Below are positions 1 through 64,000 of a DNA stretch of 64,000 nucleotides, one piece after another. The DNA is taken from NCBI GenBank assembly GCA_041611735.1, contig JBFIML010000010.1, positions 1-64,000 on the forward strand, given 5' to 3'. A model generated the notes under the pieces. That model did no database searches, was not told the DNA's origin, and worked only from the letters and a program-made list of their open reading frames with translations. Each line of letters opens with the position of its first letter. Positions within the stretch are counted from its first letter, which is position 1. The DNA is from Myxococcota bacterium. Its GTDB lineage: Bacteria; Myxococcota_A; UBA9160; PR03. The translations under genes and the position numbers were made by a program.

Positions 1-138
1 AACCGCAAGACCGGCCCGGCCCGGGCCATGGTGCGCGCCAGCCACTCCCAGAGCGCCTGGCGCGAGCGCCTGCACGGCAAGCAGGTGCGCGACACCAACT
101 GGACCCTGGGCGTCGGCGTGGTGGTGGACTTCTTCTAG
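1..138 (+). CDS. C-terminal fragment of a probable outer-membrane beta-barrel protein (5' end outside window)
   Basis: Frame 1 is open from base 1 to TAG at 136-138 with high-GC3 codons and ends ...NWTLGVGVVVDFF*, an amphipathic strand with terminal Phe (beta-signal-like). Confidence 0.5.
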   Translation, partial: NRKTGPARAMVRASHSQSAWRERLHGKQVRDTNWTLGVGVVVDFF

Positions 139-168
139 CCCGCCGCCCCGCCCCGCGCCGCCGTCTTC

Positions 169-473
169 TCACAACGTCCGCAGCGGGCCGCAGTCCTCGA
201 AGGGCGTCCCGTCCAGGAGCTCGCCCGCGAGGCAGGCCGCGGCGTCGCCGGGGGCGATTCCCGTCTCCGGCACCCGGAAGTGCCGGCCGTCCGTCGCTGC
301 CCACGTCCGCCTGGTGCCCGAGGCTTTGGTGCGCCTTGCGGGCGCCGTCCGGGCCGAAGGCGAGGGTGGTGCGGTCCACCTGGGCCACGTCGAGGTCGTC
401 CGTGTCGAGCAGCATCACGCGCACGACGCCCTGCTTGCGCACGTTGACGGGTGCCGGCCCGGGCCCGATCTGG
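169..473 (-). pseudogene. Frameshifted, 5'-truncated remnant of an extracellular Ca-binding-like C-terminal domain
   Basis: Minus strand reads QIGPGPAPVNVRKQGVVRVMLLDTDDLDVAQVDRTTLAFGPDGARKAHQSLGHQADVGSDGRP, shifts frame near 283, then HFRVPETGIAPGDAAACLAGELLDGTPFEDCGPLRTL* (stop 169-171). No start was found before the composition change at about 480. Confidence 0.6.
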
Positions 474-593
474 AGCCCTCTCGACCCTTCGGGGAACTCC
501 GATCCTTTTCGCTTGCGCTCTTGAACTACTCCTCGGAGGGCGAGGCGAGCACTACCCGTTTGGGTAGGTGGGACGGGAACGTGGTCCCGAAGC

Positions 594-1448
594 CTATTCG
601 AGCGCGCGTTGCTGCTCGAGGGTTCCCACCGAGAACAGCCGGTCGTCGATCTCCGGGTTCACCTGGAGGTCCGTGATCACGATCTCGGTCATCGTGCCCC
701 GCAGGGCATTGCGGGCCAGCAGGCGGGTCGGGAGCACGTGGCCCGCGGCTCTTACCATGTCGGGGCGCGGCGCCTCGAGCGTGCGGAACGGCTCCGATGC
801 ACCCCGCTTGAAGTAGTCCGTGGCGAGGATCGCCTGGTCGCTCCGGGCCACCACGAAGTCCACGAACTCGTAGGATTGGGGCCGCACGGGGCGAGCCCGG
901 ATGCGGAGCGCGGGCTCGCCGGTCACCTCCTCCTCGCGTACCGACTCGATCTCGAAGTCCGCCACCCTGCGCCGCTCGAAGTCCTCGTAGGTGATGTCGC
1001 TGCCCAGGAAGGAGTCGGCCCGCTGCGCCGAGCTGATCCGACGCACCTTTCGCATCGACGGCAGATAGACGAAGGTTTCTTCGCTCTGCCCCGGCACCTC
1101 GATCGTCATGATCGTCATGCCCCGTAGATGAACCGGCTCGAGAAGACGGCCGATGGAGCGCAGACGCCCGTCGATTCGCTTGCTGACCGTATCGAAAAGA
1201 CGCCGACGCTCTCCGCCACGACCGTCCCGCATGATGAGCTCGATCTGCGCCGTGGTGTCGCAGTCGTAGCGATTCGCGAATGCACGCTCGAGGGTCCTTG
1301 GCGCATCGAAAAGGTGTTCTTCCGCCTCAAGAGCAACCCGGTCCGCGGGGTCCGCACCGATCGGACCCGCGCCCAAGCCGAGCGCGACGCCCACTACCGC
1401 AAGTGCCCGGCGTCGGAACGTCGTCCCCGTTCCCGAAATTCGACTCAT
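594..1448 (-). CDS. Outer membrane lipoprotein-sorting protein (LolA-like fold, MMPL-associated)
   Basis: Signal peptide; family motifs YLPSMRKVRRIS, SFLGSDITYEDF and C-terminal NPEIDDRLFS. Confidence 0.85.
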   Translation of the reverse strand: MSRISGTGTTFRRRALAVVGVALGLGAGPIGADPADRVALEAEEHLFDAPRTLERAFANRYDCDTTAQIELIMRDGRGGERRRLFDTVSKRIDGRLRSIGRLLEPVHLRGMTIMTIEVPGQSEETFVYLPSMRKVRRISSAQRADSFLGSDITYEDFERRRVADFEIESVREEEVTGEPALRIRARPVRPQSYEFVDFVVARSDQAILATDYFKRGASEPFRTLEAPRPDMVRAAGHVLPTRLLARNALRGTMTEIVITDLQVNPEIDDRLFSVGTLEQQRALE

Positions 1449-1560
1449 CGATGAGAAGCCAACAAAGGCAGCGAAGCACCCGACGCTGTCAAGTATCTCA
1501 ATGGCTCCGTCTCATGTGCGAAAGCGTCCCCAAGTGTCCGTCCCACAGGAGGTCATGGTT

Positions 1561-3915
1561 TCAAGCCCCTGCCGCACTTCCCGGAAATCGCCCTGGTACA
1601 CGCAAGTCCGCCAGCGTGCCTCCTCCAGGATTCTCCCGTAGCTCGATCGTACCCCCCAGGGCCGCCACGATCTCACGGCTCACGGTGAGGCCTACGCCGG
1701 AACCACCCTGCTGCGCTCGCGTGGTGAAGCCCAGCTCGAATGCCTCCTTGCGCTCTCGCTCGCTCATTCCGCAGCCACGGTCCCTCACGGTGATGCGGAC
1801 GGCGTCCTTCTCTCTGGTCCCGAATACATGAACTGAGCGATCCTTGGGGCTCGCAATCAAGGCATTGTCGATGACATTGAGCAACACTCGCTCGACATTC
1901 TCGTGCACCTCGACACTTCGCAGCCCGGGCTCGAGGCTATGGAGGATCCGTCCGGGCCCGTGGATCCGGCACAGTGCCCGCTCCGCCCGAGCCAGCAGAT
2001 CGTCGAGCCTGGCCATGCCCGCCTCGCTATTGGCAGAGCTCGTAGCGTCCTGCACAAAGCAGCGAATCGTCTTGAGCAGATCCTCAGCGAGTTCCTGGAT
2101 CACACTCATGTCCCGATGAGCCCGCTCACCATCCTCGAGTCGTGCAGGAAGACGTCGCGCGAGGGCTCCGATCAGCCCCACTTCCTTTCCGAGGTCGTGG
2201 GCGAGCGCTAGAGCAGTGCGGCCCGTCGTAGCACGACGCTCACTGACAACCAGCTCGTTGGCGAGCGCTGCGTTGTGCAGCGCCACGGCCGCACGATGGG
2301 TAGCCATCGTCGTGAAGTCGAGGTCGATCCGGGTATAGGGGGTTGCAGACAGCGACGGGCCCAGCAGAAGAAGTCCGTGGACATTGTCGCGGTGAGCGAT
2401 GAGGGCGATGAGTTCAATCCCTGCCTGGTGCAGGGAACGTGCGCACGAATCCGGAGGGCTGGCGGTCAGGTCAGCGATCTGAGCGAGCGACCGTGCACCG
2501 AGAAACTCCGAAGCCATCTGCACCAACGCGACCCGTGCTGGCGGGTTCTCTCCGAAAGGATATGCGGGCTCCCAATCGCGACCTGCCCCAAGGAAGACGC
2601 ATCCACCGGACGGCGCGAGGGCTTCGCGTAGCGTATCGCCGAGCAGCCGGGCTACCGCATGGTTTCCTTGCAGTTCGTCGATTCGCCTGCCGTAGTCGGT
2701 GCCCAGGCTTCGGAGCAGCTCGAGGCGGGGGAGCAGCTTTCCTTCCACCCAACCGAGAAGCCGGCTCCGAGCCAGCTCGAGGCCACCAATGCAAACCAAA
2801 GCGACCCCAAACAGGAGGACCGGATCCCGGAGCGGATGATGGCTGCCGATGAGCACGAACCAGGTCTCGAACACCAGCGTGATCAGACCCGCGGCAGCTG
2901 CGTAGTATACGCACCGGGCTATCCAGGCCCGCGCGTCGTCACGCAGGTTCAAGAGGTTGTATCGGCTGATGGAGAAGGCAATCGGTAGAGGGATCAGCAC
3001 GATGGAGGCGCCCAAATAGATCGCCAAGGTGGCCGGAGGATCGCTGCCGAAGCGCGCGAGCACAGGGGTGGGCAGAATCGGGAGAAGCAGCGCTCCATAG
3101 AGGAGCACGCGGGCGCGCGTACGTTCGAGCGGGGAATCCGATTCCCGCACGGCAAAGAAGCACGACAGCAGGAGTACCGCCCAGGCTCCGAGCGAAAGAG
3201 CCAGCAGCAGGTACACCACCGTGGGCCAAAGGAGCGGATCTCGCTCCATGGCGGCAAACGCGGCCACTCCAAGGATCGCACTGAGACCGTAGGGGACGAA
3301 GACGACAGCAGGTGCGTCGATCATCACCTTCCGTTCCCGAGGAAACGCGAAACTGAGATGGCTCAGGATCGCGGGCGCCATCACGGCGGCCAGCAATGCG
3401 AGTCGATTTAGCCATAGCGACCCCCGCCCTGCGATCAGCATCACGACGATCACGGAGAGGGCCGAGTAGAGAAAGGCGAACGGAAGGGCAGCAGGCGATC
3501 GTGATCGGACAAGTAACAGCATTGGCAGACACAGGAGACCGACCGCAACCAGCGTCGCGGAGAGCAGGCGCAACAGCCTTGCTTCCCACGAGAGCGCTGC
3601 GATCGGGATATCCTGCCAAGTTGCCTGACCTTCGCGAATCACGGAAACCCGAAGACTTGACCCCGAACGAGCCACGGCCGCCTGAAGATCCTCTAGTCCA
3701 GCGATGGCAATTGGATAGGGCCCCCCGACTTCTGCCACCTCGATTCTCTCATGAGGCCGAAGCGGGCAAAGATCCGCAGCCCCAGGAAAGAGCGCCACCC
3801 GAATGTTTGGGAGCACCCAACAGCCGAGCTCCTTGTCACTCGTGACCTGCATAAGGCTGAGCGCAGCCAATAGGACAGCCAAGCCGGGCGGCAGGACCGC
3901 GCACGTTATCAACAT
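1561..3915 (-). CDS. Multi-TM sensor histidine kinase (periplasmic domain, TM bundle, GAF-like, HisKA, HATPase_c)
   Basis: H-box LAHDLGKEV, N-box NVIDNA, DRGCG, GFTT, GSGVGL. Start set at ATG 3915, just downstream of the MMPL stop; the ORF track extends to 4089. Confidence 0.88.
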   Translation of the reverse strand: MLITCAVLPPGLAVLLAALSLMQVTSDKELGCWVLPNIRVALFPGAADLCPLRPHERIEVAEVGGPYPIAIAGLEDLQAAVARSGSSLRVSVIREGQATWQDIPIAALSWEARLLRLLSATLVAVGLLCLPMLLLVRSRSPAALPFAFLYSALSVIVVMLIAGRGSLWLNRLALLAAVMAPAILSHLSFAFPRERKVMIDAPAVVFVPYGLSAILGVAAFAAMERDPLLWPTVVYLLLALSLGAWAVLLLSCFFAVRESDSPLERTRARVLLYGALLLPILPTPVLARFGSDPPATLAIYLGASIVLIPLPIAFSISRYNLLNLRDDARAWIARCVYYAAAAGLITLVFETWFVLIGSHHPLRDPVLLFGVALVCIGGLELARSRLLGWVEGKLLPRLELLRSLGTDYGRRIDELQGNHAVARLLGDTLREALAPSGGCVFLGAGRDWEPAYPFGENPPARVALVQMASEFLGARSLAQIADLTASPPDSCARSLHQAGIELIALIAHRDNVHGLLLLGPSLSATPYTRIDLDFTTMATHRAAVALHNAALANELVVSERRATTGRTALALAHDLGKEVGLIGALARRLPARLEDGERAHRDMSVIQELAEDLLKTIRCFVQDATSSANSEAGMARLDDLLARAERALCRIHGPGRILHSLEPGLRSVEVHENVERVLLNVIDNALIASPKDRSVHVFGTREKDAVRITVRDRGCGMSERERKEAFELGFTTRAQQGGSGVGLTVSREIVAALGGTIELRENPGGGTLADLRVPGRFPGSAAGA

Positions 3916-3938
3916 CTTCCTTCGCGATAACGCGGGCT

Positions 3939-6260
3939 TTATTCCCACACGCGACTCTGTCTGCCGACCGAGGAGTGCATCTCCTTCGAAGCGACGCAAA
4001 TCAAGGCTGGCAAAACAAAGATGTCCGCTCCAAGAGCTCCTAGTATCGAAAGTGAAACAAGGACTCCAAAGCTTGAGACCGTTTGCCAAGCAGATGCGAC
4101 CAGCGTCAAGAAGCCGAGCGATAGTGCCAATGAGGTCGTGATCACTGCCGGGCCAACATGCATGACCGCGGCTCTTATCGCACCAGTTGGCTCAAGGCCG
4201 CTGCCTCGATGCCGCTTGTACTGGGTCAGAAGATGAATGCTGTCATCCACCGCAATTCCAAGCAAGACAGCTGCGATCATGGCACGACCGACGTCTAGAC
4301 TCATCCCCACCCATCCCATCGCACCGAGCGTGACGACCACCGGAATCACCGTTGGTATCATTGCAGCCACGGCCAATACGACAGAGCGCAGGAAGACAGC
4401 AACTAGTACGGTTACAAGCGCAAGCGCAGCCGGGAAGCTTCTCAGCTGAGTGGTCTGAAGGTCTCGGGTCCAGTCATGATTAATTACCAGAGCACCCGTA
4501 AGAGAAACTGACCAGTCGTCTGGGAGCTGGTTCTGAAGAAGCTTTCGCACCTCTCTCAAGACTCGGGTCCGTTCCGCATTGGGGAGCTCCGGCGCCTCCA
4601 CTGAGACCCGGAATCTCGATCTGTCGAAGCTGATCCACCGATCCACCCATCCGCTGTCTTCAAGGGAGATAAGGTCGATCAGTTCACTGTTCGCAGCTTC
4701 CGTCTCCGCAGGTCGTTCGAACTGAGGATCGTTTCCGTGCAGCAACCGATTGAGACGGCCTAGAAGATCAAGGATACTGGTCGAAGCTCCCAGCCCCTCG
4801 ATCGTCTGCAACTCCTCTGAGAGGCGCTTGACTCGGGCCAGCGTTTCTGGCGATTCAAGTCGCACCTCCTCGGGCAACTGGATCTCAACCTCAAGGCTGG
4901 CGGACGGTCGAACGCGCCTCTCCAAGAAGCGAATTGATCTTACCGTGGCGCTGCGTTCGCCAATGAGTTCGTACCAGTAGGTGTCTACGCGTAGGTAGAC
5001 AAGCCATCCGACTGCACAGAAGATGGAAACTGCGCATGTGAAGATTAGGATGGTGCCCGGCCGACGCGTCGATACTGCCGTGACAGCTGAGAGCGCTCCG
5101 TTCCATGAGGTAGGCGCTGGGCTCGACGTTTGACGAGAAGAAGGGCAACAGCGGAACAACAGCAAGGGCAACAGAGAGAAGGTGAGAATGAGGCAGGCGA
5201 TCACACCAAACGCCGCGATGATGCCAAAACGGAAGAACGTAGCCAACGAACTGGTGCAGAATGACAGAAGTGCTCCAGCAGTCGTGACGGACGTGACTAG
5301 GCACGGCCCTGCTACGTCCTTTGCCGCATTGCGTAGTGCTGGGATCGGGTTCTCTGCCGGTCCGCTCGATAGCTCTATGGACCAACGAGACAGTAGGTGG
5401 ATGGCGTCGCAAGTTCCGATAGCGAGAACTAGTGCCGGAAGAATCTCCAAAATTGCGTCGCGCGGCCACCCTAGCCAGCCGAGAAGACCGAACGTCCAAA
5501 GCAAAGCGATGCCCACGCTGATCATCGCAAATAGGGTGTTACGCCATGATCGCGACAGCGAAAAGAGTACGAAGGCGATGGTCAGGATTGTGAAAGGAAT
5601 GAGCGCCGCCATGCTTGTTGTAAGTTCGGCGCCCGCGATTACAGAGGAAACTGAGTTGCCAACTAAGTGGAACTCGAAGCCTCGTTGCTTGTAGGGCTCT
5701 AGGGCTTGCTGGATTGCTCGCAGGATGTGGACATCAGTGGCGTTCCTAGTGTCTGAAGTCTGGACCAGGATCACGCCAATTTGGCCGTCTGGGGAGATGA
5801 AAGTGCGGACCCACAGCGGATCAGCAAGGGCGTGGGTCTTGAGGTCAGCCGCGTCAGCAACGGGTTTGTCCGCTTCGACAAGCCGACGGATCGAGAAACC
5901 ACCGGGAGTTGGGACGAGAAGTGGAGCATTAGATGGCCCCACGACGCTCCTGATGCCGTCGATCGGAGTAAGAACTTGAGTGATAGCATGGGCCATTCCA
6001 AGCGATGTCTGATCAAAGATGGTCTCGCAGGGCAGGCGGGGGCCGCACGTCCACGCGAGCTGAATAGGTAGTCCGCCTCCAAAGCGGCTGATGGTTGTCT
6101 CGAGCGTTTGGATTGAGGGATGCGCATCGCCAAGGAGCACGCGATACCCAAACTCGGTGTGAACCCGGGGGAGGCCAGCACCGAGGCCGATGGTTATCGC
6201 TAGGAGGGCTAGTGCGGTGGTCTTAGGGAAGCGTAGGGAGAGCTCAGTCAGGTGATGCAA
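3939..6260 (-). CDS. MMPL/RND-family lipid exporter
   Basis: 773 aa with two repeats of periplasmic loop plus TM block; TM4/TM10 motifs LAIGTCDAIH and LGIAVDDSIH. Confidence 0.9.
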   Translation of the reverse strand: MHHLTELSLRFPKTTALALLAITIGLGAGLPRVHTEFGYRVLLGDAHPSIQTLETTISRFGGGLPIQLAWTCGPRLPCETIFDQTSLGMAHAITQVLTPIDGIRSVVGPSNAPLLVPTPGGFSIRRLVEADKPVADAADLKTHALADPLWVRTFISPDGQIGVILVQTSDTRNATDVHILRAIQQALEPYKQRGFEFHLVGNSVSSVIAGAELTTSMAALIPFTILTIAFVLFSLSRSWRNTLFAMISVGIALLWTFGLLGWLGWPRDAILEILPALVLAIGTCDAIHLLSRWSIELSSGPAENPIPALRNAAKDVAGPCLVTSVTTAGALLSFCTSSLATFFRFGIIAAFGVIACLILTFSLLPLLLFRCCPSSRQTSSPAPTSWNGALSAVTAVSTRRPGTILIFTCAVSIFCAVGWLVYLRVDTYWYELIGERSATVRSIRFLERRVRPSASLEVEIQLPEEVRLESPETLARVKRLSEELQTIEGLGASTSILDLLGRLNRLLHGNDPQFERPAETEAANSELIDLISLEDSGWVDRWISFDRSRFRVSVEAPELPNAERTRVLREVRKLLQNQLPDDWSVSLTGALVINHDWTRDLQTTQLRSFPAALALVTVLVAVFLRSVVLAVAAMIPTVIPVVVTLGAMGWVGMSLDVGRAMIAAVLLGIAVDDSIHLLTQYKRHRGSGLEPTGAIRAAVMHVGPAVITTSLALSLGFLTLVASAWQTVSSFGVLVSLSILGALGADIFVLPALICVASKEMHSSVGRQSRVWE

Positions 6261-6280
6261 TGGGGTGCGCTCGCTGGAAG

Positions 6281-7516
6281 CTACGCGTCGCTGTTCAGGC
6301 GGATTCCGTGTTTGGCAATCAGCCGATAGATGGCAGTCCGACTCCGTCCGAGTCGTTCGGCAGCCTGGGCCACATTGCCGCCGGTCTCGCGAATCGCGCG
6401 GAGCAGTGCGGCCCGTTCCTGGGCTTGGTGGAGCGCGCGAATCGATGCCACGGTCTCGTCGAACTCGGTCAAGACATCCTTCACTGCGCGCTTCGGGATC
6501 TCGCGACCGCGCGTGAAGGCAATGGCTCGTTCGAGGACCTTCGCAAGTTGTTTGACCCCTCCCGGCCAGGCCTGCGTTTGGAGTAGTTTCACTGCTGCCG
6601 CGGAGAGGCGAACGCCGCCGCGCCCGAGCGAGCTCGCCAACCGGTTGACGAGCGCTTCCGCCAGCAGCGGAACGTCTTCCATGCGTTGGCGAAGGGGAGG
6701 CAGCACGATTTCGAAGCGACGGAGTTCCGCGGCGAGCGCGCGGGAGAACCGGCCGCTCTCCACCAGCACGGCGAGTGGCTCTGAGGCGGAAGCCAGAAGC
6801 CGCGCGTAAGGCCTGAAGTCGCGCTCGGCTGCGTCACGGAGGCGCTCAGCCCAGAAGAGCTGAGCTTTCTCCGAGAGCCGGTCTGTTTGGTCCAGGTAGA
6901 CGACCCCTCGCTCGGGTAGCGGGTCTCCAGGTGCGAAGAAAGGCGCGTCGATGCGCCGGAAGGGGCCGCCCGCGGTCGAGCCGAGGTCGTGGAGCGCGCG
7001 GGCCACGGTGTCGTGTCCGGTGCCGGGCTCGCCGAGGATCAAGACCGGAGTGCGCAGGGGGGCGAGGCCGGCGATGCGACTCCGGAGGCGCACGAGAGCG
7101 GCGCTCGCGCCGACCAACCTTTCTTCCAAGGCCGCGGGGGTCGCCGGGCCGCGGCGAGCGGCCAGCGTATCACGCACGCGCGCGACGAGCTTGTCCACGT
7201 CGACGCTGGTGGAGGAGACGAAGTCGTCCGCGCCGGACTTGAGCGCCGCAACCGCGGTCTCGACGGAGCCATGGGCGCTGAACAGGATCACGGGTACCTC
7301 GGAACGCTCGCGGATGCGTCCGAGGAGCTCGATCCCATCACTGCGCGGCATCACCATGTCCGTGATCACGAGGTCCGGGCGGTGGTGGCAGAAGCGCTCC
7401 CAGGCCTCGCGGCCGTTGCCAGCGACGATCACGTCGAAGCCTGCGTCCTCGAGCTCGGTGGCGAGGACGCGTCGTGCCAACACCTGATCGTCGACGACGA
7501 GGATGGTTCCAGGCAT
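6281..7516 (-). CDS. NtrC-family response regulator (REC-AAA-Fis HTH) with a degenerate AAA+ domain
   Basis: REC motifs LVVDD, DMVMP, FSAHG; AAA remnants ILGEPGTGH, LPPLRQRMED, WPGGVKQL; HTH GGNVAQAAERLGRSRTAIYR. ATG at 7516. Confidence 0.88.
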   Translation of the reverse strand: MPGTILVVDDQVLARRVLATELEDAGFDVIVAGNGREAWERFCHHRPDLVITDMVMPRSDGIELLGRIRERSEVPVILFSAHGSVETAVAALKSGADDFVSSTSVDVDKLVARVRDTLAARRGPATPAALEERLVGASAALVRLRSRIAGLAPLRTPVLILGEPGTGHDTVARALHDLGSTAGGPFRRIDAPFFAPGDPLPERGVVYLDQTDRLSEKAQLFWAERLRDAAERDFRPYARLLASASEPLAVLVESGRFSRALAAELRRFEIVLPPLRQRMEDVPLLAEALVNRLASSLGRGGVRLSAAAVKLLQTQAWPGGVKQLAKVLERAIAFTRGREIPKRAVKDVLTEFDETVASIRALHQAQERAALLRAIRETGGNVAQAAERLGRSRTAIYRLIAKHGIRLNSDA

Positions 7517-7725
7517 CGCGTGGCACCCCGGCGGCTCCCCCGGGGCGCAGGGGCCGCCTGGCCGTTGTCCTGATCCCGATCCTACCAGCATCGCGCGGGC
7601 CGGGGTTCTTGCGCGTGCCCTGCCTGTCGGCGCGAAGCGCGTCCGGGTGTGTGCGCTTGTGTCTCCGGCGGCGGGAGCCACGCCCGTGCGGGCCTGGCGC
7701 CCGCGCGACGACGCGGTGCGTCGTC

Positions 7726-9087
7726 TCAGGCCTCCGCCGCGTAGAGGCGCCAGGCGCCCGGGATGCCCTTGAGCTCGTGGGTGCCGCGCTCCGCGAAGCG
7801 CAGGCCCGAGCCGTGCACGAGGTCGCGCACGGTGCTCGAGACCCACACCTCGCCGGCCTTGGCCAGGGCCGCCACGCGCGCGCCCGTGTGGACGGCGATC
7901 CCGCTCACCTTCTCGCCGAGCCGCTCGCACTCGCCCGTGTGGAGGCCCGTGCGGAGCTCGAGGCCGAGCGGGCGCACCGCGTCGCCCAGGGCCAGGGCGC
8001 AGCGCACCGCCCGCGCCGGGCCGTCGAAGGTGGCGAAGAGGCCGTCGCCGGCGCTGTCCACCTCGTGGCCGCGGAAGCGCGCGATCTCGCGCCGGGCCGC
8101 CTCGTGGAAGCGCGCCAGCAAGTCGCGCCACGGGCGGTCGCCCAGGGCCGCGGCCCGCTCCGTGGAGCCCACGATGTCCGTGAAGAGCACCGTGGCCAGG
8201 ATGCGGTCCGCCTCGGGCGCCGGCCGCGCCCCGGTCAGGAACTCCTGCGTCTCGTCGGCGAGCGCGTCCACGTCGCCCACCCAGGCCAGGTGGTCGGCGC
8301 CCGGGAGCTCCACGAGCCGGGCGCCGGGGATGTGCTCCGCCAGGTAGCGGCCCAGGTGGACGTCGATCATGCGGTCGCCGGTGCGGTGCAGGACGAGCGT
8401 CGGCACGCGGATCGAGGCGAGGACGGGGCGGACGTCGATCTCCATGTTCATGCGGTAGAGGGCGGTGGCGGCGCCCGGGCTCGCGCCCATGCGCAGGAAG
8501 CGCGCCCAGCGGCTGCGTGCGTCCGGGTCGTCGGCCACGCTCGGCGCCATCAGGTGGAGGCCGATGGGGCGCCCCCAGGTCTCCGCGAAGGCGCGCAGCG
8601 CCCGCTCGTGCTGCTCGCGCGGCAGGGCCCAGGGGTCGTCGGGGCCCTGGATCCAGTGGGCGTAGCTCCCGTAGACGACCAGGGCCTCGGTGCGCTCCGG
8701 GTAGGTGGCGGCGAAGAGCAGGCTCATGGGGCCGCCCTCGGAGATGCCGAACAGGGTGGCGCGCTCGGAGTGCGCGGCGTCCATCACCGCGCGCAGGTCG
8801 TCCATGCGCTGCTCGAGGGTCGGGAGCTCGCCCTCGCTGACGCGGTCCGAGAGGCCGGTCCCGCGCTTGTCGAAGACGAGCAGGCGCCGGAAGGAGGCCA
8901 GGCGGCTCACCAGGCGCGTGAAGCCCGGGTCCTCCCAGATGAGCTCCAGGTGCGAGATCCAGCCCGGCACGAAGACCAGGTCGCGGGAGCCGTCGCCCAC
9001 CACCTGGTAGGCGATGTTCACGCCACCGCTGCGGGCGTACTGGGTGCGCGGGGGCTTGCCCGGGCCCGGCGGGGCGCCAGCGCTCAC
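7726..9087 (-). CDS. Alpha/beta-hydrolase fused to a class III adenylate/guanylate cyclase (LipJ/Rv1900c-like)
   Basis: FDKRGTGLSD and GISEGG hydrolase motifs; TVLFTDIVGST, GDG, GLHTGE and AVHTGARV cyclase motifs. GTG start overlaps the upstream GFA stop (GTGA). Confidence 0.9.
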   Translation of the reverse strand: MSAGAPPGPGKPPRTQYARSGGVNIAYQVVGDGSRDLVFVPGWISHLELIWEDPGFTRLVSRLASFRRLLVFDKRGTGLSDRVSEGELPTLEQRMDDLRAVMDAAHSERATLFGISEGGPMSLLFAATYPERTEALVVYGSYAHWIQGPDDPWALPREQHERALRAFAETWGRPIGLHLMAPSVADDPDARSRWARFLRMGASPGAATALYRMNMEIDVRPVLASIRVPTLVLHRTGDRMIDVHLGRYLAEHIPGARLVELPGADHLAWVGDVDALADETQEFLTGARPAPEADRILATVLFTDIVGSTERAAALGDRPWRDLLARFHEAARREIARFRGHEVDSAGDGLFATFDGPARAVRCALALGDAVRPLGLELRTGLHTGECERLGEKVSGIAVHTGARVAALAKAGEVWVSSTVRDLVHGSGLRFAERGTHELKGIPGAWRLYAAEA

Positions 9088-9485
9088 GGCGCCTCCTCCA
9101 GGGGCGGGAGGGTCGCGGCGTGCTCCTCCCAGTGGGCACCATCGAAGGGCACGACGTGCAGGGACGCCACGCTGCCCGGGTCGAGGCAGCGCGCCGAGAC
9201 GCTGATGCCGTCCGGGTGGGAGCGCGGCACGTAGAACGACTTGATGCCGCACACCCGGCAGAAGAGGTGCTGCGCGGTGCCGGTGTGGAAGCTGTAGGTG
9301 GTGAGCGCGTCCTCGCCCGAGAGGAGCTCGAAGCGCGCGCGCGGCACGATCACGTGCAGGAAGCCCCCGAGCCGGGCGCACATGGAGCAGTTGCAGTCCA
9401 CGGCCTCGAGGTCGGCGGGCGCCTGCACGGCGAAGCGGACGCGTCCGCAGTGGCAGCCGCCCGTGTGTCGGACCCACGCGGGCAT
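9084..9485 (-). CDS. GFA/CENP-V family Zn-binding protein
   Basis: GGCHCGRVRF, CNCSMC and FCRVCG motifs. Confidence 0.92.
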   Translation of the reverse strand: MPAWVRHTGGCHCGRVRFAVQAPADLEAVDCNCSMCARLGGFLHVIVPRARFELLSGEDALTTYSFHTGTAQHLFCRVCGIKSFYVPRSHPDGISVSARCLDPGSVASLHVVPFDGAHWEEHAATLPPLEEAP

Positions 9486-9549
9486 GCCTCGCAGGCCAGT
9501 ATACCCGCAGGGGTGCGGGGACCGTGGCGGCGTCCCTGCGGGCGGGAGA

Positions 9550-9573
9550 AGTCAATCAGTCCGGAACGTCCCC
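9550..9573 (-). repeat. Solo copy of the dispersed GGGGACGTTC repeat overlapping the M48 protease stop
   Basis: AGTCAATCAGTCCGGAACGTCCCC is 22/24 identical to 15013-15036. Confidence 0.7.
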
Positions 9574-11007
9574 GGCGATCTTCACCGGGAAGTCGGGGGG
9601 CAGGGGGGCGTCGAGGGCGAGGGCATTGACGACGGCGGTCTCGCGCGGGCTCCAGGCGTTGCCCGAGCGCGCCGAGAGGGCCTCCAGGGTCTCGCCGCTT
9701 CGGGCCCGCACCACGCGCAGGCGACGCACCGGCACCTTCGCCAGCTGGCTCGGCTGGAGCGGACGGAAGCTCTTCACCACGGCGTCGAAGGCCTGGCGGA
9801 AGCGCGGGAAGCCGCCCGAGGGCGAGGCGCTCTCGATGCGGTAGACGTGGCCCTGCCAGGCGATCCACACCGCGTGGACCAGGGTGTGGCGGTCCTCCCA
9901 GTGGGACTCGGCCCGGACCCGCCAGGCCGCAAGCCCGCGCAGCCGCAGGGGCTCCGACTCGAAGATCGTCCACGTGCGCCCGAAGACCGCCAGGAACACC
10001 CGCGCCGCTGCCTCGGGATCCTCGCCCCGCCCCTGGAGCCGCAGGGTGATGGCCGCGTCGCCGCGCGGCGCGCTGGCGGTGATGGCCTCGGCGGCATTGT
10101 GCAGCGCCCAGCCGTCGGGGAAGCGGATCGCGAAGGCCAGCTCCGGGTGCAGGAAGAGATTCCCGCGCCACAGACCCTGGGCCGGGTTGTCCCCCACCAG
10201 GAGCCCGTCGACCCGGGCCAGGTAGGCCGCGCGCTTCGGGAGCTCGGCGGGGTCGGGCGCGCCCAGGGAGAGCCCGGCTCGCAGCGATGCCTCGGCCGCC
10301 CGGCGCGTGGGCGGCGGGTGGGTGTCGAAGTAGGCCTGGCGGCGCATCACTCCCGTGCGCAGCCGCTCGCTCGCGTCCAGCGAGCGCAGGAACGTGGCCA
10401 TGGCGGCCGGATCCGCGCCCGCCAGACGCGCGAGCTCCTGCCCGCGGCGGTCGGCGTCGTGCTCCTGGTTGCGGCTGTAGGCGGCGACCTCGCCGGGGGA
10501 GTGGAGCAGGAGCGCGCCCAGCACGCCGCCGAGCCCACCGGACTGGCCTTCGAGCACGCGCGCCCGGTGGTGGTCTGCCTCCACGTGCGCCAGCTCGTGG
10601 CCGAGCACGTTCACCAGCTCGTCCTCCGTGTTGACGAGCGCCAGGAGCCCGCGCGAGACGTAGACGGTGCCGTCTGCGAAGGCGAAGGCATTGGGCACGG
10701 GGGTGTCGGCGATGCGGAAGCGGGCCGTGACGCCGCGCAGCGGCACGTGCCGCGTGAGGCGCGCGCCGAGCTCGGCGAGCCAGGCCTCCAGGGCCGCGTG
10801 GTGGGTGCGCCCGAAGCGGCGCTCCACGCGGTCCGGCGGGGCGGGTCGCGCCCCGGCCGTCGTCGGCACCGCCTCGGGCGGGACGGGGGGAGACGCGGGG
10901 GGCCCGACCCGCGCCGCGTCGGGCGCCGGGCCGGTGCATCCCGCCAGGACGAGCCCGAGGGCGAGCGCGCACTGCCGGTGCCGCGCTCCTCGGCTTCGGT
11001 CCCGCAC
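9556..11007 (-). CDS. M48 family Zn metalloprotease lipoprotein (BepA-like) with a LysM-like C-terminus
   Basis: Lipobox LAGC; PNAFA, HELAH, YSRNQEHDAD and THP motifs; C-terminal VRARSGETLEALS. Confidence 0.88.
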   Translation of the reverse strand: MRDRSRGARHRQCALALGLVLAGCTGPAPDAARVGPPASPPVPPEAVPTTAGARPAPPDRVERRFGRTHHAALEAWLAELGARLTRHVPLRGVTARFRIADTPVPNAFAFADGTVYVSRGLLALVNTEDELVNVLGHELAHVEADHHRARVLEGQSGGLGGVLGALLLHSPGEVAAYSRNQEHDADRRGQELARLAGADPAAMATFLRSLDASERLRTGVMRRQAYFDTHPPPTRRAAEASLRAGLSLGAPDPAELPKRAAYLARVDGLLVGDNPAQGLWRGNLFLHPELAFAIRFPDGWALHNAAEAITASAPRGDAAITLRLQGRGEDPEAAARVFLAVFGRTWTIFESEPLRLRGLAAWRVRAESHWEDRHTLVHAVWIAWQGHVYRIESASPSGGFPRFRQAFDAVVKSFRPLQPSQLAKVPVRRLRVVRARSGETLEALSARSGNAWSPRETAVVNALALDAPLPPDFPVKIAGDVPD

Positions 11008-11011
11008 CCCC

Positions 11012-11386
11012 TCAGCGTCGCACGATCAGGATCTCGACGCGACCCGAGGGGCCGATCCAGGAGCTGGCAATCCAGCTGGTGAGGCTCACCACGAGCGTGC
11101 CGAGCAGCGCGGGGCCGAAGCCCGCCAGGCGGAAGCCGTCCAGCAGCGCCGCCACCAGGCCGAGCATGGCGGCGTTCACCACCAGCAGGAAGAGGCCCAG
11201 CGTCACGATCGTGAAGGGGAGCGTCAGCAGCACGATCACCGGACGCACCACGGCGTTCACGACGCCGAGCAGGAGCGCCGCCAGCACCAGCGTCCCCACG
11301 CCGGTGATGTGGACCCCCGGCACGATCGCCGCCGCGAGCCACAGCCCGAGGGCGCTGATGCCGAGCCGGATCAGGAAGCCGGGCAT
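11012..11386 (-). CDS. 4-TM 'phage holin family' (YvlD-like) membrane protein
   Basis: LGVVNAVVRPV..LTLPFTIVTLGLFLLVVNA family signature. Confidence 0.88.
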   Translation of the reverse strand: MPGFLIRLGISALGLWLAAAIVPGVHITGVGTLVLAALLLGVVNAVVRPVIVLLTLPFTIVTLGLFLLVVNAAMLGLVAALLDGFRLAGFGPALLGTLVVSLTSWIASSWIGPSGRVEILIVRR

Positions 11387-11404
11387 CGCCGCTCCCGCCT
11401 GCTT

Positions 11405-11896
11405 CTATCGGCGCCCGGTGCTCGCCCGCCGCCGCCCCAGGAGCCCGAGGCCCAGCAGCCCGCCCGCCGCGAGCAGGGCCGTGGCAGGCTCCGGCGTCGT
11501 CAGGAGCGGGGCCGTGCCCGGGGGCGGCGGAGGCGGTGGGCTCCCGTCGCCGAGGCTGCAGAACTGGGGAGTCCGGAACGAGCAGCTGCCGCCGTGGTCT
11601 GCGAGCTCCAGGTCGAAGTGGTCGAGCAGCCGCTGGAGCCGCTTCCAGTGCAGCTCGTCCAGGAGCTCCCGGAGCCTGGCGAAGGGGTGCTCGTCGTTCA
11701 CCAGCCGCTCCAGGAGCTTTGCGACGCCGCGCGGCAGGCAGCCCCGCCTACCCGAGGCGCAGCAGCTCAGCTCCTCCAGGTCGATCGTCGCGCGGTCGGG
11801 CCCCCGGTCGAAGCCGCGCAGCGGCAGCGCGGAGGCCGCAGTGGGCGCGAGCAGCAAGAAGCCCAGGGCGAGCGCAGCAATCCCGTTCCGGACCAT
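11405..11896 (-). CDS. Small PEP-CTERM sorting-domain protein
   Basis: Signal peptide (ASA-L), poly-Pro linker, C-terminal TPEPATALLAAGGLLGLGLLGRRR. Confidence 0.85.
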   Translation of the reverse strand: MVRNGIAALALGFLLLAPTAASALPLRGFDRGPDRATIDLEELSCCASGRRGCLPRGVAKLLERLVNDEHPFARLRELLDELHWKRLQRLLDHFDLELADHGGSCSFRTPQFCSLGDGSPPPPPPPGTAPLLTTPEPATALLAAGGLLGLGLLGRRRASTGRR

Positions 11897-11966
11897 GACC
11901 CCTCCGGTCCCTTCCCCGTAGGAGGAAGTGGACGCGCAGGGGCGCAGGTGGCAGGGCCGGGGTTGG

Positions 11967-13634
11967 CTAGGCGGCGAGCAGGTTCCGGGCCAACACCTTG
12001 AGCTCCAGGATCGGCTTCACACCCTCGAAGATCGGCAGCACCAGGGCGTCCACCACGTAGCGGCTGATCGGGTACTCCTCGGCGTAGCCCCAGCCGCCGT
12101 GCAGGATCTGGCCGTCCTGGGTGACCTCCACCGCCACGTCGCAGGCGAGCAGCTTGGCCTCGGCCGCCAGCGGGGCCGCCTTGCGCTCGTCCTCGTCGAA
12201 GGCGACGGCCGCGGCGTAGGTGATGGCGCGCGCCGCCGCCAGGCGCGTCGCCATGCGGCCGAGCACGTACTGGGTGAGCTGGAACTCGGAGATCGGCTTC
12301 TCGAACTGGACGCGGTCCACCACGTACTCGGCGGTCTTCTCGAGCGCGGCCTGGGCGAGCCCGCAGGCACGCCCGCCGGTCTGGAGGCGGCCGGCCGCGA
12401 AGCCGGCCATCTGGAGGTAGAAGCCCTTGCCGAGCCCGGCCTCGCCCCCCACCAGGTTCTCGGCGGGGACGAAGTAGTTCTCCAGGTTGACCGTGAAGGA
12501 GTGCATGCCGCGGTAGCCGGGGGTGGCGTCGGCCTTGCCCACCATGCGGCCGCCGCCCTTCTGCTTCATCTCGAAGGAGTGGCCCTCGAAGGGGTCCTTG
12601 GGGACGATGAAGAGCGAGAGGCCCTTGGCCGCCTTGCTGATGTCCGGGTCGGTGCGGGCCAGCAGGGCCAGCACGTTGGCGCGTCCCGCGAAGGTGCACC
12701 AGGACTTGGGTCCGTTCACGACCCAGCCCTGCTTGCCGTCCACCTTGCCCGGCTCCGCCCGACACTTGAGGTGCGCCACGTCGCTCCCGATGTCCGGCTC
12801 CGTCACCGAGACGCCCACCATGACCTCGCCCGACGCGAGCTTCGGCAGCCAGGTCTTCTTCTGCTCCTCGCTGCCCCCCTGGAGCAGCGCCTTGGTGAGG
12901 ATCTCCGGGCGCGTGATGAGCGATCCGGCACCGGCCAGGCTCGCCCGCGACAGCTCCTCGGTGGTGAGGATCATGGCGAGGTTGCCCATCTCGATGCCGC
13001 CGTACTCCTCGGGGATGGCGAGCCCGAAGTAGCCGAGCTCGCCCATCTTGCGGATGAACTCCTCGGGCACGAGCTCGTCGTTGCGGTGGATGCGCTCGGC
13101 GTGGGGCGCCACCTCGTTGTCGGCGAACTCGCGTACGCCGTCGCGCACCTGCTCGTGGGTCTCGTCCAAGGGCCAGTCGTTGCGCCCCTTGCTCTCGGCC
13201 AACGTGCGGCCGATGGCCCGCAGCACGGCTTCGTTTCCGACGCGGCGGAGATCGGCGCGGAGCTTGGCGGGAAAGGTCGCCTCGAGGGCCTCCTCGCCGA
13301 TGCCGAGGTCGTCCACCGCGGGCGCCAGGCGGTTGCGCAGCCGCTCCATGAGCTCCGCCACGGAGGCGGCGGCGGTCGCCTCCAGATGGGCGTCGCCGCG
13401 ACCCTCGTTGCGGGCCTCCCCGACGGCGTCGAGCAGCGCACGGGCCGCCCGCGCCTCGGTGGCGGCGTAGGCCACGCGTTCCGCCAGCACCTGGTGTTCG
13501 TCGATGCTGCGGCCCCCGTCGGTGATATCCTTGCCTCGGGCGAGTGCCTGTTCGAGGAGGGCTTCGCCGGCCGCGAGCAGCGGTCTGGCGTCGGATAGCT
13601 TCGGAAGGGTTTTTTCCTCGGGGGATCGTTTCAT
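11967..13634 (-). CDS. Acyl-CoA dehydrogenase with N-terminal extension (methylsuccinyl-CoA dehydrogenase-like)
   Basis: IPEEYGG, TEPDIGSD, GYRGM, QILHGGWGY and IFEG motifs; about 555 aa. ATG at 13634. Confidence 0.88.
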   Translation of the reverse strand: MKRSPEEKTLPKLSDARPLLAAGEALLEQALARGKDITDGGRSIDEHQVLAERVAYAATEARAARALLDAVGEARNEGRGDAHLEATAAASVAELMERLRNRLAPAVDDLGIGEEALEATFPAKLRADLRRVGNEAVLRAIGRTLAESKGRNDWPLDETHEQVRDGVREFADNEVAPHAERIHRNDELVPEEFIRKMGELGYFGLAIPEEYGGIEMGNLAMILTTEELSRASLAGAGSLITRPEILTKALLQGGSEEQKKTWLPKLASGEVMVGVSVTEPDIGSDVAHLKCRAEPGKVDGKQGWVVNGPKSWCTFAGRANVLALLARTDPDISKAAKGLSLFIVPKDPFEGHSFEMKQKGGGRMVGKADATPGYRGMHSFTVNLENYFVPAENLVGGEAGLGKGFYLQMAGFAAGRLQTGGRACGLAQAALEKTAEYVVDRVQFEKPISEFQLTQYVLGRMATRLAAARAITYAAAVAFDEDERKAAPLAAEAKLLACDVAVEVTQDGQILHGGWGYAEEYPISRYVVDALVLPIFEGVKPILELKVLARNLLAA

Positions 13635-13740
13635 CGAATTCCTCTTGCAGTTCGCCCGACCAAGGGCCATCTAGAGCAGGAGAATAGCGCGCGCCCCGAC
13701 GGGGTGGGCGCGAGGCGACGCATCCGAAAGGAGGGCAGCG

Positions 13741-14094
13741 ATGCGGAAAATGCTTACGGCAACGGGACTTGCGGTCGCGCTGGCAGTGGCCGGCGCGGGG
13801 CTCGTCGCGTGCGGCGGGGGCGACGAAGGGTCCGCCGAGCGCATGGGCAAGGCCATCGACGAGGGCATGGAGGGCGCGACCGGCGCCGCCCGGAGCGCGG
13901 CCGAGCAGGCCCAGGAGTCGGCGGACCAGGCGGCCCAGGCCGCCCGTGAGGCGGCCGAGCGGGCGCGCCAGAGCGCCCAGGGCCTGGCCGAGGGCGCGGC
14001 CAAGACCGCCGAGCAGGCGGCCGAGGAGGCGCGCAAGGCCGCCGGCGACGTGGCGGCTCCGGGCCCCGGCGACGCCGTCGAGGACTACGAGTAG
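13741..14094 (+). CDS. Ala/Glu/Gln-rich small lipoprotein
   Basis: RBS AAGGAGG, lipobox LVAC, low-complexity helical repeats. Confidence 0.8.
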   Translation: MRKMLTATGLAVALAVAGAGLVACGGGDEGSAERMGKAIDEGMEGATGAARSAAEQAQESADQAAQAAREAAERARQSAQGLAEGAAKTAEQAAEEARKAAGDVAAPGPGDAVEDYE

Positions 14095-14156
14095 CGCCCG
14101 AGGCGCGGCTCGGTTCCCGAGCGGGGCTCCCTGCCGTCGGCGGGGGGCCCCGTGTG

Positions 14157-14927
14157 TCATGGACGCCGGTGGAGGAAGCCCAGCAGGCGCTCGACCAGCG
14201 CCGGCGCTCCGAAGACGAGCCCGAGCTTTCCCTCCGGATAGGGGATCGTGACGCAGCGTCCGCCCGCCTCGGGCACCAGCACCTGGGTCGCGGCCGCGTC
14301 CCAGGGGTTCAGGTCGAAATCCACCATCGCGTCGGCGCCGCCAGAGAGCACCTGGGTGTGCCCGAAGGCGTCGGTGTAGCCGCGGAGCATCGGCACCTCC
14401 CGGCTGAGCTGCTCGAAGGCCGCGCGCTCGCCGGCGCGGTCGAAGCAGAAGAGGTCTCCGTGGGCCACCAGCGCGCGGGTCAGGTCGGTCTGCTGGGAGA
14501 CGCGCACCGGCGTGCCGTTGCGCCGGCAGCCGCCGCCTCGCCAGCCGACGTAGCGCTCCCCGAGGGTCGGGAGATCGATCAGGCCGAGCACGGGCTTGCC
14601 GTCGTGGAGCAGACCCAGGATCGTGGCGAAGAGCGGGATCCCCCGCGAGAAGGCGATGGTGCCGTCGATCGGGTCGATGACCCAGGAGCGGCCGGCCGTG
14701 GGCTCGCGCTCGCCTCCGAACTCCTCGCCGAGGATCGCGGTGTCGGGATCGCCCTCGGCGAGCACGCGTCGGATGGCCCGCTCCGCGGCGCGGTCGGCCT
14801 CGGTGACCGGGGAGCCGTCCGCCTTGCGCTCGACCTCGACGCTCCGGAAACGCGGCAGGATCTCGGCGCGCGCGCGGTCGGCGGCGGTCTCGGCGAGGCG
14901 GGCGAGTCTGGCCAGATCGAGCGCCAC
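14157..14927 (-). CDS. Inositol monophosphatase family protein, probable histidinol-phosphatase HisN type
   Basis: KADGSPVTEAD, GEE, WVIDPIDGT and PWDAAA motifs. Confidence 0.85.
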   Translation of the reverse strand: MALDLARLARLAETAADRARAEILPRFRSVEVERKADGSPVTEADRAAERAIRRVLAEGDPDTAILGEEFGGEREPTAGRSWVIDPIDGTIAFSRGIPLFATILGLLHDGKPVLGLIDLPTLGERYVGWRGGGCRRNGTPVRVSQQTDLTRALVAHGDLFCFDRAGERAAFEQLSREVPMLRGYTDAFGHTQVLSGGADAMVDFDLNPWDAAATQVLVPEAGGRCVTIPYPEGKLGLVFGAPALVERLLGFLHRRP

Positions 14928-14945
14928 CGGGGAAGTATGGCACGC

Positions 14946-15034
14946 GGACGTTCTCGACGAATTGACTTATTCTGGTTGCGGGCGGTTGGCCGCCCCAAGG
15001 ACCGCGGCGAAGAGTCAATCAGTCGAGAACGTCC
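14946..15034. repeat. 89-bp element with 22-bp terminal inverted repeats (MITE/REPIN-like)
   Basis: Left arm GGACGTTCTCGACGAATTGACT (14946-14967); right arm AGTCAATCAGTCGAGAACGTCC (15013-15034); 20/22 complementary. Confidence 0.75.
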
Positions 15035-15037
15035 CCG

Positions 15038-15928
15038 ATGCCGACCCTGGCGCAACGACTGGGCTTCGAGCGCGACGCACGCGTGGCCGTCGTCCACGCC
15101 GACGACATCGGGATGTGCCGCGCGGCCAACGACGGCGCCTTCGAGGCCCTCGAGGGCGGGGTCGTCACCTGCGGCAGCCTGATGGTTCCGTGCCCGTGGT
15201 TCCGCGACGCCGCCGACCGGGCTGCGGCGCGTCCCGAACTGGACCTCGGCGTGCACCTCACCTTGAACTCCGAGTGGCCCCACTACCGCTGGGGGCCCGT
15301 GGCCGGCCGAGGGGCCGTCCCCTCGCTCCTCGACGACCAGGGCTACCTGCCACGCACCAGCCTCGAGACGGTGCGGCGCGCCCGACCCGAGCAGGTGGAG
15401 ATCGAGCTGCGCGCCCAGATCGACCACGCCCTGGCCTCGGGCGTGGACGTGACCCACCTGGACTCCCACATGGGAACCGTCCTGTTTCCGCCCTTCACCC
15501 CCATCTATGGGCGTCTCGCCCGGGACTACCGCCTGCCGGTCTTCGCCGTGCGGCCGGACCCCGAGCAGCTCGCGGCGCGCGGGCTCCAGGCGGCGGCGCC
15601 GATCTTCGAGACGCTCTGCGACCAGCTCCAGGGCGACGGGATCCCGGTGCTCGACGGCTTCGACGACGACTCCCTCGGCTTCGCCCCGGGCGACGGGGAG
15701 GCCCATAACCGGCGGCGTCTCGCCCGGCTGCCCCGGGGCATCAGCTACCTGATCATCCACCCGGCCCGTGGCGGGGAGGAGCTCTCCACGGTGGCTCCGG
15801 AGTCCGCCCACCAGCGTGACTTCGAGCGCCGCTTCTATGGCGGCGACGCGGGCCGCCGGGCCCTCGCCGAGCAGGGCATCCAGGTGGTCGGGATGCGGGC
15901 GCTCCGCGAGCTCGTGCGCGCGGGCTAG
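15038..15928 (+). CDS. YdjC/ChbG/HpnK family carbohydrate deacetylase
   Basis: HADDIG, DLGVHLTL and THLDSHM motifs. Confidence 0.9.
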   Translation: MPTLAQRLGFERDARVAVVHADDIGMCRAANDGAFEALEGGVVTCGSLMVPCPWFRDAADRAAARPELDLGVHLTLNSEWPHYRWGPVAGRGAVPSLLDDQGYLPRTSLETVRRARPEQVEIELRAQIDHALASGVDVTHLDSHMGTVLFPPFTPIYGRLARDYRLPVFAVRPDPEQLAARGLQAAAPIFETLCDQLQGDGIPVLDGFDDDSLGFAPGDGEAHNRRRLARLPRGISYLIIHPARGGEELSTVAPESAHQRDFERRFYGGDAGRRALAEQGIQVVGMRALRELVRAG

Positions 15929-15976
15929 CGTTTGCCGCCGCCTCCTCCCGCGACACGACCGGGTGGGGAATCCGGC

Positions 15977-16786
15977 CTAGCGGCCCGCGCCCACCAGCTC
16001 GTCGACGGGGGCCTCGGCCAGGTCGTAGCCCGCCTCTTCGGGGATGCGCACCAGCATGCCGTGCTCGCCCTTCTCGATGCGCGGCAGCACGGTCACAACC
16101 GGCTCGCGGCGGGCTGCCGCCAGGGCCTCGGCGACGCTCCCGTGCCGCGCGAGCTTCGCCAGGTTGAGGCGGGTCGGGAACATGAGGCTGCGATGGCCGG
16201 CGGCGGCCTCCGAGAGGGCGGTGCGCGGCGGCATCCAGCGCGACCCGACCGTCTCGGCGCCGTCGTGGTGCGCGGCCTGCTGCACCGGCGCCGGGGCCAG
16301 GAAGAAGTGGGTGTCGAAACGGCGCGGCAGGAACTCGGGCGTGATCCAGTGGGCGAAGGGGACCAGGAGATCGCAGGCGAGCTGGAGCTTCTCGCGGACC
16401 ACGAGCTCCTTCAGGGCCACGCGGCCGGCCCGACGCGCCTCGCGCTCGGAACGCGCCAGGGAAAGGGCCCGCTCGGCAGGAAGCAGGTTCCGCTGCCCGG
16501 CCGGCCGCGCCAGCAGGATTCCGCTCTCCTCGAAGACCTCGCGTACGGCGGCCACGCGCAGTGCCGCCTCTTCCGCATCCACGTCCGCGAGACCGGCGGC
16601 CCCGGCTCGCAGCGTCGCATCCGCGTCGCCGGGATCGACCTTCCCGCCCGGGAACGCCGTGGCCCCGCCAGCGAAGCGGATGCCGCGGTGTCGCTCCACC
16701 AGGAAGACCTCGAGGCCCGCGGCGGCGTCGCGCACCAGGAGCACCGTTGCGGCGGGGACGGCGCGGGCGGGACGGCGCTCGGCCAT
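15977..16786 (-). CDS. NUDIX hydrolase (NUDT19-like)
   Basis: FPGGKVD, AAVREVFEESG, HWITP and RRFDTHFF motifs. Confidence 0.9.
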   Translation of the reverse strand: MAERRPARAVPAATVLLVRDAAAGLEVFLVERHRGIRFAGGATAFPGGKVDPGDADATLRAGAAGLADVDAEEAALRVAAVREVFEESGILLARPAGQRNLLPAERALSLARSEREARRAGRVALKELVVREKLQLACDLLVPFAHWITPEFLPRRFDTHFFLAPAPVQQAAHHDGAETVGSRWMPPRTALSEAAAGHRSLMFPTRLNLAKLARHGSVAEALAAARREPVVTVLPRIEKGEHGMLVRIPEEAGYDLAEAPVDELVGAGR

Positions 16787-16824
16787 GGCGGGGCTCTCCC
16801 TCGGGCGACTGCGTCGAGCGTACC

Positions 16825-17670
16825 GTGTCCGCCGCCAGCGTGCTGCGCGGAGCGCGCGGCTTGACCCGGATCCCGGGCGACGTCCCGCTCTACGTGGAGG
16901 TGCAGGGCGCGGGACCCGCGGTCGTGCTCCTGCACGGCTTCGGCGGAAGCGCCCGGAACTTCCGCCCCCAGGCTCGCGGCCTGCGGGATCGCGCGCGCGT
17001 GGCCCTCGTGGACCTGCGCGGGCACGCGCGAAGCGGCGCTCCCGACGACCCTGCCGCCTACACCGCCGAGGCCTTCGTCGGCGACGTGACGCGCGTCCTC
17101 GACCATCTCGAGGTCGAGCGCGCCGTGGTGGGGGGACTCTCCATGGGAGCGGGAATCGCGCTTCGCTTCGCGGTCGCCCACCCGGAGCGCGTGCGGGGCC
17201 TCGTCGTGGCCGCTCCGCCGCCCGGGGCCAGCGAGCGGGGGCAGTCGCGTTGGGCGCGCGAGTTCGCCGCCGCCATCGAGGGCGAGGGGCTCGACGCGGC
17301 GGGGGAGCGCTTCGCCTGGGGCGCGCGCTCCGGCTTCGACCGCCAGGCCGCGAAGCTGATCCGCATGGGCTTCCTCGAGCATCCGCCCCATGGCCTCGCC
17401 CATGCGCTCCGCGAGCTCCTGGCCGTGCAGCCCTCCGTCGTGGAGCACGCCCCGGCCCTGCGGGCCCAGCGCCTTGCGGTCCTGATCGTGGTCGGCGGCG
17501 AGGACGCCATCTCGCGCGGACCTGCGCAAGCGCTGGCGGCGGCGCTGCCGGAGGCGCGCCAGGTCGTGGTGCCCGGCGCGGGCCACGTGGTGAACCTGGC
17601 CGCCCCGGAGCCGTTCAATGCAGCGCTCGGCGGCTTCCTGGCGCAGCTCGCCGACGACGCGCCGGCGTGA
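16825..17670 (+). CDS. Alpha/beta-fold hydrolase
   Basis: LLHGFGG, DLRGHARS, nucleophile GLSMG, GEDA and AGH. Start uncertain (GTG 16825 or TTG 16861). Confidence 0.85.
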   Translation: MSAASVLRGARGLTRIPGDVPLYVEVQGAGPAVVLLHGFGGSARNFRPQARGLRDRARVALVDLRGHARSGAPDDPAAYTAEAFVGDVTRVLDHLEVERAVVGGLSMGAGIALRFAVAHPERVRGLVVAAPPPGASERGQSRWAREFAAAIEGEGLDAAGERFAWGARSGFDRQAAKLIRMGFLEHPPHGLAHALRELLAVQPSVVEHAPALRAQRLAVLIVVGGEDAISRGPAQALAAALPEARQVVVPGAGHVVNLAAPEPFNAALGGFLAQLADDAPA

Positions 17671-17695
17671 GCGCTGGCAGGGGCCTGCCCCTCTC

Positions 17696-18661
17696 CTACG
17701 CTTCGTCGCCGCCGGGCTCGGCCTCGGCGGCGAGTGGTGCCGTCTGGGTCGGGACCCGCTCCAGGACCTCCACCGCATGGGGCGCCCGCACGAAGCTGAG
17801 CACGCCGGCGGCGGTGAGCAGCATGCCGGCGGCCTGCCGCAAGCTGGGCACCTCGCCCACGATCAGGAAGCTCGCACCGAGAGACAGCAGCGGGATCGAC
17901 GGCACCACGATGGCCGTGGCGCGGGAGAGGTCCATGCGCGCGAGGGTCTGGTACCAGAGCATCGTGCCCAGGTAGAAGAGCACGACGCCCTGGAACGCCA
18001 GCACGGGCAGCTGCGCGGCGGCAGATCCGGCGTCGGGGAGGATCGCTGTACCTCCCCACGCCGCGGCAGCGAGGGTCAGGATCAGGGCGCCGTAGACGTA
18101 ACGGGCCCCGGTCAGGACCTCCGGCGACAACCCGGGCAAGCGACGCAGCACCAGCAGATGGGAGAGCTGCCAGCAGAGCGGCGTGGCGAGCAGCATCGCG
18201 ATGCCCCAGGGGTCGCCCAGGGGGCCGAACCCGACCGCCAGGGCGATCCCGGCGAGCAGCACCGCCGCCGAGGCCACGCGCCGGACCGTGAGCCGGTGGC
18301 CCAGCACCAGCCAGGCGAGGGCGAGAGAGTAGGCGGGCTCGATCTGGAGACAGACGACGGCCTCGATGGCCGTGGTGCGTCGGGTGCCCACGAAGAAGAG
18401 CAGGTAGGGGAGTGCAGTGCCGAGCGCCCCGAGCAGGATCAGCAGACCGGCCGTCTCGCGACGGATCAGCGCGGCGAGGTCGCGTCGTACGGCCAGCACC
18501 ACCGTGGCGGCGGCGCCCCCGAAGACGGCGGTGGCGGACACCACGAAGAGCGGCGCGGCGTGCTCCGTGGTGAGCTTCGCGACCGCCGGAACGAATGCGC
18601 CGTTCGCGGCGCACAGCGCCGCGAAGAGGAGTCCGACCCGCTCGGGGGATCCGGTGACCAA
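17696..18661 (-). CDS. DMT/EamA family transporter
   Basis: About 10 TM helices in two repeats, ending LGASFLIVGEVP. Start approximate. Confidence 0.82.
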   Translation of the reverse strand: MVTGSPERVGLLFAALCAANGAFVPAVAKLTTEHAAPLFVVSATAVFGGAAATVVLAVRRDLAALIRRETAGLLILLGALGTALPYLLFFVGTRRTTAIEAVVCLQIEPAYSLALAWLVLGHRLTVRRVASAAVLLAGIALAVGFGPLGDPWGIAMLLATPLCWQLSHLLVLRRLPGLSPEVLTGARYVYGALILTLAAAAWGGTAILPDAGSAAAQLPVLAFQGVVLFYLGTMLWYQTLARMDLSRATAIVVPSIPLLSLGASFLIVGEVPSLRQAAGMLLTAAGVLSFVRAPHAVEVLERVPTQTAPLAAEAEPGGDEA

Positions 18662-18816
18662 GCTGGGCGGAGGATGACGGGGAGGCGGCGCGGCGCAAAG
18701 CCCCGAGAACGGAGCTTCGCGCCGCGGTGGCGGGGGAGCTCCGGCCGAGGGCTTCCGGACGGGCCCGGGATGCCCCATCCTTGACGCGCCACGGTCGCAC
18801 GCAGGGGGAGATCGCG

Positions 18817-19008
18817 TTGTTCCGCTGGACCCTGCTTCTCGTCACCGCGGGCGGACTCGCCGCCTGCACCATGACGCCCCAGGAGATCGAGAAGATCCAG
18901 GTGGAGAACGAGCTGCTGCGTCGGGAGATCCAGGTGATGCGCGAGAACTGCGAGCGCTACCGCGACCTGGAGCTCCACCTGGACGATCGCCAGGGCGAAG
19001 CGCGCTGA
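18817..19008 (+). CDS. Small coiled-coil lipoprotein (63 aa)
   Basis: GGGGGAG RBS with TTG start, lipobox LAAC, heptad-like IEKIQVENELLRREIQVMRE, high-GC3 codons. Confidence 0.65.
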   Translation: MFRWTLLLVTAGGLAACTMTPQEIEKIQVENELLRREIQVMRENCERYRDLELHLDDRQGEAR

Positions 19009-19032
19009 GCGGTGCTCACGGGGCGGCGGGCC

Positions 19033-19212
19033 TCAGGGGGCCGGGGGCGTACGCTCGTCGGGTTCCTCGGCCGCCTCCTCGTCGAAGGGAACCGCCTCCC
19101 GCTCGGAGGGCTGCACGAGCTCGTCCTGCCGCGGGGTCTCCTGCCCGCAGCCCACGAGGGTCCCGGTAGCCAGCAGGGTGACGGCCAGCCAGGCGCCGGT
19201 TCTCCGCTTCAT
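19033..19212 (-). CDS. Small acidic lipoprotein (59 aa)
   Basis: GGAGGTG RBS; MKRR followed by a hydrophobic stretch and lipobox LVGC. Confidence 0.7.
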   Translation of the reverse strand: MKRRTGAWLAVTLLATGTLVGCGQETPRQDELVQPSEREAVPFDEEAAEEPDERTPPAP

Positions 19213-19275
19213 GGTCTTCACCTCCGGGACCAACCATGCACCGGACCGGGCTCCCCGGCAAGCGGCGGGGCCGGC

Positions 19276-20067
19276 CTACCCGGCCGCCGGGGCGCGGGCC
19301 GCGTCGTTCAAGGACCAGTCGTAGTCGAAGTGGCGCAGGCGCAGGTCGGGGTGCTCCACGACCCAGGCCCGCGCGGGCTCCGGCAGATGGGGCGTCACGA
19401 AGGCGATCACCCCGCCAGCGCTCTCGAAGTCCTCTTCGAACCACTTGAAGATCCGGCTCAGCCACAAGACCCCGGCCTCGCGATCCAGACGTGCGCCCTT
19501 GCGGGGGTCGGCGAGCCAGCGTCGCAAGGCGTCGTCCAGCTGGGCGTCGAGCCGCTCGGCCCGAAACGGCTCCCGGCGCAGGGAAGGGCAGGAGGTGGCG
19601 GCGCAGACGATGGCCGCGTGGATGCGGGGCTCGCCCAGGGGACGCAGGATCTGGTGCTCGATCTCGTCGAGGCTGCGCGTCGAGCCGCCCACCACGCCGG
19701 CGGGCCGCTTCCAGACCGGCCGCAGCAGCGAGCCGATCGAACGGATGCTCTCCACCGGGTAGTGCTTGCGCACCATGTCGATGGCCAGGACGTTGTAGGC
19801 GTTGATCCAGAGCGCGAGCCGCTCGTCGCGGCCGGAGAGCGCGGCGAGGTCGGCCCGGGCGAGGCTCTCGAGGACCCGCGGCCAGTCGGCGTCCTGGCGG
19901 AGGCTGCGGTAGTCCACGCGGACGCCGGCCGGGTCGGTCACCGCCAGGGTGTGGCGCTCGAGGAGCTTCCCGTAGAGCGTCACGTCGAAAGCTCCCGCCC
20001 GCACCGGCCCGGTCGTCGCCACGGCCACCAGAAGCCCGAGCAGCAGGCGGGGACGTTGCTGACCCAT
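19276..20067 (-). CDS. DUF547 domain secreted protein
   Basis: ALWINAYN, SLDEIEHQILR, PRIHAAIVCAATSCP, SRIFKWFEEDF and YDWSLN motifs. Confidence 0.92.
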   Translation of the reverse strand: MGQQRPRLLLGLLVAVATTGPVRAGAFDVTLYGKLLERHTLAVTDPAGVRVDYRSLRQDADWPRVLESLARADLAALSGRDERLALWINAYNVLAIDMVRKHYPVESIRSIGSLLRPVWKRPAGVVGGSTRSLDEIEHQILRPLGEPRIHAAIVCAATSCPSLRREPFRAERLDAQLDDALRRWLADPRKGARLDREAGVLWLSRIFKWFEEDFESAGGVIAFVTPHLPEPARAWVVEHPDLRLRHFDYDWSLNDAARAPAAG

Positions 20068-20107
20068 TGGCTCCTTGTTCCGTGTCCGGCCACGACGATT
20101 CTCGATG

Positions 20108-20131
20108 AGGCAATCGGTCAAGAACGTCCCC
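20108..20131 (-). repeat. Solo copy of the dispersed repeat overlapping the DUF1295 stop
   Basis: AGGCAATCGGTCAAGAACGTCCCC is 21/24 identical to 15013-15036. Confidence 0.65.
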
Positions 20132-20900
20132 CTCGCGGACCGGGGAAGAAGGCGTTGGTGGTCTCCACGTAGCGACGGTAGCCGGGGCGCCGCTCCGCGA
20201 TGTCCTTCTCGAGCAGCGTGACTCCCGAGACCCGCAGCAGGAGGAAGCTCATCAGCAGGGGCCCCGGCAGGCTCCACCAGCCGCCCGCACCCAGGGCCAG
20301 CAGGAAGAATCCCCACCACACGCAGAAGTCTCCGAAGTAGTTGGGATGACGCGTGTAGCCCCACAGCCCCCGGTCCATCACGCGGCCGGCATGGGCCGGA
20401 TCCGCCTTGAAGCGTGCGAGCTGGAAGTCGCCCAGGGTCTCGAAGCAGAAGCCCACCCCCCAGAGCGCGACGCCGAGCCCATCCAGCACGCCGACGGGCG
20501 CGCGCCCGTCCACGGCGGCGAGCAGCGGCAACGAGATGATCCAGGCCAGGAGCGCCTGGAAGCCGAAGACCGTGGCGAGGCTCGTGACCGCGAAGCGCGG
20601 CCCCTGCCGACGACGCATGGCCGCGTACCGACGGTCCTCGGGCTCGCCCCAGCCCCGCCAGACGAGGTAGCCCGAGAGGCGCAGGGCCCAGATCGCCACC
20701 AGGGCGAGGATCAGGCCCGTGCGGGCACCCGCAGGGGCGGGCGTCGCGCTCCGATAGATCCCCGCGGCCACCAGGAACAGCAGCGGCCAGACGGGATCCA
20801 CGATGCTCACGTCGCGCTTCACCAGGCTCACGAGCCAGGTGGCGAGCATCACGATGGCGAGGGCGCCGAGCCCCCAGAGCCAGGCTTCCCCGGAGAACAT
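20118..20900 (-). CDS. DUF1295 (steroid 5-alpha-reductase-like) membrane protein
   Basis: SIVDPVW, EDRRY, GLWGYTRHPNYFGD and NAFFPG motifs. Confidence 0.9.
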   Translation of the reverse strand: MFSGEAWLWGLGALAIVMLATWLVSLVKRDVSIVDPVWPLLFLVAAGIYRSATPAPAGARTGLILALVAIWALRLSGYLVWRGWGEPEDRRYAAMRRRQGPRFAVTSLATVFGFQALLAWIISLPLLAAVDGRAPVGVLDGLGVALWGVGFCFETLGDFQLARFKADPAHAGRVMDRGLWGYTRHPNYFGDFCVWWGFFLLALGAGGWWSLPGPLLMSFLLLRVSGVTLLEKDIAERRPGYRRYVETTNAFFPGPRGGRS

Positions 20901-21006
20901 GCCAGGCCGCTCCCGATGCGGCACGGTAGCAGCGGTGCGCCCGGCGGTTGGCTGCGTAACCCGCCGGCCGCTGCGGCATCGGACAGCGATGCGAGGAGGT
21001 GACGCC

Positions 21007-21774
21007 TTGCCCGAGTCCCTGGAGCGCGGACACGCCGTGCAGCAGCCCCGCCCGACCTCGGGCCTGACCTTCCGCCGGGTCGCGCTGGCCCTGGTCGTGC
21101 TCCTGGCGCTCGTCGCCCTGGGGCGCATGCTCGGCGGGGAGATCCCGCGCTTCGCCGCCTGGGTGGACGGCCTCGGCTTCTGGGGTCCGCTGGTGTTCGT
21201 GTTCGGCTACGCCGTCGCCGTGGTCGCCTTCGCTCCGGGCTCCCTGCTCACCCTGGCCGCGGGAGCGATCTTCGGCCTGCTGGAGGGCACCCTGTACGTC
21301 TTCGTGGCGGCAACGCTCGGGGCCAGCGCCGCCTTCCTGGTTGCGCGCCACGCAGCGCGGCGCCTGGTGGAACGCCGCCTGGCGGGCAATCCTCGCTTCG
21401 ACGCCATCGACCGGGCGGTGGGGCGGGAGGGCCGCAAGATCGTGCTGCTGCTGCGCCTCTCGCCGGTATTCCCCTTCAACCTGCTCAACTACGCCCTCGG
21501 CCTGACGAACGTCCGCTTCGTGGACTACTTCGTGGCCTCCGTGGGCATGCTGCCCGGGACGCTCCTCTACGTGTACTACGGCAAGCTCGCCGGGGACGTG
21601 GCCTCGCTGGCCGGCGGGGCTTCCGTCCAGAGGGGAGCGCCCTACTGGGCCGTGCTCGTGCTGGGCCTGGTGGCGACCCTGGTGGTGACCACCATCGTGA
21701 CGCGCATCGCCCGGCGCGCACTGCGCGAGGCGACCGACCCCGCGCCTCCCGGGCGACGAGGAGGCTTTGCATGA
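21007..21774 (+). CDS. TVP38/TMEM64 (DedA/VTT) membrane protein
   Basis: PGSLLTLAAGAIFG and LLRLSPVFPFNLLNYALG; GGAGGTGA RBS before TTG 21007. Confidence 0.9.
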   Translation: MPESLERGHAVQQPRPTSGLTFRRVALALVVLLALVALGRMLGGEIPRFAAWVDGLGFWGPLVFVFGYAVAVVAFAPGSLLTLAAGAIFGLLEGTLYVFVAATLGASAAFLVARHAARRLVERRLAGNPRFDAIDRAVGREGRKIVLLLRLSPVFPFNLLNYALGLTNVRFVDYFVASVGMLPGTLLYVYYGKLAGDVASLAGGASVQRGAPYWAVLVLGLVATLVVTTIVTRIARRALREATDPAPPGRRGGFA

Positions 21775-23294
21775 CGACCGTTCGTGTGCCGCCCGAGGAC
21801 GAGTACAACGCGACCCTGGTGGCCAACGTCCACCCGCCCGACTGGCGCAACCCGGAGCCCGCGGGCCGCTACAACCTGGTGGTGCTGGGCGCCGGCACCG
21901 CTGGCCTCGTGACGGCGGCCGTGTCCGCGAGCCTCGGAGCGAGGGTCGCGCTGGTTGAGCGCCATCTCCTGGGGGGCGACTGCCTGAACGTGGGCTGCGT
22001 CCCCTCCAAGGCCGTGATCCGCTCGGGACGACGCGTTGCCGAGGCGCGCGCGGCGGAGGAGCTGGGCCTCGCACCGCCCTCCGACGCGGAGCCGGACTTC
22101 GCCGCCGCCATGCGCCGCATGCGGCGCGTGCGGGCCCAGATCAGCCACGAGGACGCCGTCGCCCGCTACGCGCGCGAGTTCGGCGTGGACGTCTACCTGG
22201 GCGAGGGCCGCTTCGTGGGTCCGGACGTGGTCCAGGTGGACGGCTGCAAGCTGCGCTTCGCCCGGGCCGTGATCGCCACCGGCGGCCGCCCCGTGGCGCC
22301 ACCCATCGAAGGGCTCGAGCAGGCGGGCTACCTGACCAACGAGACGCTCTTCGAGCTCACCGAGCGGCCGCGGCGCCTGGCGGTGATCGGGGGCGGCCCC
22401 ATCGGCTGCGAGATGGCCCAGGCCTTCCGGCGCCTGGGGAGCGAGGTGGTGCTCTTCGAGCAGACCGGACACATCCTCGTGCGCGAGGATCCGGACGCGG
22501 CCGCCATCGTGCAGCGGGCCTTCCTCCGCGAGGGGATCCAGCTCGTGCTGGAGAGCCGGGTGAACAAGGTCGAGCGCAAGGGCGACGAGAAGGTGGTCCA
22601 CTTCGCCCGCAACGGGATGGCTGCCGAGGCGCTCCCCTTCGACGCGCTCCTGATCTCGGCCGGCCGGCGGCCCAACGTGGAGGACCTCGGCCTCGAGGCG
22701 GCGGGAGTGGCCTACGAGCCGCGCCGGGGAGTGCGCGTGGACGACCGCCTCCGCACCAGCAACCGGAACGTCTACGCCGCCGGTGACGTGTGCATGGACT
22801 GGAAGTTCACCCATGCTGCCGACGCGGCGGCGAAGATCGTGGTGCAGAATGCCCTCTTCTTCGGGCGCAAACGGCTGTCCAACCTGGTCATGCCCTGGTG
22901 CACCTACACGGAGCCGGAGATCGCCCACGTGGGTCTCTACGCCCGCGACGCCGAGGCGCGCGGGATCGAGTACCAGAGCCTGCTGATCCCGCTCTCCCAG
23001 AACAACCGGGCGGTGGCCGACGGGGCCGAGGACGGTCTCGTGAAGCTGCACCTCAAGCGGGGTACCGACCGCATCCTCGGCGGCACCGTGGTCGCCGCGC
23101 ACGCGGGCGAGATGATCAGTCAGGTGACGCTCGCGATGGTGGGGAAGCTCGGTCTCTCCACGCTGCTGAACGTGATCTATCCCTACCCGACCCAGTCCGA
23201 GGCCATCAAGCGGGCGGCGGGCGAGCACGCGCGCTCGCGCCTCACGCCCGGCGTGAAGCGCCTGCTCGGCGCCTGGATGCGCTGGCGGCGCTAG
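21771..23294 (+). CDS. Pyridine nucleotide-disulfide oxidoreductase (MerA/Lpd-like, without the MerA C-terminal Cys pair)
   Basis: GAGTAG, GGDCLNVGCVPSK, GGGPIG, YAAGD and YPTQSE; ATGA overlap with the DedA gene. Confidence 0.9.
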   Translation: MTTVRVPPEDEYNATLVANVHPPDWRNPEPAGRYNLVVLGAGTAGLVTAAVSASLGARVALVERHLLGGDCLNVGCVPSKAVIRSGRRVAEARAAEELGLAPPSDAEPDFAAAMRRMRRVRAQISHEDAVARYAREFGVDVYLGEGRFVGPDVVQVDGCKLRFARAVIATGGRPVAPPIEGLEQAGYLTNETLFELTERPRRLAVIGGGPIGCEMAQAFRRLGSEVVLFEQTGHILVREDPDAAAIVQRAFLREGIQLVLESRVNKVERKGDEKVVHFARNGMAAEALPFDALLISAGRRPNVEDLGLEAAGVAYEPRRGVRVDDRLRTSNRNVYAAGDVCMDWKFTHAADAAAKIVVQNALFFGRKRLSNLVMPWCTYTEPEIAHVGLYARDAEARGIEYQSLLIPLSQNNRAVADGAEDGLVKLHLKRGTDRILGGTVVAAHAGEMISQVTLAMVGKLGLSTLLNVIYPYPTQSEAIKRAAGEHARSRLTPGVKRLLGAWMRWRR

Positions 23295-23380
23295 CCGAGC
23301 TTGCGATGGCCGGCCCGGGCCGGGCTCGGTAGGATGCCTTCGGGCGCACGCGCGCCTGGCAACCTGAGGAGGACCCCCCC

Positions 23381-23632
23381 ATGGGCATCCTGAGCTGGAT
23401 CCTGCTCGGACTCGTCGTGGGTGCGCTGGCCAAGCTCATCATGCCCGGCAACGATCCGGGCGGGATCGTCGTCACCATCGCCATCGGGATCGCGGGCGCC
23501 CTGCTCGGCGGCTACCTGGGCGCCACGATCGGGATCGGAACCGTGACCGGCTTCGACCTGCGCAGCGTGTTCATCGCCGTGGGCGGCGCGCTCGTCCTGC
23601 TGATCGGCTACCGGCAGATCCGACGCGGCTGA
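23381..23632 (+). CDS. GlsB/YeaQ/YmgE (transglycosylase-associated) membrane protein
   Basis: WILLGLVVGALAKLIMPG...IGIAGALLGG; RBS GAGGAGG. Confidence 0.92.
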   Translation: MGILSWILLGLVVGALAKLIMPGNDPGGIVVTIAIGIAGALLGGYLGATIGIGTVTGFDLRSVFIAVGGALVLLIGYRQIRRG

Positions 23633-23648
23633 GCCGCGTCCGGGGCCC

Positions 23649-23963
23649 TCACCCTGCGCAGCACGGACAGAGCTGGCGCAGACGGCGGAAGGGGTAGATC
23701 CCGGTGCTGTGGCCATCGCTCCAGTCGATCTGGATCGCGTAGCGTCCCACCGGCCGGATCGCGAGCGGGTGCACGTCCTCGGGCACCGCGGACGGGTCGA
23801 GGCGCTCCGCGCCCGTCCACTCGTCCACGCACTGGGCGCAGGCACAGGCCAGGCGCAGCTCGCGCACGCAGTAGATGCTCTCGTGACCGTCCGCCCAGCC
23901 GACCGCGAGCTCCCGCGGCCCCTGCTGGCGCATCCGGATCGGTGTGACGGCGTCCTCGTCCAC
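23649..23963 (-). CDS. DUF971 / GBBH-like N-terminal domain protein
   Basis: WADGH, LRLACACAQC and VGRYAIQIDWSDGHSTGIY motifs. Confidence 0.88.
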   Translation of the reverse strand: MDEDAVTPIRMRQQGPRELAVGWADGHESIYCVRELRLACACAQCVDEWTGAERLDPSAVPEDVHPLAIRPVGRYAIQIDWSDGHSTGIYPFRRLRQLCPCCAG

Positions 23964-24024
23964 GGGCTCCGGCGCAGCGTAGCCCGACGCTCCGGGGAGT
24001 TCGCTACGCTCCTCCGGGCAGCCC

Positions 24025-24705
24025 ATGAAGGCGAACGCGATCGCAATCCTCGGCGGCACGGGCGACCAGGGGCTCGGCCTCGCCCTGCGCTTCGCCCAGG
24101 CGGGCCGGCCGGTGGTGATCGGCTCGCGCCGGGAGGAGCGGGCCCAGGCCGCTGCCCGGGAGGTACGCGAGGCCGTGGCCGGAGCCCACGTGGAGGGACT
24201 CCTGAACGCGGACGCGGCCGGGAAGGCGCGCCTCGTCATCCTCTCGCTGCCCTTCGAGCATACGGCGGCCACCGTCAAGGACTTGCGGGAAGTCCTGGCA
24301 GCCGGGCAGATCCTGGTCTCCATGGGGGTGCCCCTGGCCACGGCGATCGGGGACGGGGCGGTGCGCACCCTGGGCGTGTGGCAGGGATCCTGCGCGGAGC
24401 TCATCGCGAGCCTCGCGCCCCCGGGCGTGCATGTGGTGTCGGCCTTCCAGAACGTGTCGGCCCACCGGCTGCGGGACCTCGCGCACCCCGTGGAGTGCGA
24501 CGTCCTGGTCTCGGGCGCGCCCGAGCCGCGCCGGGCCGTCATGGCCCTCTGCGAGCTGGTGCCGGGCCTGCGGGCCGTGAATGGCGGCTCCCTGGCCAAT
24601 GCCCGCATCGTGGAGGCGCTGACGGCGCTCCTGATCGGCCTCAACGCCCGCTACAAGGTTCCCGAGGGCGCGGGCATCCGCTTCACCGGCCTGCCGCTGG
24701 CTTGA
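24025..24705 (+). CDS. npdG: NADPH-dependent F420 reductase
   Basis: ILGGTGDQGLGLA.R, IGSR, GSCAE, VVSAFQNVSA, NARIVEALTALLI and GIRFTG motifs. Confidence 0.85.
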   Translation: MKANAIAILGGTGDQGLGLALRFAQAGRPVVIGSRREERAQAAAREVREAVAGAHVEGLLNADAAGKARLVILSLPFEHTAATVKDLREVLAAGQILVSMGVPLATAIGDGAVRTLGVWQGSCAELIASLAPPGVHVVSAFQNVSAHRLRDLAHPVECDVLVSGAPEPRRAVMALCELVPGLRAVNGGSLANARIVEALTALLIGLNARYKVPEGAGIRFTGLPLA

Positions 24706-24823
24706 CGCACCGCGTTTACGCGATGCGTAAAACCGCCTGGCACGGGCACTTGCGCGGGCCCCTCCGGGTCGGCTTGCGGCCGGCGGATTGCCTGGGGCGT
24801 CCTCCCCCCGTCGGGTGCTGGAG

Positions 24824-24871
24824 ATACGAGGCCTTGTAGCTGTCCTTGCCGACCAGCCCAACATTTTGAGT
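24824..24871 (+). promoter_or_regulatory. Tandem NrdR-box-like operators upstream of nrdJ
   Basis: GCCCAACATTTTGAGT (24856-24871) fits acaCwAtATaTwGtgt. A weaker box ATACGAGGCCTTGTAG lies 32 bp upstream; TTGACG -35 at 24879-24884. Confidence 0.65.
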
Positions 24872-25149
24872 TTTTAGGTTGACGGCAATCCGGGCCCGGC
24901 GTTATCTCGTGCATCACGGGGATGTGAACGGCCCTCCGGCGGCTTGGGGGGGTTCCAAGGCGGTCGCCGGGAGGTTGCGGGCTTGAGTCGGGAAGGAGGA
25001 CCCGCTCCGGCTCGGGAGGCCCTGGGGCGTACCTGGGGCCTCCCTTCCCTCCCCAATACGACGCTGCTGCCCTCCACGCCCGGGTCTGCTCTCCCCCGAC
25101 ATTCTCGAATCGCTGCCGCGAGCCAACATCCAAGCCATCGGGAGGCACA

Positions 25150-27936
25150 GTGAGCGAGCTGGAAGGAACGTCGACCAGGGGCCAGCAGGATCGCCGTGCG
25201 CCGCGGCTGCGCGCCGTGGGCGAGAGCCGCAAGGGACGCGCGCCCCTGGGTGTCGAGATCCCCCGTCACTTCACTCGGGCCGGGCAAGACCCCTTCGCGT
25301 GCGTCGAGTGGGAGCGGCGCACCGCACGCATCGCCAACGAGCGCGGTGAGGTGGTCTTCGAGCAGACCGACGTGGAGGTGCCGAAGGGCTGGTCGCAGCT
25401 GGCCACGAACGTCGTCGTGTCCAAGTACTTCCGCGGACACGTGGGAACGCCGGAACGCGAGCACAGCGTGAAGCAGCTGGTGGGACGCGTGGTGCGCACA
25501 CTGCACGAGTGGGGTGTCCGCTCCGGCTATTTCCGCAGCGCCGCGGACGGCGAGGCTTTCCGGGACGAGCTCGTCTACGTCCTGCTCCAGCAGATGGCGT
25601 GCTTCAACAGCCCGGTCTGGTTCAACCTGGGCGTACCGGACACGCCCCAGCAGGCGAGCGCGTGCTTCATCAACTCGGTGGAAGACACCATGGACTCGAT
25701 CATGGAGCTGGCGAAGACCGAGGCCCTGCTCTTCAAGGGCGGGTCGGGAACGGGCTCCAACCTGTCGAGGATCCGCTCCTCGCGCGAGAACCTGTCGGGC
25801 GGCGGCGTGGCCTCGGGCCCCGTGTCCTTCATGCGCGGCTTCGATGCCTTCGCCGGCGTGATCAAGTCGGGCGGAAAGACCCGGCGCGCGGCGAAGATGG
25901 TGATCCTGAACGTCGAGCATCCGGACATTCTCGATTTCGTCCGCAGCAAGGCCGAGGAGGAGCGCAAGGCGGCCTCCCTGATCGACGCCGGCTACGACGG
26001 CGGCTTCAACGTGCCGGGCGGAGCCTACGACTCGATCTTCTTCCAGAACGCCAATCACTCGGTGCGCGTGACCGACTCGTTCATGCGGGCCGCTTTGGAG
26101 GACCGCTCCTGGGAGACGCGCGCCGTGACCACCGGCGCCGTGGTGGACACCCATCGCGCCCGCGAGCTGCTGCGCGAGATGGCCGACGCCGCCCACGGCT
26201 GCGGCGATCCGGGCATCCAGTACGACACCACCATCAACCGCTGGAATCCCTGCAAGGCGTCCGGGCGCATCAACGCGAGCAATCCGTGCTCCGAGTACAT
26301 GTTCCTGGACGACACGGCCTGCAACCTGGCCAGCCTGAACCTGATGAAGTTCGTGGACGAGCAGGGACGCTTCGACGTGGAGGGATTCCGGCGCACCGTG
26401 GCCGTGGTCTTCCTCGCCCAGGAGATCATCGTCGACCACGCCGCCTACCCGACACCCCGCATCGCCCGCAACAGCCATCTGTTCCGGCCCATCGGGCTCG
26501 GCTACGCCAACCTGGGGGCGCTGCTGATGGCCTTGGGGCTGCCCTACGACAGCGCCGAAGGCCGCAATCTGTCGGCCTGCGTGACGGCGCTCATGTGCGG
26601 CCAGGCGTACCTGACCAGTGCGGAGATCGCCCGGGCCATGGGGCCCTTCCCGCGCTACCGCATGAACCGCAAGCCCTTCCTCGAGGTGGTGGGCATGCAC
26701 AAGGCGGCGGCGGAGGCGGTCCCCGCCGCCGGGGTGCCCCAGGCCCTGAGACAGGCCGCTTGCGAGGTGTGGGCGTCGGCGCTCGAGACGGGTCGCCGCT
26801 TCGGCTTCAAGAACGCGCAGGCCACCGTGCTGGCGCCCACCGGCACCATCGCCTTCATGATGGACTGCGACACCACCGGCGTGGAGCCGGACATCGCCCT
26901 CGTCAAGTACAAGAAGCTGGTCGGGGGCGGTCTGCTGAAGATCGTGAACCGCACCGTACCCATGGCCCTGCGCCGGCTCGGCTACGCGGAGGCGCAGGTC
27001 GAGGAGATCGTCCGCTACGTGGACGAGTATGAGACCATCGAAGGGGCTCCCCATCTGGAGGAGGAGCACCTGGCCGTCTTCGACTGCGCCTTCCGCCCGG
27101 CAAAGGGCGAGCGCTCGATCCACTGGATGGGCCACCTGCGGATGATGGGGGCCGTGCAGCCGTTCCTGTCCGGGGCGATCAGCAAGACGGTCAACCTGCC
27201 CGAGGACGCGTCGGTCGAGGACGTCATGACCGCCTACGTGGAGGGCGCCAGGCTCGGCCTGAAGGCCCTGGCCGTCTACCGGGACGGGTGCAAGCTGTCG
27301 CAGCCGCTGAACACGGGCAAGGAGAAGCGGCCGGCCCTGCTCGAGGAGGTGCGGCCGGTGCGGCGCAAGCTGCCGGACGAGCGCCGCGCCCTCACCCACA
27401 AGTTCTCCATCGCGGGCCACGAAGGCTACCTGACGGTGGGCCAGTACGAGGACGGGAGCCCCGGCGAGATCTTCCTGCGCATGGCCAAGGAGGGGAGCAC
27501 GGTCTCCGGACTGATGGACACGATCGCGACCATGACTTCGATCGCGCTCCAGTACGGGGTGCCGCTCAAGGCGCTGACCGACAAGTTCAGCCACACGCGC
27601 TTCGAGCCGGCGGGCTTCACCAACAACCGGGAGATCCCCTTCGCCAAGTCGGTGACGGACTACGTGTTCCGCTACCTGGCGAGCCGTTTCCTGACCGAGG
27701 AGACCCCGGTGCCCGACGAGCAGGAGACCCAGGCCGAGACGGCGGGACTCTTGCCGGCGCGGGAGCACGCACCGCGCCCGGCCGTGGCCGGCGGGTCCGG
27801 TGCCGATGCGCGCACGGGCTACGGCTTCGTGAACCAGGCCGACGCGCCGTCGTGCAGCGATTGCGGCGCGATCATGGTGCGCAACGGTGCCTGCTACAAG
27901 TGCCCGAACTGCGGCGGCACGAGCGGCTGCAGCTAA
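25150..27936 (+). CDS. nrdJ: Class II (adenosylcobalamin-dependent) ribonucleotide reductase with C-terminal TSCPD-like and Zn-ribbon domains
   Basis: FNSPVWFN, SACFI, GKTRRAAKM, SNPCSEY, APTGT and ISKTVN; terminal CxxC..CxxC..GCS. Confidence 0.96.
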   Translation: MSELEGTSTRGQQDRRAPRLRAVGESRKGRAPLGVEIPRHFTRAGQDPFACVEWERRTARIANERGEVVFEQTDVEVPKGWSQLATNVVVSKYFRGHVGTPEREHSVKQLVGRVVRTLHEWGVRSGYFRSAADGEAFRDELVYVLLQQMACFNSPVWFNLGVPDTPQQASACFINSVEDTMDSIMELAKTEALLFKGGSGTGSNLSRIRSSRENLSGGGVASGPVSFMRGFDAFAGVIKSGGKTRRAAKMVILNVEHPDILDFVRSKAEEERKAASLIDAGYDGGFNVPGGAYDSIFFQNANHSVRVTDSFMRAALEDRSWETRAVTTGAVVDTHRARELLREMADAAHGCGDPGIQYDTTINRWNPCKASGRINASNPCSEYMFLDDTACNLASLNLMKFVDEQGRFDVEGFRRTVAVVFLAQEIIVDHAAYPTPRIARNSHLFRPIGLGYANLGALLMALGLPYDSAEGRNLSACVTALMCGQAYLTSAEIARAMGPFPRYRMNRKPFLEVVGMHKAAAEAVPAAGVPQALRQAACEVWASALETGRRFGFKNAQATVLAPTGTIAFMMDCDTTGVEPDIALVKYKKLVGGGLLKIVNRTVPMALRRLGYAEAQVEEIVRYVDEYETIEGAPHLEEEHLAVFDCAFRPAKGERSIHWMGHLRMMGAVQPFLSGAISKTVNLPEDASVEDVMTAYVEGARLGLKALAVYRDGCKLSQPLNTGKEKRPALLEEVRPVRRKLPDERRALTHKFSIAGHEGYLTVGQYEDGSPGEIFLRMAKEGSTVSGLMDTIATMTSIALQYGVPLKALTDKFSHTRFEPAGFTNNREIPFAKSVTDYVFRYLASRFLTEETPVPDEQETQAETAGLLPAREHAPRPAVAGGSGADARTGYGFVNQADAPSCSDCGAIMVRNGACYKCPNCGGTSGCS

Positions 27937-27992
27937 GCGGGCGCCGGGAGACTTCTAGGCGGCGTCTTGCAGGGGGGGTAAGGCGCCGCTGG

Positions 27993-28048
27993 AGCGCGGA
28001 GATTCCCCGTCCTCAGCCCACCGGGCTCTGGATGGGGGTCTCCGCGCT
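27993..28048. terminator. Long stem-loop between convergent genes, probable terminator
   Basis: Perfect 10-bp outer stem AGCGCGGAGA/TCTCCGCGCT plus inner TCCCCGTCC/GGATGGGGG and AGCCC/GGGCT. Confidence 0.55.
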
Positions 28049-28100
28049 CTTCGTCTGGGCCGGGCTCGCCTCGTGATGGTCCAGGGACCGGGGTACGGGC

Positions 28101-28502
28101 TCAGTAGACCCAGCGCCCGCCTTGATAACGGAAGATCTCGGTGACGGGGGTGACCGCCGATACCGCGCAGCCCTGGCCGCGGGCCTCCGCGCAGCGGTAC
28201 TGGTGCTCCCGGTAGCGCAGGATCCCCACGTAGGGAGCGACGGCATGCCCGGTCGGCCGCAGCTCGATCTCGTAGTCCGTGCCGTAGTCCCGGTAGGAGA
28301 CGGCGTTGAGGGCCCGCTGCTGCTTCTCCGCAGCGCGCAGCTTGATCATCCACTGCTGCGCGAAGCTCTCGAAGGAGCTGCGGGCCTTCGTGTTCTGGGA
28401 GGCGATCGCGGCGGGAGCCTCGGCTTGGGACGGGAGCGCGGGCAGGGCAAGGACGGCGATGACCAGGGACGCTGCCAGGAGGCGGGTGACGAGCAGGCGC
28501 AT
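28101..28502 (-). CDS. Hypothetical secreted protein
   Basis: Signal peptide, GGAGGG RBS, high-GC3 codons, ends TEIFRYQGGRWVY. Confidence 0.75.
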   Translation of the reverse strand: MRLLVTRLLAASLVIAVLALPALPSQAEAPAAIASQNTKARSSFESFAQQWMIKLRAAEKQQRALNAVSYRDYGTDYEIELRPTGHAVAPYVGILRYREHQYRCAEARGQGCAVSAVTPVTEIFRYQGGRWVY

Positions 28503-28733
28503 GGGCCCTCCATTCTACCCGAAGGTGGCCGTGCGAGGTCTCCTCGGTCAGCCGGCCCCTGGGCTGTAGGCCTCCCCCCACACCGCGGGATCGACTGGCT
28601 GGGGCCCACCGATTGTGATTTCGATCACACGAGTTGGGCCCGGGGCCCTTGCCGGTGGCCGGCAGCCTGTCCTATCCCCCTCTTTCCGGGCCCCTGACGC
28701 CTGCCTCGAGTCCCCGCTGCCTCCCAAGGAGCC

Positions 28734-29558
28734 GTGGCCGATCCCCTCGCCCTGTGTTTCGTCCGCACCCTGGAGCCGGCCCTGCGCCAGGCGGCGGCGA
28801 TCGCGCGGGCCCTCGAGGGCCGCGTCGCCAACCGCCCGAAGCAGGGCGAGCGGAGCCCCGCCAAGGCAGCCCTGACGCTGGCAGACACGGCGTCCCAGGA
28901 GGCGCTGCTCGTGCCGCTGCTCCAGGACTTCGCGGCGGCCTGTCTGGAGGCGGAGGAGCGCACGCCGAGCGTGGACGCCTTCACGGGGGAGGCGACCGAG
29001 CAGCAGATCGTCGTGGACCCGATCGACGGGACGCTGAGCTTCTACCTGCGGGGAGCCGGTCCGTACGCGGTGATGGCGGGTCTGGCACTGCGGGGCCGTT
29101 ACGAGGCGGCGTTGGTGGCGCTGCCGCGCGAGCGCCTGTTTCTGGAGGCGGTGCGCGGCGCCGGCGCCCGGGTGGCGCGGGGCGGCGGGAGCTTCGAGCC
29201 CGCCAGCCTGCCCGGCAGCGGGCGCGAGGTGCTCGTCTCCGACAACCTGCCCGAGGCCGTGGCCGATCGGCTCCGGGGCGAGGGCTACGGGGTGCGCCCG
29301 GCGGCGGGCGGGGCGATCGCCGTGGCGCCCCTGCTTCCCGGCGTGTGTGCAGGCCTGCGCCTGGCGGGGGCCGCCGGCGCCATCAGCCGACGCGGTCGCA
29401 TCGGAGTCCTGATCGCCAGCGAGGCCGGCGCGCTGGTGCGGGGGGCCGCCGGCGCCCCCTTCCCCGAGGCGATCGACGCGCCGGCCCCGGCGCTCCTGAC
29501 GGCAGCCCGCCCCGAGGACCTGGACGCCCTGCAGCGCGCCCTCGACGCCCTCGCCTGA
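28734..29558 (+). CDS. Divergent inositol monophosphatase-family protein
   Basis: TLAD, AEE and VDPIDGT present; the WD motif is absent before GVLIASEAG. Confidence 0.75.
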   Translation: MADPLALCFVRTLEPALRQAAAIARALEGRVANRPKQGERSPAKAALTLADTASQEALLVPLLQDFAAACLEAEERTPSVDAFTGEATEQQIVVDPIDGTLSFYLRGAGPYAVMAGLALRGRYEAALVALPRERLFLEAVRGAGARVARGGGSFEPASLPGSGREVLVSDNLPEAVADRLRGEGYGVRPAAGGAIAVAPLLPGVCAGLRLAGAAGAISRRGRIGVLIASEAGALVRGAAGAPFPEAIDAPAPALLTAARPEDLDALQRALDALA

Positions 29559-29561
29559 GCC

Positions 29562-31256
29562 CTACATCCCCGTGTAGTCGATCCCCTGGCCGCCCTCCGG
29601 CGGGGTCCAGGTGATGATCTGGTAGGGGTCGGCGATGTCGCACGTCTTGCAGTGGACGCAGTTCTCGTGGTGGATCAGCAGCTTCTTCTTCCCCGCTTGC
29701 TCGTCGTCCGGGACCATCTCGTACACGTGGGCCGGGCAGAAGTGCTCGCAGGGATTCCCGTACTCCTCGCTGCACACGTCGCGGCACAGGTCGGTGTCCG
29801 CCACCACGAGGTGCGACGGCTGGTCGACCTCGTGGGTGGCGCCGCTGTGCTGCACCAGCGTCTCGCGGTCGAAGGTGAGCTTGCGGTCGAACTCGGGGCG
29901 CGGCGGCGTCCGCTCGGCCGCTTCGAGCTGCGAGAGCTTCTTGTAGTGCGCCCAGCCCGGCTGGGTGGCGATGGGATCCAGCAGCCCGCGTCCCCGGGTG
30001 ATCATGCGGAAGGGCTGGTTCAGGAAGAAGAAGAGCGCGCCCTTCTCCCACGAGCCGTGGAAGTTGCGGGCCTCCATGTGCTCCTCCCAGGCCCAGCTGC
30101 GCTGATACCGCTCGGCGTAGCCGCCCAGGGTGACGGCACTCGTGTCCTTGGCCCGCAGCGCGTCGACGATCGTCTCTGCGGCCAGCATGCCGGACTTCAT
30201 GGCCATGTGGATGCCGGCGAGCCTTTCCGCGTTGCAGAAGCCCGCCGAGTCGCCCACGATCAGCGCCCCGTCCGCGTAGAGCTTGGGCTGCGCGTACAGG
30301 CCGCCCGCCGGGAGGGCGCGCGCGCCGTACTTCACCAGCTCCGCGCCCTCCAGGAGGTTCCGGATGAAGGGATGCTCCTTGAAGCGCTGCATGGACAGAT
30401 GGGGATTGTTCCACGGGCTCTCGGCGTCCAACATCGTCACGTAGCCCAGGGAGATCTGGGTGTCCTGGATGTCGTACAGCCACATGCCGCTCACGGGCTT
30501 GAACCAGTTCGGCCAGCCCATGCCGTGGATCACGCGACCCGGACGGTGCTTCTTGGGATCGATCTTCCAGATCTCCTTGATGCCGGTCTCGTAGACCTGG
30601 GGGTTGGGTCCCTCGAGCCCGAACTGCTGGATCATCTGTTTGGTGAGCGTGCCGAGTACGCCTTCGCCGAGCACCGTGACCTTGGCGTAGATGTCCATTC
30701 CGGGCTGGAAGTTCGACTTCGGGTTGCCGTGCTTGTCGACGCCCATGTCGCCAATCCGTACCCCGACGACGCGGCTCCCTTCGGTCAGCAGCCTTTCGCC
30801 CGCGAAGCCCGGATAGATCTCGACACCCGCCTGCTCGCAACGCGCCGCCATCCACTGGACCACCTTGCTGATCGAGACCACCGGGTACCCACGCTTGCGG
30901 AACGCCGGCGGGGTGATGGGCGACACGAAGTGGCGCTTCTTCGTGAAGAAGTACAGGTAGTCCTTGGTGCAGAAGTGCTCGATCGGAAAGCCTTCGTCCC
31001 TCCAGCCGGGCACGAGCTCGGCGATGGCGCGCGGGTTCATGACGGCTCCCGAGAGCACGTGCTCTCCCACGGCCGCGCCCTTCTCGATCACCAGGATGGT
31101 GGGCGGCTCGATGGGCTCGCCGCCCTCGCGCTCCACGCGCTCGTTGTGGGCCTGGATCTGGCTCTGGAGATGGAGTGCCGAGGCCAGGGTCCCCGGGCCG
31201 GCGCCGACGAACAGGACGTCGACCTCGAGGCTCTCGCGTTCCACCGGCTGGGACAT
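29562..31256 (-). CDS. Electron transfer flavoprotein-ubiquinone oxidoreductase
   Basis: VGAGPG, HVLSGAV, GIKEIW, GIHMAMKSG; Fe-S ligands CPAHVYE and NCVHCKTC. ATG 31256 with GGAGG RBS. Confidence 0.94.
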   Translation of the reverse strand: MSQPVERESLEVDVLFVGAGPGTLASALHLQSQIQAHNERVEREGGEPIEPPTILVIEKGAAVGEHVLSGAVMNPRAIAELVPGWRDEGFPIEHFCTKDYLYFFTKKRHFVSPITPPAFRKRGYPVVSISKVVQWMAARCEQAGVEIYPGFAGERLLTEGSRVVGVRIGDMGVDKHGNPKSNFQPGMDIYAKVTVLGEGVLGTLTKQMIQQFGLEGPNPQVYETGIKEIWKIDPKKHRPGRVIHGMGWPNWFKPVSGMWLYDIQDTQISLGYVTMLDAESPWNNPHLSMQRFKEHPFIRNLLEGAELVKYGARALPAGGLYAQPKLYADGALIVGDSAGFCNAERLAGIHMAMKSGMLAAETIVDALRAKDTSAVTLGGYAERYQRSWAWEEHMEARNFHGSWEKGALFFFLNQPFRMITRGRGLLDPIATQPGWAHYKKLSQLEAAERTPPRPEFDRKLTFDRETLVQHSGATHEVDQPSHLVVADTDLCRDVCSEEYGNPCEHFCPAHVYEMVPDDEQAGKKKLLIHHENCVHCKTCDIADPYQIITWTPPEGGQGIDYTGM

Positions 31257-31357
31257 GGGAACCTCCTCCGGGCAGACGCCGCCCCTGTCCAAAAGTAAGC
31301 GAACCGCCCTTCGGGTCAACCGACCCGGATCCCCGGGGGCCGCCGCGTCGCTGACCG

Positions 31358-32557
31358 TCAGTCGGGATTCTTCTCCGGCACGAGCGTGCTTCGGGAGAGC
31401 ACGAAGATCGCGACGGCCGCGCCGAGCAGGACCGCGCCGATGGCGAACGGGGCCCCGGGGCCGATGCGCCCGAAGACGGCTCCGCCCCAGAGTGGCCCCG
31501 CGACGCGTCCAGTCGTCGCCATGGACTGGCTCTCGCCGAGCAGCTCGCCGGCGTGCTCCTGGTGACAGGCGCGCGAATAGAGCGCGGTGAAGGCCGGAAA
31601 GGCGAGTCCGTTGCCCACCGCGATGAGCGGTCCCACCGCGAAGAACCAGGCGTACGAGGGGCACAGGGGGATCAGGGCCAGGCCCAGGGCGGTGGAGGAA
31701 AGGCCCAGGATCACGAGCCGGACCTCGCCGAGGCGATCCGCCAGGCGGCCCACCAGCACGCCCTGCGTGAACGCGATGAAGAGGCCCAGGAACGCAAACA
31801 CCCGGCCTGCCTCGCGGGTGCCCAGCGCGAAGCGCTCGTGCAGGAACAGGGCGAACATCGACTCGAGGGCGGCGAAGGCCGTGAAGATGTGCAGGAAGAG
31901 ATAGAGATAGAGACCGATGCGTCGCTCGTGCACGGCGGTGGCGAGGCGTAGCGGCGTCGGCACCAGCACGCGGGCGAGGCGTCTCCATTCCAGCGGCGCA
32001 TTGCGCGGCGGTCGCGACTCCGGCAGCCGCAGCCAGGCCACCAGCCAGTTGGCCGCCGCCAGGCCCGCCACGGTCCAGAACGGCAGCCGCTCGTGGATGG
32101 CGCCGAGCTCCCCGCCGAGCGCATTGCCCAGCACGAAGCCGAGGCCGAAGGCGGCACCGATCAGGCCCATCCCGCGCGCGCGGTCGGCGGGTGGAGTCAG
32201 GTCCGTGACCACCGCCTGGGCGGTGCCGATGCTGGCGGCGAAGAAGCCGCCCAGCGCTCGCGCGGCGTAGACGGCAACGAGGGTCTCCGCCAGGGCGAGC
32301 ACCACGAAGGAGGCGGCCGTCCCGGCCAGGGACACGAGCAGCACGGGCCGGCGCCCGACGCGGTCCGACATCCAGCCCCAGGCCGGCAGGAACAAGAGCT
32401 GGGTCAGGGCGTAGATGGACAGGATCAGGCCCACCTCCAGCGGTGTGGCGCCGAGCCGGGCCGCGTACAGGGGAAGCACGGGGATCAGGACGCTGAACCC
32501 GACGAAGTCGAGCAGGATCGTGACGAAGACGATGCCGAGAGCGCCCCGCAGCTGCAC
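31358..32557 (-). CDS. MFS transporter (TetA/DHA1-like)
   Basis: Motif A GWMSDRVGRRPVL, motif C GLGFVLGNALGG, about 12 TM helices. Confidence 0.9.
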   Translation of the reverse strand: MQLRGALGIVFVTILLDFVGFSVLIPVLPLYAARLGATPLEVGLILSIYALTQLLFLPAWGWMSDRVGRRPVLLVSLAGTAASFVVLALAETLVAVYAARALGGFFAASIGTAQAVVTDLTPPADRARGMGLIGAAFGLGFVLGNALGGELGAIHERLPFWTVAGLAAANWLVAWLRLPESRPPRNAPLEWRRLARVLVPTPLRLATAVHERRIGLYLYLFLHIFTAFAALESMFALFLHERFALGTREAGRVFAFLGLFIAFTQGVLVGRLADRLGEVRLVILGLSSTALGLALIPLCPSYAWFFAVGPLIAVGNGLAFPAFTALYSRACHQEHAGELLGESQSMATTGRVAGPLWGGAVFGRIGPGAPFAIGAVLLGAAVAIFVLSRSTLVPEKNPD

Positions 32558-32653
32558 GCGTCCCTCCCCCCCGCGTCGGGGAGAAGAGCATGCCACGCCC
32601 ACCGGGGCACGGCTCCTGAGGCGCGAGCACCCGGCGCCCCGTATACTGCTTGC

Positions 32654-33625
32654 GTGCGTTCCTTCGAATCGGGCCTCGTGGATCTCGTCCGGGAGTTCCT
32701 GCTCGGTCACGAGCTGCTGAGACGCACCTTCGCTCGCCTGCAGAGCGGTGAGCTCCGCTTCGAGGAGCTGCAGCAGCTCGTCGGGGACAGCGAGGCGAGC
32801 GTCCTGTTCCGGCTGAAGGAGCGTTGCCACGCCCTGTTCCGGCAGGTCGAGGCCGGCGGCGACCCGGCCATGACGCGCGGCGCCCTGTTCGACCTGGCGG
32901 TGGGCTCACTCTTCCACGAAGCCATGAAGCTTCGTGAGAACTTCTACCAGCTCGCCGTGTACGCGCCGAAGGTGGCGGCGCTGCGCAGCCAGGCGGGCGC
33001 GGACGCGGACCGTCTGTTCCAGGAGTTCGAGCGCATCCTGGCCGCCGCCGGCAGCCGCCTGGAGGAGGCCCGCAACGAGACCGAGGCCCTGCTCGACCAG
33101 ACCCGCGAGCAGTTCCGTCGGCTCCTGGTGGCGCATCGCTCGAACGGCCTGGTCACGCGCTACCTGCTGGAGAACCGCACGCTGGTGGAGCAGGTGCTCG
33201 GCGACCCGCTCGAGGATCTGCTCGACCAGATCCACGGCGAGGCCATCGAGGGCTATGCCCAGGCCGCGCGCTCCTACCTCGAGAGCGGATACTTCGAGGA
33301 GGCGCGGCACGCCCTGGCCGAGGCCCTGGATCGCGAACCGGGCCGGCCGGAGTTGCGGCGGCTGGCGGCGTACTCCCAGGGCATGGCCGCCTACCTGCAG
33401 GGCCGCTACACGGAGGCCGTCGCCAGCCTCGAGCGCTGGCTCGAGGACGCACCAGCCGCCGAGGCCAAGCCCTTCGCCCAGCTCTCGGCGGCGGCCCTGT
33501 TGCGCCTGGGCCAGCTCGTGGAGGGCTCCGACCAGGCGCCGGCGGCGCCCCGCGCCGCGGAGCTCGCACGACGGCTCCAGGCCCTGCTTGCGCCTCCGCC
33601 CCCGGGAGCCTCCGCGGGCTGCTAG
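32654..33625 (+). CDS. Hypothetical helical protein with C-terminal TPR-like repeats
   Basis: High-GC3 ORF with LFRLKERCH, FDLAVGSLFHEAMKLRENFYQ, and TPR-like AARSYLESGYFEEA and GMAAYLQGRYTEA. Confidence 0.7.
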   Translation: MRSFESGLVDLVREFLLGHELLRRTFARLQSGELRFEELQQLVGDSEASVLFRLKERCHALFRQVEAGGDPAMTRGALFDLAVGSLFHEAMKLRENFYQLAVYAPKVAALRSQAGADADRLFQEFERILAAAGSRLEEARNETEALLDQTREQFRRLLVAHRSNGLVTRYLLENRTLVEQVLGDPLEDLLDQIHGEAIEGYAQAARSYLESGYFEEARHALAEALDREPGRPELRRLAAYSQGMAAYLQGRYTEAVASLERWLEDAPAAEAKPFAQLSAAALLRLGQLVEGSDQAPAAPRAAELARRLQALLAPPPPGASAGC

Positions 33626-34371
33626 GCGGCCGCCGCCGCCGGACCCCGCAGCCGGCGCCGGAGCCACAGGCCCCCGCCCACCAACGCCAGGCCGAGGGCG
33701 ATCCACTGGGCCTCGGTGAGCTCCGCCGCCACCCGGGGATTGACGCGCCAGAACTCGATCACGAAGCGGCCCGCCGCCGCCAGCGCCAAGTACTCGCCAA
33801 ACAGCAGCGGGCTCGTGCGCCGCCGCCGCCACAGCCACGCCGCCACCAGCACCAGCCAGGCGACCTCGTAGAGCTGGGTCGGGTGGACCGGCTCCAGGGT
33901 GGGCGGCGCCCCCTTCGGGAAGGCGACGCCCCACGGCGCGTCGGTCACGCGTCCGTAGTCGTCGCCCACCAGGAAGCACCCGATCCGACCCATGGCCTGA
34001 CCGACCGGGAGGGCCAGCGCGATGCAGTCCGAGAGGGCCTTGAGGGGCAGGCGGTGGACGAGCCCCCCGATGATCCCGAACAGGATCCCGCCCAGCAGGC
34101 CGCCGTACCAGGTAATGCCCTCGCGGGCCAGCAACAGCGAGAGGAAGGGCAGCCCTTCACGCAGGTGGGTGTCGACGGCGAAGTAGAGCTTCGAGCCCCC
34201 GATCCCCCCCACCATCACCCAGATCAGCAGGCTGGTCGCCTTGTCCGGGTCCATCCCCAGCTCGCGCATGCGCCCGGCGGCGATCCAGGTGCCCACCAGG
34301 AACGCCGCGGCGAGCATCAAGCCGAAGGAGCTGATCGGAAAGCCAAAGATCTCGAAGACGACGGGATACAC
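33622..34371 (-). CDS. lgt: Prolipoprotein diacylglyceryl transferase
   Basis: MYP start; WYGG, GRIGCFLVGDDYG, HPTQLYE and RFVIEFWR motifs. Confidence 0.93.
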   Translation of the reverse strand: MYPVVFEIFGFPISSFGLMLAAAFLVGTWIAAGRMRELGMDPDKATSLLIWVMVGGIGGSKLYFAVDTHLREGLPFLSLLLAREGITWYGGLLGGILFGIIGGLVHRLPLKALSDCIALALPVGQAMGRIGCFLVGDDYGRVTDAPWGVAFPKGAPPTLEPVHPTQLYEVAWLVLVAAWLWRRRRTSPLLFGEYLALAAAGRFVIEFWRVNPRVAAELTEAQWIALGLALVGGGLWLRRRLRGPAAAAA

Positions 34372-34436
34372 GGGCTGCCGCCCCCCGGTCGGAAGCTAGG
34401 GGAAGGCCAGCAGCGGAACAAGCGAGGAGGACGCCT

Positions 34437-35891
34437 TCAGCGCTCGCCGAGCGTCACGTGGAAGCACGCACCCTGGCCGGGATGGCTCTCCACCCAGGCG
34501 CGCCCGCCATGCACCTCGGCGATCTTCCGCACGATCGCCAGGCCGATGCCGGTGCTGCGCCGCCCGCCGGGGCTCGGCATGCTCTGGAACATGCCGAAGA
34601 TGCGCTCCTGGTGGACGGGCGCGACGCCGCGGCCGTTGTCGCGGACCGTGAGGTGCCAACCTCCTTCCTCCTCCAGCACCTCCACCTCGATCCGGGGGCT
34701 GGCACACGGGCCCATGTGCTGCAGGGCATTCCCGATCAGGTTGGCGAAGATCTGGTAGAGGCGGGTGCCGTCGCAACGCACCAGGGGCGGATCCTCGGGG
34801 ATGCGCAGCTCGATGCCGTGCTCGTCCAGCTGCGCCTTGAGCTCCGCATGGAGCCGGAGCAGGGCGTCGCGGGGATCGACCAGCGCGGAGGGCTCCGGCG
34901 CGCCCTCGATGCGCGAGAAGTCGAGCAGCTCCCGGATCAGGGCCTCCATGGTGCGGCCGGCCTCTTCGATGCGCTGCAGGTAGTGCGCACCGGTCTCCCC
35001 GAGGCGTCCGCCGTGGTCCTCGCGTAACAGTCGGGAGAAGCCCAGCACCGAGACCAGGGGGCCGCGCAGGTCGTGGGAGACGACCCGGGCGGTCTCCTCG
35101 AGCTCGGCGTTCTTGCGCTGGAGGTCGCGCTTGAACTCGCGACGCTCTGTCTCGTCGCGCAGGAACGCCACCGCGCCGACGACGGTGAGGTCGGCGAGCC
35201 GCAGCGGGCTCGCGGAGAGGGAGACCCAGATCGTCGTGCCGTCGCTGCAGCGCAGCTCCACCTCCTCGCGTAGGGCGCGATGCTGGGGCTCCAGGGCGCG
35301 TGCCAGCAGGGCGGCGTCGCCGCGGTCCACCAGGAACTGCTCGACGCGCCGACCCCGCACCTCGGCCGGATCCCAGCCGAGCACGTAGCGCACGGCCGGG
35401 TTGGCGTACTCGATGTACCCTTCGCGGTCGGACACCACCACGGGATCGGGCGAGCTGTCGAGGATCGCGCTCAGGTACTCGACCGTGCGCCGGAACTCCT
35501 CCGCCCGGAGCTCCTGGTCCGAACGCCGTCTCACCAGCGCGACGATCGCCCCCTGCCCGCTATCCCGGCCGAGGGGGACCGCCGCGAACTCGACGGTCTC
35601 CACCTCCCCGTCGGGCGTACGCACCTCCACGCGCTCGCTCCAGACCCCGCCCTCCCGATCCAGGCGCGCCCTCAGCGCGTCGCCGTGCTCGGAGTCGACC
35701 AGGAATTCGCGCCAGAAGCGTCCGAGGAGCGTACGCGAATCGCCACCGGCGCCCAGGATGGAATCGCTCAGCCAGACGATGCGGCCCTCGAGATCCACGA
35801 CGACCACCCCGGGCTCGAGCCGCGACAGCCCCTCGAGCAGGGGCAGCGCGTCGAGTCGGGCGAGCGGCTTCTCCAGGGCGGGGGGCGTCAA
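34437..35891 (-). CDS. Cytoplasmic PAS-PAS sensor histidine kinase
   Basis: Two PAS domains, SHDLRGP, NLIGNA, DNGRG and STGIGL. Start approximate (TTG). Confidence 0.88.
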   Translation of the reverse strand: MTPPALEKPLARLDALPLLEGLSRLEPGVVVVDLEGRIVWLSDSILGAGGDSRTLLGRFWREFLVDSEHGDALRARLDREGGVWSERVEVRTPDGEVETVEFAAVPLGRDSGQGAIVALVRRRSDQELRAEEFRRTVEYLSAILDSSPDPVVVSDREGYIEYANPAVRYVLGWDPAEVRGRRVEQFLVDRGDAALLARALEPQHRALREEVELRCSDGTTIWVSLSASPLRLADLTVVGAVAFLRDETERREFKRDLQRKNAELEETARVVSHDLRGPLVSVLGFSRLLREDHGGRLGETGAHYLQRIEEAGRTMEALIRELLDFSRIEGAPEPSALVDPRDALLRLHAELKAQLDEHGIELRIPEDPPLVRCDGTRLYQIFANLIGNALQHMGPCASPRIEVEVLEEEGGWHLTVRDNGRGVAPVHQERIFGMFQSMPSPGGRRSTGIGLAIVRKIAEVHGGRAWVESHPGQGACFHVTLGER

Positions 35892-36067
35892 TGCTTGCTT
35901 CTCTCTCCCTGCGCGCTCCACGCAGCCTGCCTCGGTGATGTCGCGCTGTGCATCGAGGGGCGCGCCTTCACAGGGACCGGTCCATCCATCACTTCCGGCC
36001 CCTCGGTCTTGGGGGAGCCACGGCAGCGCAGCCACGCGAATCCTATCACACGCCGTCTCGCATCGAT

Positions 36068-36100
36068 GGACAAACAGGGGACAAACGGGGGACAGAGGTT
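36068..36100. promoter_or_regulatory. Three tandem 11-bp direct repeats in a divergent promoter region
   Basis: GGACAAACAGG / GGACAAACGGG / GGACAGAGGTT. Confidence 0.55.
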
Positions 36101-36290
36101 TCTCCCGGATCACGTCGGCTTGGCAAGCGGCCCGCCGCCGATTTCCGCCGGGGGCCCGCCGGGGACTGCACACGAAAGAAGCGACCCTTGTGAGAACCGT
36201 TTGGCCGATGCAATCTCCGAGGCCGGTCCGGGGGGTGAGGCGCCCTGCGCGCCGCGCGCCCCGCCTGCCTGCCCTACGAGGAGGCGACCC

Positions 36291-36866
36291 ATGGACGACG
36301 CCGCATCGGGGCCGCACGGGGGCCGCATCCGCGGAGGTCCCCTCGCTCTTCTCACCGCCTGCGCCTTCCTGCTCGCCACCGGCGGGGAGGCCCCTTCCCC
36401 GGCGCTGCACCCGGGCGGCGTCGACGAGCGAGCCGCCCGGCTGGAAGCGGCAGACGTGGCGCGCGTGCTCGGGCGCGTGAACCCCACCCTGTCGCAACGT
36501 CAGCTCGCGCGCATCGGGGCGGCGGTGGTGCGCTACAGCGCCAAGTACGACCTCGACCCGGAGCTCGTCACCGCCATCATCCTGGTGGAGAGCAGTGCGC
36601 GTCCGGAGGCGCGCAGCCCCAAGGGCGCCATGGGCCTGATGCAGGTCATGCCCTACTGGCACGCCATGCTCGGGATGGCCGGCAACTCCAGCACGCTCGA
36701 GAGCAACATCGAGGCGGGCTGCCTGATCCTGGCCAGCAACATCCGGCGCCTGGGGGAGGAGGACGGCATCTCCTCCTACTTCTGGGGCTCCCAGATCCGC
36801 GGCCTGGGCTACCTGGAGCGCGTGCGCGCGGCCCGCAGCAGCGTACGCCGCTGGCTCGACTCCTGA
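36291..36866 (+). CDS. Lytic transglycosylase (SLT domain)
   Basis: Catalytic ILVESS, SPKGAMGLMQVMP, NIEAG; GAGGAGG RBS. Confidence 0.9.
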   Translation: MDDAASGPHGGRIRGGPLALLTACAFLLATGGEAPSPALHPGGVDERAARLEAADVARVLGRVNPTLSQRQLARIGAAVVRYSAKYDLDPELVTAIILVESSARPEARSPKGAMGLMQVMPYWHAMLGMAGNSSTLESNIEAGCLILASNIRRLGEEDGISSYFWGSQIRGLGYLERVRAARSSVRRWLDS

Positions 36867-36903
36867 CTCCTGAACGGGCGGGAAGCTCGCGCGGCGCGCC
36901 AAC

Positions 36904-37755
36904 GTGTCGTCCTCCGTCCGCCGGACGGAATGCCACTTCGAGGCGCCCGACGGGACGCTCCTGTTCCGGCGCGGTTGGCTCCCCGCGGTCGCGCGGCGCG
37001 TGCTCGTAGTCGTCCACGGCCTCGCGGAGCACAGCGGTCGCTACGAAGCCTTCGGGGCCTGGTTTGCGTGCCGGGGGGCCGCCGTGCACGCCTACGACCA
37101 GCGCGGGCACGGGCGCTCCGCCGGGCGACGGGTCCACGTGGAGCGCTTCGCCCAGCTCGTGGACGACCTGGGCGCGTTCCTCGAGCGGGTGCGCAGCGAG
37201 CACGCCGGGCTGCCGGCGACGGTCGTGGGCCACAGCCTGGGGGGCCTCGTGGTGGCGGCCCTTCTCGTCCGCCGGCCTCCGGGGCTGGCGGGCGCCGTGC
37301 TGTGCGCGCCGGCCCTGCCGTCGGGGCGTTCCGTCCCGCTCGGGCGCCGCCTGTGGTTGCAACTGCTGGGGCGTCTCGCGCCGCGTCTGCGTCTGGGGAT
37401 CGGGATCGACGCCCAGGACCTCTCGCGCGATCCCGCCGTGGTGAGGGGCTACCTGGAGGACCCCCTGGTGGAGCGGCGCCTGAGCGCGCGCCTCGCGGCC
37501 GAGATCCTCGCTGCCCGGGCCGGCCTGGCGTCCGCGGGACCCGAGTTCGAGGCACCGCTCCTGCTCCTGCATGGAGAGGCGGACCGCATCTGCCCGTCGG
37601 AGGCGAGCCAGGCCTTCCAGGCCCGCTGCGGCGACGCCGTGGCAACCCTGCGCCTATACCCGGAGCTGCGACACGAGCCCTTCAACGAGCCGGAGCGGGA
37701 GCAGGTCTTCGAGGACGTGCGGGACTGGCTCGAGGGCTTGCAGCGGCCGGCCTGA
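36904..37755 (+). CDS. Lysophospholipase/monoacylglycerol lipase-like alpha/beta hydrolase
   Basis: VHGLAEHSGRY, DQRGHGRS, GHSLGG, HGEAD and HEPFNE motifs. Confidence 0.9.
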   Translation: MSSSVRRTECHFEAPDGTLLFRRGWLPAVARRVLVVVHGLAEHSGRYEAFGAWFACRGAAVHAYDQRGHGRSAGRRVHVERFAQLVDDLGAFLERVRSEHAGLPATVVGHSLGGLVVAALLVRRPPGLAGAVLCAPALPSGRSVPLGRRLWLQLLGRLAPRLRLGIGIDAQDLSRDPAVVRGYLEDPLVERRLSARLAAEILAARAGLASAGPEFEAPLLLLHGEADRICPSEASQAFQARCGDAVATLRLYPELRHEPFNEPEREQVFEDVRDWLEGLQRPA

Positions 37756-37826
37756 GGCGTGCCGCGAGCCGGCCCCGGTTGGTCACCCGACGGAGCCTGG
37801 CTACCTTGGCCACGGGGAAGGCGCCT

Positions 37827-39071
37827 TTGCTGCGACGGCTCGCCGCGAGTCTCCTGTTGGCCTGCTGCGCGGCGGGGGCGACCGAGGTCCAGGCCGAGAC
37901 CCTCGTCTTCGAGCCCGGCGAGCGCGCCAGCTGGTCGCTGCGCAACGTGTTCGCCTTCCTGCGTCCCGGCCACTTCTACCGGGCGCGCAGGCTCCACGTG
38001 GAGACGACGCCCCCGGGCGCGACCCTCGACCTCTTCTACGTGCGGTCCGGCTTCCAGAAGCGCTACGAGCAGACCACCGCCCCCGTGGATCTCGTGCTGC
38101 CGCGTTGCATCGAGGCGAGCCCCCGAGATTCGGTCACCATCCGGGCGCTGGCGGACGGCTATCGGCAGACGACGATGCACGTCCGCGTGTGCGCGACGCC
38201 CCGCGAGATGGTCGTGCAGCTCGATCCGCTTCCGAACACGCTGCGGGCCGTGGCCCATACGTACTTCTCCGGACGCGCCTCCCTCGGCTTCCTGTTGGAC
38301 GAGTCGCCCACCGTGCGCCTCCAGGAGGCCGCCGGCGGCTTCAGCGTGATCCTGGCGGAGACGGCGGAGGCGGTGGAGCTGGAAGACGCCCTGCGCGCGA
38401 TCCACAGCCCCCTGGTCGGGCAGGTGGCGGCGCGTCAGCTCGGCGAGGATCTGCTGGTGGAGGTGGAGTGGGCCAACGGCGCCTCGCCGGACGCCGTGGA
38501 GCTGCGCTCGCGCCAGGACCACGACGCCGTGCGCAACCTGTATCGCTACAGCATCGATCTCGTCCCGGGCGATCGGGGCGCGCTCGCGGTGGAGCGGGCC
38601 CGGACGGCCCTGGCGCGCATCGGGCCCGAGGACGTGACCGGGTGTCCGGCGTTCTTCGATGCCGAGCTGCGGGCCGTCCTGGACCGCGCCGCCCTGGCCC
38701 GGGCCCTGCGCCCCCGGGGCGACTTCACGGATCCCTTCCTGCGCGCGGCCCTGCGCCGGCTCGGCGAGATCTCGCCGGGCGGCGTGATCCGACTCGCCGA
38801 CGGCGCCCGCTACCGGCCGAGTGAGCCCCTCGAGCTGGCCGCCGCCGCCAGCGAGGCGGCGCTGGCCGAGGGGTACCTCGCGCTGCTGCGTCGCTTCGTG
38901 GAGGAGCTCGAGCCGGCGCCCTACCGGGTGGAGACGCTGCGCAGCCTGGTGGCTCCGGAGCTCTCCCCCAGCGCCTTCTCGGCGGCAGTGTCCCGCGCCG
39001 AGCAGCGCGAGCTTCGCTGTCGAGGCAGTGCGCGCTCGGAGCGGCGCGACGCCGGTCGCTGGCTCGGCTAA
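37827..39071 (+). CDS. Hypothetical secreted protein (PEGA-like N-terminal segment)
   Basis: Signal peptide ending VQA, LHVETTPPGAT and ADGY segments, high-GC3 codons. Start approximate. Confidence 0.65.
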   Translation: MLRRLAASLLLACCAAGATEVQAETLVFEPGERASWSLRNVFAFLRPGHFYRARRLHVETTPPGATLDLFYVRSGFQKRYEQTTAPVDLVLPRCIEASPRDSVTIRALADGYRQTTMHVRVCATPREMVVQLDPLPNTLRAVAHTYFSGRASLGFLLDESPTVRLQEAAGGFSVILAETAEAVELEDALRAIHSPLVGQVAARQLGEDLLVEVEWANGASPDAVELRSRQDHDAVRNLYRYSIDLVPGDRGALAVERARTALARIGPEDVTGCPAFFDAELRAVLDRAALARALRPRGDFTDPFLRAALRRLGEISPGGVIRLADGARYRPSEPLELAAAASEAALAEGYLALLRRFVEELEPAPYRVETLRSLVAPELSPSAFSAAVSRAEQRELRCRGSARSERRDAGRWLG

Positions 39072-39116
39072 CCTGGTCTTTCCTCGACCCCTTCGCCGGT
39101 TCCGGCGGAGCCTTCC

Positions 39117-39863
39117 GTGAGCAACCAACGCGAGTCGCGGACCGCGGCACGCCTGCGGGCCGACGGCCCGCGCGAGCGCCTCGCCCGCCTCGGTCCGGAG
39201 GCGCTCTCCGACGCGGAGCTCGTGGCCCTGCTGTTGCGCACGGGAGGGGCCGGCCAGGACGTGCTGGAGGCTGCGGACGGCCTGCTCCGCCGCTGCGGGG
39301 GACTGCACGGCCTGGCCGCCGCCGGGCTGCGCGAGCTCGCGCACGGCCCGGACGTCGGGCCCGCCAAGGCCGCCTCGGTCGGGGCGGCCCTCGAGCTCGG
39401 CCGGCGTCTGGCAGCCCGCCGCTTGCAAGCCGGGGATCCCGTGCGAGGCCCCGCGGACGTCTTCCAGCATCTGCACGCGCGCCTGCGCCACGCGCCGAGC
39501 GAACGCTTCCTCGCCCTCCTGCTGGACGGGCGCCACCGGCTGCTGCGGGAGGCTCCCATCTCCCAGGGGACCCTCACGGCCAGCCTCGTCCACCCCCGGG
39601 AGGTCTTCCGACCCGCCCTGCGCGAGGGTGCCGCCGCCCTGGTCCTCGTCCACAACCACCCGAGCGGCGATCCCCGTCCGAGCCCCGAGGACCGGGAGGT
39701 CACCCGACGCCTGGTCCGGGCCGGGCGGCTGCTCGGTGTGCCCGTCCTGGATCACGTGGTGATCGCCGAACGGGGCTTTGCCAGCTTGCGTGAGGAGGGG
39801 GAGGTTTCCGACCCCGCGCCGCCTCCGGCAGGCCGTCAAGTCCCGCCCGCGTCCCGACGATGA
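39117..39863 (+). CDS. radC: RadC/UPF0758 JAB-domain protein
   Basis: PRERL, LSDAELVALLL, VHPREVF, HNHPSGD.PS.ED and LDHVV motifs. Confidence 0.93.
   Translation: MSNQRESRTAARLRADGPRERLARLGPEALSDAELVALLLRTGGAGQDVLEAADGLLRRCGGLHGLAAAGLRELAHGPDVGPAKAASVGAALELGRRLAARRLQAGDPVRGPADVFQHLHARLRHAPSERFLALLLDGRHRLLREAPISQGTLTASLVHPREVFRPALREGAAALVLVHNHPSGDPRPSPEDREVTRRLVRAGRLLGVPVLDHVVIAERGFASLREEGEVSDPAPPPAGRQVPPASRR
39836..39861 (+). promoter_or_regulatory. sigma28-like promoter candidate for the PilZ gene
   Basis: TCAAG-N15-GACGAT, 60 nt before ATG 39922. Confidence 0.45.
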
Positions 39864-39921
39864 GAGCGTCGTGGGCCGGGAGACGGGGTTCCGGCCCGGA
39901 GCCGTCGTCGGGGAGGGCCCC

Positions 39922-40323
39922 ATGGCCCGATCGGGTCGTCGAGCCGAAGCGAGCGCGCGCTTGGGGGCGAGGTCGGAGCGGCGTCAGTCGCCCCGCGCCC
40001 CGCTGGTGGTGCGCGTGGCCTATGCGACCGTGGACGCCTTCTTCACCGAGTTCGCCCAGAACGTGAACGAGGGCGGCCTGTTCATCGAGACCGAGACACC
40101 GCCGCCCCTGGATACGCGCGTGACCCTGCACTTCCAGCTGCCCGGCAGCGAAGAGCCGCTCTTCGCCGAGGGGCGCGTGGCCTGGTGCCGGGCGCCCGGG
40201 GGCGACGAGCCTCCGGGCATCGGCGTCGAGTTCGAAGGCCTGAGCCTCGCGGCCCGCGCTCGCATCAACGAACTCGTGCGGCGCCTGCGCACGCCCCAGG
40301 CGGACGTGGCGCGCAGCGCCTAG
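39922..40323 (+). CDS. PilZ-domain protein (TIGR02266-like)
   Basis: RRQSPR (RxxxR), NVNEGGLFI, GRVAW and GIGVEF motifs. Confidence 0.88.
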   Translation: MARSGRRAEASARLGARSERRQSPRAPLVVRVAYATVDAFFTEFAQNVNEGGLFIETETPPPLDTRVTLHFQLPGSEEPLFAEGRVAWCRAPGGDEPPGIGVEFEGLSLAARARINELVRRLRTPQADVARSA

Positions 40324-40336
40324 GCCCGGCTCGGGC

Positions 40337-40762
40337 TCAGAACGGGATGTCGTCCTCGGGCGGCGGCGTCGGCTCGTCGGACGCGCTGGCCTCGGGCCCC
40401 CGCGCCGGTCGCTCCGCGCCGCCTCCACCGCGCGGTCCACCCAGGAACTGGACGGTCTGGGCCGTGATCTCGGTGGTGCGCCGCTTCTGCCCCTCGCGGT
40501 CCTCCCACTCCCGCGTCTGCAGGCGCCCCTCCACGTAGACGGTGCGACCCTTCGAGAGGTACTGGGCGCACAGCTCCGCCGTCTTCCCCCAGGCGACGAT
40601 CCGGTGCCACTCGGTGCGTTCCTCGCGCTCGCCGTTGCGGTTCGTCCAGTTCTCGGTGGTCGCAAGGGTGAAGTTGACGACGGCCTGTCCGCTCTGCGTG
40701 TAGCGCAGCTCCGGGTCGCGGCCGAGGTTGCCGATCAGGATGACTCTGTTCACGCCTGCCAT
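40337..40762 (-). CDS. ssb: Single-stranded DNA-binding protein
   Basis: [27 protein letters not shown]-terminal DDIPF. Confidence 0.98.
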
Positions 40763-40847
40763 GGGTTCTCCGTCGGAGGAAGCGGGGTGGATGGGGGCAT
40801 CATTCCCCTGCGCGAGGCCCGCGTCAAGCGTCCCGTGGGCCCTTGCG

Positions 40848-40877
40848 TTGACAGGCGTTCACGGGCGCCCCTACGCT
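40848..40877 (+). promoter_or_regulatory. sigma70-like promoter candidate for plsC
   Basis: TTGACA-N18-TACGCT. Confidence 0.45.
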
Positions 40878-40915
40878 CTACCGGGCCAGCGGGGGAGCCT
40901 CCGGGAGGGGCCGCC

Positions 40916-41674
40916 GTGATCTACGCCCTGCGCGCGGTGCTCTGCGTGCTCTACACGGTCTTCTGGGCCTCCGTGGCGCTCGGGGCCATGGTCGTCGACC
41001 GCAGTGGCGAGACGGTGATCTGGATCGGCCGCCGGTGGGTGCGCTGGATCCTCGCCACCTGCCGCGTCCGGATCGAGGTCGAAGGGCTCGAGAACGTCCC
41101 GGAGCGGGCGCCCGTCGTCTTCATGTCCAACCACCAGAGCCTCTTCGACATCGCCGCCCTGGTGCACACGATCCCGGTCTCCTTCCGCTTCGTGGCCAAG
41201 CGGGAGCTCGTGCGCATTCCCATCTTCGGCTGGGCCCTGGCGGTCTCCGGCCACGTGATCGTCGACCGCCACAACCGCGAGAAGGCCGTGCGCAGCCTGC
41301 ACCGGGCGGCGGAGCGTGTTCGCGGCGGCACGAACGTGATCATCTTCCCCGAGGGAACTCGTAGCGCCTCCGGTGAGCTCCAGCCGTTCAAGAGCGGAGG
41401 CTTCCACCTGGCCCTCGAGGCTCAGGTTCCGATCCTCCCGGTGACGGTCTCCGGCAGCCAGCGCATCACGCCGAAGCGCTCGCTGCGCATCGAGAGCGGC
41501 ACGATCAAGATCGTGTACGGGAAGCCCATTCCCACCCGGGGCCTGGGGGTCGACGACCGCAACGAGCTCAAGGAGCGCGTGCGGGAGGCGATCCTGGCGG
41601 GCTACGACTGGGGCTTCCAGCCACGCTTCGCGCCGCACCGCCAGGCCGCGGCGGCCGTCCACTCCTCCGCTTGA
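40916..41674 (+). CDS. plsC: 1-acyl-sn-glycerol-3-phosphate acyltransferase
   Basis: NHQSLFD, FVAKREL and FPEGTRS motifs; GTG with GGGAGGGG RBS. Confidence 0.9.
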   Translation: MIYALRAVLCVLYTVFWASVALGAMVVDRSGETVIWIGRRWVRWILATCRVRIEVEGLENVPERAPVVFMSNHQSLFDIAALVHTIPVSFRFVAKRELVRIPIFGWALAVSGHVIVDRHNREKAVRSLHRAAERVRGGTNVIIFPEGTRSASGELQPFKSGGFHLALEAQVPILPVTVSGSQRITPKRSLRIESGTIKIVYGKPIPTRGLGVDDRNELKERVREAILAGYDWGFQPRFAPHRQAAAAVHSSA

Positions 41675-41795
41675 CGCCAGGGGGCTCCCCTGTACCCTCG
41701 GCGTGCTCGTCCCGTGGGGGTGGGGGACGTGAAATTCCTTGGCCAGGCATTCCTTTGCGAGGCAGGGCCGTCGAGGGCGTCCGAGAGCGTCCGGC

Positions 41796-44213
41796 ATGGC
41801 TAGCCGCGCCGCACGCCGCGGCCGGGGGGCGGCGGCGTCGGAACGACGCTCCGCCCTGCTCCGTTGGCTCCGCGAGGCCGTCGGCCTCGCCCTGATCGCC
41901 CTGGCGCTGCTCGCCGGCCTGGCCCTCTGGAGCTACGCGCCGGGCGATGCGCTCTTCGAGCTCGTGCCGGTCCGCAACCGGGCCGGCGCCGTGGGGGCCA
42001 CCCTGGCCGGGGTCCTGCGCCAGGGCCTGGGTGTCGTCTCGCTGGTGCTGGCGGGCGTGGCCGCCGTGCTCGGGGGTCGTGTCCTGCTGTCGCGGTGCGC
42101 ACCGAGCCCGCGTTTCTGGCTGGGCGGTGCACTCCTGGTGGCCTGCGCGGCGACGCTCCTGGCTGTGGGTCACGTCCTGGCCCCGGCCCGCTTCGAGTCC
42201 GATCTCGGCGGGGCGCTCGGGGTCCGGCTGGCGGCCTGGCAGCGCCCCTGGCTGAGCAGCTGGGGCACGCTCGTCGTCAACGGCCTGGGTGCGGGCGTGG
42301 GGCTGCTCGCCGTGCTCGGCGTCTCGAGCCCGACTGCCTTGCGCGCCGCGGCGGCGGGAGCGGCCGGGCTCGCGGTCCTGGCCCGGCGCGCCCTCGCCGT
42401 CGGCTTCGTGGTCCTGGCGGCCGCGGCCCTGGCGGCGACCGGCCTGGCCCGGGCCCTGGGCCGGCTCGCCGCCGCCGGCGCCAGCGCCCTCGGCGAACGC
42501 TGGCGCGCCTTCGGAGTCTGGCGCGAGCGGCGGGCGCGGCGCGCGCGCGTGGCGGCGATCCGCGTCCCCGACGAGGCGCTGGAGCAGCCGGTGGAGGCGG
42601 TCCTGGAGCCGGCCCGCCCGCGCCCGCGCCGCCGCGACCGCGACGACCCTGCCATCGTGGACCACGCCGCCGAGCGCGAGCCGGGCCGCCCGGCCCGCCA
42701 GGAGGCCTTCGCCTTTCCGGACGGCCGGGCGCGGGGCCCCTACCGCCTGCCCGACGTCGCCATCTTCCAACGCTCGCCGGGCGGCGAGCGCCGCTACGAC
42801 CGCGACAGCCTGATCATGAACTCGCGGATCCTGGAGAAGAAGCTCCAGGACTTCGGCGTGCACGGCCGTGTGGTCACCGTCCACCCGGGACCGGTCATCA
42901 CCATGTACGAGTTCGAGCCGGCCTCCGGGGTCAAGGTGAACCGCATCGTGAACCTGGCGGACGACCTGGCGCTGGCGCTGCGGGCGCTCTCGGTGCGCAT
43001 CATCGCGCCGCTGCCGGGCAAGTCGGTGGTGGGAATCGAGGTCCCCAATGCGGAGCGCGAGGTGGTGGTGCTGCGCGACCTGCTGGAAGCGGAGTCGTTC
43101 CGGTCGAGCCGTTCCAAGCTCACCCTCGCGCTCGGCAAGGACATCTTCGGCAACCCGGTGGAGGCGGACCTGGCCCGCATGCCGCACCTGCTGGTGGCCG
43201 GGGCCACCGGGACCGGCAAGAGCGTGTTCCTGAACGCACTGCTCTGCTCGATCCTCGCCCGGGTCACGCCCGACCAGCTCAAGCTCCTCCTGATCGACCC
43301 CAAGCTCCTCGAGCTCTCGATCTACGAAGGGATCCCGCACCTGATCGCCGACGTGGTGACGAACCCGAAGCGGGCGGCGGCGGCGCTTGCGGGCATCGTC
43401 CACAAGATGGAGGAGCGCTACCAGATGATGGCGGCGCTCGGAGTCCGCAACATCGAGCAGTTCAACGCGCGCGTGGACGAGCAGCTCGCCGACGGTCGAA
43501 CGACGTTCCGCCTGCGACCCCGGCCCGGCGAGACCGAGGCGCGCGAGGCGCCGCTCACGCCCCTTGCCTACATCGTGGTGATCATCGACGAGCTGGCGGA
43601 CCTCATGGTGGTCTCCGCCCGCGACGTGGAGGAGGCGCTCCAGCGTCTCGCGCAGATGGCCCGCGCGGCGGGCATCCACCTGGTGCTGGCCACCCAGCGG
43701 CCGAGCGTGGACGTGCTGACCGGCGTGATCAAGGCGAACTTCCCGGCACGGATTTCCTTCCAGGTCTCGTCGCGCACCGACTCGCGCACGATCCTCGACC
43801 AGAATGGCGCCGAGCACCTGCTCGGCCAGGGGGACATGCTGTTCCTCCCGCCCGGGACCTCGAAGCTCCAGCGCATCCACGGGGCCTTCGTGTCCGAGAA
43901 GGAGGTGACCGAGCTCGTGGCCTTCCTGCGCGACCAGGGAGCGCCGCAGTTCGACGACACGCTCGTGCGCATGAAGGAGGAGAGCGAGGCGCGCGAGGCG
44001 CGGGGCGAGGACGTGGACGACCTCTACGATCGGGCCGTGGCGCTGGTGGCGGAGAGCCGCAACGCCTCGATCTCCCACGTCCAGCGCCGACTCAAGGTGG
44101 GCTACAACCGGGCTGCCCGGATGATCGAGCAGATGGAGGCGGACGGCATCGTGGGTCCCCAGGAGGGGACCCGCCCGCGGGACGTGTTCATCCGCCCCCT
44201 CGACGTCGAATGA
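41796..44213 (+). CDS. ftsK: DNA translocase FtsK
   Basis: N-terminal TM block, PGPVIT.YE, HLLVAGATGTGKS, IIDELADLM, ATQRPSVDV, gamma domain GYNRAAR. Confidence 0.96.
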   Translation: MASRAARRGRGAAASERRSALLRWLREAVGLALIALALLAGLALWSYAPGDALFELVPVRNRAGAVGATLAGVLRQGLGVVSLVLAGVAAVLGGRVLLSRCAPSPRFWLGGALLVACAATLLAVGHVLAPARFESDLGGALGVRLAAWQRPWLSSWGTLVVNGLGAGVGLLAVLGVSSPTALRAAAAGAAGLAVLARRALAVGFVVLAAAALAATGLARALGRLAAAGASALGERWRAFGVWRERRARRARVAAIRVPDEALEQPVEAVLEPARPRPRRRDRDDPAIVDHAAEREPGRPARQEAFAFPDGRARGPYRLPDVAIFQRSPGGERRYDRDSLIMNSRILEKKLQDFGVHGRVVTVHPGPVITMYEFEPASGVKVNRIVNLADDLALALRALSVRIIAPLPGKSVVGIEVPNAEREVVVLRDLLEAESFRSSRSKLTLALGKDIFGNPVEADLARMPHLLVAGATGTGKSVFLNALLCSILARVTPDQLKLLLIDPKLLELSIYEGIPHLIADVVTNPKRAAAALAGIVHKMEERYQMMAALGVRNIEQFNARVDEQLADGRTTFRLRPRPGETEAREAPLTPLAYIVVIIDELADLMVVSARDVEEALQRLAQMARAAGIHLVLATQRPSVDVLTGVIKANFPARISFQVSSRTDSRTILDQNGAEHLLGQGDMLFLPPGTSKLQRIHGAFVSEKEVTELVAFLRDQGAPQFDDTLVRMKEESEAREARGEDVDDLYDRAVALVAESRNASISHVQRRLKVGYNRAARMIEQMEADGIVGPQEGTRPRDVFIRPLDVE

Positions 44214-44938
44214 TCCCGTCCCGGGCGCGTCGAAGGGCCGTGCGCTCGATCCTGCCCCCGTGCCTGGCGATCGCCCTGCTCCTCGTGGCCGCCCCGACGC
44301 CGGCCAACGACTCCGACTCGTCGCCGTCCGGCTCCGGCTGCGCGGAAGCCGCCGCACGCCGGGTCCAGAGCCGTTACGAGGAGATCCGCGACCTCTCCGC
44401 CCGCTTCGAGCAGCGCACCCGCCCGGCTGCCTTCGGAGGCCAGGGCGCGCCCTTCGTGGCCCGGGGGCGCGTCACCCTCGCCAAGCCGGGCCGCATGCGG
44501 TGGGCCTACGAGGCGCCGGAGCCGAGCCTGGTGGTGAGCGACGGCAAGACGGTCTGGGTGTACGACCCCGCCGCCCGCGAGGCCCAGCACCTGCCCCTGG
44601 GCGAGCGTTTCCTCTCGGGCGCCGCGATCCAATTCCTGATCGGCCGCGGCAACCTGCTCGAGGAGTTCTCGGTGAGTTCGCCGGCCTGCGGCGAGTCCCC
44701 GCTGCGCCTCGTGCTGGTGCCGAAGCGGGATGCGCCCTACGAGCGGCTCGAGGTGCGCGTGGAGCCCCGCACCGGCGTGGTGGTCGAGACCGCCGTGGCG
44801 GACCTGCTCGGCAACGTGACCCACGTGGTCTTCGAGGACATGCGCACGAACCAGGACCCCGAGCCGGCCCTGTTCCGCTTCGAGCCGGAGCCGGGCGTCA
44901 AGGTGATCGAGCTGCCGCCGGCACCCGCCAGGCCCTAG
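44210..44938 (+). CDS. lolA: Outer membrane lipoprotein chaperone LolA
   Basis: Signal peptide; SARFEQ, KPGRMRW.Y and VSDGKTVWVYDP motifs; ATGA-coupled to ftsK. Confidence 0.9.
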   Translation: MIPSRARRRAVRSILPPCLAIALLLVAAPTPANDSDSSPSGSGCAEAAARRVQSRYEEIRDLSARFEQRTRPAAFGGQGAPFVARGRVTLAKPGRMRWAYEAPEPSLVVSDGKTVWVYDPAAREAQHLPLGERFLSGAAIQFLIGRGNLLEEFSVSSPACGESPLRLVLVPKRDAPYERLEVRVEPRTGVVVETAVADLLGNVTHVVFEDMRTNQDPEPALFRFEPEPGVKVIELPPAPARP

Positions 44939-45250
44939 GACCCCCCGAACGGAACCATGCAGCCGCGGGCCCTCCCGGGCCGGCGCGTCTCCGCATTCGG
45001 GAAGTCGACTTCCCTCCCGGGGCGGTCTCGCAAGGTTCCGCGCACGCCTCCCGCCTGCCGGTGGATCCCCGACGCTTTCGTCAAGAGGCTGGCTCCTGGC
45101 CCCCAGGCGTTGCCTCACGAGGCGGCAGCCAGGCGGCCCAGATGCGCGTCCCGGCGAAGCCAGCCGGCAGGCGCGCTGGCGGGGGGAGGGCGCCGCACCC
45201 CGCCGCCCCGCTCGCCGGGCGCCTCCGGGCGGCTGGGCCGGCCGTCTCGC

Positions 45251-45278
45251 TTGACAGCAAGACGCGTTCTGATAGACT
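45251..45278 (+). promoter_or_regulatory. sigma70-like promoter upstream of the proteasome operon
   Basis: TTGACA-N16-TAGACT with an extended -10 TGn. Confidence 0.55.
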
Positions 45279-45521
45279 CCACGAGGCTAAAAACGATTGC
45301 AATATCGAGGGTTTCGGCGGTTTCTTCGGCGCGGGTGAGAGCGGCCGGTGGGCCTCGGGAGGCGACCGGCCGGCGGCAGCTTCGGTCTTCGAAGCTCCGG
45401 TGGGGACGGTGATGCGGTCCGGCTCGGGCGTTCCCAACACTCGCGCGCAACGCGCGCGCAACTGCGGCGCGCAGCGGCTCGCCACCGGTTCGCTATCCGG
45501 CGATGATGCCTTTCCGGTGCA

Positions 45522-45537
45522 CGGCACGTGGATTGCA
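45522..45537 (+). promoter_or_regulatory. sigma54 (-24/-12) promoter candidate for arc
   Basis: CGGCAC-GTGGA-TTGCA with exact GG-N10-GC spacing, 62 nt before ATG 45600. Confidence 0.65.
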
Positions 45538-45599
45538 TCGATTCGTCCCCGAGTGGCGCCACGAGCGGGCGTGGCGCCGGAGCACGGGGAGAGGGCGCG

Positions 45600-47423
45600 A
45601 TGAGCGAATTCGATTCGGGCTCGGGCAGGAAGGGCTTCGTTCGGGACGTGATGCGGCGCATCTCGGCCTCGGGGCCCCGCTCAGGCGGAGAGCCGGACCC
45701 CGGGCGTGGCCCGGAGGAGACCCTGGAGGATCTCCTGGACGCGCTGCGGCTGTTCGGCGGGGATTCCAGCGAGTTCCGTCGTCGCTTGGACCGCGTGCTC
45801 GGCGAGTACGAGTCGCTGCGCCGCCGCTACCAGCTCTCCCGCGATCAGCTCGTCGATGCGGAGCGGCAGAACGAGCGGCTGGTCCACACCCTCCAGGAGG
45901 CCAAGCAGCAGATCGAGCTCCTGAAGGAGGAGGTGGAGAAGCTCTGCGCGCCTCCCAACAGCTACGGCGTCTTCACGCGCGCCAACAAGGACGGCACCGT
46001 GGAGATCGTCGTGGACGGCAAGCCCATGCGGGTGAGCGCCCATCCGAAGGTCGATCCCTTCCAGATCGAGGAAGGTCAGCTCGTCGTGCTGAACGAGGCG
46101 TTCAACGTGATCGAGCCGGCCGGCATCGTGACCCGGGGAGAGATCGCGTCGGTGGTCGACCTCCTCGGCGACGGGCGGGCCATCGTGCTCGGCCACGCCG
46201 ACGAGGAGCGCGTCGTCACCCTGGCGTCCATCCTGCGCCAGGAGAAGCTCAAGGTCGGTGACCACATCATGATCGATCCGCGCACCCAGTACGCCTTCGA
46301 GAGGATGCCCAAGTCGGCGGTCGAGGAGGTCGTGCTCGAGGAGATCCCGGAGATCACCTACGATCGCATCGGCGGCCTGGACGAGCAGATCGAGATCCTT
46401 CGCGACGCGATCGAGCTGCCCTACCTGTATCCCGAGGCGTTCGCGGAGCACCGTCTCTCGCCGCCCAAGGGCATCCTGCTGTACGGCCCCCCGGGCTGCG
46501 GCAAGACGCTCATCGCCAAGGCGGTGGCGAACAGCCTGGCGCGGAGCATCGAGCAGCGCACGGGTCGGCGCACCGCTGCGTACTTCCTCAACGTGAAGGG
46601 GCCGGAGCTGCTCAACAAGTACGTGGGCGAGACCGAGCACAAGATCCGCGAGGTGTTCAAGAAGGCGCGCGAGAAGGCCAGCGAGGACGTGCCCGTCGTC
46701 ATCTTCTTCGACGAAATGGATTCGCTCTTCCGCATGCGCGGATCGGGCATCTCCTCGGACATGGAGGCCACGGTGGTGGCTCAGTTCCTGTCGGAGATCG
46801 ACGGGGTGGAGTCGCTGAACAACGTGATCGTGATCGGCGCCAGCAACCGGCAGGACCTGATCGACCCGGCGGTACTGCGCCCCGGACGCCTCGATCTCAA
46901 GGTCAAGGTGCACCGGCCCGACTCCCCGGCGGCGCGCGCCATCTTCGGGAAGTACCTGCTCACCGATCTTCCCTTCCACCCGAACGCGCAGGAGCGCTAC
47001 GGGAGCGATCCGCAGAAGATGGTGGACGGGATGATCGACGACACGATCGAGCACATGTACTCGACGTCGGAAGACAACAAGTTCCTGGAGGTGACGTACG
47101 CCAAGGGCGAGCGCGAGATCTTCTACTTCAAGGACTTCGCGAGCGGCGCGATGATCGAGAACATCGTGGCGCGCGCCAAGAAGAAGGCCGTGAAGCGCCT
47201 GATCGACCACGGGGAACGCGGCGTCAAGCTCTCCGATCTCCTCGAGGCCGTGCGCGAGGAGTTCAAGGAGAACGAGGACCTTCCGAACACCACGAATCCG
47301 GACGACTGGGCGCGCATCTCCGGCCGCAAGGGCGAGCGGATCATCAACGTCCGGACGTTGATGACGGGGATCAATCGGAACGAGCGCTCGATCGAGAACA
47401 TCAGCTCGGGTCAGTACCTGTAG
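45600..47423 (+). CDS. arc: Proteasome-associated AAA ATPase ARC/Mpa
   Basis: N-terminal coiled coil ending PP.SYG, OB domains, GPPGCGKT, KGPELLNKYVGETE, FFDEMD, PNTTNPDDWARISG; C-terminal GQYL docking motif. Confidence 0.97.
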   Translation: MSEFDSGSGRKGFVRDVMRRISASGPRSGGEPDPGRGPEETLEDLLDALRLFGGDSSEFRRRLDRVLGEYESLRRRYQLSRDQLVDAERQNERLVHTLQEAKQQIELLKEEVEKLCAPPNSYGVFTRANKDGTVEIVVDGKPMRVSAHPKVDPFQIEEGQLVVLNEAFNVIEPAGIVTRGEIASVVDLLGDGRAIVLGHADEERVVTLASILRQEKLKVGDHIMIDPRTQYAFERMPKSAVEEVVLEEIPEITYDRIGGLDEQIEILRDAIELPYLYPEAFAEHRLSPPKGILLYGPPGCGKTLIAKAVANSLARSIEQRTGRRTAAYFLNVKGPELLNKYVGETEHKIREVFKKAREKASEDVPVVIFFDEMDSLFRMRGSGISSDMEATVVAQFLSEIDGVESLNNVIVIGASNRQDLIDPAVLRPGRLDLKVKVHRPDSPAARAIFGKYLLTDLPFHPNAQERYGSDPQKMVDGMIDDTIEHMYSTSEDNKFLEVTYAKGEREIFYFKDFASGAMIENIVARAKKKAVKRLIDHGERGVKLSDLLEAVREEFKENEDLPNTTNPDDWARISGRKGERIINVRTLMTGINRNERSIENISSGQYL

Positions 47424-47453
47424 CGGTTCTTCCCGGCTAACCGCGGAGAAGCG

Positions 47454-48938
47454 ATGGCGATCCCCAAGGTGATGGGAACGGAGATCGAATACGGGATCAC
47501 CGTCAAGAACGACCGCGATTTCGACCCCATCTCGAGCTGTGTGCTGCTGGTCAACTCCTACCGGGAGGAGACGGCCGGGCAGATCCTGTGGGACTACGAC
47601 CAGGAGAATCCGCTGGCGGACGCCCGCGGCTTCCAGGTGGAGGGGGAGAAGTACACCCCCAACCAGCAGGAGAACATCGCGCGCAACAAGACGCTCGTGA
47701 ATGGGGCGCGCTACTACGTCGACCACGCCCATCCCGAGTACTCCTGCCCCGAGGTCACCAACCCCCGCGATCTGGTCGTGCACGAGAAGGCCGGCGAGCG
47801 CATCGTGGAGCTCTCGCGGCGCGAGGCCAGCCGGGTGCTCCCGCCGGGCAGTCAGATGCTCATCTACAAGAACAACAGCGATCGCAAGGGAAACAGCTAC
47901 GGCTGCCACGAGAACTACTTGATGGACCGCCGCACGTCCTTCAAGCAGATCGTGGAGCATCTGATGCCATTCCTGGTGACCCGGCAGTTGTACACGGGAG
48001 CCGGAAAGGTGGGCAGCGAGAACCGGGCGCAGCCCTGCGAGTACCAGCTCTCGCAGCGTGCGGACTTCTTCGAGACCGAGGTGGCGCTCGACACCATGGT
48101 GAAGCGCCCCATCATCAATACGCGTGACGAACCCCACGCGGACCGCGAGAAGTACCGCCGGCTGCACGTGATCGTGGGCGACTCGAACATGAGTGAGTTC
48201 ACGATCTACCTGCGCAACGGCGCCACCGCGATCGTGCTTTCCATGATCGAGGACGGCGCGATCACCCGGGACCTCTCCCTCCACGACCCCGTGCGCGCGA
48301 TCAAGGAGGTCTCCCACGACGTCGCCTGCCGACGCCCCCTCGAACTCGCCAACGGAAAGCGTATGACCGCCGTGCAGATCCAGGCCGAGTACCTGGCCAT
48401 GGCGCACCGCTACGTGGCCGGGCGCCCCCAGGAACCCTGGGTCTCCGAGGTCCTGCAGAAGTGGGAGCGGGTGCTCGACGCCCTGGCCCGGGATCCCATG
48501 GAGCTCGCCGGCGAGATCGACTGGGTGATCAAGCACGCGATGATCCGGGGCTTCATGGAGCGCAAGGGGCTCGACTGGGGCTCCTCCCAGGTCCAGATGC
48601 TCGACCTCCAGTACCACGACCTGCGTCCCGACAAGGGGCTGTACTATCTTCTGGAACGCCAGGGGAAGGTCGAGCGCATCGTCGAGGACGACCAGATCCG
48701 CCGCGCCATCCACGAGCCGCCCGAGGACACGCGGGCGTATTTCCGGGGCTCCTGCCTCAAGCGCTTCGGATCGGAGGTCTTCGGTGTGAACTGGGACTCG
48801 ATCTCGTTCGGCATCGGAGACGAGCCGATCAAGCGCGTCCTCATGGTCGAGCCCCTCAAGGGCTCGAAGACGCACGTGGAGGAGCTCCTGGCCCGGTCGC
48901 CGACCGCGGCGGATCTCGTCCGGAACCTGAGGGCCTGA
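47454..48938 (+). CDS. dop: Pup deamidase/depupylase Dop
   Basis: MGTEIEYGI, WDY, NGARYYVDHAHPEYS, SQRADFFE, INTRDEPHAD and PPEDTRAYFRG motifs. Confidence 0.95.
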   Translation: MAIPKVMGTEIEYGITVKNDRDFDPISSCVLLVNSYREETAGQILWDYDQENPLADARGFQVEGEKYTPNQQENIARNKTLVNGARYYVDHAHPEYSCPEVTNPRDLVVHEKAGERIVELSRREASRVLPPGSQMLIYKNNSDRKGNSYGCHENYLMDRRTSFKQIVEHLMPFLVTRQLYTGAGKVGSENRAQPCEYQLSQRADFFETEVALDTMVKRPIINTRDEPHADREKYRRLHVIVGDSNMSEFTIYLRNGATAIVLSMIEDGAITRDLSLHDPVRAIKEVSHDVACRRPLELANGKRMTAVQIQAEYLAMAHRYVAGRPQEPWVSEVLQKWERVLDALARDPMELAGEIDWVIKHAMIRGFMERKGLDWGSSQVQMLDLQYHDLRPDKGLYYLLERQGKVERIVEDDQIRRAIHEPPEDTRAYFRGSCLKRFGSEVFGVNWDSISFGIGDEPIKRVLMVEPLKGSKTHVEELLARSPTAADLVRNLRA

Positions 48939-48960
48939 TCCAGGGCCCGGGAGAGTCGCG

Positions 48961-49221
48961 ATGCAACGCCACACCAACCCCCCTGCTCGCCCTACCGCGG
49001 GATGGCTTCCGATCTTCGCGGCTGCCGACTCCCAGCAGAAGCAGAAGCCGAGACGCGGCGGTGGCGAGGGCGAGGCCGAGAGCGAGGGCGGCCAGAAGCT
49101 CGCCAAGAAGGGCGAGGAACTCAAGGAAGAGATGGACGCACTGATCGACGAGATCGACGAGGTCCTCGAGGAGAACGCCGAGGAGTTCGTCAAGAACTAC
49201 GTCCAGCGCGGCGGCCAGTAG
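48961..49221 (+). CDS. pup: Prokaryotic ubiquitin-like protein Pup (Gln-terminated)
   Basis: DALIDEIDEVLEENAEEFVKNYVQRGGQ*; located between dop and prcB. Confidence 0.95.
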   Translation: MQRHTNPPARPTAGWLPIFAAADSQQKQKPRRGGGEGEAESEGGQKLAKKGEELKEEMDALIDEIDEVLEENAEEFVKNYVQRGGQ

Positions 49222-49252
49222 CCGGCTTCCGGAGACCGAAGAGGGGGGTTCG

Positions 49253-50038
49253 GTGCTCTTCCAGGGCAAGTACGGTGGGTCCAGCTTTCGCGAGCTGATC
49301 GAAACCGACTTCCCGCAGCTCCTTCCGGCGCTGCGGGGGGAGCCGGGTCGAGCGCTCCCGAGCGTCCCGCACGGCACCACCGTGCTCGCGCTCAAGTACG
49401 GTGACGGAGTGCTGGTCGGCGGCGACCGACTCGCCACCGAGGGCTACCGCGTCGCCTCCCGAGACATCCAGAAGGTCTACGCCACGGACGCGCATTCCCT
49501 CATCGCGATTTCGGGGGCGGCGGGACCCAGCATCGAGATGGCCCGTCTGCTGCGCATCGAGCTCGAGCACTACGAGAAGATCGAGGGGGAGGCCCTCGAG
49601 CTCGAGGGCAAGGCCAACAAGCTCTCCCAGATGGTGCGTGCCAACCTGCCCGCCGCCATGCAGGGTCTCGTGGTCGTTCCCATCTTCGCCGGCTACGACC
49701 TGCGCCGGAGCACCGGCCGGCTGTGGAAGTACGACGTGACCGGAGGCCGCTACGAGGAGGCGGAGTACGATGCCTCCGGGAGTGGTGGACTGTTCGCACG
49801 CGACTCGCTCAAGAAGAGCTGGCGGCCGGGCCTTTCGCGGGAAGAGGCGTTGCGAAACGGCATCCAGGCCCTCGTAGATGCGGCCGACGAGGATCGGGCC
49901 ACCGGGGGGGTGGACCTGCTGCGGGGCATCTTCCCCACCGTGAACCTCTGCACCGAGCAGGGCATCGAGGACGTATCCGAAGACGAACTGCGGCGGGTCT
50001 ACGAGCAGGCCATGGCTCCGCGGCGCGCTGCGGAGTAG
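49253..50038 (+). CDS. prcB: 20S proteasome beta subunit
   Basis: SSF-containing propeptide of about 41 aa, HG|TTV cleavage site, GDR.AT, ELEHYEKIEG, SGSGG and D.ATGG. Confidence 0.96.
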   Translation: MLFQGKYGGSSFRELIETDFPQLLPALRGEPGRALPSVPHGTTVLALKYGDGVLVGGDRLATEGYRVASRDIQKVYATDAHSLIAISGAAGPSIEMARLLRIELEHYEKIEGEALELEGKANKLSQMVRANLPAAMQGLVVVPIFAGYDLRRSTGRLWKYDVTGGRYEEAEYDASGSGGLFARDSLKKSWRPGLSREEALRNGIQALVDAADEDRATGGVDLLRGIFPTVNLCTEQGIEDVSEDELRRVYEQAMAPRRAAE

Positions 50039-50044
50039 CCGCCC

Positions 50045-50743
50045 ATGTCGATGCCGTTCTACGTCTCTCCCGAGCAGTGGATGCAGGACAAGGCGGAGTA
50101 CGCCCGCAAGGGCATCGCCCGCGGCCGGTCGCTCATCGCCCTGGAGTACCAGGCCGGCATCCTGCTGATCGCCGAGAACCCGTCGAGCTTGTCGAAGATC
50201 GGTGAGATCTACGATCGCATCGCCTTCGCGGGCGTGGGCAAGTTCAGCGAATTCGACCAGCTGCGCAAGATCGGCGTGCGCTACTGCGACGTGAAGGGCT
50301 ACGCCTACAGCCGGGAGGACGTGCGCGCCAAGGCGCTGGCCAACGCCTACTCCCAGGCGATCGGTGACGTCTTCACGCGCGAGCTCAAGCCGCTCGAGGT
50401 CGAGGTGATCGTGGCGGAGGTGGGCAACGACGAGCTGGTGGGTCAGGAACGCAACGCGATCTTCCGCGTGCAGTTCGACGGCAGCATCTCGGACCATGAG
50501 GGCCATTGCGTGATCGGGGGCAGCGTGGAGAACCTCCAGGGCCACCTCCAGGGCCACTACCGCGCTGATCTACCCCTCGGGGAAGCCGTGCGCCTGGGGC
50601 GCGACGCGCTGGCTCAGGCAGGCGGAGGTCACGCGGGGCTCGCCCCCGAGAACCTCGAGGTGTGCGTGCTCGATCGCTCGCGTCCCGGCCGAAAGTTCCG
50701 GCGCCTTCCCGCCGAAGAAGTACGAGGTATGCTAGGCGGCTGA
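50045..50743 (+). CDS. prcA: 20S proteasome alpha subunit
   Basis: PFYVSPEQ.M.DKAEYARKGIARGRS, KI.EIYDRIAFA, YSREDV and KPLEVE motifs. Confidence 0.96.
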   Translation: MSMPFYVSPEQWMQDKAEYARKGIARGRSLIALEYQAGILLIAENPSSLSKIGEIYDRIAFAGVGKFSEFDQLRKIGVRYCDVKGYAYSREDVRAKALANAYSQAIGDVFTRELKPLEVEVIVAEVGNDELVGQERNAIFRVQFDGSISDHEGHCVIGGSVENLQGHLQGHYRADLPLGEAVRLGRDALAQAGGGHAGLAPENLEVCVLDRSRPGRKFRRLPAEEVRGMLGG

Positions 50744-50773
50744 GGGCCGGGGAAGCCGGCTGCGCCGGAACGC

Positions 50774-52183
50774 GTGGTGCAAAAACGAATCTACGGTCTG
50801 GAGACCGAATACGGGATCATCTTCACGCCCGAGGGCCGCAAGACGCTGCCCGTCGAGAAGGCGATCCGTTTCCTTTTCGAGAAGCTGATCACCACCGAGC
50901 ACTTCCTCAACGTCTTCCTCGAGAACGGCGCGCGCTTCTACCAGGACACGGGCTGCCACCCGGAGTACGCCACGCCGGAATGCGCCTCGCCTCGCCAGCT
51001 GCTCGTGTACGACAAGGCCGGCGAGCGCATCCTGGAGGAGCTCCAGGACTACGCCGAGGAGAAGATCCGCGAGGAGCGCATCGCGGGCAAGCTCTCGATC
51101 TTCAAGAACAACACCGACTTCGTGGGCAACAGCTACGGCTGCCACGAGAACTACCTGGTCGACCGGGATGTAGACTTCTACTACCTGGCCGAGCAGCTGA
51201 TTCCGTTCCTGGTGACCCGCCAGATCTACACGGGTGCCGGCAAGGTCTTCCAGACCCAGGACGGCGTGCACTACTGCATCAGCCAGCGCGCCCAGCACAT
51301 CTACCAGAAGATCTCTGGCACCACGACGAACGATCGCTCCATCATCAACACGCGCGACGAGCCGCACGCGGACCGCGAGAAGTACCGGCGCCTCCACGTG
51401 ATCGTGGGCGACTCGAACATGAGCGAATACACGAACTTCATCAAGATCGGGACGTGCGCCGTCGTGCTGCAGATGATCGAGGACAACTTCATCAACAAGG
51501 ACTTCACCCTGCGCAATCCGGTGAAGGCGATCAAGGACATCTCGTACGACACCACCTGCAAGCGTCGACTGCGCCTGGACAACGGCCGGGAGTATTCGCC
51601 GATCGAGATCCAGCGCGAGTACTGCGAGATGGCCCAGCGCTACCTGGAGCAGTATCCGGTCAGCGACGAGCTACGCGATTCGGTCGTCGAATGGCAGTAC
51701 GTGCTCGACTGCCTGGACACGGATCCCAACCGACTGTCGAGACAGATCGATTGGGTGATCAAGCGGCAGATGATCGAATCGTACCTGGGGAGCCGGGGCA
51801 CGACCTGGAACGATCCTCGCGTCTTCATGCTCGATCTCCAGTTTCACGACATCCGCGTGAGCCGCGGGCTCTTCTATCTGCTGGAGCGCAAGGAGGCGGC
51901 GGACCGGCTGCTGAACGACGACGAGGTCATGAAGGCCAAGACCGAGCCGCCGCCCGACACGCGGGCCAAGATGCGGGGCGAGTTCATCAAGCTCGCGCGC
52001 CAGAACGCGATCCAGTACGACCTGGACTGGTCGAACATCCGCCTCGGCAACCTGCTCAACGTGCGCGTGATCTGCAACAACCCCTTCGAGACCGATACGG
52101 AGAAGGTCGCGGAGCTGGTGCGGACGATCCAGAAGACGAACCTGCGCAAGACGAGCCTCTCGAAGCTGGTGATCCAGTCGTGA
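50774..52183 (+). CDS. pafA: Pup--protein ligase PafA
   Basis: RIYGLETEYG, NVFLENGARFY.D.G.HPEYATPEC, KNNTD..GNSYGCHENY, SQRA.HI and TRAKMRG.F motifs. Confidence 0.95.
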   Translation: MVQKRIYGLETEYGIIFTPEGRKTLPVEKAIRFLFEKLITTEHFLNVFLENGARFYQDTGCHPEYATPECASPRQLLVYDKAGERILEELQDYAEEKIREERIAGKLSIFKNNTDFVGNSYGCHENYLVDRDVDFYYLAEQLIPFLVTRQIYTGAGKVFQTQDGVHYCISQRAQHIYQKISGTTTNDRSIINTRDEPHADREKYRRLHVIVGDSNMSEYTNFIKIGTCAVVLQMIEDNFINKDFTLRNPVKAIKDISYDTTCKRRLRLDNGREYSPIEIQREYCEMAQRYLEQYPVSDELRDSVVEWQYVLDCLDTDPNRLSRQIDWVIKRQMIESYLGSRGTTWNDPRVFMLDLQFHDIRVSRGLFYLLERKEAADRLLNDDEVMKAKTEPPPDTRAKMRGEFIKLARQNAIQYDLDWSNIRLGNLLNVRVICNNPFETDTEKVAELVRTIQKTNLRKTSLSKLVIQS

Positions 52184-52560
52184 GCCCGGCGGAGGATCGC
52201 CCGCGGCTCGTGGCCGTCCCCGGGAGCCCGGAGCCGGCCGCGCCGGAGGCCCCGGCCCCCGGGGTGGGGGGCGCTGGCCGCGCTCCCTGGGTGCTGAGCG
52301 CGCTGCTGGCGCTGGCGCTCCTGATCTCCTTCGTGGCCCTGGTGCGCCAGGTCCAGCAGACCCGCGGGCTCGAGGCCCGGGTGGAGGACCTGAGCGCGGC
52401 CCTGGGCGGCGCCGAGGCCGAGATCGAGGCGCGTCGCCTCCACCTGGATGCGGTGCGCGGGGAGGTCACCCGGGTGGGCGAGGCCCTCGGTGCCCTGGCG
52501 GAGCTGGTGACCCGGGACCCGGCGCCGGCCCCCCCCACGCGGCCGCCCGCAGTCGACTGA
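52180..52560 (+). CDS. Hypothetical single-TM coiled-coil protein coupled to pafA
   Basis: GTGA overlap with the pafA stop; Pro-rich N-terminus, TM WVLSALLALALLISFVALV, heptad-rich C-terminus. Confidence 0.7.
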   Translation: MSPAEDRPRLVAVPGSPEPAAPEAPAPGVGGAGRAPWVLSALLALALLISFVALVRQVQQTRGLEARVEDLSAALGGAEAEIEARRLHLDAVRGEVTRVGEALGALAELVTRDPAPAPPTRPPAVD

Positions 52561-52600
52561 GCCGCCCCCGGGAGCCCGCCCGGGTCCCTCGACTTTCCCC

Positions 52601-52626
52601 TCAATCTCTTCCGCCGGCAACCCGAT
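52601..52626 (+). promoter_or_regulatory. sigma28-like promoter candidate for mreB
   Basis: TCAAT-N15-CCCGAT(A). Confidence 0.4.
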
Positions 52627-52678
52627 ACGTCCCCCGACGGCACGCCCGGGTGGCGCGCCGCCAGCGGAGAGCGCGGCC

Positions 52679-53713
52679 ATGTTCAGCTCGCTCGCGGGCC
52701 TCTTCTCCAACGACCTCGCCATCGACCTCGGCACCGCGAATACGCTGGTGTACGCCCGGGGCAAGGGGGTCGTCTGCTCGGAGCCGAGCGTCGTGGCGGT
52801 CGCCAAGGACCCGAACGGCCGCGGGGAGCGGGTCCTGGCGGTCGGCAACGAGGCGAAGGCCATGCTCGGGCGCACGCCCCACGGCATCCGCGCCATCCGC
52901 CCCATCAAGGACGGGGTCATCGCCGATTTCGAAGTCACCGAGGCGATGCTCCGCTACTTCATCCACCGGGCCCACAACCGCTCCAAGCTCGTACGCCCGC
53001 GCATCGTGATCTGCGTGCCGCCCTGCATCACGAGCGTGGAGAAGCGTGCGGTGCGCGAGTCGGCGCTCTCGGCCGGGGCGCGCGAGGTCTTCCTGATCGA
53101 AGAGCCCATGGCGGCCGCCATCGGGGCCGGACTCGACGTGACTGCCCCCAGCGGGAACATGGTCTGCGACATCGGCGGTGGCACCACCGACGTGGCCGTC
53201 ACCTCCCTGGCCGGCATCGTGGCCTCGCGCTCCGTCCGCTGCGGCGGCGACAAGATGGACGAGGCGATCATCCAGTACGTGAAGCGGAAGTACAACGTCC
53301 TGATCGGTGAGCGCACCGCCGAGGACGTCAAGATGACGATCGCCACGGCCTCGCCGCACGGCAAGACCCAGACCATGGAGATCAAGGGGCGCGATCTGGT
53401 GGCCGGCATTCCGAAGGTGGTGGTGGCCACCAGCGAGGAGATCTACGAGGCGCTGATCGAGCCGATCAGCACGATCGTAGAGACCGTGCATCTCACCCTC
53501 GAGCGGACGCCGCCCGAGCTCGCCGCGGACATCGTGGATCGCGGCATCATGCTGGTGGGCGGGGGCTCCCTGCTGCGGGACCTGGACCGGGTGCTACGCG
53601 AGGAGACCAAGCTCCCCATCCTGCGCAGCGACGATCCGTTCACGGCGGTGGTCCACGGGGCCGGCCGGGCCCTGGAGGACCTGGCCCTGCTGCGCCAGGT
53701 GGCCCTGGTCTGA
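52679..53713 (+). CDS. mreB: Rod shape-determining actin homolog MreB (no adjacent mreC/mreD)
   Basis: DLAIDLGTANT, RPIKDGVIADF, EEPMAAAIGAG, DIGGGTT and TPPELAADI motifs. Confidence 0.95.
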   Translation: MFSSLAGLFSNDLAIDLGTANTLVYARGKGVVCSEPSVVAVAKDPNGRGERVLAVGNEAKAMLGRTPHGIRAIRPIKDGVIADFEVTEAMLRYFIHRAHNRSKLVRPRIVICVPPCITSVEKRAVRESALSAGAREVFLIEEPMAAAIGAGLDVTAPSGNMVCDIGGGTTDVAVTSLAGIVASRSVRCGGDKMDEAIIQYVKRKYNVLIGERTAEDVKMTIATASPHGKTQTMEIKGRDLVAGIPKVVVATSEEIYEALIEPISTIVETVHLTLERTPPELAADIVDRGIMLVGGGSLLRDLDRVLREETKLPILRSDDPFTAVVHGAGRALEDLALLRQVALV

Positions 53714-53793
53714 AGCCCGGTGCTTCGGTCGGGCGCCTTGCCAGCGGCGTGTCTCGACTCCGATGATCCGCACCGAATCTCTGGGACGGGAAA

Positions 53794-54402
53794 CTAGGGT
53801 CCCATCAGGCCGGCCAGGGCGAGCTGCATGACCAGCGCCACGTCGCCCTCCAGCTGCACCCGTCCAGCCAGAAAGGCCGCCTGGGGCTCGAGCCGTCCCT
53901 CCCGCAGCTCCCGGAAGGTCTCGGCGTCCACGCGGATGCGGGCGTCCGGCTCCGCCGGTGGGGCGACGCCCCCCAGGTGCACCAGGACGCCGAAGCCCGC
54001 CTCGCCGGTCACGTCGACGCGCAGCGTGCCGCGTACCGAGGCGATCCGCTCGACCCGGGACGCGGTGAGCGGAGCCGGGCCGGCCAGACCGGGCAGGGTC
54101 GAGATCAGCGCCAGCGGCTCCTGCTCCATCTCGCCCAGCAGGCGCTCGAAGTCGGCCAGCTCCTGCACGAACGTCACGAACGGCGGTCGTGCCGGCGCCT
54201 CGCCCCCGGACATGTGGCCCGCCTCGATGTTCAGGTAGAAGGTCCCGCCTCCTTCGCCCGCCAGGTCCACGCGAACGGTCGCGGCCAGTTCGCCCAGGGC
54301 CGCCCGGCCCGCGTCGCCGCCGGCCTCCTCGCCGAGCAGGCGGTTGAAGCGCGCCGGCAGGTGCTCGATCAGGAACCGGCGCGGGTCGATCCGGCCACTC
54401 AC
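53794..54402 (-). CDS. SCP2 sterol/lipid-binding domain protein
   Basis: VDLAGEGGGTFYL and LEPQAAFLAGRVQLEGD motifs; GTG overlaps the mltG stop. Confidence 0.8.
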   Translation of the reverse strand: MSGRIDPRRFLIEHLPARFNRLLGEEAGGDAGRAALGELAATVRVDLAGEGGGTFYLNIEAGHMSGGEAPARPPFVTFVQELADFERLLGEMEQEPLALISTLPGLAGPAPLTASRVERIASVRGTLRVDVTGEAGFGVLVHLGGVAPPAEPDARIRVDAETFRELREGRLEPQAAFLAGRVQLEGDVALVMQLALAGLMGP

Positions 54403-55427
54403 GGCGTCCGGCGCCGCTGGAAGCGGTCCACCTTGGCGCTGTGCTCGGCGAAGCTGCGCGAGAAGTCGTGGGTGCCGTCGTTGCGGGACACGAAGTAGAG
54501 GAATTCGCTCTCGGCGGGGTGCACCACCGCCCGCAGGGCCTCCCGGCCCGGGTTCGCGATGGGCGTCGGGGGCAGGCCGGCGATTCGATAGGTGTTCCAG
54601 GGGTTCTCCGCGTCCTCCAGGTGCACCCGGCGCAAGTTCCCGTCGAAGTCGGAGATGCCGTAGATCACCGTCGGGTCCGACTCGAGCCGCATGCCGCGCT
54701 CCAATCGGTTGCGAAACACCGATGCGATCAGCGGCCGCTCGTGCGGTGCGCCGGTCTCCTTCTCCACGATCGAGGCGAGTGTCACGACCTGACGCATGCC
54801 GAGCCCCTGGCGGACGGCCTCCTCGGCGAGCGGGCTCCAGACGCGGTGGAACTGGTCCACCAGCACGCGCACCACGTCGGCGGTGGAGAGACCCCGGGGC
54901 AGCCGGTAGGTCTCGGGGAAGAGGTAGCCTTCGAGGGTCTCGCCCTCGACCCCGTAGGCCGGGGGCGCGGCCGGGTCGCGCACCAGGCGCACGAAGGCCC
55001 GCCGGTCCACGAGCTCTGCCTGCGCCAGGCGGCCCGCGATCTCCGCGGCGGTGAGCCCCTCCGGCAGCACGACCTCGTGGGTCTTCACCGCGCCCCGGGC
55101 GATGCGCCCGAGGATCGCCTCCGACGACATGCGCGGCGAGAGCTCGTACTCCCCGGCCCGCATGCCGCTCTCGTAGCCACGCAGGCGGGCCAGCCAGACG
55201 ACGGCCCGGGCGCTGCGTACGAGGCCCTCCCGCTCCAGCTCGCGCGCCACCGTCCGCAGGCCGGCGCCCGAGCGCACCTCGAAGAGCCGGGCTTCGCCGC
55301 CGGGGTTCCGGGGAGCCACCATGCGGCTCCACGCGAGACCCGCCCCGGTCACCACCAGGAAGACCGCGAGCAGGCCCCCGACCGCGAGCGCCGCGGTGCG
55401 GCGGGCTCTCTCGGCGTCCTCGCTCAC
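54399..55427 (-). CDS. mltG: Endolytic transglycosylase MltG
   Basis: LPEG, LEGYLFPETY, LASIVEKE, LESDPT, NTY..GLPPTPI.NPG and LYFV motifs. Confidence 0.95.
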   Translation of the reverse strand: MSEDAERARRTAALAVGGLLAVFLVVTGAGLAWSRMVAPRNPGGEARLFEVRSGAGLRTVARELEREGLVRSARAVVWLARLRGYESGMRAGEYELSPRMSSEAILGRIARGAVKTHEVVLPEGLTAAEIAGRLAQAELVDRRAFVRLVRDPAAPPAYGVEGETLEGYLFPETYRLPRGLSTADVVRVLVDQFHRVWSPLAEEAVRQGLGMRQVVTLASIVEKETGAPHERPLIASVFRNRLERGMRLESDPTVIYGISDFDGNLRRVHLEDAENPWNTYRIAGLPPTPIANPGREALRAVVHPAESEFLYFVSRNDGTHDFSRSFAEHSAKVDRFQRRRTP

Positions 55428-55867
55428 GGGTGCTCCGTGCCGGGCGCGGCCCGGCGCGAGCGCTCGAGATGGGTCTGGAGCAGGATCGTCGCGGCCGCCG
55501 CGTCCAGGCGGCCCGGCTCGCGCCGCCGGGTCCCGGCGCCGTCGGCCTCGCGCAGGGCCCGCTCCGCCTCCCGGGTCGTCCAGCGTTCGTCGAGGAGCTC
55601 CACGGGCCGCCCGGTCGTGGTCTCGAGCTCCCGGGCGAAGCGCTCGGCGGCCAGGGCCTCGGGTCCACGGCGGCCGTTCATGTGCATCGGGAGGCCGACC
55701 ACGATGGCCTCGATGGCGCGCTCCTCGACGAGGGCCCGCAGCGCTGCAAGATCCCGGCGCTTGCCGCGCCGCAGGAGCCAGCCCGCGGGGAAGGCGATCC
55801 GACCCGCGGCGTCCGAGACTGCGAGCCCGATGCGCCGGGTGCCGAGATCGAGTCCGAGCAGCCGCAT
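55424..55867 (-). CDS. ruvX: YqgF/RuvX RNase H-like nuclease
   Basis: LGLDLGTRRIGLAVSD, VVGLP, DERWTT and D..AA.ILLQ motifs. Confidence 0.95.
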   Translation of the reverse strand: MRLLGLDLGTRRIGLAVSDAAGRIAFPAGWLLRRGKRRDLAALRALVEERAIEAIVVGLPMHMNGRRGPEALAAERFARELETTTGRPVELLDERWTTREAERALREADGAGTRRREPGRLDAAAATILLQTHLERSRRAAPGTEHP

Positions 55868-55927
55868 GCCCAGGGAAAGCTAGTGCAGGGCGTGGCCCCC
55901 CGGAAGGGAGCGCCCCGGGGATCCGGA

Positions 55928-57343
55928 TCAGGCCTGGGGTCCGGCCGACTGCGCACGCTGTCGCAGCGCTCGGCTCGCCGCCTCGCGCACGCGCGCGTCG
56001 CTGCCCTGGGCCGCTGCCTCCAGCACCCGATGCGCGGCTTCCCCGGGCATGTGCCCCAGCGCGGCCACGGCCGCCTCCTGGACCGCGCGCAGTCCGCCGC
56101 GCCACAGCACGCTCTTGCGCTGCAAGAGGGCGGCCAGCGCCGGCGTCGCCTCGGACCGGCCCAGGCGTCCCAGGGCGCGGAGCGTCTCCCGAGCCAGGGC
56201 CGAGCGCCGCTGGCCGACGGCATTCTCGAGCGCCGCGACCAGCGGCCGGATCGCCTCGGGCCGCCGCGTCGCACCCAGGCAGAAGGCGGCCAGGCCGGAA
56301 ACGCCCGCCACCGGGCTGTCGAGCGCCTGGGCCAGGACGCGCAGCGCGTTCCCGTCGCCGATCCGCACCAGCGCCTTGGCCGCCTCGCGGCGCAGCTCCT
56401 CGTCGGGGCTGGTCAGGAGCCGACCCAGGGCCGGCACGGCCAGCGGGTTCTGACTCTCGCCAGCCAGCCGCGCAGCCAGGCGCCTCCGGCAGGGCGAGCC
56501 CTTCTCGAGGGCGCGCACCAGCTCGGGGCCCGCTGCGCTCATGGCGATCAGGATCCCCGACAACTGTCCGCGTCCTTCGGCGTCCGTCTCTTCCTGGAGC
56601 CGATCGAGCAGGGGGCGCACCGCCTCCTCGCCGATCAACAGCAGGAGCTGGGCGGCGCGCACGCTCTCGGCGCTGCCTGGGACGCGGGCGCGATCGATCA
56701 GGTCCTCGAATACCGCCGCTTCGGCGGCCATGCGGCGCACGGCCTGGTGCGCCACCGCCCGCTGCGCCGAGGAGCGCCTGGTTCCCTTTCCGGCATGCAC
56801 CGACAGCACCAGAAGGGCGCGATAGGCCTCGTCCGATGCGCCGCTGCGGGCCAAGGCGAGGGCCTGATCGGTCACCGCAGCGGCCAGGTCCGGATAGCGG
56901 GCGTCGTCGCCGCAGTCCTCTAGCTCGCGCAGCCGGGTCAGGAACTCCGAGACCGCCCCGGTAGACGTTGCGGCCGGAGGCTCGGCCCCGCTGGAGGCCA
57001 GCTGCGCCGCGAGCTCCCGCAAGGCGGCCGGCTCCAGGTCCGGGTCGAAGCGCAGGCGATGCAGGCCCCGGGCCGCGAACTCCCGGGCCAGCTCATCCAG
57101 GCGGCCGCGCCCCACCGCCGCATCCGAGCCGCCCAGCCAGAAGGCGCCGCGTCGCACCTCCAGCTCGAGGGGGCCATTGCGCGCGAGCTCCGCCTGCCAG
57201 GCTTGGAAGCTCCGATCCAGCAGCTCGTCCCGGGTCGGATCCCCCTCGGGGTAGTACTGGAGGCCGCGCACGGCCCGCCCGAGCTCCACCAGCAGCGTGG
57301 AGACGTCAGCCGGCGTCCGGGGCGTCGGGGGACCTTGGGACAT
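55928..57343 (-). CDS. HEAT-repeat domain protein
   Basis: Repeated units of the type AVPALGRLL...LRREAAKAL..IG across the C-terminal half. Confidence 0.8.
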   Translation of the reverse strand: MSQGPPTPRTPADVSTLLVELGRAVRGLQYYPEGDPTRDELLDRSFQAWQAELARNGPLELEVRRGAFWLGGSDAAVGRGRLDELAREFAARGLHRLRFDPDLEPAALRELAAQLASSGAEPPAATSTGAVSEFLTRLRELEDCGDDARYPDLAAAVTDQALALARSGASDEAYRALLVLSVHAGKGTRRSSAQRAVAHQAVRRMAAEAAVFEDLIDRARVPGSAESVRAAQLLLLIGEEAVRPLLDRLQEETDAEGRGQLSGILIAMSAAGPELVRALEKGSPCRRRLAARLAGESQNPLAVPALGRLLTSPDEELRREAAKALVRIGDGNALRVLAQALDSPVAGVSGLAAFCLGATRRPEAIRPLVAALENAVGQRRSALARETLRALGRLGRSEATPALAALLQRKSVLWRGGLRAVQEAAVAALGHMPGEAAHRVLEAAAQGSDARVREAASRALRQRAQSAGPQA

Positions 57344-57352
57344 CGGTCCCGG

Positions 57353-57378
57353 ATCGGCTCGCGCGTCTCCTGCCTTGA
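57353..57378 (-). promoter_or_regulatory. sigma28-like promoter candidate for the HEAT protein
   Basis: Minus strand TCAAG-N15-GCCGAT ending 9 nt before the ATG. Confidence 0.5.
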
Positions 57379-57406
57379 AAAAGGGGAGCGACGCCTCGAC
57401 GACCCG

Positions 57407-58000
57407 GTGGCCAGGGGGCTACTGTCCCGGCAACGCCCGGCTTCCCCCCGTCGAGGCGCGAACCCATCCTCCGCGGTCCCGAGCGGAGCCGTCATCTCGA
57501 AGCCTGGATCCAGGGCCACGCGTTCGTTCGCCCTCGCCCTCGCCACCGCGGGGGGCGCGGGGCTGGCTCCGATCGCCCCGGGCACGGTGGGGTCGGCGGT
57601 GGGCGTCGTGCTCTTCTGGCCCCTGGCCGCGCTACCGGCTCCGCTCTACGCCCTGACCGTCGCCACCCTCGCCTTCCTCGGGGTCTGGGCGGCGGACCAG
57701 GCGGAGCGCGCCTTCGGCCGCCGCGACGACGGACGCATCGTGATCGACGAAGTGGCGGGGCAGCTGATCGCCCTCTCGCCGCTGGTCTTCCTGGCACGGC
57801 CCCTCGCTTGGCCCTCGGTCGTGACCGCATTCGTCCTGTTCCGGGTGTTCGATGTGTGGAAGCCGGGCCCCGTGCGCTGGGCGGAGCGGGGCGCCGCGGG
57901 CGGGGTGGGCGTGATGCTCGACGACGTGGTGGCGGGGGTCCTGGCGGCCGGGACGCTGGTGGTGCTCCTCGTGCTGCTGCCCGAATACGGGGTCGCATGA
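57407..58000 (+). CDS. pgpA: Phosphatidylglycerophosphatase A
   Basis: APGTVGS, DDGRIVIDEVAG, FRVFDVWKP and GVMLDDVVAG motifs. Start uncertain. Confidence 0.9.
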   Translation: MARGLLSRQRPASPRRGANPSSAVPSGAVISKPGSRATRSFALALATAGGAGLAPIAPGTVGSAVGVVLFWPLAALPAPLYALTVATLAFLGVWAADQAERAFGRRDDGRIVIDEVAGQLIALSPLVFLARPLAWPSVVTAFVLFRVFDVWKPGPVRWAERGAAGGVGVMLDDVVAGVLAAGTLVVLLVLLPEYGVA

Positions 58001-59274
58001 AGGCGGAGATCCTGACGGTCGGCGACGAGATCCTGCGTGGGGAGATCCTCGACTCGAACAAGGCACTGGTCTCGGAGCGGCTGCTCGCCCTGGACGTGGA
58101 GACCGATTTCCACACCTCGGTACGCGACGACCGGGCGCACCTGGCCGACGCCCTGCGGCGTGCCACGTCGCGCAGCGACGTGGTGATCGTCTCCGGCGGT
58201 CTCGGCCCGACCCGCGACGACCTGACCATCGCGGTGCTGGCGGAGACCTTCGAGCGCAAGCTCGTGCTGCACGAGCCCTCGCTCCAGGCGATCCGCGTCT
58301 TCTTCGCACGCCTGGGCCGCCAGATGGCCGAGAACAACGCCAAGCAGGCCCGCTTTCCCGAGGGCGCCGAGGTGTTGCCGAACCCGATCGGGACCGCACC
58401 GGGCTGCCTGCTCGAGGTGGAAGGCACGCTCTGCTTCTGCTTGCCGGGCGTGCCCCGCGAGCTCGAGCGCATGCTGGACGAGCAGGTGCTGCCGCGTCTC
58501 GCCGCTCGCCGCGGCACCGGCGGGGTCGTGCGCGCCACGCTGCTGCGCACCTTCGGGATCGGCGAGTCGGACCTGGACGCTCGTCTACACGACGTGGGTC
58601 TCGAGCCGGGCGTCACCCTCGGCTTCCGCACCAAGTTCCCCGACAACCTGCTGCGTCCCGTGGTGCGGGCCGCGAATGGCGCCGAGGCGGATGCGAGGCT
58701 CGCGCGCGTGGTGGCCGTCCTGCGCGAGCGTCTCGGTCCCCTGGTCTACGGAGAGGGGGAGACGGAGACGCTCGAGGCGGTGGTGGGACGGCTGCTGCGC
58801 GAGCAGGGGCGCACTCTCGCGGTGGCCGAGTCGTGCACGGGAGGGCTCCTGGCCGAGCGCATCACGGCGGTGCCCGGAGCCTCGGACTATTTCCGGGGTG
58901 GCGTCGTCGCCTATTCGAACGCGGCGAAGACGGCGCTGCTCGGCGTCCCGGCGGAGCTCCTGGAGGGCCACGGTGCCGTCTCCGGGCCGGTGGCGCGCGC
59001 CATGGCCGAGGGGGCGTGCGCACGCTTCGGCGCCGACCTGGCGGTGGCGACCACGGGCATCTCGGGGCCTGGTGGCGGCACGCAGACCAAGCCCGTGGGC
59101 CTCGTCCATCTGGCCCTTGCGCGTAGAGACGCGAGCGACGCGGTCGAGCTGAACATGCCTCTCGATCGGCAGCGCCATCGCGCCCTCACCACCCAGATCG
59201 GCCTGGACTGGCTGCGGCGCACGCTGCTCGGCGTCCCGCTCGAGCTGCCGCGCCTCGGACGGAGAGAGAAGTGA
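57997..59274 (+). CDS. cinA: CinA (MoCF-like domain plus PncC NMN deamidase)
   Basis: GDEIL.G..DSN, GGLGPTRDD, GTAPG, AVAESCTGG, TTGISGPGG and KPVG motifs. Confidence 0.94.
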   Translation: MKAEILTVGDEILRGEILDSNKALVSERLLALDVETDFHTSVRDDRAHLADALRRATSRSDVVIVSGGLGPTRDDLTIAVLAETFERKLVLHEPSLQAIRVFFARLGRQMAENNAKQARFPEGAEVLPNPIGTAPGCLLEVEGTLCFCLPGVPRELERMLDEQVLPRLAARRGTGGVVRATLLRTFGIGESDLDARLHDVGLEPGVTLGFRTKFPDNLLRPVVRAANGAEADARLARVVAVLRERLGPLVYGEGETETLEAVVGRLLREQGRTLAVAESCTGGLLAERITAVPGASDYFRGGVVAYSNAAKTALLGVPAELLEGHGAVSGPVARAMAEGACARFGADLAVATTGISGPGGGTQTKPVGLVHLALARRDASDAVELNMPLDRQRHRALTTQIGLDWLRRTLLGVPLELPRLGRREK

Positions 59275-59275
59275 C

Positions 59276-59848
59276 GTGGCGGAGCAAGGTCGAAGCCTCC
59301 GCGCCTTCTTCGCGGTGGAGCTCGGCGAGGCGGCACGCCGCGAGGCCGCCGTCCTGGTCCGGCGGCTCGCCCAGCGAGCGGGCGGGGACGGCGTGCGCTG
59401 GGTGCGGCCGGAGGCCTTCCACGTGACGCTGCGCTTCCTCGGCGCCGTGGCGGAGGACCGCGTGCCGCGGGTGGTCCGGGAGGTGCGCGCCGCGACCGCC
59501 CACGTGGCGGGCTTCGCGCTGCGACTCGGCGCCCTGCACGCCTTCCCCTCGCTGCGCCGTGCCCGTGTGGTGGTGCTGGAGCTCGCGCCCCACGAGCCCC
59601 TGGTGGCGCTGGCGGCGGCCGTGGAGGCGGGCGTCGTCGCGGCCGGCTTCGCCCCGGAGCGGCGTCGCTACCGCGGCCACCTGACGCTCGGGCGGGTACG
59701 CACGGGCCGTCTGCCCGCCCTGGACGACCGCGTCGCCCCCTGCCCCTTCCCGGTGCGCGAGTTCAGGCTCTTCCACAGCCAGCTCTCGCCGCAGGGCTCG
59801 ATCTATACCTCCCTCGAGCGGATCCCGCTCGCAAACGCTTCCCCTTGA
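59276..59848 (+). CDS. thpR: RNA 2',3'-cyclic phosphodiesterase (2H family)
   Basis: [14 protein letters not shown] and HLTLGR motifs. Confidence 0.92.
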
Positions 59849-59874
59849 ACGCAACCGAAACAGGAGAACCAGAC

Positions 59875-60960
59875 ATGGCCAACACCGACCGCAAGCCGAG
59901 CGAGCAGACCGCGACCCGGGATACCCAGAAACGCAAGGCGATCCACCTGGCCGTATCGGCCATCGAGAAGCAGTTCGGCAAGGGCGCCATCCTCACCATG
60001 AGCGAGGACGCCATCGACCGGGACATCGAGGTGATCCCGAGCGGCTCGCCCAGCCTCGACCTCGCCCTCGGCATCGGCGGCTATCCACGCGGCCGGGTGT
60101 TGGAGATCTACGGGCCCGAGTCGAGCGGAAAGACCACCCTCGCCCTGCATGCCGTGGCCGAGGCGCAGAAGCAGGGCGGCGTCGCCGCCTTCATCGACGC
60201 CGAGCACGCCCTCGACGTGGGCTACGCGCGTCGGCTCGGCGTGCACGTGGAGGACCTGCTGGTCTCCCAGCCGGACACCGGCGAACAGGCGCTCGAGATC
60301 GCCGACGTCCTGCTGCGCTCGGGGGCCGTGGACCTCGTGGTGGTGGACTCGGTGGCGGCACTCGTGCCGCGCGCGGAGATCGAGGGCGAGATGGGCGACC
60401 AGCAGCCGGGGCTGCAGGCGCGGCTCATGAGCCAGGCCATGCGCAAGCTCACGGGCACGGTGTCGAAGTCGCACGCGACGGTGATCTTCATCAACCAGCT
60501 CCGCATGAAGATCGGTGTCATGTTCGGGAACCCCGAGACCACGTCCGGCGGGAACGCGCTCAAGTTCTACTCCTCCGTGCGTCTCGACGTGCGCCGCATC
60601 GCCGCCATCAAGAACGGCGAGGAGGTGACGGGGAATCGCACCCGGGTCAAGGTGGTGAAGAACAAGTGCGCGCCGCCCTTCCGGAAGGCCGAGTTCGACA
60701 TCCTCTACAACCAGGGCATCTCGGTGGAGGGCGACCTTCTGGATCTCGCCACCGAGGACGGCATCGTGGAGAAGAGCGGTTCCTGGTACTCCTACGACGG
60801 GGAGCGCATCGGACAGGGCCGCGAGAACACGCGCCAGTTCCTGAAGGACAACCCCGACGTCTTCGGGCTCATCAGCGAGGCGGTGTACGCCAAGCGCGGT
60901 TTGAAGCGCGCGGTCCCGGTGGCGACGGGGCCCGTGGAGGCGGAGGCCGAGGAGGCGTAG
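59875..60960 (+). CDS. recA: Recombinase RecA
   Basis: [24 protein letters not shown] and [12 protein letters not shown] motifs; AGGAG RBS. Confidence 0.99.
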
Positions 60961-60982
60961 GCGTCGACGAGCCGCGACGGAG

Positions 60983-62455
60983 CTAGAGCGGCTCCCAGCC
61001 GCTGGCGGCCGGAGCCGGGGAGACCGAGGTGGCTGCCCCGGCGGCCGTCACCTGGACGCGCGCCAGAGGGGTGGTCAGCGGGAAGGCCGGCACGGCGAGA
61101 GTGCGGGGGGCGCCCTCCGCGTCCCGGGTCGTGAGGCGGGTCTCCGCTCGTGGGTTGATCCAGAGCGTGAACGCGGCCCGCGGGTCGAGGCCGGCCTCCA
61201 CCAGGCGCTGCTCCAGCTCCGCCGCGTACTCCCCCATCGCGCTGCGCAGCACGAAGGCCGGCACGCGTCGGCTCTCCCGGCAGGTCCCGACGGCGCGCGC
61301 GCGGTCCAAGCGCTTCCACGAGCCCGCTGCCAGGTCCAGCCGCACGGCGCGGCAGCCGCCTTCCAGCCAGCGCAGGTCCAGGGCGGCCGATCCGTCGGCC
61401 GTGATGCGCTCCTGGGGGCGGCCGAAGCGGCCTCCCAGAGAGCAGGCCTCGCCCGGCAACGGCAGGGAGCGGGAGGTGTGGTCCGGCTCCACCACGCGCA
61501 GCCACTCCCGGACCCCTCCGGTCTCCGCATCCGCGCGTCGCAGCAGGACGAACGTGCGGTCTGCCCAGCGCAAGGCCAGCTGGTCGTTGCGGTCGGCGGC
61601 GTCCGGGGCGGGCCGTTCCGGCGAGGCGGTGGGATCGAGCGCCGCGGGCAGCGCCTCGTCCCCGGGACGCCAGAGCACCTCGAGCGGGCTCCCAGGCACG
61701 ATCTCCCGGGGACCCGGTGCCGTGGCGAGGACCAGCGCGCCGGTGGCCGTCCAGGCGAGACGGCGGCCCCGGAGTTCGCTGGTCCGGGCCACCAGCACCG
61801 GCCGGGACCGCTCCGGGCCGAGGCTTGCGAGCCGCACCGCCACGCCTGCCGCCCCTCGCTCGGTCCAGGCCGCGTGACGCCCGTCGGGAGCGAGACTCAG
61901 GTCGAGGACGGGCCCCTGGCAGTTCGCCCCGAAGCCGAGGGTGGCCCGGGCGGTCAGGACGCCGTCGGGAAGGCCCTCTCCGTGGCCAGGCGCTCCGGCG
62001 CTGGCGGTGGGGGTGCCCGCCCCCGGCTCCTCCGGCCGGCAAGAGCCCCTACGGTCCTCGGCGTCGAAGGCCGGCACCAGGGCGATGCGCAGCGGGCGTC
62101 GGGGCTCCAAGACCCGCGGCGGGGAGCAGCGGTAGCCCTCCGCGGAGACCGCCACCACCCGGGTCTCCGTCACGAGCCAGGGCCAGAGCGTGAGACTCGG
62201 GCGCAGCCGGGTCTCGACCCGGAAGCGGCCCGCCGCGTCGCTGTCGGCCTTCCCCTCCCCGAGGATCCGACGCTCGGGCAGCACCTGGTCGTAGCGTCCC
62301 TCATGGCGGACGTGGACCTGGGCCCGCGCCACGGGGCGGCCCGTCCGGGCATCCACCACCACCCCGGAGATCGGGGGGACGACGCGTGCCGGCAGGGGGG
62401 CGCAGGCGAGCAGCAGCCCCCCGGCGAGGCTCCGGAGAACGAGGGTCTTCGTCAT
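60983..62455 (-). CDS. Hypothetical lipoprotein with a carboxypeptidase-regulatory-like N-terminal domain
   Basis: Lipobox LLAC; ISGVVVDARTGRPVARAQV and SDAAGRF; beta-propeller-like LSLAPDGRHAAW. Confidence 0.7.
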   Translation of the reverse strand: MTKTLVLRSLAGGLLLACAPLPARVVPPISGVVVDARTGRPVARAQVHVRHEGRYDQVLPERRILGEGKADSDAAGRFRVETRLRPSLTLWPWLVTETRVVAVSAEGYRCSPPRVLEPRRPLRIALVPAFDAEDRRGSCRPEEPGAGTPTASAGAPGHGEGLPDGVLTARATLGFGANCQGPVLDLSLAPDGRHAAWTERGAAGVAVRLASLGPERSRPVLVARTSELRGRRLAWTATGALVLATAPGPREIVPGSPLEVLWRPGDEALPAALDPTASPERPAPDAADRNDQLALRWADRTFVLLRRADAETGGVREWLRVVEPDHTSRSLPLPGEACSLGGRFGRPQERITADGSAALDLRWLEGGCRAVRLDLAAGSWKRLDRARAVGTCRESRRVPAFVLRSAMGEYAAELEQRLVEAGLDPRAAFTLWINPRAETRLTTRDAEGAPRTLAVPAFPLTTPLARVQVTAAGAATSVSPAPAASGWEPL

Positions 62456-62559
62456 CCCGGCTTTCCCGGAGAGTGGTTTCGGCCGGTGGCGGCCGAAACC
62501 TGAGCCCCCCCGCCGGTCCCGGCCGGGCTCCTGCCGCCCCGGCGCGACGGGCCGGCGGC

Positions 62560-62585
62560 TCAAGGCAGGGGCCCATCCGGTCGAA
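62560..62585 (+). promoter_or_regulatory. sigma28-like promoter candidate for pilT
   Basis: TCAAG-N15-GTCGAA; shares TCAAGGCAGG with the HEAT-gene motif. Confidence 0.45.
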
Positions 62586-62632
62586 AGAACCTCCGGGCGC
62601 AACGCCTTGCGCCCGGAGGGTCCCGCACCGCC

Positions 62633-63805
62633 ATGGCGGAGTTGAACGAGGTCCTGAAGATTGCGTTGAAGGGCGGCGCCTCGGACATCCACATCAAGTC
62701 CGGGCTGCCGCCCATGTTCCGGGTCGATGGCGCGCTCGTCCCGCTGAAGAACGCCGAGCGCCTGCTTCCGGACCAGGTCGAGACCATGGCCCTCTCGATC
62801 ATGAACCCGGTGCAGAAGGCGCGCTTCGAGGAGTCCCGGGAATGTGATCTCGCCTACGGGATCCCGGGCCTCGGCCGCTTCCGCGTCAACGTGTTCCAGC
62901 AGCGCGGCACCATCGGCGTCGTCTTCCGGGTGATCCCCTTCGGCGTGAAGACCATCGAGCAGCTCTTCCTGCCCAAGGTGGTCGAGAACGTCGCCATGGA
63001 GCAGCGGGGTCTGATCCTGGTCACCGGCACCACCGGGTCCGGCAAGTCGACGACGCTGGCGGCGATGATCGATCACATCAACTCGAACCGGACCTGCCAC
63101 ATCATGACGATCGAGGATCCAATCGAGTTCCTGATCCGCGATCGTCGATCGCTGGTGAACCAGCGCGAGATCGGCGTCGATACCCAGAGCTTCGCTGCCG
63201 CCTTGCGCGCGGCCTTGCGCCAGGATCCCGACGTCATCCTGGTGGGCGAGATGCGCGACTTCGAGACCATCGAGACGGCCCTCACCGCCGCCGAGACCGG
63301 CCACCTGGTGATGAGCACGCTCCATACACTCGACGCGACGGAGACCATCAACCGCATCATCTCCGTGTTTCCGCCGTACCAGCAGAAGCAGGTGCGACTG
63401 CAGCTCGCCTCGATCCTGAAGGCCGTGATCTCCCAACGGTTGGTGCCGCGGGCGGATGGAAAGGGTCGCGTCCCGGCGCTCGAAGTGCTGGTCTCTACGG
63501 CCCGGGTGCGCGAGTGCATTGGTGACAAGGACCGCACCAAGGAGATCCCGGACGCGATCGCCAAGGGCTACACGACCTACGGCATGCAGAGTTTCGACCA
63601 GTCGCTCATGCAGCTCGTGAAGGGAAACCTCGTCACCTACGACGAGGCCTTGAAGCACGTCTCCAACGCAGACGACTTCGCGCTGCGCTTCCGCGGCGTG
63701 GCCTCCACCTCCGATGGCACCTGGGACGACTTCGAGAAGGAGGAGGAGCCGGCCAAGCCTGCCGCCCAGGCCGCCGCCCCCCCCATCGACATCGAACGCT
63801 TCTGA
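62633..63805 (+). CDS. pilT: Type IV pilus retraction ATPase PilT family
   Basis: ASDIH, RFRVNVF.QRG, GTTGSGKST, TIEDPIE, ALRQDPDVILVGEMRD, AETGHLV.STLHT and GMQSFD motifs. Confidence 0.94.
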   Translation: MAELNEVLKIALKGGASDIHIKSGLPPMFRVDGALVPLKNAERLLPDQVETMALSIMNPVQKARFEESRECDLAYGIPGLGRFRVNVFQQRGTIGVVFRVIPFGVKTIEQLFLPKVVENVAMEQRGLILVTGTTGSGKSTTLAAMIDHINSNRTCHIMTIEDPIEFLIRDRRSLVNQREIGVDTQSFAAALRAALRQDPDVILVGEMRDFETIETALTAAETGHLVMSTLHTLDATETINRIISVFPPYQQKQVRLQLASILKAVISQRLVPRADGKGRVPALEVLVSTARVRECIGDKDRTKEIPDAIAKGYTTYGMQSFDQSLMQLVKGNLVTYDEALKHVSNADDFALRFRGVASTSDGTWDDFEKEEEPAKPAAQAAAPPIDIERF

Positions 63806-63806
63806 C

Positions 63807-63824
63807 GGGGACGTTCTCGACTGA
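63807..63824 (+). repeat. Solo copy of the dispersed repeat immediately after the pilT stop
   Basis: GGGGACGTTCTCGACTGA is an 18/18 match to the reverse complement of 15019-15036. Confidence 0.7.
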
Positions 63825-63908
63825 CGCACCTGGCTCGGTCGGGGTTCACGGGATGGCCCTCTAGTCGACAGCGTCCCCCCTCCGCTATTCTCGCCTGCCG
63901 AGAGTTCC

Positions 63909-64000
63909 ATGTCCCTCTCCGCCCGCGAGATCCGCGCCAACTTCCTGCGCTTCTTCCAGGAGCGGGGTCACACCGTGGTGCCGAGCGCGGGCCTCGTGCC
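63909..64000 (+). CDS. alaS: Alanine--tRNA ligase (5' fragment, runs off the window)
   Basis: MSLSAREIRANFLRFFQERGHTVVPSAGLV, the typical AlaRS N-terminus. Confidence 0.9.
   Translation, partial: MSLSAREIRANFLRFFQERGHTVVPSAGLV

Follow-up and report, generated by a model that had tools for sequence, protein, structure and literature searches.

Judged from its sequence, the locus described here is an arc-dop-pup(GGQ)-prcB-prcA-pafA operon of a diderm, high-GC organism. Its six genes lie on the + strand of the 64-kb stretch of DNA that was analysed (hereafter the ‘window’): arc (or mpa; 45600..47423), encoding the proteasome AAA ATPase (NCBIfam TIGR03689 pup_AAA, 723 bits against a cut-off of 505; an AAA and two OB domains by Pfam); dop (47454..48938), encoding the depupylase/deamidase (TIGR03688, 581 bits, cut-off 492); pup (48961..49221, start codon uncertain; Pfam Pup and TIGR03687), whose translation ends in ...RGGQ; prcB (49253-50038) and prcA (50045-50743), encoding the beta and alpha subunits of the 20S proteasome (TIGR03690, 293 bits, and TIGR03691, 290 bits, both above cut-off); and, as the last gene of the operon, a pafA-like gene for a Pup ligase (50774..52183; Pfam Pup_ligase, E 2.7e-150). 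Assignment to the Pup-proteasome system relies on NCBIfam equivalog scores over the cut-off for five proteins and on the GGQ terminus of Pup; the PafA-like product falls just under its own cut-off (TIGR03686, 542.2 against 551.3), yet scores higher there than with the Dop model (409). Upstream of the operon lies lolA, encoding the outer-membrane lipoprotein carrier (44230..44938, + strand, start approximate; Pfam LolA, E 2.9e-22), itself preceded by ftsK (41733-44213; FtsK domains), and pafA is followed by mreB (52679-53713). The host is taken to be diderm because LolA is encoded beside the operon.

Between the lolA stop at 44938 and the arc ATG at 45600 there is a spacer of ~660 bp, which is the subject of this analysis. 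At its downstream end, a Shine-Dalgarno-like GGGGAGAGGG precedes the start codon at 45600 (45586..45602, + strand); a GAGGAGA-like run and ATGAGCGAGTTCGA are conserved in an alignment of related loci, and tblastn matches begin at residue 1 of Arc in most of those loci. The related loci used throughout are the best 80 of at least 504 relatives found by tblastn with Arc, and 66 of these best 80 are MAGs labelled Myxococcota, Myxococcales or Deltaproteobacteria. Upstream DNA is present in 76 of the 80 (spacer counts out of 77 are also used), and the ftsK-lolA-spacer-arc synteny is kept in 75 of those 76, the exception (L067) having no lolA match. The gene order dop-pup-prcB-prcA-pafA was found in 49 of the best 80 loci, the remainder being cut short or ambiguous. 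Because related loci are not independent samples, the counts given below overstate the number of independent observations.

The conserved element nearest to arc, termed P2, has the form of a sigma54-type promoter: CGGCACGTGGATTGCA (CGGCAC-N5-TTGCA, 45522-45537, + strand), with GG at 45523-45524 corresponding to -24 and GC at 45535-45536 to -12. It is situated 77 nt from arc, and its predicted +1 is near 45548. The motif fits the sigma54 consensus TGGCACG-N4-TTGC(T/A) given in the accessible part of PMC7910581; set against TGGCACG-N4-TTGCW, the window copy (CGGCACG-TGGA-TTGCA) has a single mismatch, C for T. By itself, in the letters of the window only, the motif is not significant (one match to GGCAC-N5-TTGC against 0.54 expected on both strands, with at least one in 41 of 100 shuffles). 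In the related loci, GG-N10-GC in a GGCAYR-N4-TTGCA context recurs 55-160 nt before arc in 75 of the 76 with upstream DNA (of the best 80), always on the + strand and mostly 61-125 nt ahead of the ATG. An earlier interpretation of this DNA, made from its letters and here called the sequence-only reading, had set conservation of GG-N10-GC upstream of arc orthologues as one of its checks, and that check was passed.

The pattern GGCAC-N5-TTGC is exact in 45 of the 76 loci and has one mismatch in 28, while three more carry GGTAYG-N4-TTGCA; elsewhere in the related loci (1.88 Mb, both strands) it occurs twice exactly and 158 times with one mismatch, a background rate of 0.021 per 250 nt. Outside the search pattern, C stands before GG in 62 of 74 copies and A after TTGC in 71 of 74, giving a family consensus of gCGGCAyr-N4-TTGCA in which spacer and flanks vary (flanks 0.0-0.3 bit). 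Scored with a PWM, P2 is the top match in the window (19.9 bits, the second best reaching 10.7), and the neighbourhood holds no second conserved sigma54 site, only 12 scattered PWM matches above 9 bits. In the most distant relatives GG and TTGCA are retained, and the base before GG is again T. One locus (L070) has no P2 and keeps a sigma70-like TTGACA-N17-TACCCT ~100 nt before arc; P2 is dispensable there, because it has been lost.

Farther upstream, also on the + strand, stands a sigma70-type promoter, P1 (TTGACA-N16-TAGACT, 45251-45278), in which TTGACA occupies 45251-45256 and the -10 hexamer of TG-n-TAGACT occupies 45273-45278. Its hexamers match the consensus at 10 of 12 positions, with an additional TG one base ahead of the -10, and its predicted +1 is near 45285. 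It is the sole promoter-like match in 44500-46000, for which shuffles give 0.0. Of 77 spacers, 69 contain P1 together with a conserved block just downstream of it, on the + strand in every case. In the 68 loci scored, the -35 is exactly TTGACA in 58 and the -10 is TAnnnT in 63, and the two hexamers are separated by 16 nt (51 loci), 17 nt (12) or 15 nt (5); in the 67 loci having both promoters, the distance from P1 down to P2 is 173-561 nt (median 297). Thus both parts of the arrangement proposed in the sequence-only reading, a proximal sigma54-type and a distal sigma70-type promoter before the proteasome operon, are borne out by the related loci (75 of 76 for GG-N10-GC and 69 of 77 for TTGACA/TAnnnT).

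The block 3' of P1 (45279..45325, + strand) was delineated from alignments and reads GAAAA ... cgaAAtTtCGAgaGGTTCGgcg, followed by a T-rich run that is seen in many loci; a TT within it is invariant in 68 of 68. RNAalifold finds 0 pairs in the block, and a hairpin drawn by hand (56% paired) is no better than those of shuffles. Lying at ~+1 to +45 of P1, it is a candidate operator or architectural-protein site.

A third conserved element, which the sequence-only reading had not listed, emerged from iterated nhmmer searches. This upstream conserved element (‘UCE’; ~110 nt, 45029..45137, + strand) has the consensus ...cCGACgc...cGTCAAaA..cCGGCaactc....GCAgc.TcGCAtC.cgagGcGGCA.c..g...GCa and contains two motifs with GG-N10-GC spacing that lack the TT of TTGC. 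The same searches place it in 64 of 77 spacers, on the + strand each time and in single copy in the window and in the loci, with P1 a median of 146 nt and P2 a median of 484 nt downstream of it. It corresponds to no Rfam family, and neither a consensus RNA structure (on either strand) nor a conserved peptide was found in it; RNAalifold gives 0 pairs, and helices drawn by hand are no better than shuffles. The UCE is a candidate protein-binding platform or enhancer.

All four motifs that the sequence-only reading had picked out in the spacer are present in the window, the remaining two being a palindrome and a set of repeats with a dyad. The palindrome is a perfect one of 16 bp (GGGAAGTCGACTTCCC, 44999-45014). 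The window contains nine perfect 16-bp palindromes against a mean of 4.1 in 30 shuffles, and GGGAAGTCGACTTCCC recurs with up to three mismatches in 5 of 76 other 1.1-kb upstream stretches. Considered as a regulatory site or as a terminator, it was rejected as chance-level and not conserved, in a region (44500-46000) where no terminator-like site was found; it probably has no function of its own.

Searches for RNA and peptide features of the spacer were similarly unproductive. At the gathering score, Rfam returned nothing in the window or in 10 loci, a permissive scan gave chance-level matches only (the one weak hit being chrB-a, at 15.3 bits against a threshold of 43.9), and neither tRNA nor tmRNA was found. 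A structured cis-regulatory or small RNA in the spacer was rejected for want of an Rfam match and of a consensus structure; a small conserved protein was rejected on the grounds that six-frame peptides match only near-identical loci, or match in several frames and on both strands. Within the predicted 5' UTR of P2 there is a hairpin, GGCGCCACG-agcggg-CGTGGCGCC (45555..45578, + strand), with an MFE of -22.3 kcal/mol and z = -2.0; over 71 loci, the folding of this UTR has a mean z of -0.80 (z < -1 in 30, z > 0 in 25).

Sigma54, its activator and an enhancer were each sought around the operon. Pfam scanning of 47 window ORFs gave no rpoN, nor was one found up to 6 kb from arc in the best 80 of at least 504 relatives; bEBPs (Sigma54_activat, GAFTGA) are likewise absent from the window and from these flanks of the best 80 loci, where the single GAFTGA match was off-frame and false. 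We infer the presence of rpoN and of bEBPs in this genome only from the Myxococcota labels and from the accessible part of PMC12316311, which reports an abundance of bEBPs for that phylum and a lack of RpoN for Actinomycetota. Enhancers usually lie 80-150 bp upstream, according to the accessible part of PMC7910581; no shared enhancer motif was found 20-230 nt upstream of P2, which includes that range. The best 6-mer between the promoters is in 18 of 74 loci, the best enumerated dyad in 7 of 74, and no k-mer or dyad is common to more than ~1/4 of the inter-promoter regions; all-against-all blastn of these regions finds similarity in only 30 of 2701 pairs, and GC-rich dyads are not in excess (129 against 111 in shuffles, maximum 151). 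Half-sites resembling those of Nla28 show only a weak enrichment, being present in 8 of 74 loci where shuffles give 2.4 (maximum 7), and none of these searches yielded convincing evidence of a shared enhancer between the promoters. The conserved candidate activator sites lie farther upstream, in the block after P1 and in the UCE.

We consider it likely, on the strength of these conserved motifs, that the lolA-arc spacer of this Myxococcota-like diderm bacterium, a member of an uncultured group of Myxococcota, carries tandem sigma70 and sigma54 promoters directed toward arc, with an activator encoded at an unlinked site. At P2, the sigma54 holoenzyme would remain closed on GG(-24)/GC(-12) until an ATP-hydrolysing bEBP, encoded elsewhere, opened the promoter; the mRNA would then carry a leader of ~50 nt with a tendency to form a hairpin. 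P1, ~270 nt further upstream of P2, would provide activator-independent transcription that reads through into arc, with a leader of ~315 nt. The conserved, unstructured 45-nt block after the P1 -10 would most simply be a protein-binding site that gates P1, and the UCE is the strongest candidate for another regulator platform or for a distant enhancer.

The letters of P2 might instead have been kept for a reason other than sigma54, as an operator bound by an ordinary transcription factor, or as an RNA-level signal in the P1 leader. Such a reading would accord with the failure to find rpoN or a bEBP in the window or locus flanks, with the lack of a canonical enhancer upstream, and with the conserved C before GG where the consensus has T; however, both letters and spacing agree exactly with the sigma54 consensus (GG and GC 10 nt apart in 75 of 76 loci, the bases between them varying), the motif is one-stranded, with its orientation and its distance to the start codon fixed, and T returns before GG in the most distant relatives, so that we regard this alternative as very improbable. 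Less remote, but still unlikely, is the possibility that P1 does not serve the operon and drives a short transcript of its own (a small RNA, or a leader that ends prematurely) containing the 45-nt block, leaving the operon to P2 alone. Conservation is indeed confined to ~45 nt after P1, the T-rich run comes next in many loci, the ~250 nt past the block are unconserved, and promoters this close to consensus more typically drive highly expressed RNAs than stress proteases. This alternative is opposed by the lack of any terminator-like site in 44500-46000, a block with neither consensus structure nor Rfam match, and the locus that has lost P2 (L070), in which the sigma70-like site before arc is the only candidate promoter.

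A further alternative concerns where the activator of P2 would bind. The sequence-only reading had proposed as enhancer sites the two copies of CGCGCGCAAC at 45442 and 45453 (11-nt period, + strand) and the dyad CTGCG-gcg-CGCAG that follows them (45462-45474). This 45442-45474 region is centred ~80 nt upstream of the predicted P2 start, at the usual enhancer distance cited above; a decamer repeated at 11 nt, of which the window has one case and shuffles give 0.17, is unusual; the dyad is similar to the Nla28 half-site CT(C/G)CG(C/G)AG, which is matched at 45462 with one mismatch; and 27 nt containing the dyad are 89% identical in one related locus (L001), at the same offset from P2. The exact decamer, however, occurs in only 3 of 76 other spacers, as does the CTGCG-N3-CGCAG dyad, and so the two do not form a general enhancer; moreover, the closest relative among the best 80 (L043, with 92% identity in Arc) can be aligned to the window around P1 and P2 only, and GC-rich dyads are no commoner than in shuffles. 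We therefore think it rather improbable that the region is the enhancer of P2; it is lineage-specific and may be, at most, a local activator site. Of the sequence-only reading as a whole, the two promoter motifs stand, whereas the palindrome and repeats are not conserved.

The tandem-promoter reading bears upon a question that, to our knowledge, is poorly understood, namely how the timing of the bacterial proteasome and of pupylation is controlled, which has been studied only in Actinobacteria, without sigma54. A sigma54 promoter requires a dedicated activator; its conservation in ~75 genomes therefore predicts one specific signal-sensing activator, and suggests that degradation is switched on by a signal-dependent activator not known for the Pup-proteasome. 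The question of what purpose a diderm proteasome serves would then narrow to finding a single regulator and the signal that it senses, and the locus would offer a clean example of an acquired operon placed under host-specific control, with three conserved non-coding modules. DNA damage and redox are known cues for the proteasome and pupylation in Actinobacteria. A more elaborate scheme, to which we assign a low probability, is that a ‘three-part switch’ brought a Pup-proteasome operon, acquired horizontally, into the sigma54 network of myxobacteria: a single activator of the NtrC type would bind the P1 block, and perhaps also the GCA-phased UCE with its two sigma54-like half-promoters, so that its binding would shut strong P1 while firing P2 ~270 nt away, and a starvation or developmental signal, rather than DNA-damage or redox cues, would set the capacity for proteolysis and pupylation.

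A parallel in layout is Escherichia coli glnAp1/glnAp2, where a sigma70 promoter lies upstream of a sigma54 promoter, NtrC sites overlap the first, and the two are ~115 nt apart. Both systems have tandem sigma70-type and then sigma54-type promoters on one strand before one operon, and here too a conserved candidate binding block overlaps the start region of the upstream promoter; the promoters described here differ in being 173-561 nt apart. The actinobacterial Pup-proteasome locus has the same six genes in identical order, the same GGQ end of Pup and a Dop, but the present host is diderm, with LolA. Since Actinomycetota are effectively without RpoN (PMC12316311, accessible part), sigma54 control cannot have been the ancestral wiring in Actinobacteria.

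Compared with the sigma54 promoters of Myxococcus xanthus and other bacteria, which are activated by bEBPs such as Nla28 and are considered as far as the accessible part of PMC7910581 covers them, P2 shares the fixed 10-nt gap between GG and GC, the GGCAC(G) and TTGCA letters, a position 61-125 nt before the start codon and a bEBP-rich host phylum, and differs in having C for T before GG in most copies and in that no tandem activator site could be recognised 80-150 bp upstream. That part of PMC7910581 does not include the Pup-proteasome operon among the genes reported under sigma54 promoters, proteasome COG numbers are absent from 11 supplementary table files of PMC12316311, and literature searches returned no description of tandem sigma70/sigma54 wiring of a Pup-proteasome operon. 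Pupylation genes outside Actinobacteria, in the deltaproteobacterial/myxobacterial lineage, are also represented by Plesiocystis pacifica, whose Pup ligase has membrane helices and is unlinked to proteasome genes (PMC2588565, accessible part), whereas a complete proteasome operon is present here. Finally, a proteasome-family protease with predicted sigma54 control is already on record: Anbu (COG3484, ‘proteasome-type protease’) is predicted in sigma54 regulons of alpha-, beta- and gamma-Proteobacteria in the accessible part of PMC12316311, a prediction for Pseudomonadota rather than Myxococcota and for a simpler protease whose operons are without Pup, Dop, PafA and Arc. According to the accessible part of PMC5666114 (citing Hervas 2008), Anbu is up-regulated under nitrogen limitation in Pseudomonas putida.

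Two promoter-like motifs directed at arc, one of sigma70 type (P1) and one of sigma54 type (P2), are conserved in position and orientation across the clade. They precede a Pup-proteasome operon of six genes that run in a single direction and are separated by 6-31 nt: arc/mpa (45600-47423, + strand; Pfam proteasomal ATPase family), dop (47454-48938, +; Pfam Pup-ligase family), pup (48961-49221, +; Pfam Pup, with a C-terminal GGQ), prcB (49253-50038, +; Pfam proteasome), prcA (50045-50743, +; Pfam proteasome) and a pafA-like ligase gene (50774-52183, +; Pfam Pup-ligase family). The first five exceed the curated cut-offs of the corresponding NCBIfam models (proteasome ATPase, Dop equivalog, Pup equivalog, 20S beta and 20S alpha, respectively). 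The sixth, a second Pup-ligase paralogue, scores well above its Dop value under the NCBIfam PafA model and is clearly more PafA-like than Dop-like, though just under the PafA cut-off (542.2 versus 551.3). The longest open reading frame of pup encodes 86 aa, including an N-terminal extension outside the Pup models (which begin at residue 25 in Pfam and 56 in NCBIfam), and translation probably begins at a codon further 3'.

Upstream of the operon lie ftsK (41733-44213) and lolA (ending at 44938; Pfam), and mreB (Pfam) follows it; the G+C content of the window is 70.8%. Because LolA is a marker of diderm bacteria, the host is not an actinobacterium. Support for an arc start at 45600 comes from a GAGGAGA-like ribosome-binding site and a ATGAGCGAGTTCGA opening, both conserved in relatives, and the lolA-arc spacer therefore spans 44939-45599, as an earlier sequence-only reading had it.

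All four motifs which that reading reported in the spacer were found at its coordinates when the window was checked. TTGACA-N16-TAGACT is the sole promoter-like match in 44500-46000 (0.0 in shuffles), while GGCAC-N5-TTGC occurs once in the whole window, both strands included, against 0.54 expected, and at least once in 41 of 100 shuffles. The reported 16-bp palindrome is one of nine perfect ones in the window (4.1 in shuffles), and the decamer repeated at an 11-nt period is a single case (0.17 in shuffles). The window by itself could settle nothing, and comparison with relatives was therefore needed.

A query with the Arc protein, at one genome per species, gave at least 504 relatives, of which the best 80 (68-92% identity) were kept; all counts on relatives refer to these best 80, and because the loci are mutually related, the counts do not represent independent events. 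Each of the 80 comes from a metagenome-assembled genome, 66 of them titled Myxococcota, Myxococcales, Myxococcaceae or Deltaproteobacteria and the remainder ‘uncultured Spirochaetales’ (nine), Proteobacteria (two), Desulfobacterales (one) or other bacteria (two). Four loci (L047, L052, L059 and L072) start within arc and lack upstream DNA, leaving 76 usable upstream. The order ftsK-lolA-spacer-arc is found in 75 of these (L067 is the one locus without a lolA match), with a lolA-to-arc gap of 196-1048 nt. The order dop-pup-prcB-prcA-pafA is found in 49/80, followed by mreB in 34 of the 49; in the other loci, contig or flank ends intervene, or paralogous dop/pafA matches are ambiguous. This clade-wide housekeeping setting, with ftsK-lolA on the 5' side and mreB on the 3' side (41733-53713 in the window, and L001-L080), speaks for an operon that is long resident rather than recently inserted.

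Within 400 nt 5' of arc, GGCAC-N5-TTGC is present exactly in 45/76 loci and with one mismatch (nearly always GGCAT) in 28, against a control frequency of 0.021 per 250 nt (2 exact and 158 one-mismatch matches) in the rest of the 80 loci (1.88 Mb, both strands). In most loci the motif begins 61-125 nt 5' of the ATG; in two the distance is 159-160 nt. Three loci among the most distant relatives (L078, L079 and L080) carry GGTAYG-N4-TTGCA, with the canonical T before GG in two of the three. GG-N10-GC in a sigma54 context is thus present in 75/76 loci as well as in the window, bearing out the conservation upstream of arc that the sequence-only reading had proposed as a check. Anchoring the alignment on the motif brings some circularity for the letters of the pattern, but positions beyond it still carry information: of 74 sites, 62 have C before GG and 71 have A after TTGC, the five spacer bases are variable, and the flanks (18 nt upstream, 40 nt downstream) carry 0.0-0.6 bit per position. 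Judged by sequence, this footprint is that expected of a sigma54 site, and P2 (CGGCAC-N5-TTGCA, 45522-45537, predicted start near 45548) fits the consensus TGGCACG-N4-TTGC(T/A) published in PMC7910581.

A weight matrix built from the P2 sites gives the window site 19.9 bits and the runner-up in the 64 kb 10.7 bits, and finds no second conserved sigma54 site in the flanks of the related loci. A sigma54-like motif (9-10.5 bits) does occur in L034, L035 and L048, some 4920-4955 nt after the arc start and about 220 nt before pafA; the equivalent position in the window (~50550, inside prcA) has no match above 8 bits, and the motif is probably a coding-sequence coincidence. The sole locus of the 76 without a sigma54-type motif, L070 (4093-4289), has a spacer of 196 nt that retains only a TTGACA-N17-TACCCT promoter ~100 nt 5' of arc, and looks like a natural ‘P2-less’ variant.

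A strict P1 pattern, in which TTGACA may carry one mismatch and is separated from TAnAnT by 15-19 nt, matches 34/77 spacers, and a profile made from those matches recovers P1 with ~60 nt of downstream sequence in 69/77, always on the + strand and 230-700 nt before arc; the distal sigma70-type motif noted in the window (45251-45278) is thus widely conserved among the relatives. Of 68 mapped copies, 58 have a perfect TTGACA at -35 and 63 have TAnnnT at -10, while TG precedes the -10 hexamer in 32; the two hexamers are 16 nt apart in 51 copies, 17 nt in 12 and 15 nt in 5. P1 is the upstream promoter, its -10 element lying 173-561 nt (median 297) from the GG of P2 in the 67 loci with both. Immediately 3' of the -10 element is a block of ~45 nt (45279-45325 in the window) reading GAAAA ... 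cgaAAtTtCGAgaGGTTCGgcg / TCGAGAGGTTCGGCG, with TT invariant in 68/68 copies and often a T-rich run on its 3' side. RNAalifold finds 0 consensus pairs in this block, and a hairpin drawn by hand from one member was rejected (56% paired; 485/500 shuffles equal or better). Conservation as sequence, without structure, points to a candidate binding site for a protein, covering roughly +1 to +45 of P1. As a lead only, the most conserved C and TT are spaced as in the IHF consensus, with an A-tract upstream.

The lolA-to-P1 part of the spacer is far more conserved than the inter-promoter part, with similarity in 406/2211 locus pairs. An iterated profile search there defined a further module, absent from the sequence-only reading: an upstream conserved element (UCE) of ~110 nt (45029-45137), present in 64/77 spacers, throughout on the + strand, and in single copy both in the window and in related loci. 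Its median position is 65 nt past the lolA stop, 146 nt upstream of P1 (48-198) and 484 nt upstream of P2 (250-580). It contains a GAC-N6-GTCAAAA dyad and serial GCA triplets at intervals of ~11 nt. Motifs spaced GG-N10-GC like sigma54 sites, but without the TT of TTGC, occur in it twice, as CGGCAACTC-N4-GCA and as GCGGCA(C/G)-N8-GCA; they score a median 0.3 bit under the P2 matrix (P2, 23.7), exceed the 99.9th percentile of background in 49/61 loci and keep an identical offset in 48. The UCE matches no Rfam family (a weak chrB-a match inside it, at 45080-45144, scores 15.3 bits, the threshold being 43.9), and has neither a conserved reading frame nor a consensus structure on either strand, hand-drawn helices being without covariation. 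We read it as a candidate DNA-level platform for a regulator. It is dispensable or diverged in some loci, because 12 with P2 have no detectable UCE.

From the P1 block to P2 the sequence varies almost freely, with blastn similarity in just 30/2701 locus pairs, no conserved peptide, no 6-8-mer shared by more than 29/74 loci (the most significant, TTGCGT/ACGCAA, in 18) and no dyad shared by more than 7/74. The decamer repeats and the dyad CTGCG-N3-CGCAG (45442-45474), put forward earlier as enhancer sites, fall in this unconserved stretch and are therefore not a general enhancer, the exact decamer and the dyad each being found in 3/76 other spacers. They may be a local site, ~80 nt 5' of the predicted P2 start: a 27-nt stretch with the dyad is 89% identical to L001 at the same offset from P2. 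The dyad resembles an Nla28 half-site, and such half-sites are weakly enriched (8/74 loci versus 2.4 in shuffles, maximum 7).

No gene, known RNA or terminator-like site separates the promoters from arc. In the proposed mechanism, sigma54 holoenzyme would wait on P2 for an enhancer-binding protein (bEBP) encoded elsewhere, while P1 would provide activator-independent transcription via a long leader, gated by its adjoining block. The arrangement resembles, in architecture only, the tandem glnAp1/glnAp2 promoters. Neither rpoN nor bEBP genes are found in the window or the flanks of the related loci. A 2025 survey reports that bEBPs are numerous in Myxococcota and that RpoN is practically absent from Actinomycetota (PMC12316311). 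Together with the Myxococcota-type titles of the relatives, this survey gives the sigma54 reading indirect support.

Both promoter types, and the operon itself, are known already; what appears undescribed is the sigma54/sigma70 wiring, strictly conserved alongside two further non-coding modules. In the literature searched, whose coverage misses most subscription journals, sigma54 control of a Pup-proteasome operon is not described. The nearest precedents are Anbu (COG3484), assigned by prediction to sigma54 regulons in Pseudomonadota (PMC12316311) and induced by nitrogen limitation in Pseudomonas putida (PMC5666114), and the Pup ligases reported for the myxobacterium Plesiocystis, where they show no linkage to genes of the proteasome (PMC2588565). 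Those supplementary tables of PMC12316311 available as text hold no proteasome COG entries.

The predicted P2 leader (~50 nt in the window) can form a hairpin, GGCGCCACG-agcggg-CGTGGCGCC (45555-45578; z = -2.0). Across 71 loci, compared with dinucleotide shuffles, the mean z is -0.80 (below -1 in 30, above 0 in 25), a modest signal from related loci that amounts to a tendency to fold; the hairpins vary in sequence among loci and tend to occupy the same position.

Follow-up and report, generated by a model that had tools for sequence, protein, structure and literature searches.

Predicted Pup-proteasome genes between lolA and mreB in an uncultured Myxococcota-labelled class

Pupylation has been studied almost exclusively in Actinobacteria. 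Six adjacent genes on a 64,000-nucleotide stretch of DNA (the window) from a Myxococcota bacterium raise the question of whether a diderm bacterium encodes a complete Pup-proteasome system, where such a system came from and how widely its relatives share it.

The six-gene operon and its predicted mechanism

The genes arc, dop, pup, prcB, prcA and pafA were found adjacent to one another and all on the + strand at positions 45600-52183 (ORF calls and profile matches), with intergenic gaps of 6-30 nt calculated from the coordinates. Their products were scored against NCBIfam equivalog models with curated cut-offs, with concordant results from Pfam, and at E-values of 1e-16 to 1e-217 the matches cannot be due to chance. 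The first-pass annotation had described six intact contiguous genes with named motifs, and all six families were matched and every motif was found in the translations. The source's own gene calls are identical for ARC (607 aa), Dop, PrcB and PrcA.

The proteasome ATPase ARC/Mpa (45600..47423) scored 723 bits against TIGR03689 (pup_AAA; cut-off 505). Pfam analysis revealed a double OB domain (Prot_ATP_ID_OB_N and Prot_ATP_ID_OB_C) and an AAA domain, which follow an N-terminal coiled coil, and the translation contains a Walker A motif (GPPGCGKT) and a C-terminal GQYL. The alignment to Mycobacterium tuberculosis Mpa (7px9; 632 bits) reaches this terminal GQYL. Dop, the Pup deamidase/depupylase (47454..48938; 494 aa), scored 581 bits against TIGR03688 (cut-off 492) compared to 429 bits against the PafA model, and matched the structures 4b0r and 5lrt with 550 bits over residues 5-492, an alignment that takes in both the N-terminal loop specific to Dop and the DHAHPEYS site. 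The 86-aa tag Pup (48961..49221) scored 58 bits against TIGR03687 (cut-off 41) and 72 bits against PF05639.

The 20S beta subunit PrcB (49253..50038) scored 293 bits against TIGR03690 (cut-off 192) and 234 bits against the Rhodococcus beta subunit 1q5r; a 41-residue propeptide precedes Thr1, which follows HG (HG/TTV), with D17 and K33 numbered from Thr1. The 20S alpha subunit PrcA (50045..50743; 232 aa) scored 290 bits against TIGR03691 (cut-off 139). The Pup ligase PafA (50774 or 50777..52183) scored 542 bits against TIGR03686, 9 bits short of the cut-off of 551 and the only one of the six below its cut-off, compared to 409 bits against the Dop model. It contains the motif TGCHPEYAT and aligns with Corynebacterium glutamicum PafA (4b0t; 344 bits) over residues 3-450 without a large insert. 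A GTG start at 50774 gives 469 aa and a GTG at 50777 gives 468 aa; the 469-aa form is absent from the protein collection, and the alignment of many relatives begins at residue 2. The six predicted products are those of a canonical Pup-proteasome system.

The actinobacterial system of M. tuberculosis has the same six components and the order arc-dop-pup-prcB-prcA as in the window. The two share the GGQ tail, GQYL, Thr1/Asp17/Lys33 and the active-site motifs of Dop and PafA, and the window proteins align end-to-end with the actinobacterial structures 7px9, 4b0r, 4b0t and 1q5r (234-632 bits). Unlike in Actinobacteria, the host has LolA and is diderm, the Pup is N-terminally extended and pafA lies directly 3' of prcA; in M. 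tuberculosis, pafA is further from prcA and next to pafBC. In agreement with the first-pass annotation, the usual actinobacterial neighbours pafBC, tatAC and the tRNA methyltransferase are not beside the window operon. Judged from the sequences, pafA directly after prcA, an extra N-terminal Pup segment in most members and a final tag residue that may be either Glu or Gln are traits specific to the window's clade.

By homology with the actinobacterial system at each step, Dop would deamidate the last residue of Pup, the Gln of GGQ in the window genome, to Glu, which PafA would activate with ATP before attaching Pup to lysine residues on its targets. The ARC hexamer would use its coiled coils to bind the helix-forming middle of Pup, and the disordered N-terminus of Pup would be threaded through the ARC pore. 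With the GQYL tail docked on the alpha ring, the substrate would pass into the 20S PrcAB core for cleavage by Thr1 of PrcB. Dop may also strip Pup off substrates. A profile for the proteasome activator Bpa/PafE (PF10759) had no match on the genome, and control genomes were equally silent.

The tag, the leader and orf7

The window Pup ends in YVQRGGQ and has the tail VLEENAEEF..YVQRGG that is common to the Pup type. Pup-type had been the earlier reading of the tag, and at E<=0.001 it matched the Pup families PF05639 and TIGR03687 only, with no UBact family matched in the Pfam and NCBIfam searches. The host is Gram-negative, like the phyla in which UBact is reported, and UBact-proteasome clusters, which Lehmann et al. 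reportedly described in Gram-negative phyla in 2017, resemble the window's in overall architecture and occur in diderm hosts. Their tag family is different, and with the profile matches and the shared tail against it, a UBact-type system in the window has a negligible chance of being the right reading.

Ahead of the usual Pup start, the Pup-type tag has about 24 additional N-terminal residues. A Shine-Dalgarno sequence (GGGAGAG) lies 6 nt 5' of the ATG at 48961, and no ATG, GTG or TTG is present at the canonical Pup N-terminus of the window. The long form was found in 54 of 71 relatives, with extensions of 18-31 residues in most clade members, and the N-terminal segment is conserved and hydrophobic with the pattern LP[IL][FYW]-x-AA. 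Among the 71, GGE closes the tag in 47 and GGQ in 24; read from these translations, Glu and Gln replace each other freely at its last position within the clade.

The operon had been placed between ftsK-lolA and mreB, and this slot was confirmed, with FtsK encoded at 41739-44213, LolA at about 44216-44938 and MreB at 52679-53713 and the order ftsK-lolA-[operon]-mreB kept across relatives. The 660-bp gap between lolA and arc contains a sigma-70-like promoter candidate (45251..45278, + strand; TTGACA and TAGACT spaced by 16 nt, the latter preceded by TG), picked out by its agreement with the consensus at 10 of 12 positions; the leader predicted from it is about 315 nt long. TTGACA-N15-18-TAnn[ACT]T occurs in this gap in 46 of the 57 relatives having both lolA and arc. 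Just 3' of the candidate, alignments of 45-47 leaders revealed a conserved A/T-rich box (45289..45317, + strand) in which an AAAA run is followed by an A/T run and a GAGRGGTT-like element. RNAalifold placed 0 pairs 3' of the promoter candidate across 45 leaders, and an Rfam search of the whole window gave 0 matches.

Downstream, the GTG start of orf7 (52180..52560, + strand; 126 aa) overlaps the pafA stop codon, and the predicted product combines a coiled coil with a single membrane helix. Positive charges N-terminal of the helix indicate that the coil is probably on the periplasmic side. An HMM built from 29 copies found orf7 in 56 of the 80 related loci; every copy lies on the + strand, with pafA on one side and mreB on the other. 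At loci with inserted DNA it stays by mreB in three (L013, L015, L032) and by pafA in two (L028, L087). No family was matched in Pfam (best E 0.14) or NCBIfam (best E 0.045), and Atlas matches reached at most 0.88, none with a family name. Whether orf7 belongs to the Pup system is uncertain.

Host, distribution and origin

A Myxococcota-like host had been proposed, and 68 of the 80 best related loci are titled Myxococcota, Myxococcales, Myxococcaceae or Deltaproteobacteria; the closest relatives of the host are MAGs with Myxococcota or Deltaproteobacteria labels. LolA on the same contig bears out the claim that this host is Gram-negative (diderm).

PafA was found in 40 of 41 relatives and in 184 of the 201 genomes of the window's class (E<=1e-80), with scores above the NCBIfam cut-off in just 70 of the 201. 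The other 17, which include seven of the 118 high-quality genomes, had no match at that E-value, and loss or assembly gaps therefore occur within the class. ARC was present in 27 of 28 class genomes compared to none of the 123 genomes sampled from the phylum's other classes. The six genes are in order at 62 of the 80 related loci, and in 15 of the remaining 18 a contig end cuts the locus; at L083, none of the other five genes precedes pafA, and L035 is without dop. Median identities were 88% for PafA, 77% for Pup, 76% for Dop, 74% for ARC, 66% for PrcA and 65% for PrcB, and PafA identity exceeded MreB identity in 62 of 62 loci.

Total GC is 0.64-0.67 over 46-52 kb compared to 0.72-0.75 alongside, as might be expected if the operon were foreign, either through chimeric binning or assembly or because it had recently been transferred from Actinobacteria or Nitrospirota. 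The dip is, however, confined to codon positions 1 and 2, and the codons are host-like as had been stated, with a GC3 of 0.84-0.92 in the six genes compared to 0.83-0.95 in the flanking genes. One chromosomal slot is kept throughout the clade, and contigs from the runs of two other studies span both the lolA-arc and the pafA-mreB junctions with 0-2 mismatches. The window PafA shares no more than 48% identity with the labelled actinobacterial cluster representatives and falls outside the starred 24-row clade that holds both labelled actinobacterial rows (IQ-TREE). A foreign origin of this kind is accordingly very improbable, and the earlier claim of long residence is borne out by class-wide presence, the conserved slot and host-like GC3.

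One run behind the junction contigs may be the source sample. In RNA run X15, pieces of 109-163 nt with 9-13 mismatches, about 90% identical, stem from relatives, and DNA may be present in that library.

PafA trees were built with FastTree, which gave long-branch warnings, and repeated with IQ-TREE on 45 rows; few rows carry organism names, with six representatives labelled, and there is no Nitrospirota among the labelled ones. The nearest outside operons are not actinobacterial and belong to a Candidatus Moduliflexus cluster (about 60% identity), identified as Candidatus Moduliflexus flocculans by database annotation alone, and to an Entotheonellia cluster. The operons of Moduliflexus flocculans and Entotheonellia/Tectomicrobia have the same six-gene order as the window, all six proteins are 53-65% identical, and both trees pair their PafA with the window clade with starred support (99). 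For Dop, the nearest representative shares 64% identity with the window protein, and its cluster includes an Entotheonellia record. Their tag ends in YVQRGGE, close to that of the window. These operons differ from the window in GC (0.46-0.51 compared to 0.72) and in their flanking genes. The Pup of the outside loci L094, L096 and L097 is short or nearly so, and that of L100 is seemingly extended. Records from Moduliflexus and Entotheonellia/Tectomicrobia are already annotated as Pup ligase or Dop, so the known range is wider than the Actinobacteria and Nitrospirota named in the first-pass annotation, which was too narrow in leaving out the nearest relatives.

From the evidence of these sequences, we consider it very likely that the six genes encode a canonical Pup-proteasome system that is functional, and that an ancestor of the uncultured Myxococcota-labelled class acquired it once, with vertical inheritance ever since.

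Among the systems described outside Actinobacteria, Leptospirillum (Nitrospirae) has a complete arc-dop-pup-prcBA-pafA locus whose origin is traced to Acidimicrobiales in the available text of PMC3511204; the window PafA lies outside the clade with the labelled Ilumatobacteraceae representative. The available text of Iyer, Burroughs and Aravind (2008, PMC2588565) describes Pup/PafA loci of Plesiocystis pacifica and Rhodopirellula that are unlinked to proteasome genes and whose ligases have a four-helix membrane insert. The locus of the myxobacterium Plesiocystis shares a Pup-type tag and PafA-family enzymes with the window, but the window PafA is without the membrane insert and its gene lies beside those of ARC and the 20S core. 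The earlier view that the pathway had not been studied in this lineage held in that no paper on pupylation or the 20S proteasome in Myxococcota was found; it did not hold for proteasome-less Pup/PafA, reported in Plesiocystis in 2008 (PMC2588565). By title and abstract, none of the papers found on the Pup-proteasome in Gram-negative phyla concerns the window's own lineage, and nothing on UBact or Pup in Deltaproteobacteria was found in the available text.

Additional modules and significance

In the window genome, two further dop-pup-pafA modules with no ARC or 20S genes next to them are present in addition to the operon, each with its own GGQ-ending tag. These modules, together with PafA (median 88%) and Pup being far more conserved than PrcA and PrcB (66% and 65%), would fit a cell in which tagging is uncoupled from degradation, with pupylation mainly regulatory or protective and the 20S core largely Pup-independent. 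Regulatory or protective pupylation has been proposed for actinobacteria without a proteasome. ARC, however, retains both the GQYL tail for docking and the coiled coil that binds Pup, and the six genes form one tight operon at 62 of 80 loci, which makes such uncoupling unlikely in the clade.

Within the favoured reading of a functional, vertically inherited system, a more elaborate version is conceivable, which we put forward tentatively. The Pup system may be core to the class and almost housekeeping, the LP[IL][FYW]-x-AA extension may be a pro-piece or a second recognition element, and in some genomes, including the window's, the two proteasome-less modules may give a cell several orthogonal Pup-type tags. 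If so, one diderm bacterium would run several such tags side by side.

The window system is a known type of machine and not a new kind. Proteasomes outside Actinobacteria are sporadic according to the available text of a 2012 review (PMC3511204). Here a whole class of widespread uncultured diderms has the complete Pup system as a fixed trait, and other Gram-negative candidate phyla have related operons; together these indicate that the system has a wider natural range and a broader history than textbooks suggest. The clade also offers two natural experiments, one on the purpose of Dop where the tag already ends in GGE (47 of 71 relatives) and one on the Pup N-terminus, of which long and short forms coexist.

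Genes and motifs of the operon

Six open reading frames in the order arc-dop-pup-prcB-prcA-pafA were found on the plus strand of the window (45600–52183), separated by intergenic gaps of 6–30 nt. The encoded proteins matched the NCBIfam equivalog models for the proteasome ATPase (ARC; 723 bits, cut-off 505), depupylase/deamidase (Dop; 581 bits, cut-off 492), Pup (58 bits, cut-off 41), 20S beta subunit (PrcB; 293 bits, cut-off 192), 20S alpha subunit (PrcA; 290 bits, cut-off 139) and Pup ligase (PafA; 542 bits, cut-off 551). Only PafA fell below its cut-off, and it scored 542 bits with its own model versus 409 bits with the Dop model. A Pfam search agreed for the operon proteins and assigned the tag to no family other than Pup. 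End-to-end alignments were obtained for ARC with the Mycobacterium tuberculosis Mpa structure (632 bits, with the four C-terminal residues aligned), Dop with 4b0r (550 bits), PafA with Corynebacterium glutamicum 4b0t (344 bits, without a large insert) and PrcB with Rhodococcus 1q5r (234 bits). The start of arc is an ATG at 45600 preceded by a GGGGAGAGGG stretch, consistent with the 607-aa gene call in the source.

The first-pass annotation had claimed a complete Pup-proteasome system in a Gram-negative, Myxococcota-like chromosome, and every motif it listed was found in the translated reading frames. ARC ends in GQYL and Pup in YVQRGGQ, PrcB contains HG|TTV with D17 and K33 (numbered from Thr1), and DHAHPEYS and TGCHPEYAT are present in Dop and PafA, respectively. 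Everything points to a canonical Pup-proteasome cycle, with the parts and motifs read in the sequence and each step assigned by homology: Dop would deamidate the tag, PafA would ligate it in an ATP-dependent reaction, ARC would recognise and unfold the tagged substrate for degradation by PrcAB, and Dop would also take the tag off again.

The 660-bp lolA-arc gap contains a sigma-70-like site, a candidate promoter by consensus match, that recurs in the gap of 46 of 57 relatives and is followed immediately 3' by a conserved A/T-rich box (together 45251–45317, ~315 nt upstream of arc). Alignment of the relatives' leaders revealed no conserved RNA fold at this box. In several relatives it resembles an inverted repeat (TCGAAATTTCGA-like) and may therefore act as an operator. 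Downstream, a small reading frame (orf7; 52180–52560, plus strand) overlaps the pafA stop codon with its start, lies between pafA and mreB in 56 of 80 related loci and matched no family. It encodes a 126-aa bitopic protein with a membrane helix and a coiled coil, which by its charge distribution probably faces the periplasm and may be associated either with the Pup genes or with mreB.

Contig integrity and distribution within the Myxococcota

The operon is flanked by FtsK (41739–44213), LolA (~44216–44938) and MreB (52679–53713), with RecA farther along the window beyond MreB. The source assembly is 95% complete in 118 contigs, and both operon junctions were reproduced by short contigs from public sequencing runs of two studies: run X1 had no mismatches over 44091–45922 and two over 52100–52957, and run X5 had 0–1 mismatches over 43815–45524, 45522–45920 and 52139–52731. 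The source sample of the window may be one of these junction-crossing runs. Total GC was 0.64–0.67 over the operon versus 0.72–0.75 alongside. This dip does not indicate foreign DNA: GC3 (GC at codon position 3) was 0.84–0.92, like that of the flanks, and GC was lower at codon positions 1 and 2 only, because the conserved operon proteins are rich in Lys, Glu, Ile and Asn. Elsewhere in the window, a lower-GC patch (1561–6260, minus strand; 0.57–0.63 versus ~0.72) encodes an 842-aa protein of the histidine-kinase ATPase type and a 773-aa transporter of the MMPL/RND family, adjoins a LolA-like gene (594–1448) and may be a later acquisition.

A search with one genome per species found a PafA relative encoded in at least 562 stretches among the 600 matches listed. 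The best 80 of these loci were 80–94% identical, and 68 were titled Myxococcota, Myxococcales, Myxococcaceae or Deltaproteobacteria; the other 12 were titled Spirochaet- (8) or Gammaproteobacteria, Geobacter, Proteobacteria and uncultured bacterium (1 each). Apart from L020, every one of these 80 loci is marked as a MAG. With class and phylum taken as the group codes of the search tool, PafA was present in 40 of 41 relatives from the window's order (12 families). Across the class, 184 of 201 genomes encoded it at E ≤ 1e-80, as did 111 of the 118 class genomes rated high-quality. The ARC model matched 27 of 151 genomes sampled phylum-wide, comprising 27 of 28 from the window's class and none of the 123 sampled from the phylum's other classes. 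One sister-order genome (G053) gave two full-length, full-score PafA matches on separate contigs (C31 and C32), which could be a duplicated system or bin contamination.

The six-gene order was kept in 62 of the best 80 loci, and in 15 of the remaining 18 it is cut by a contig end; the tag is present in L056, also among the 18. Locus L035 is without dop and its arc match is just 40% identical, and L083 has pafA with ~6.9 kb of upstream DNA and none of the other five operon genes. In 56 of the 80 loci LolA is no more than 2.5 kb upstream, and in 58 MreB is no more than 2.5 kb downstream. PafA was the best-conserved gene of the region, with a median identity of 88% versus 82% for MreB, and exceeded MreB in 62 of 62 loci. 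The distribution has the pattern of a single ancient acquisition with vertical inheritance since.

The Pup tag and additional modules

Among the 71 relatives whose tag was readable, 54 have a long form, in which an ATG lies 18–31 codons ahead of the point where Pup usually begins (MA(A)[DE]..QKQK), with a GGAGG- or GGAGA-like site 5' of this ATG. The usual start was found in 15, and 2 were unusable (L035, L081). The window's tag has the long form: ATG, GTG and TTG are all absent at the usual start position, so the normal Pup N-terminal region is kept only by an 86-aa protein. Codon-position GC over the extension was 0.59/0.50/0.72, and a flat 0.63/0.62/0.62 in the same frame of the non-coding DNA upstream. 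In the alignment of relatives a recurrent hydrophobic motif, LP[IL][FYW]-x-AA, closes the extension, which begins MA[RTN]FI in one subgroup. Translation of the extension is likely because of the start and Shine-Dalgarno pattern, the codon-position GC and the motif. The 86-aa sequence was absent from the protein collection searched, so it is possibly uncalled in the source. The tag terminates in Glu in 47 relatives and in Gln in 24, and Dop is retained wherever the contig reaches it, L035 being the sole exception, which fits a main role as depupylase.

Besides the operon, the window's genome contains two further pairs of Pup-ligase-family genes, each with a small ORF between a Dop-like and a PafA-like gene. 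The second module (L092, contig C88; 2423–5768) comprises a Dop-like gene (297 bits, Pup_ligase), a small ORF (~3990–4196) ending in RQRGGQ and a PafA-like gene (253 bits). The third (L093, contig C42; ~4815–8243, minus strand) has a small ORF (~6440–6640, minus strand) ending in LQTGGQ. ARC and 20S genes were absent beside either pair. Across this genome the Pfam Pup model detected the window's tag only and missed the small ORF of L092. Additional, weaker Pup-ligase-family matches occurred in just 5 of the 41 genomes from the window's order. An ArsR-type HTH gene and a glyoxalase-family gene lie 3' of the L092 PafA-like gene, and an ORF ~1.7 kb upstream of the L093 module (9914–11035, minus strand) matches Prok-JAB weakly (E 6e-4) and contains an HxH...S..D-like motif.

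Relatives outside the clade and known systems

Outside relatives were sought among 1.84 billion proteins, with one representative per 50%-identity cluster. The best full-length PafA match was 61% identical, from a cluster that includes a Candidatus Moduliflexus flocculans record, followed by representatives at 48% (Ilumatobacteraceae/Actinomycetota), 44%, 45% and 46%, one 46% cluster being Candidatus Tectomicrobia. The closest Dop representative was 64% identical, and its cluster includes a Candidatus Entotheonellia record. In a quick IQ-TREE run (45 rows, Dop root; six rows labelled, most unlabelled), the four Myxococcota-clade PafAs formed one clade (support 100) joined to the Moduliflexus representative (support 99) and lay outside a 24-row clade (support 95) with both labelled actinobacterial rows; intervening branches had support of 89–94. 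Four Moduliflexus-type metagenome loci (GC 0.46–0.51) carry the six genes in an order identical to the window's, with all six proteins 53–65% identical, and therefore the whole operon, not PafA alone, shares their history. By these sequence comparisons, the operon's history is shared with low-GC Gram-negative lineages of the Moduliflexus type, and it has since taken on the host codon bias completely. In one such locus (L100; 6008–6361) the tag also seems long N-terminally, ahead of the usual Q/K-rich start, and extended Pup forms may not be confined to the Myxococcota clade.

Pup and PafA are known in the deltaproteobacterium Plesiocystis (Iyer, Burroughs and Aravind, 2008; PMC2588565), where the ligases have a membrane insert and proteasome genes are not linked, whereas the PafA of the window is without a large insert and has ARC and 20S genes alongside. 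A 2012 review describes proteasomes as sporadic in bacteria other than Actinobacteria, e.g., Nitrospirae, and the Leptospirillum locus as derived from Acidimicrobiales (PMC3511204). No paper on a Pup-proteasome system in Myxococcota was found in the non-subscription literature. Database records of the outside relatives already bear the names Pup ligase or Dop, so automatic annotation recognises such genes. The system of the window belongs to the known Pup-proteasome kind, with the tag as its modest variant.
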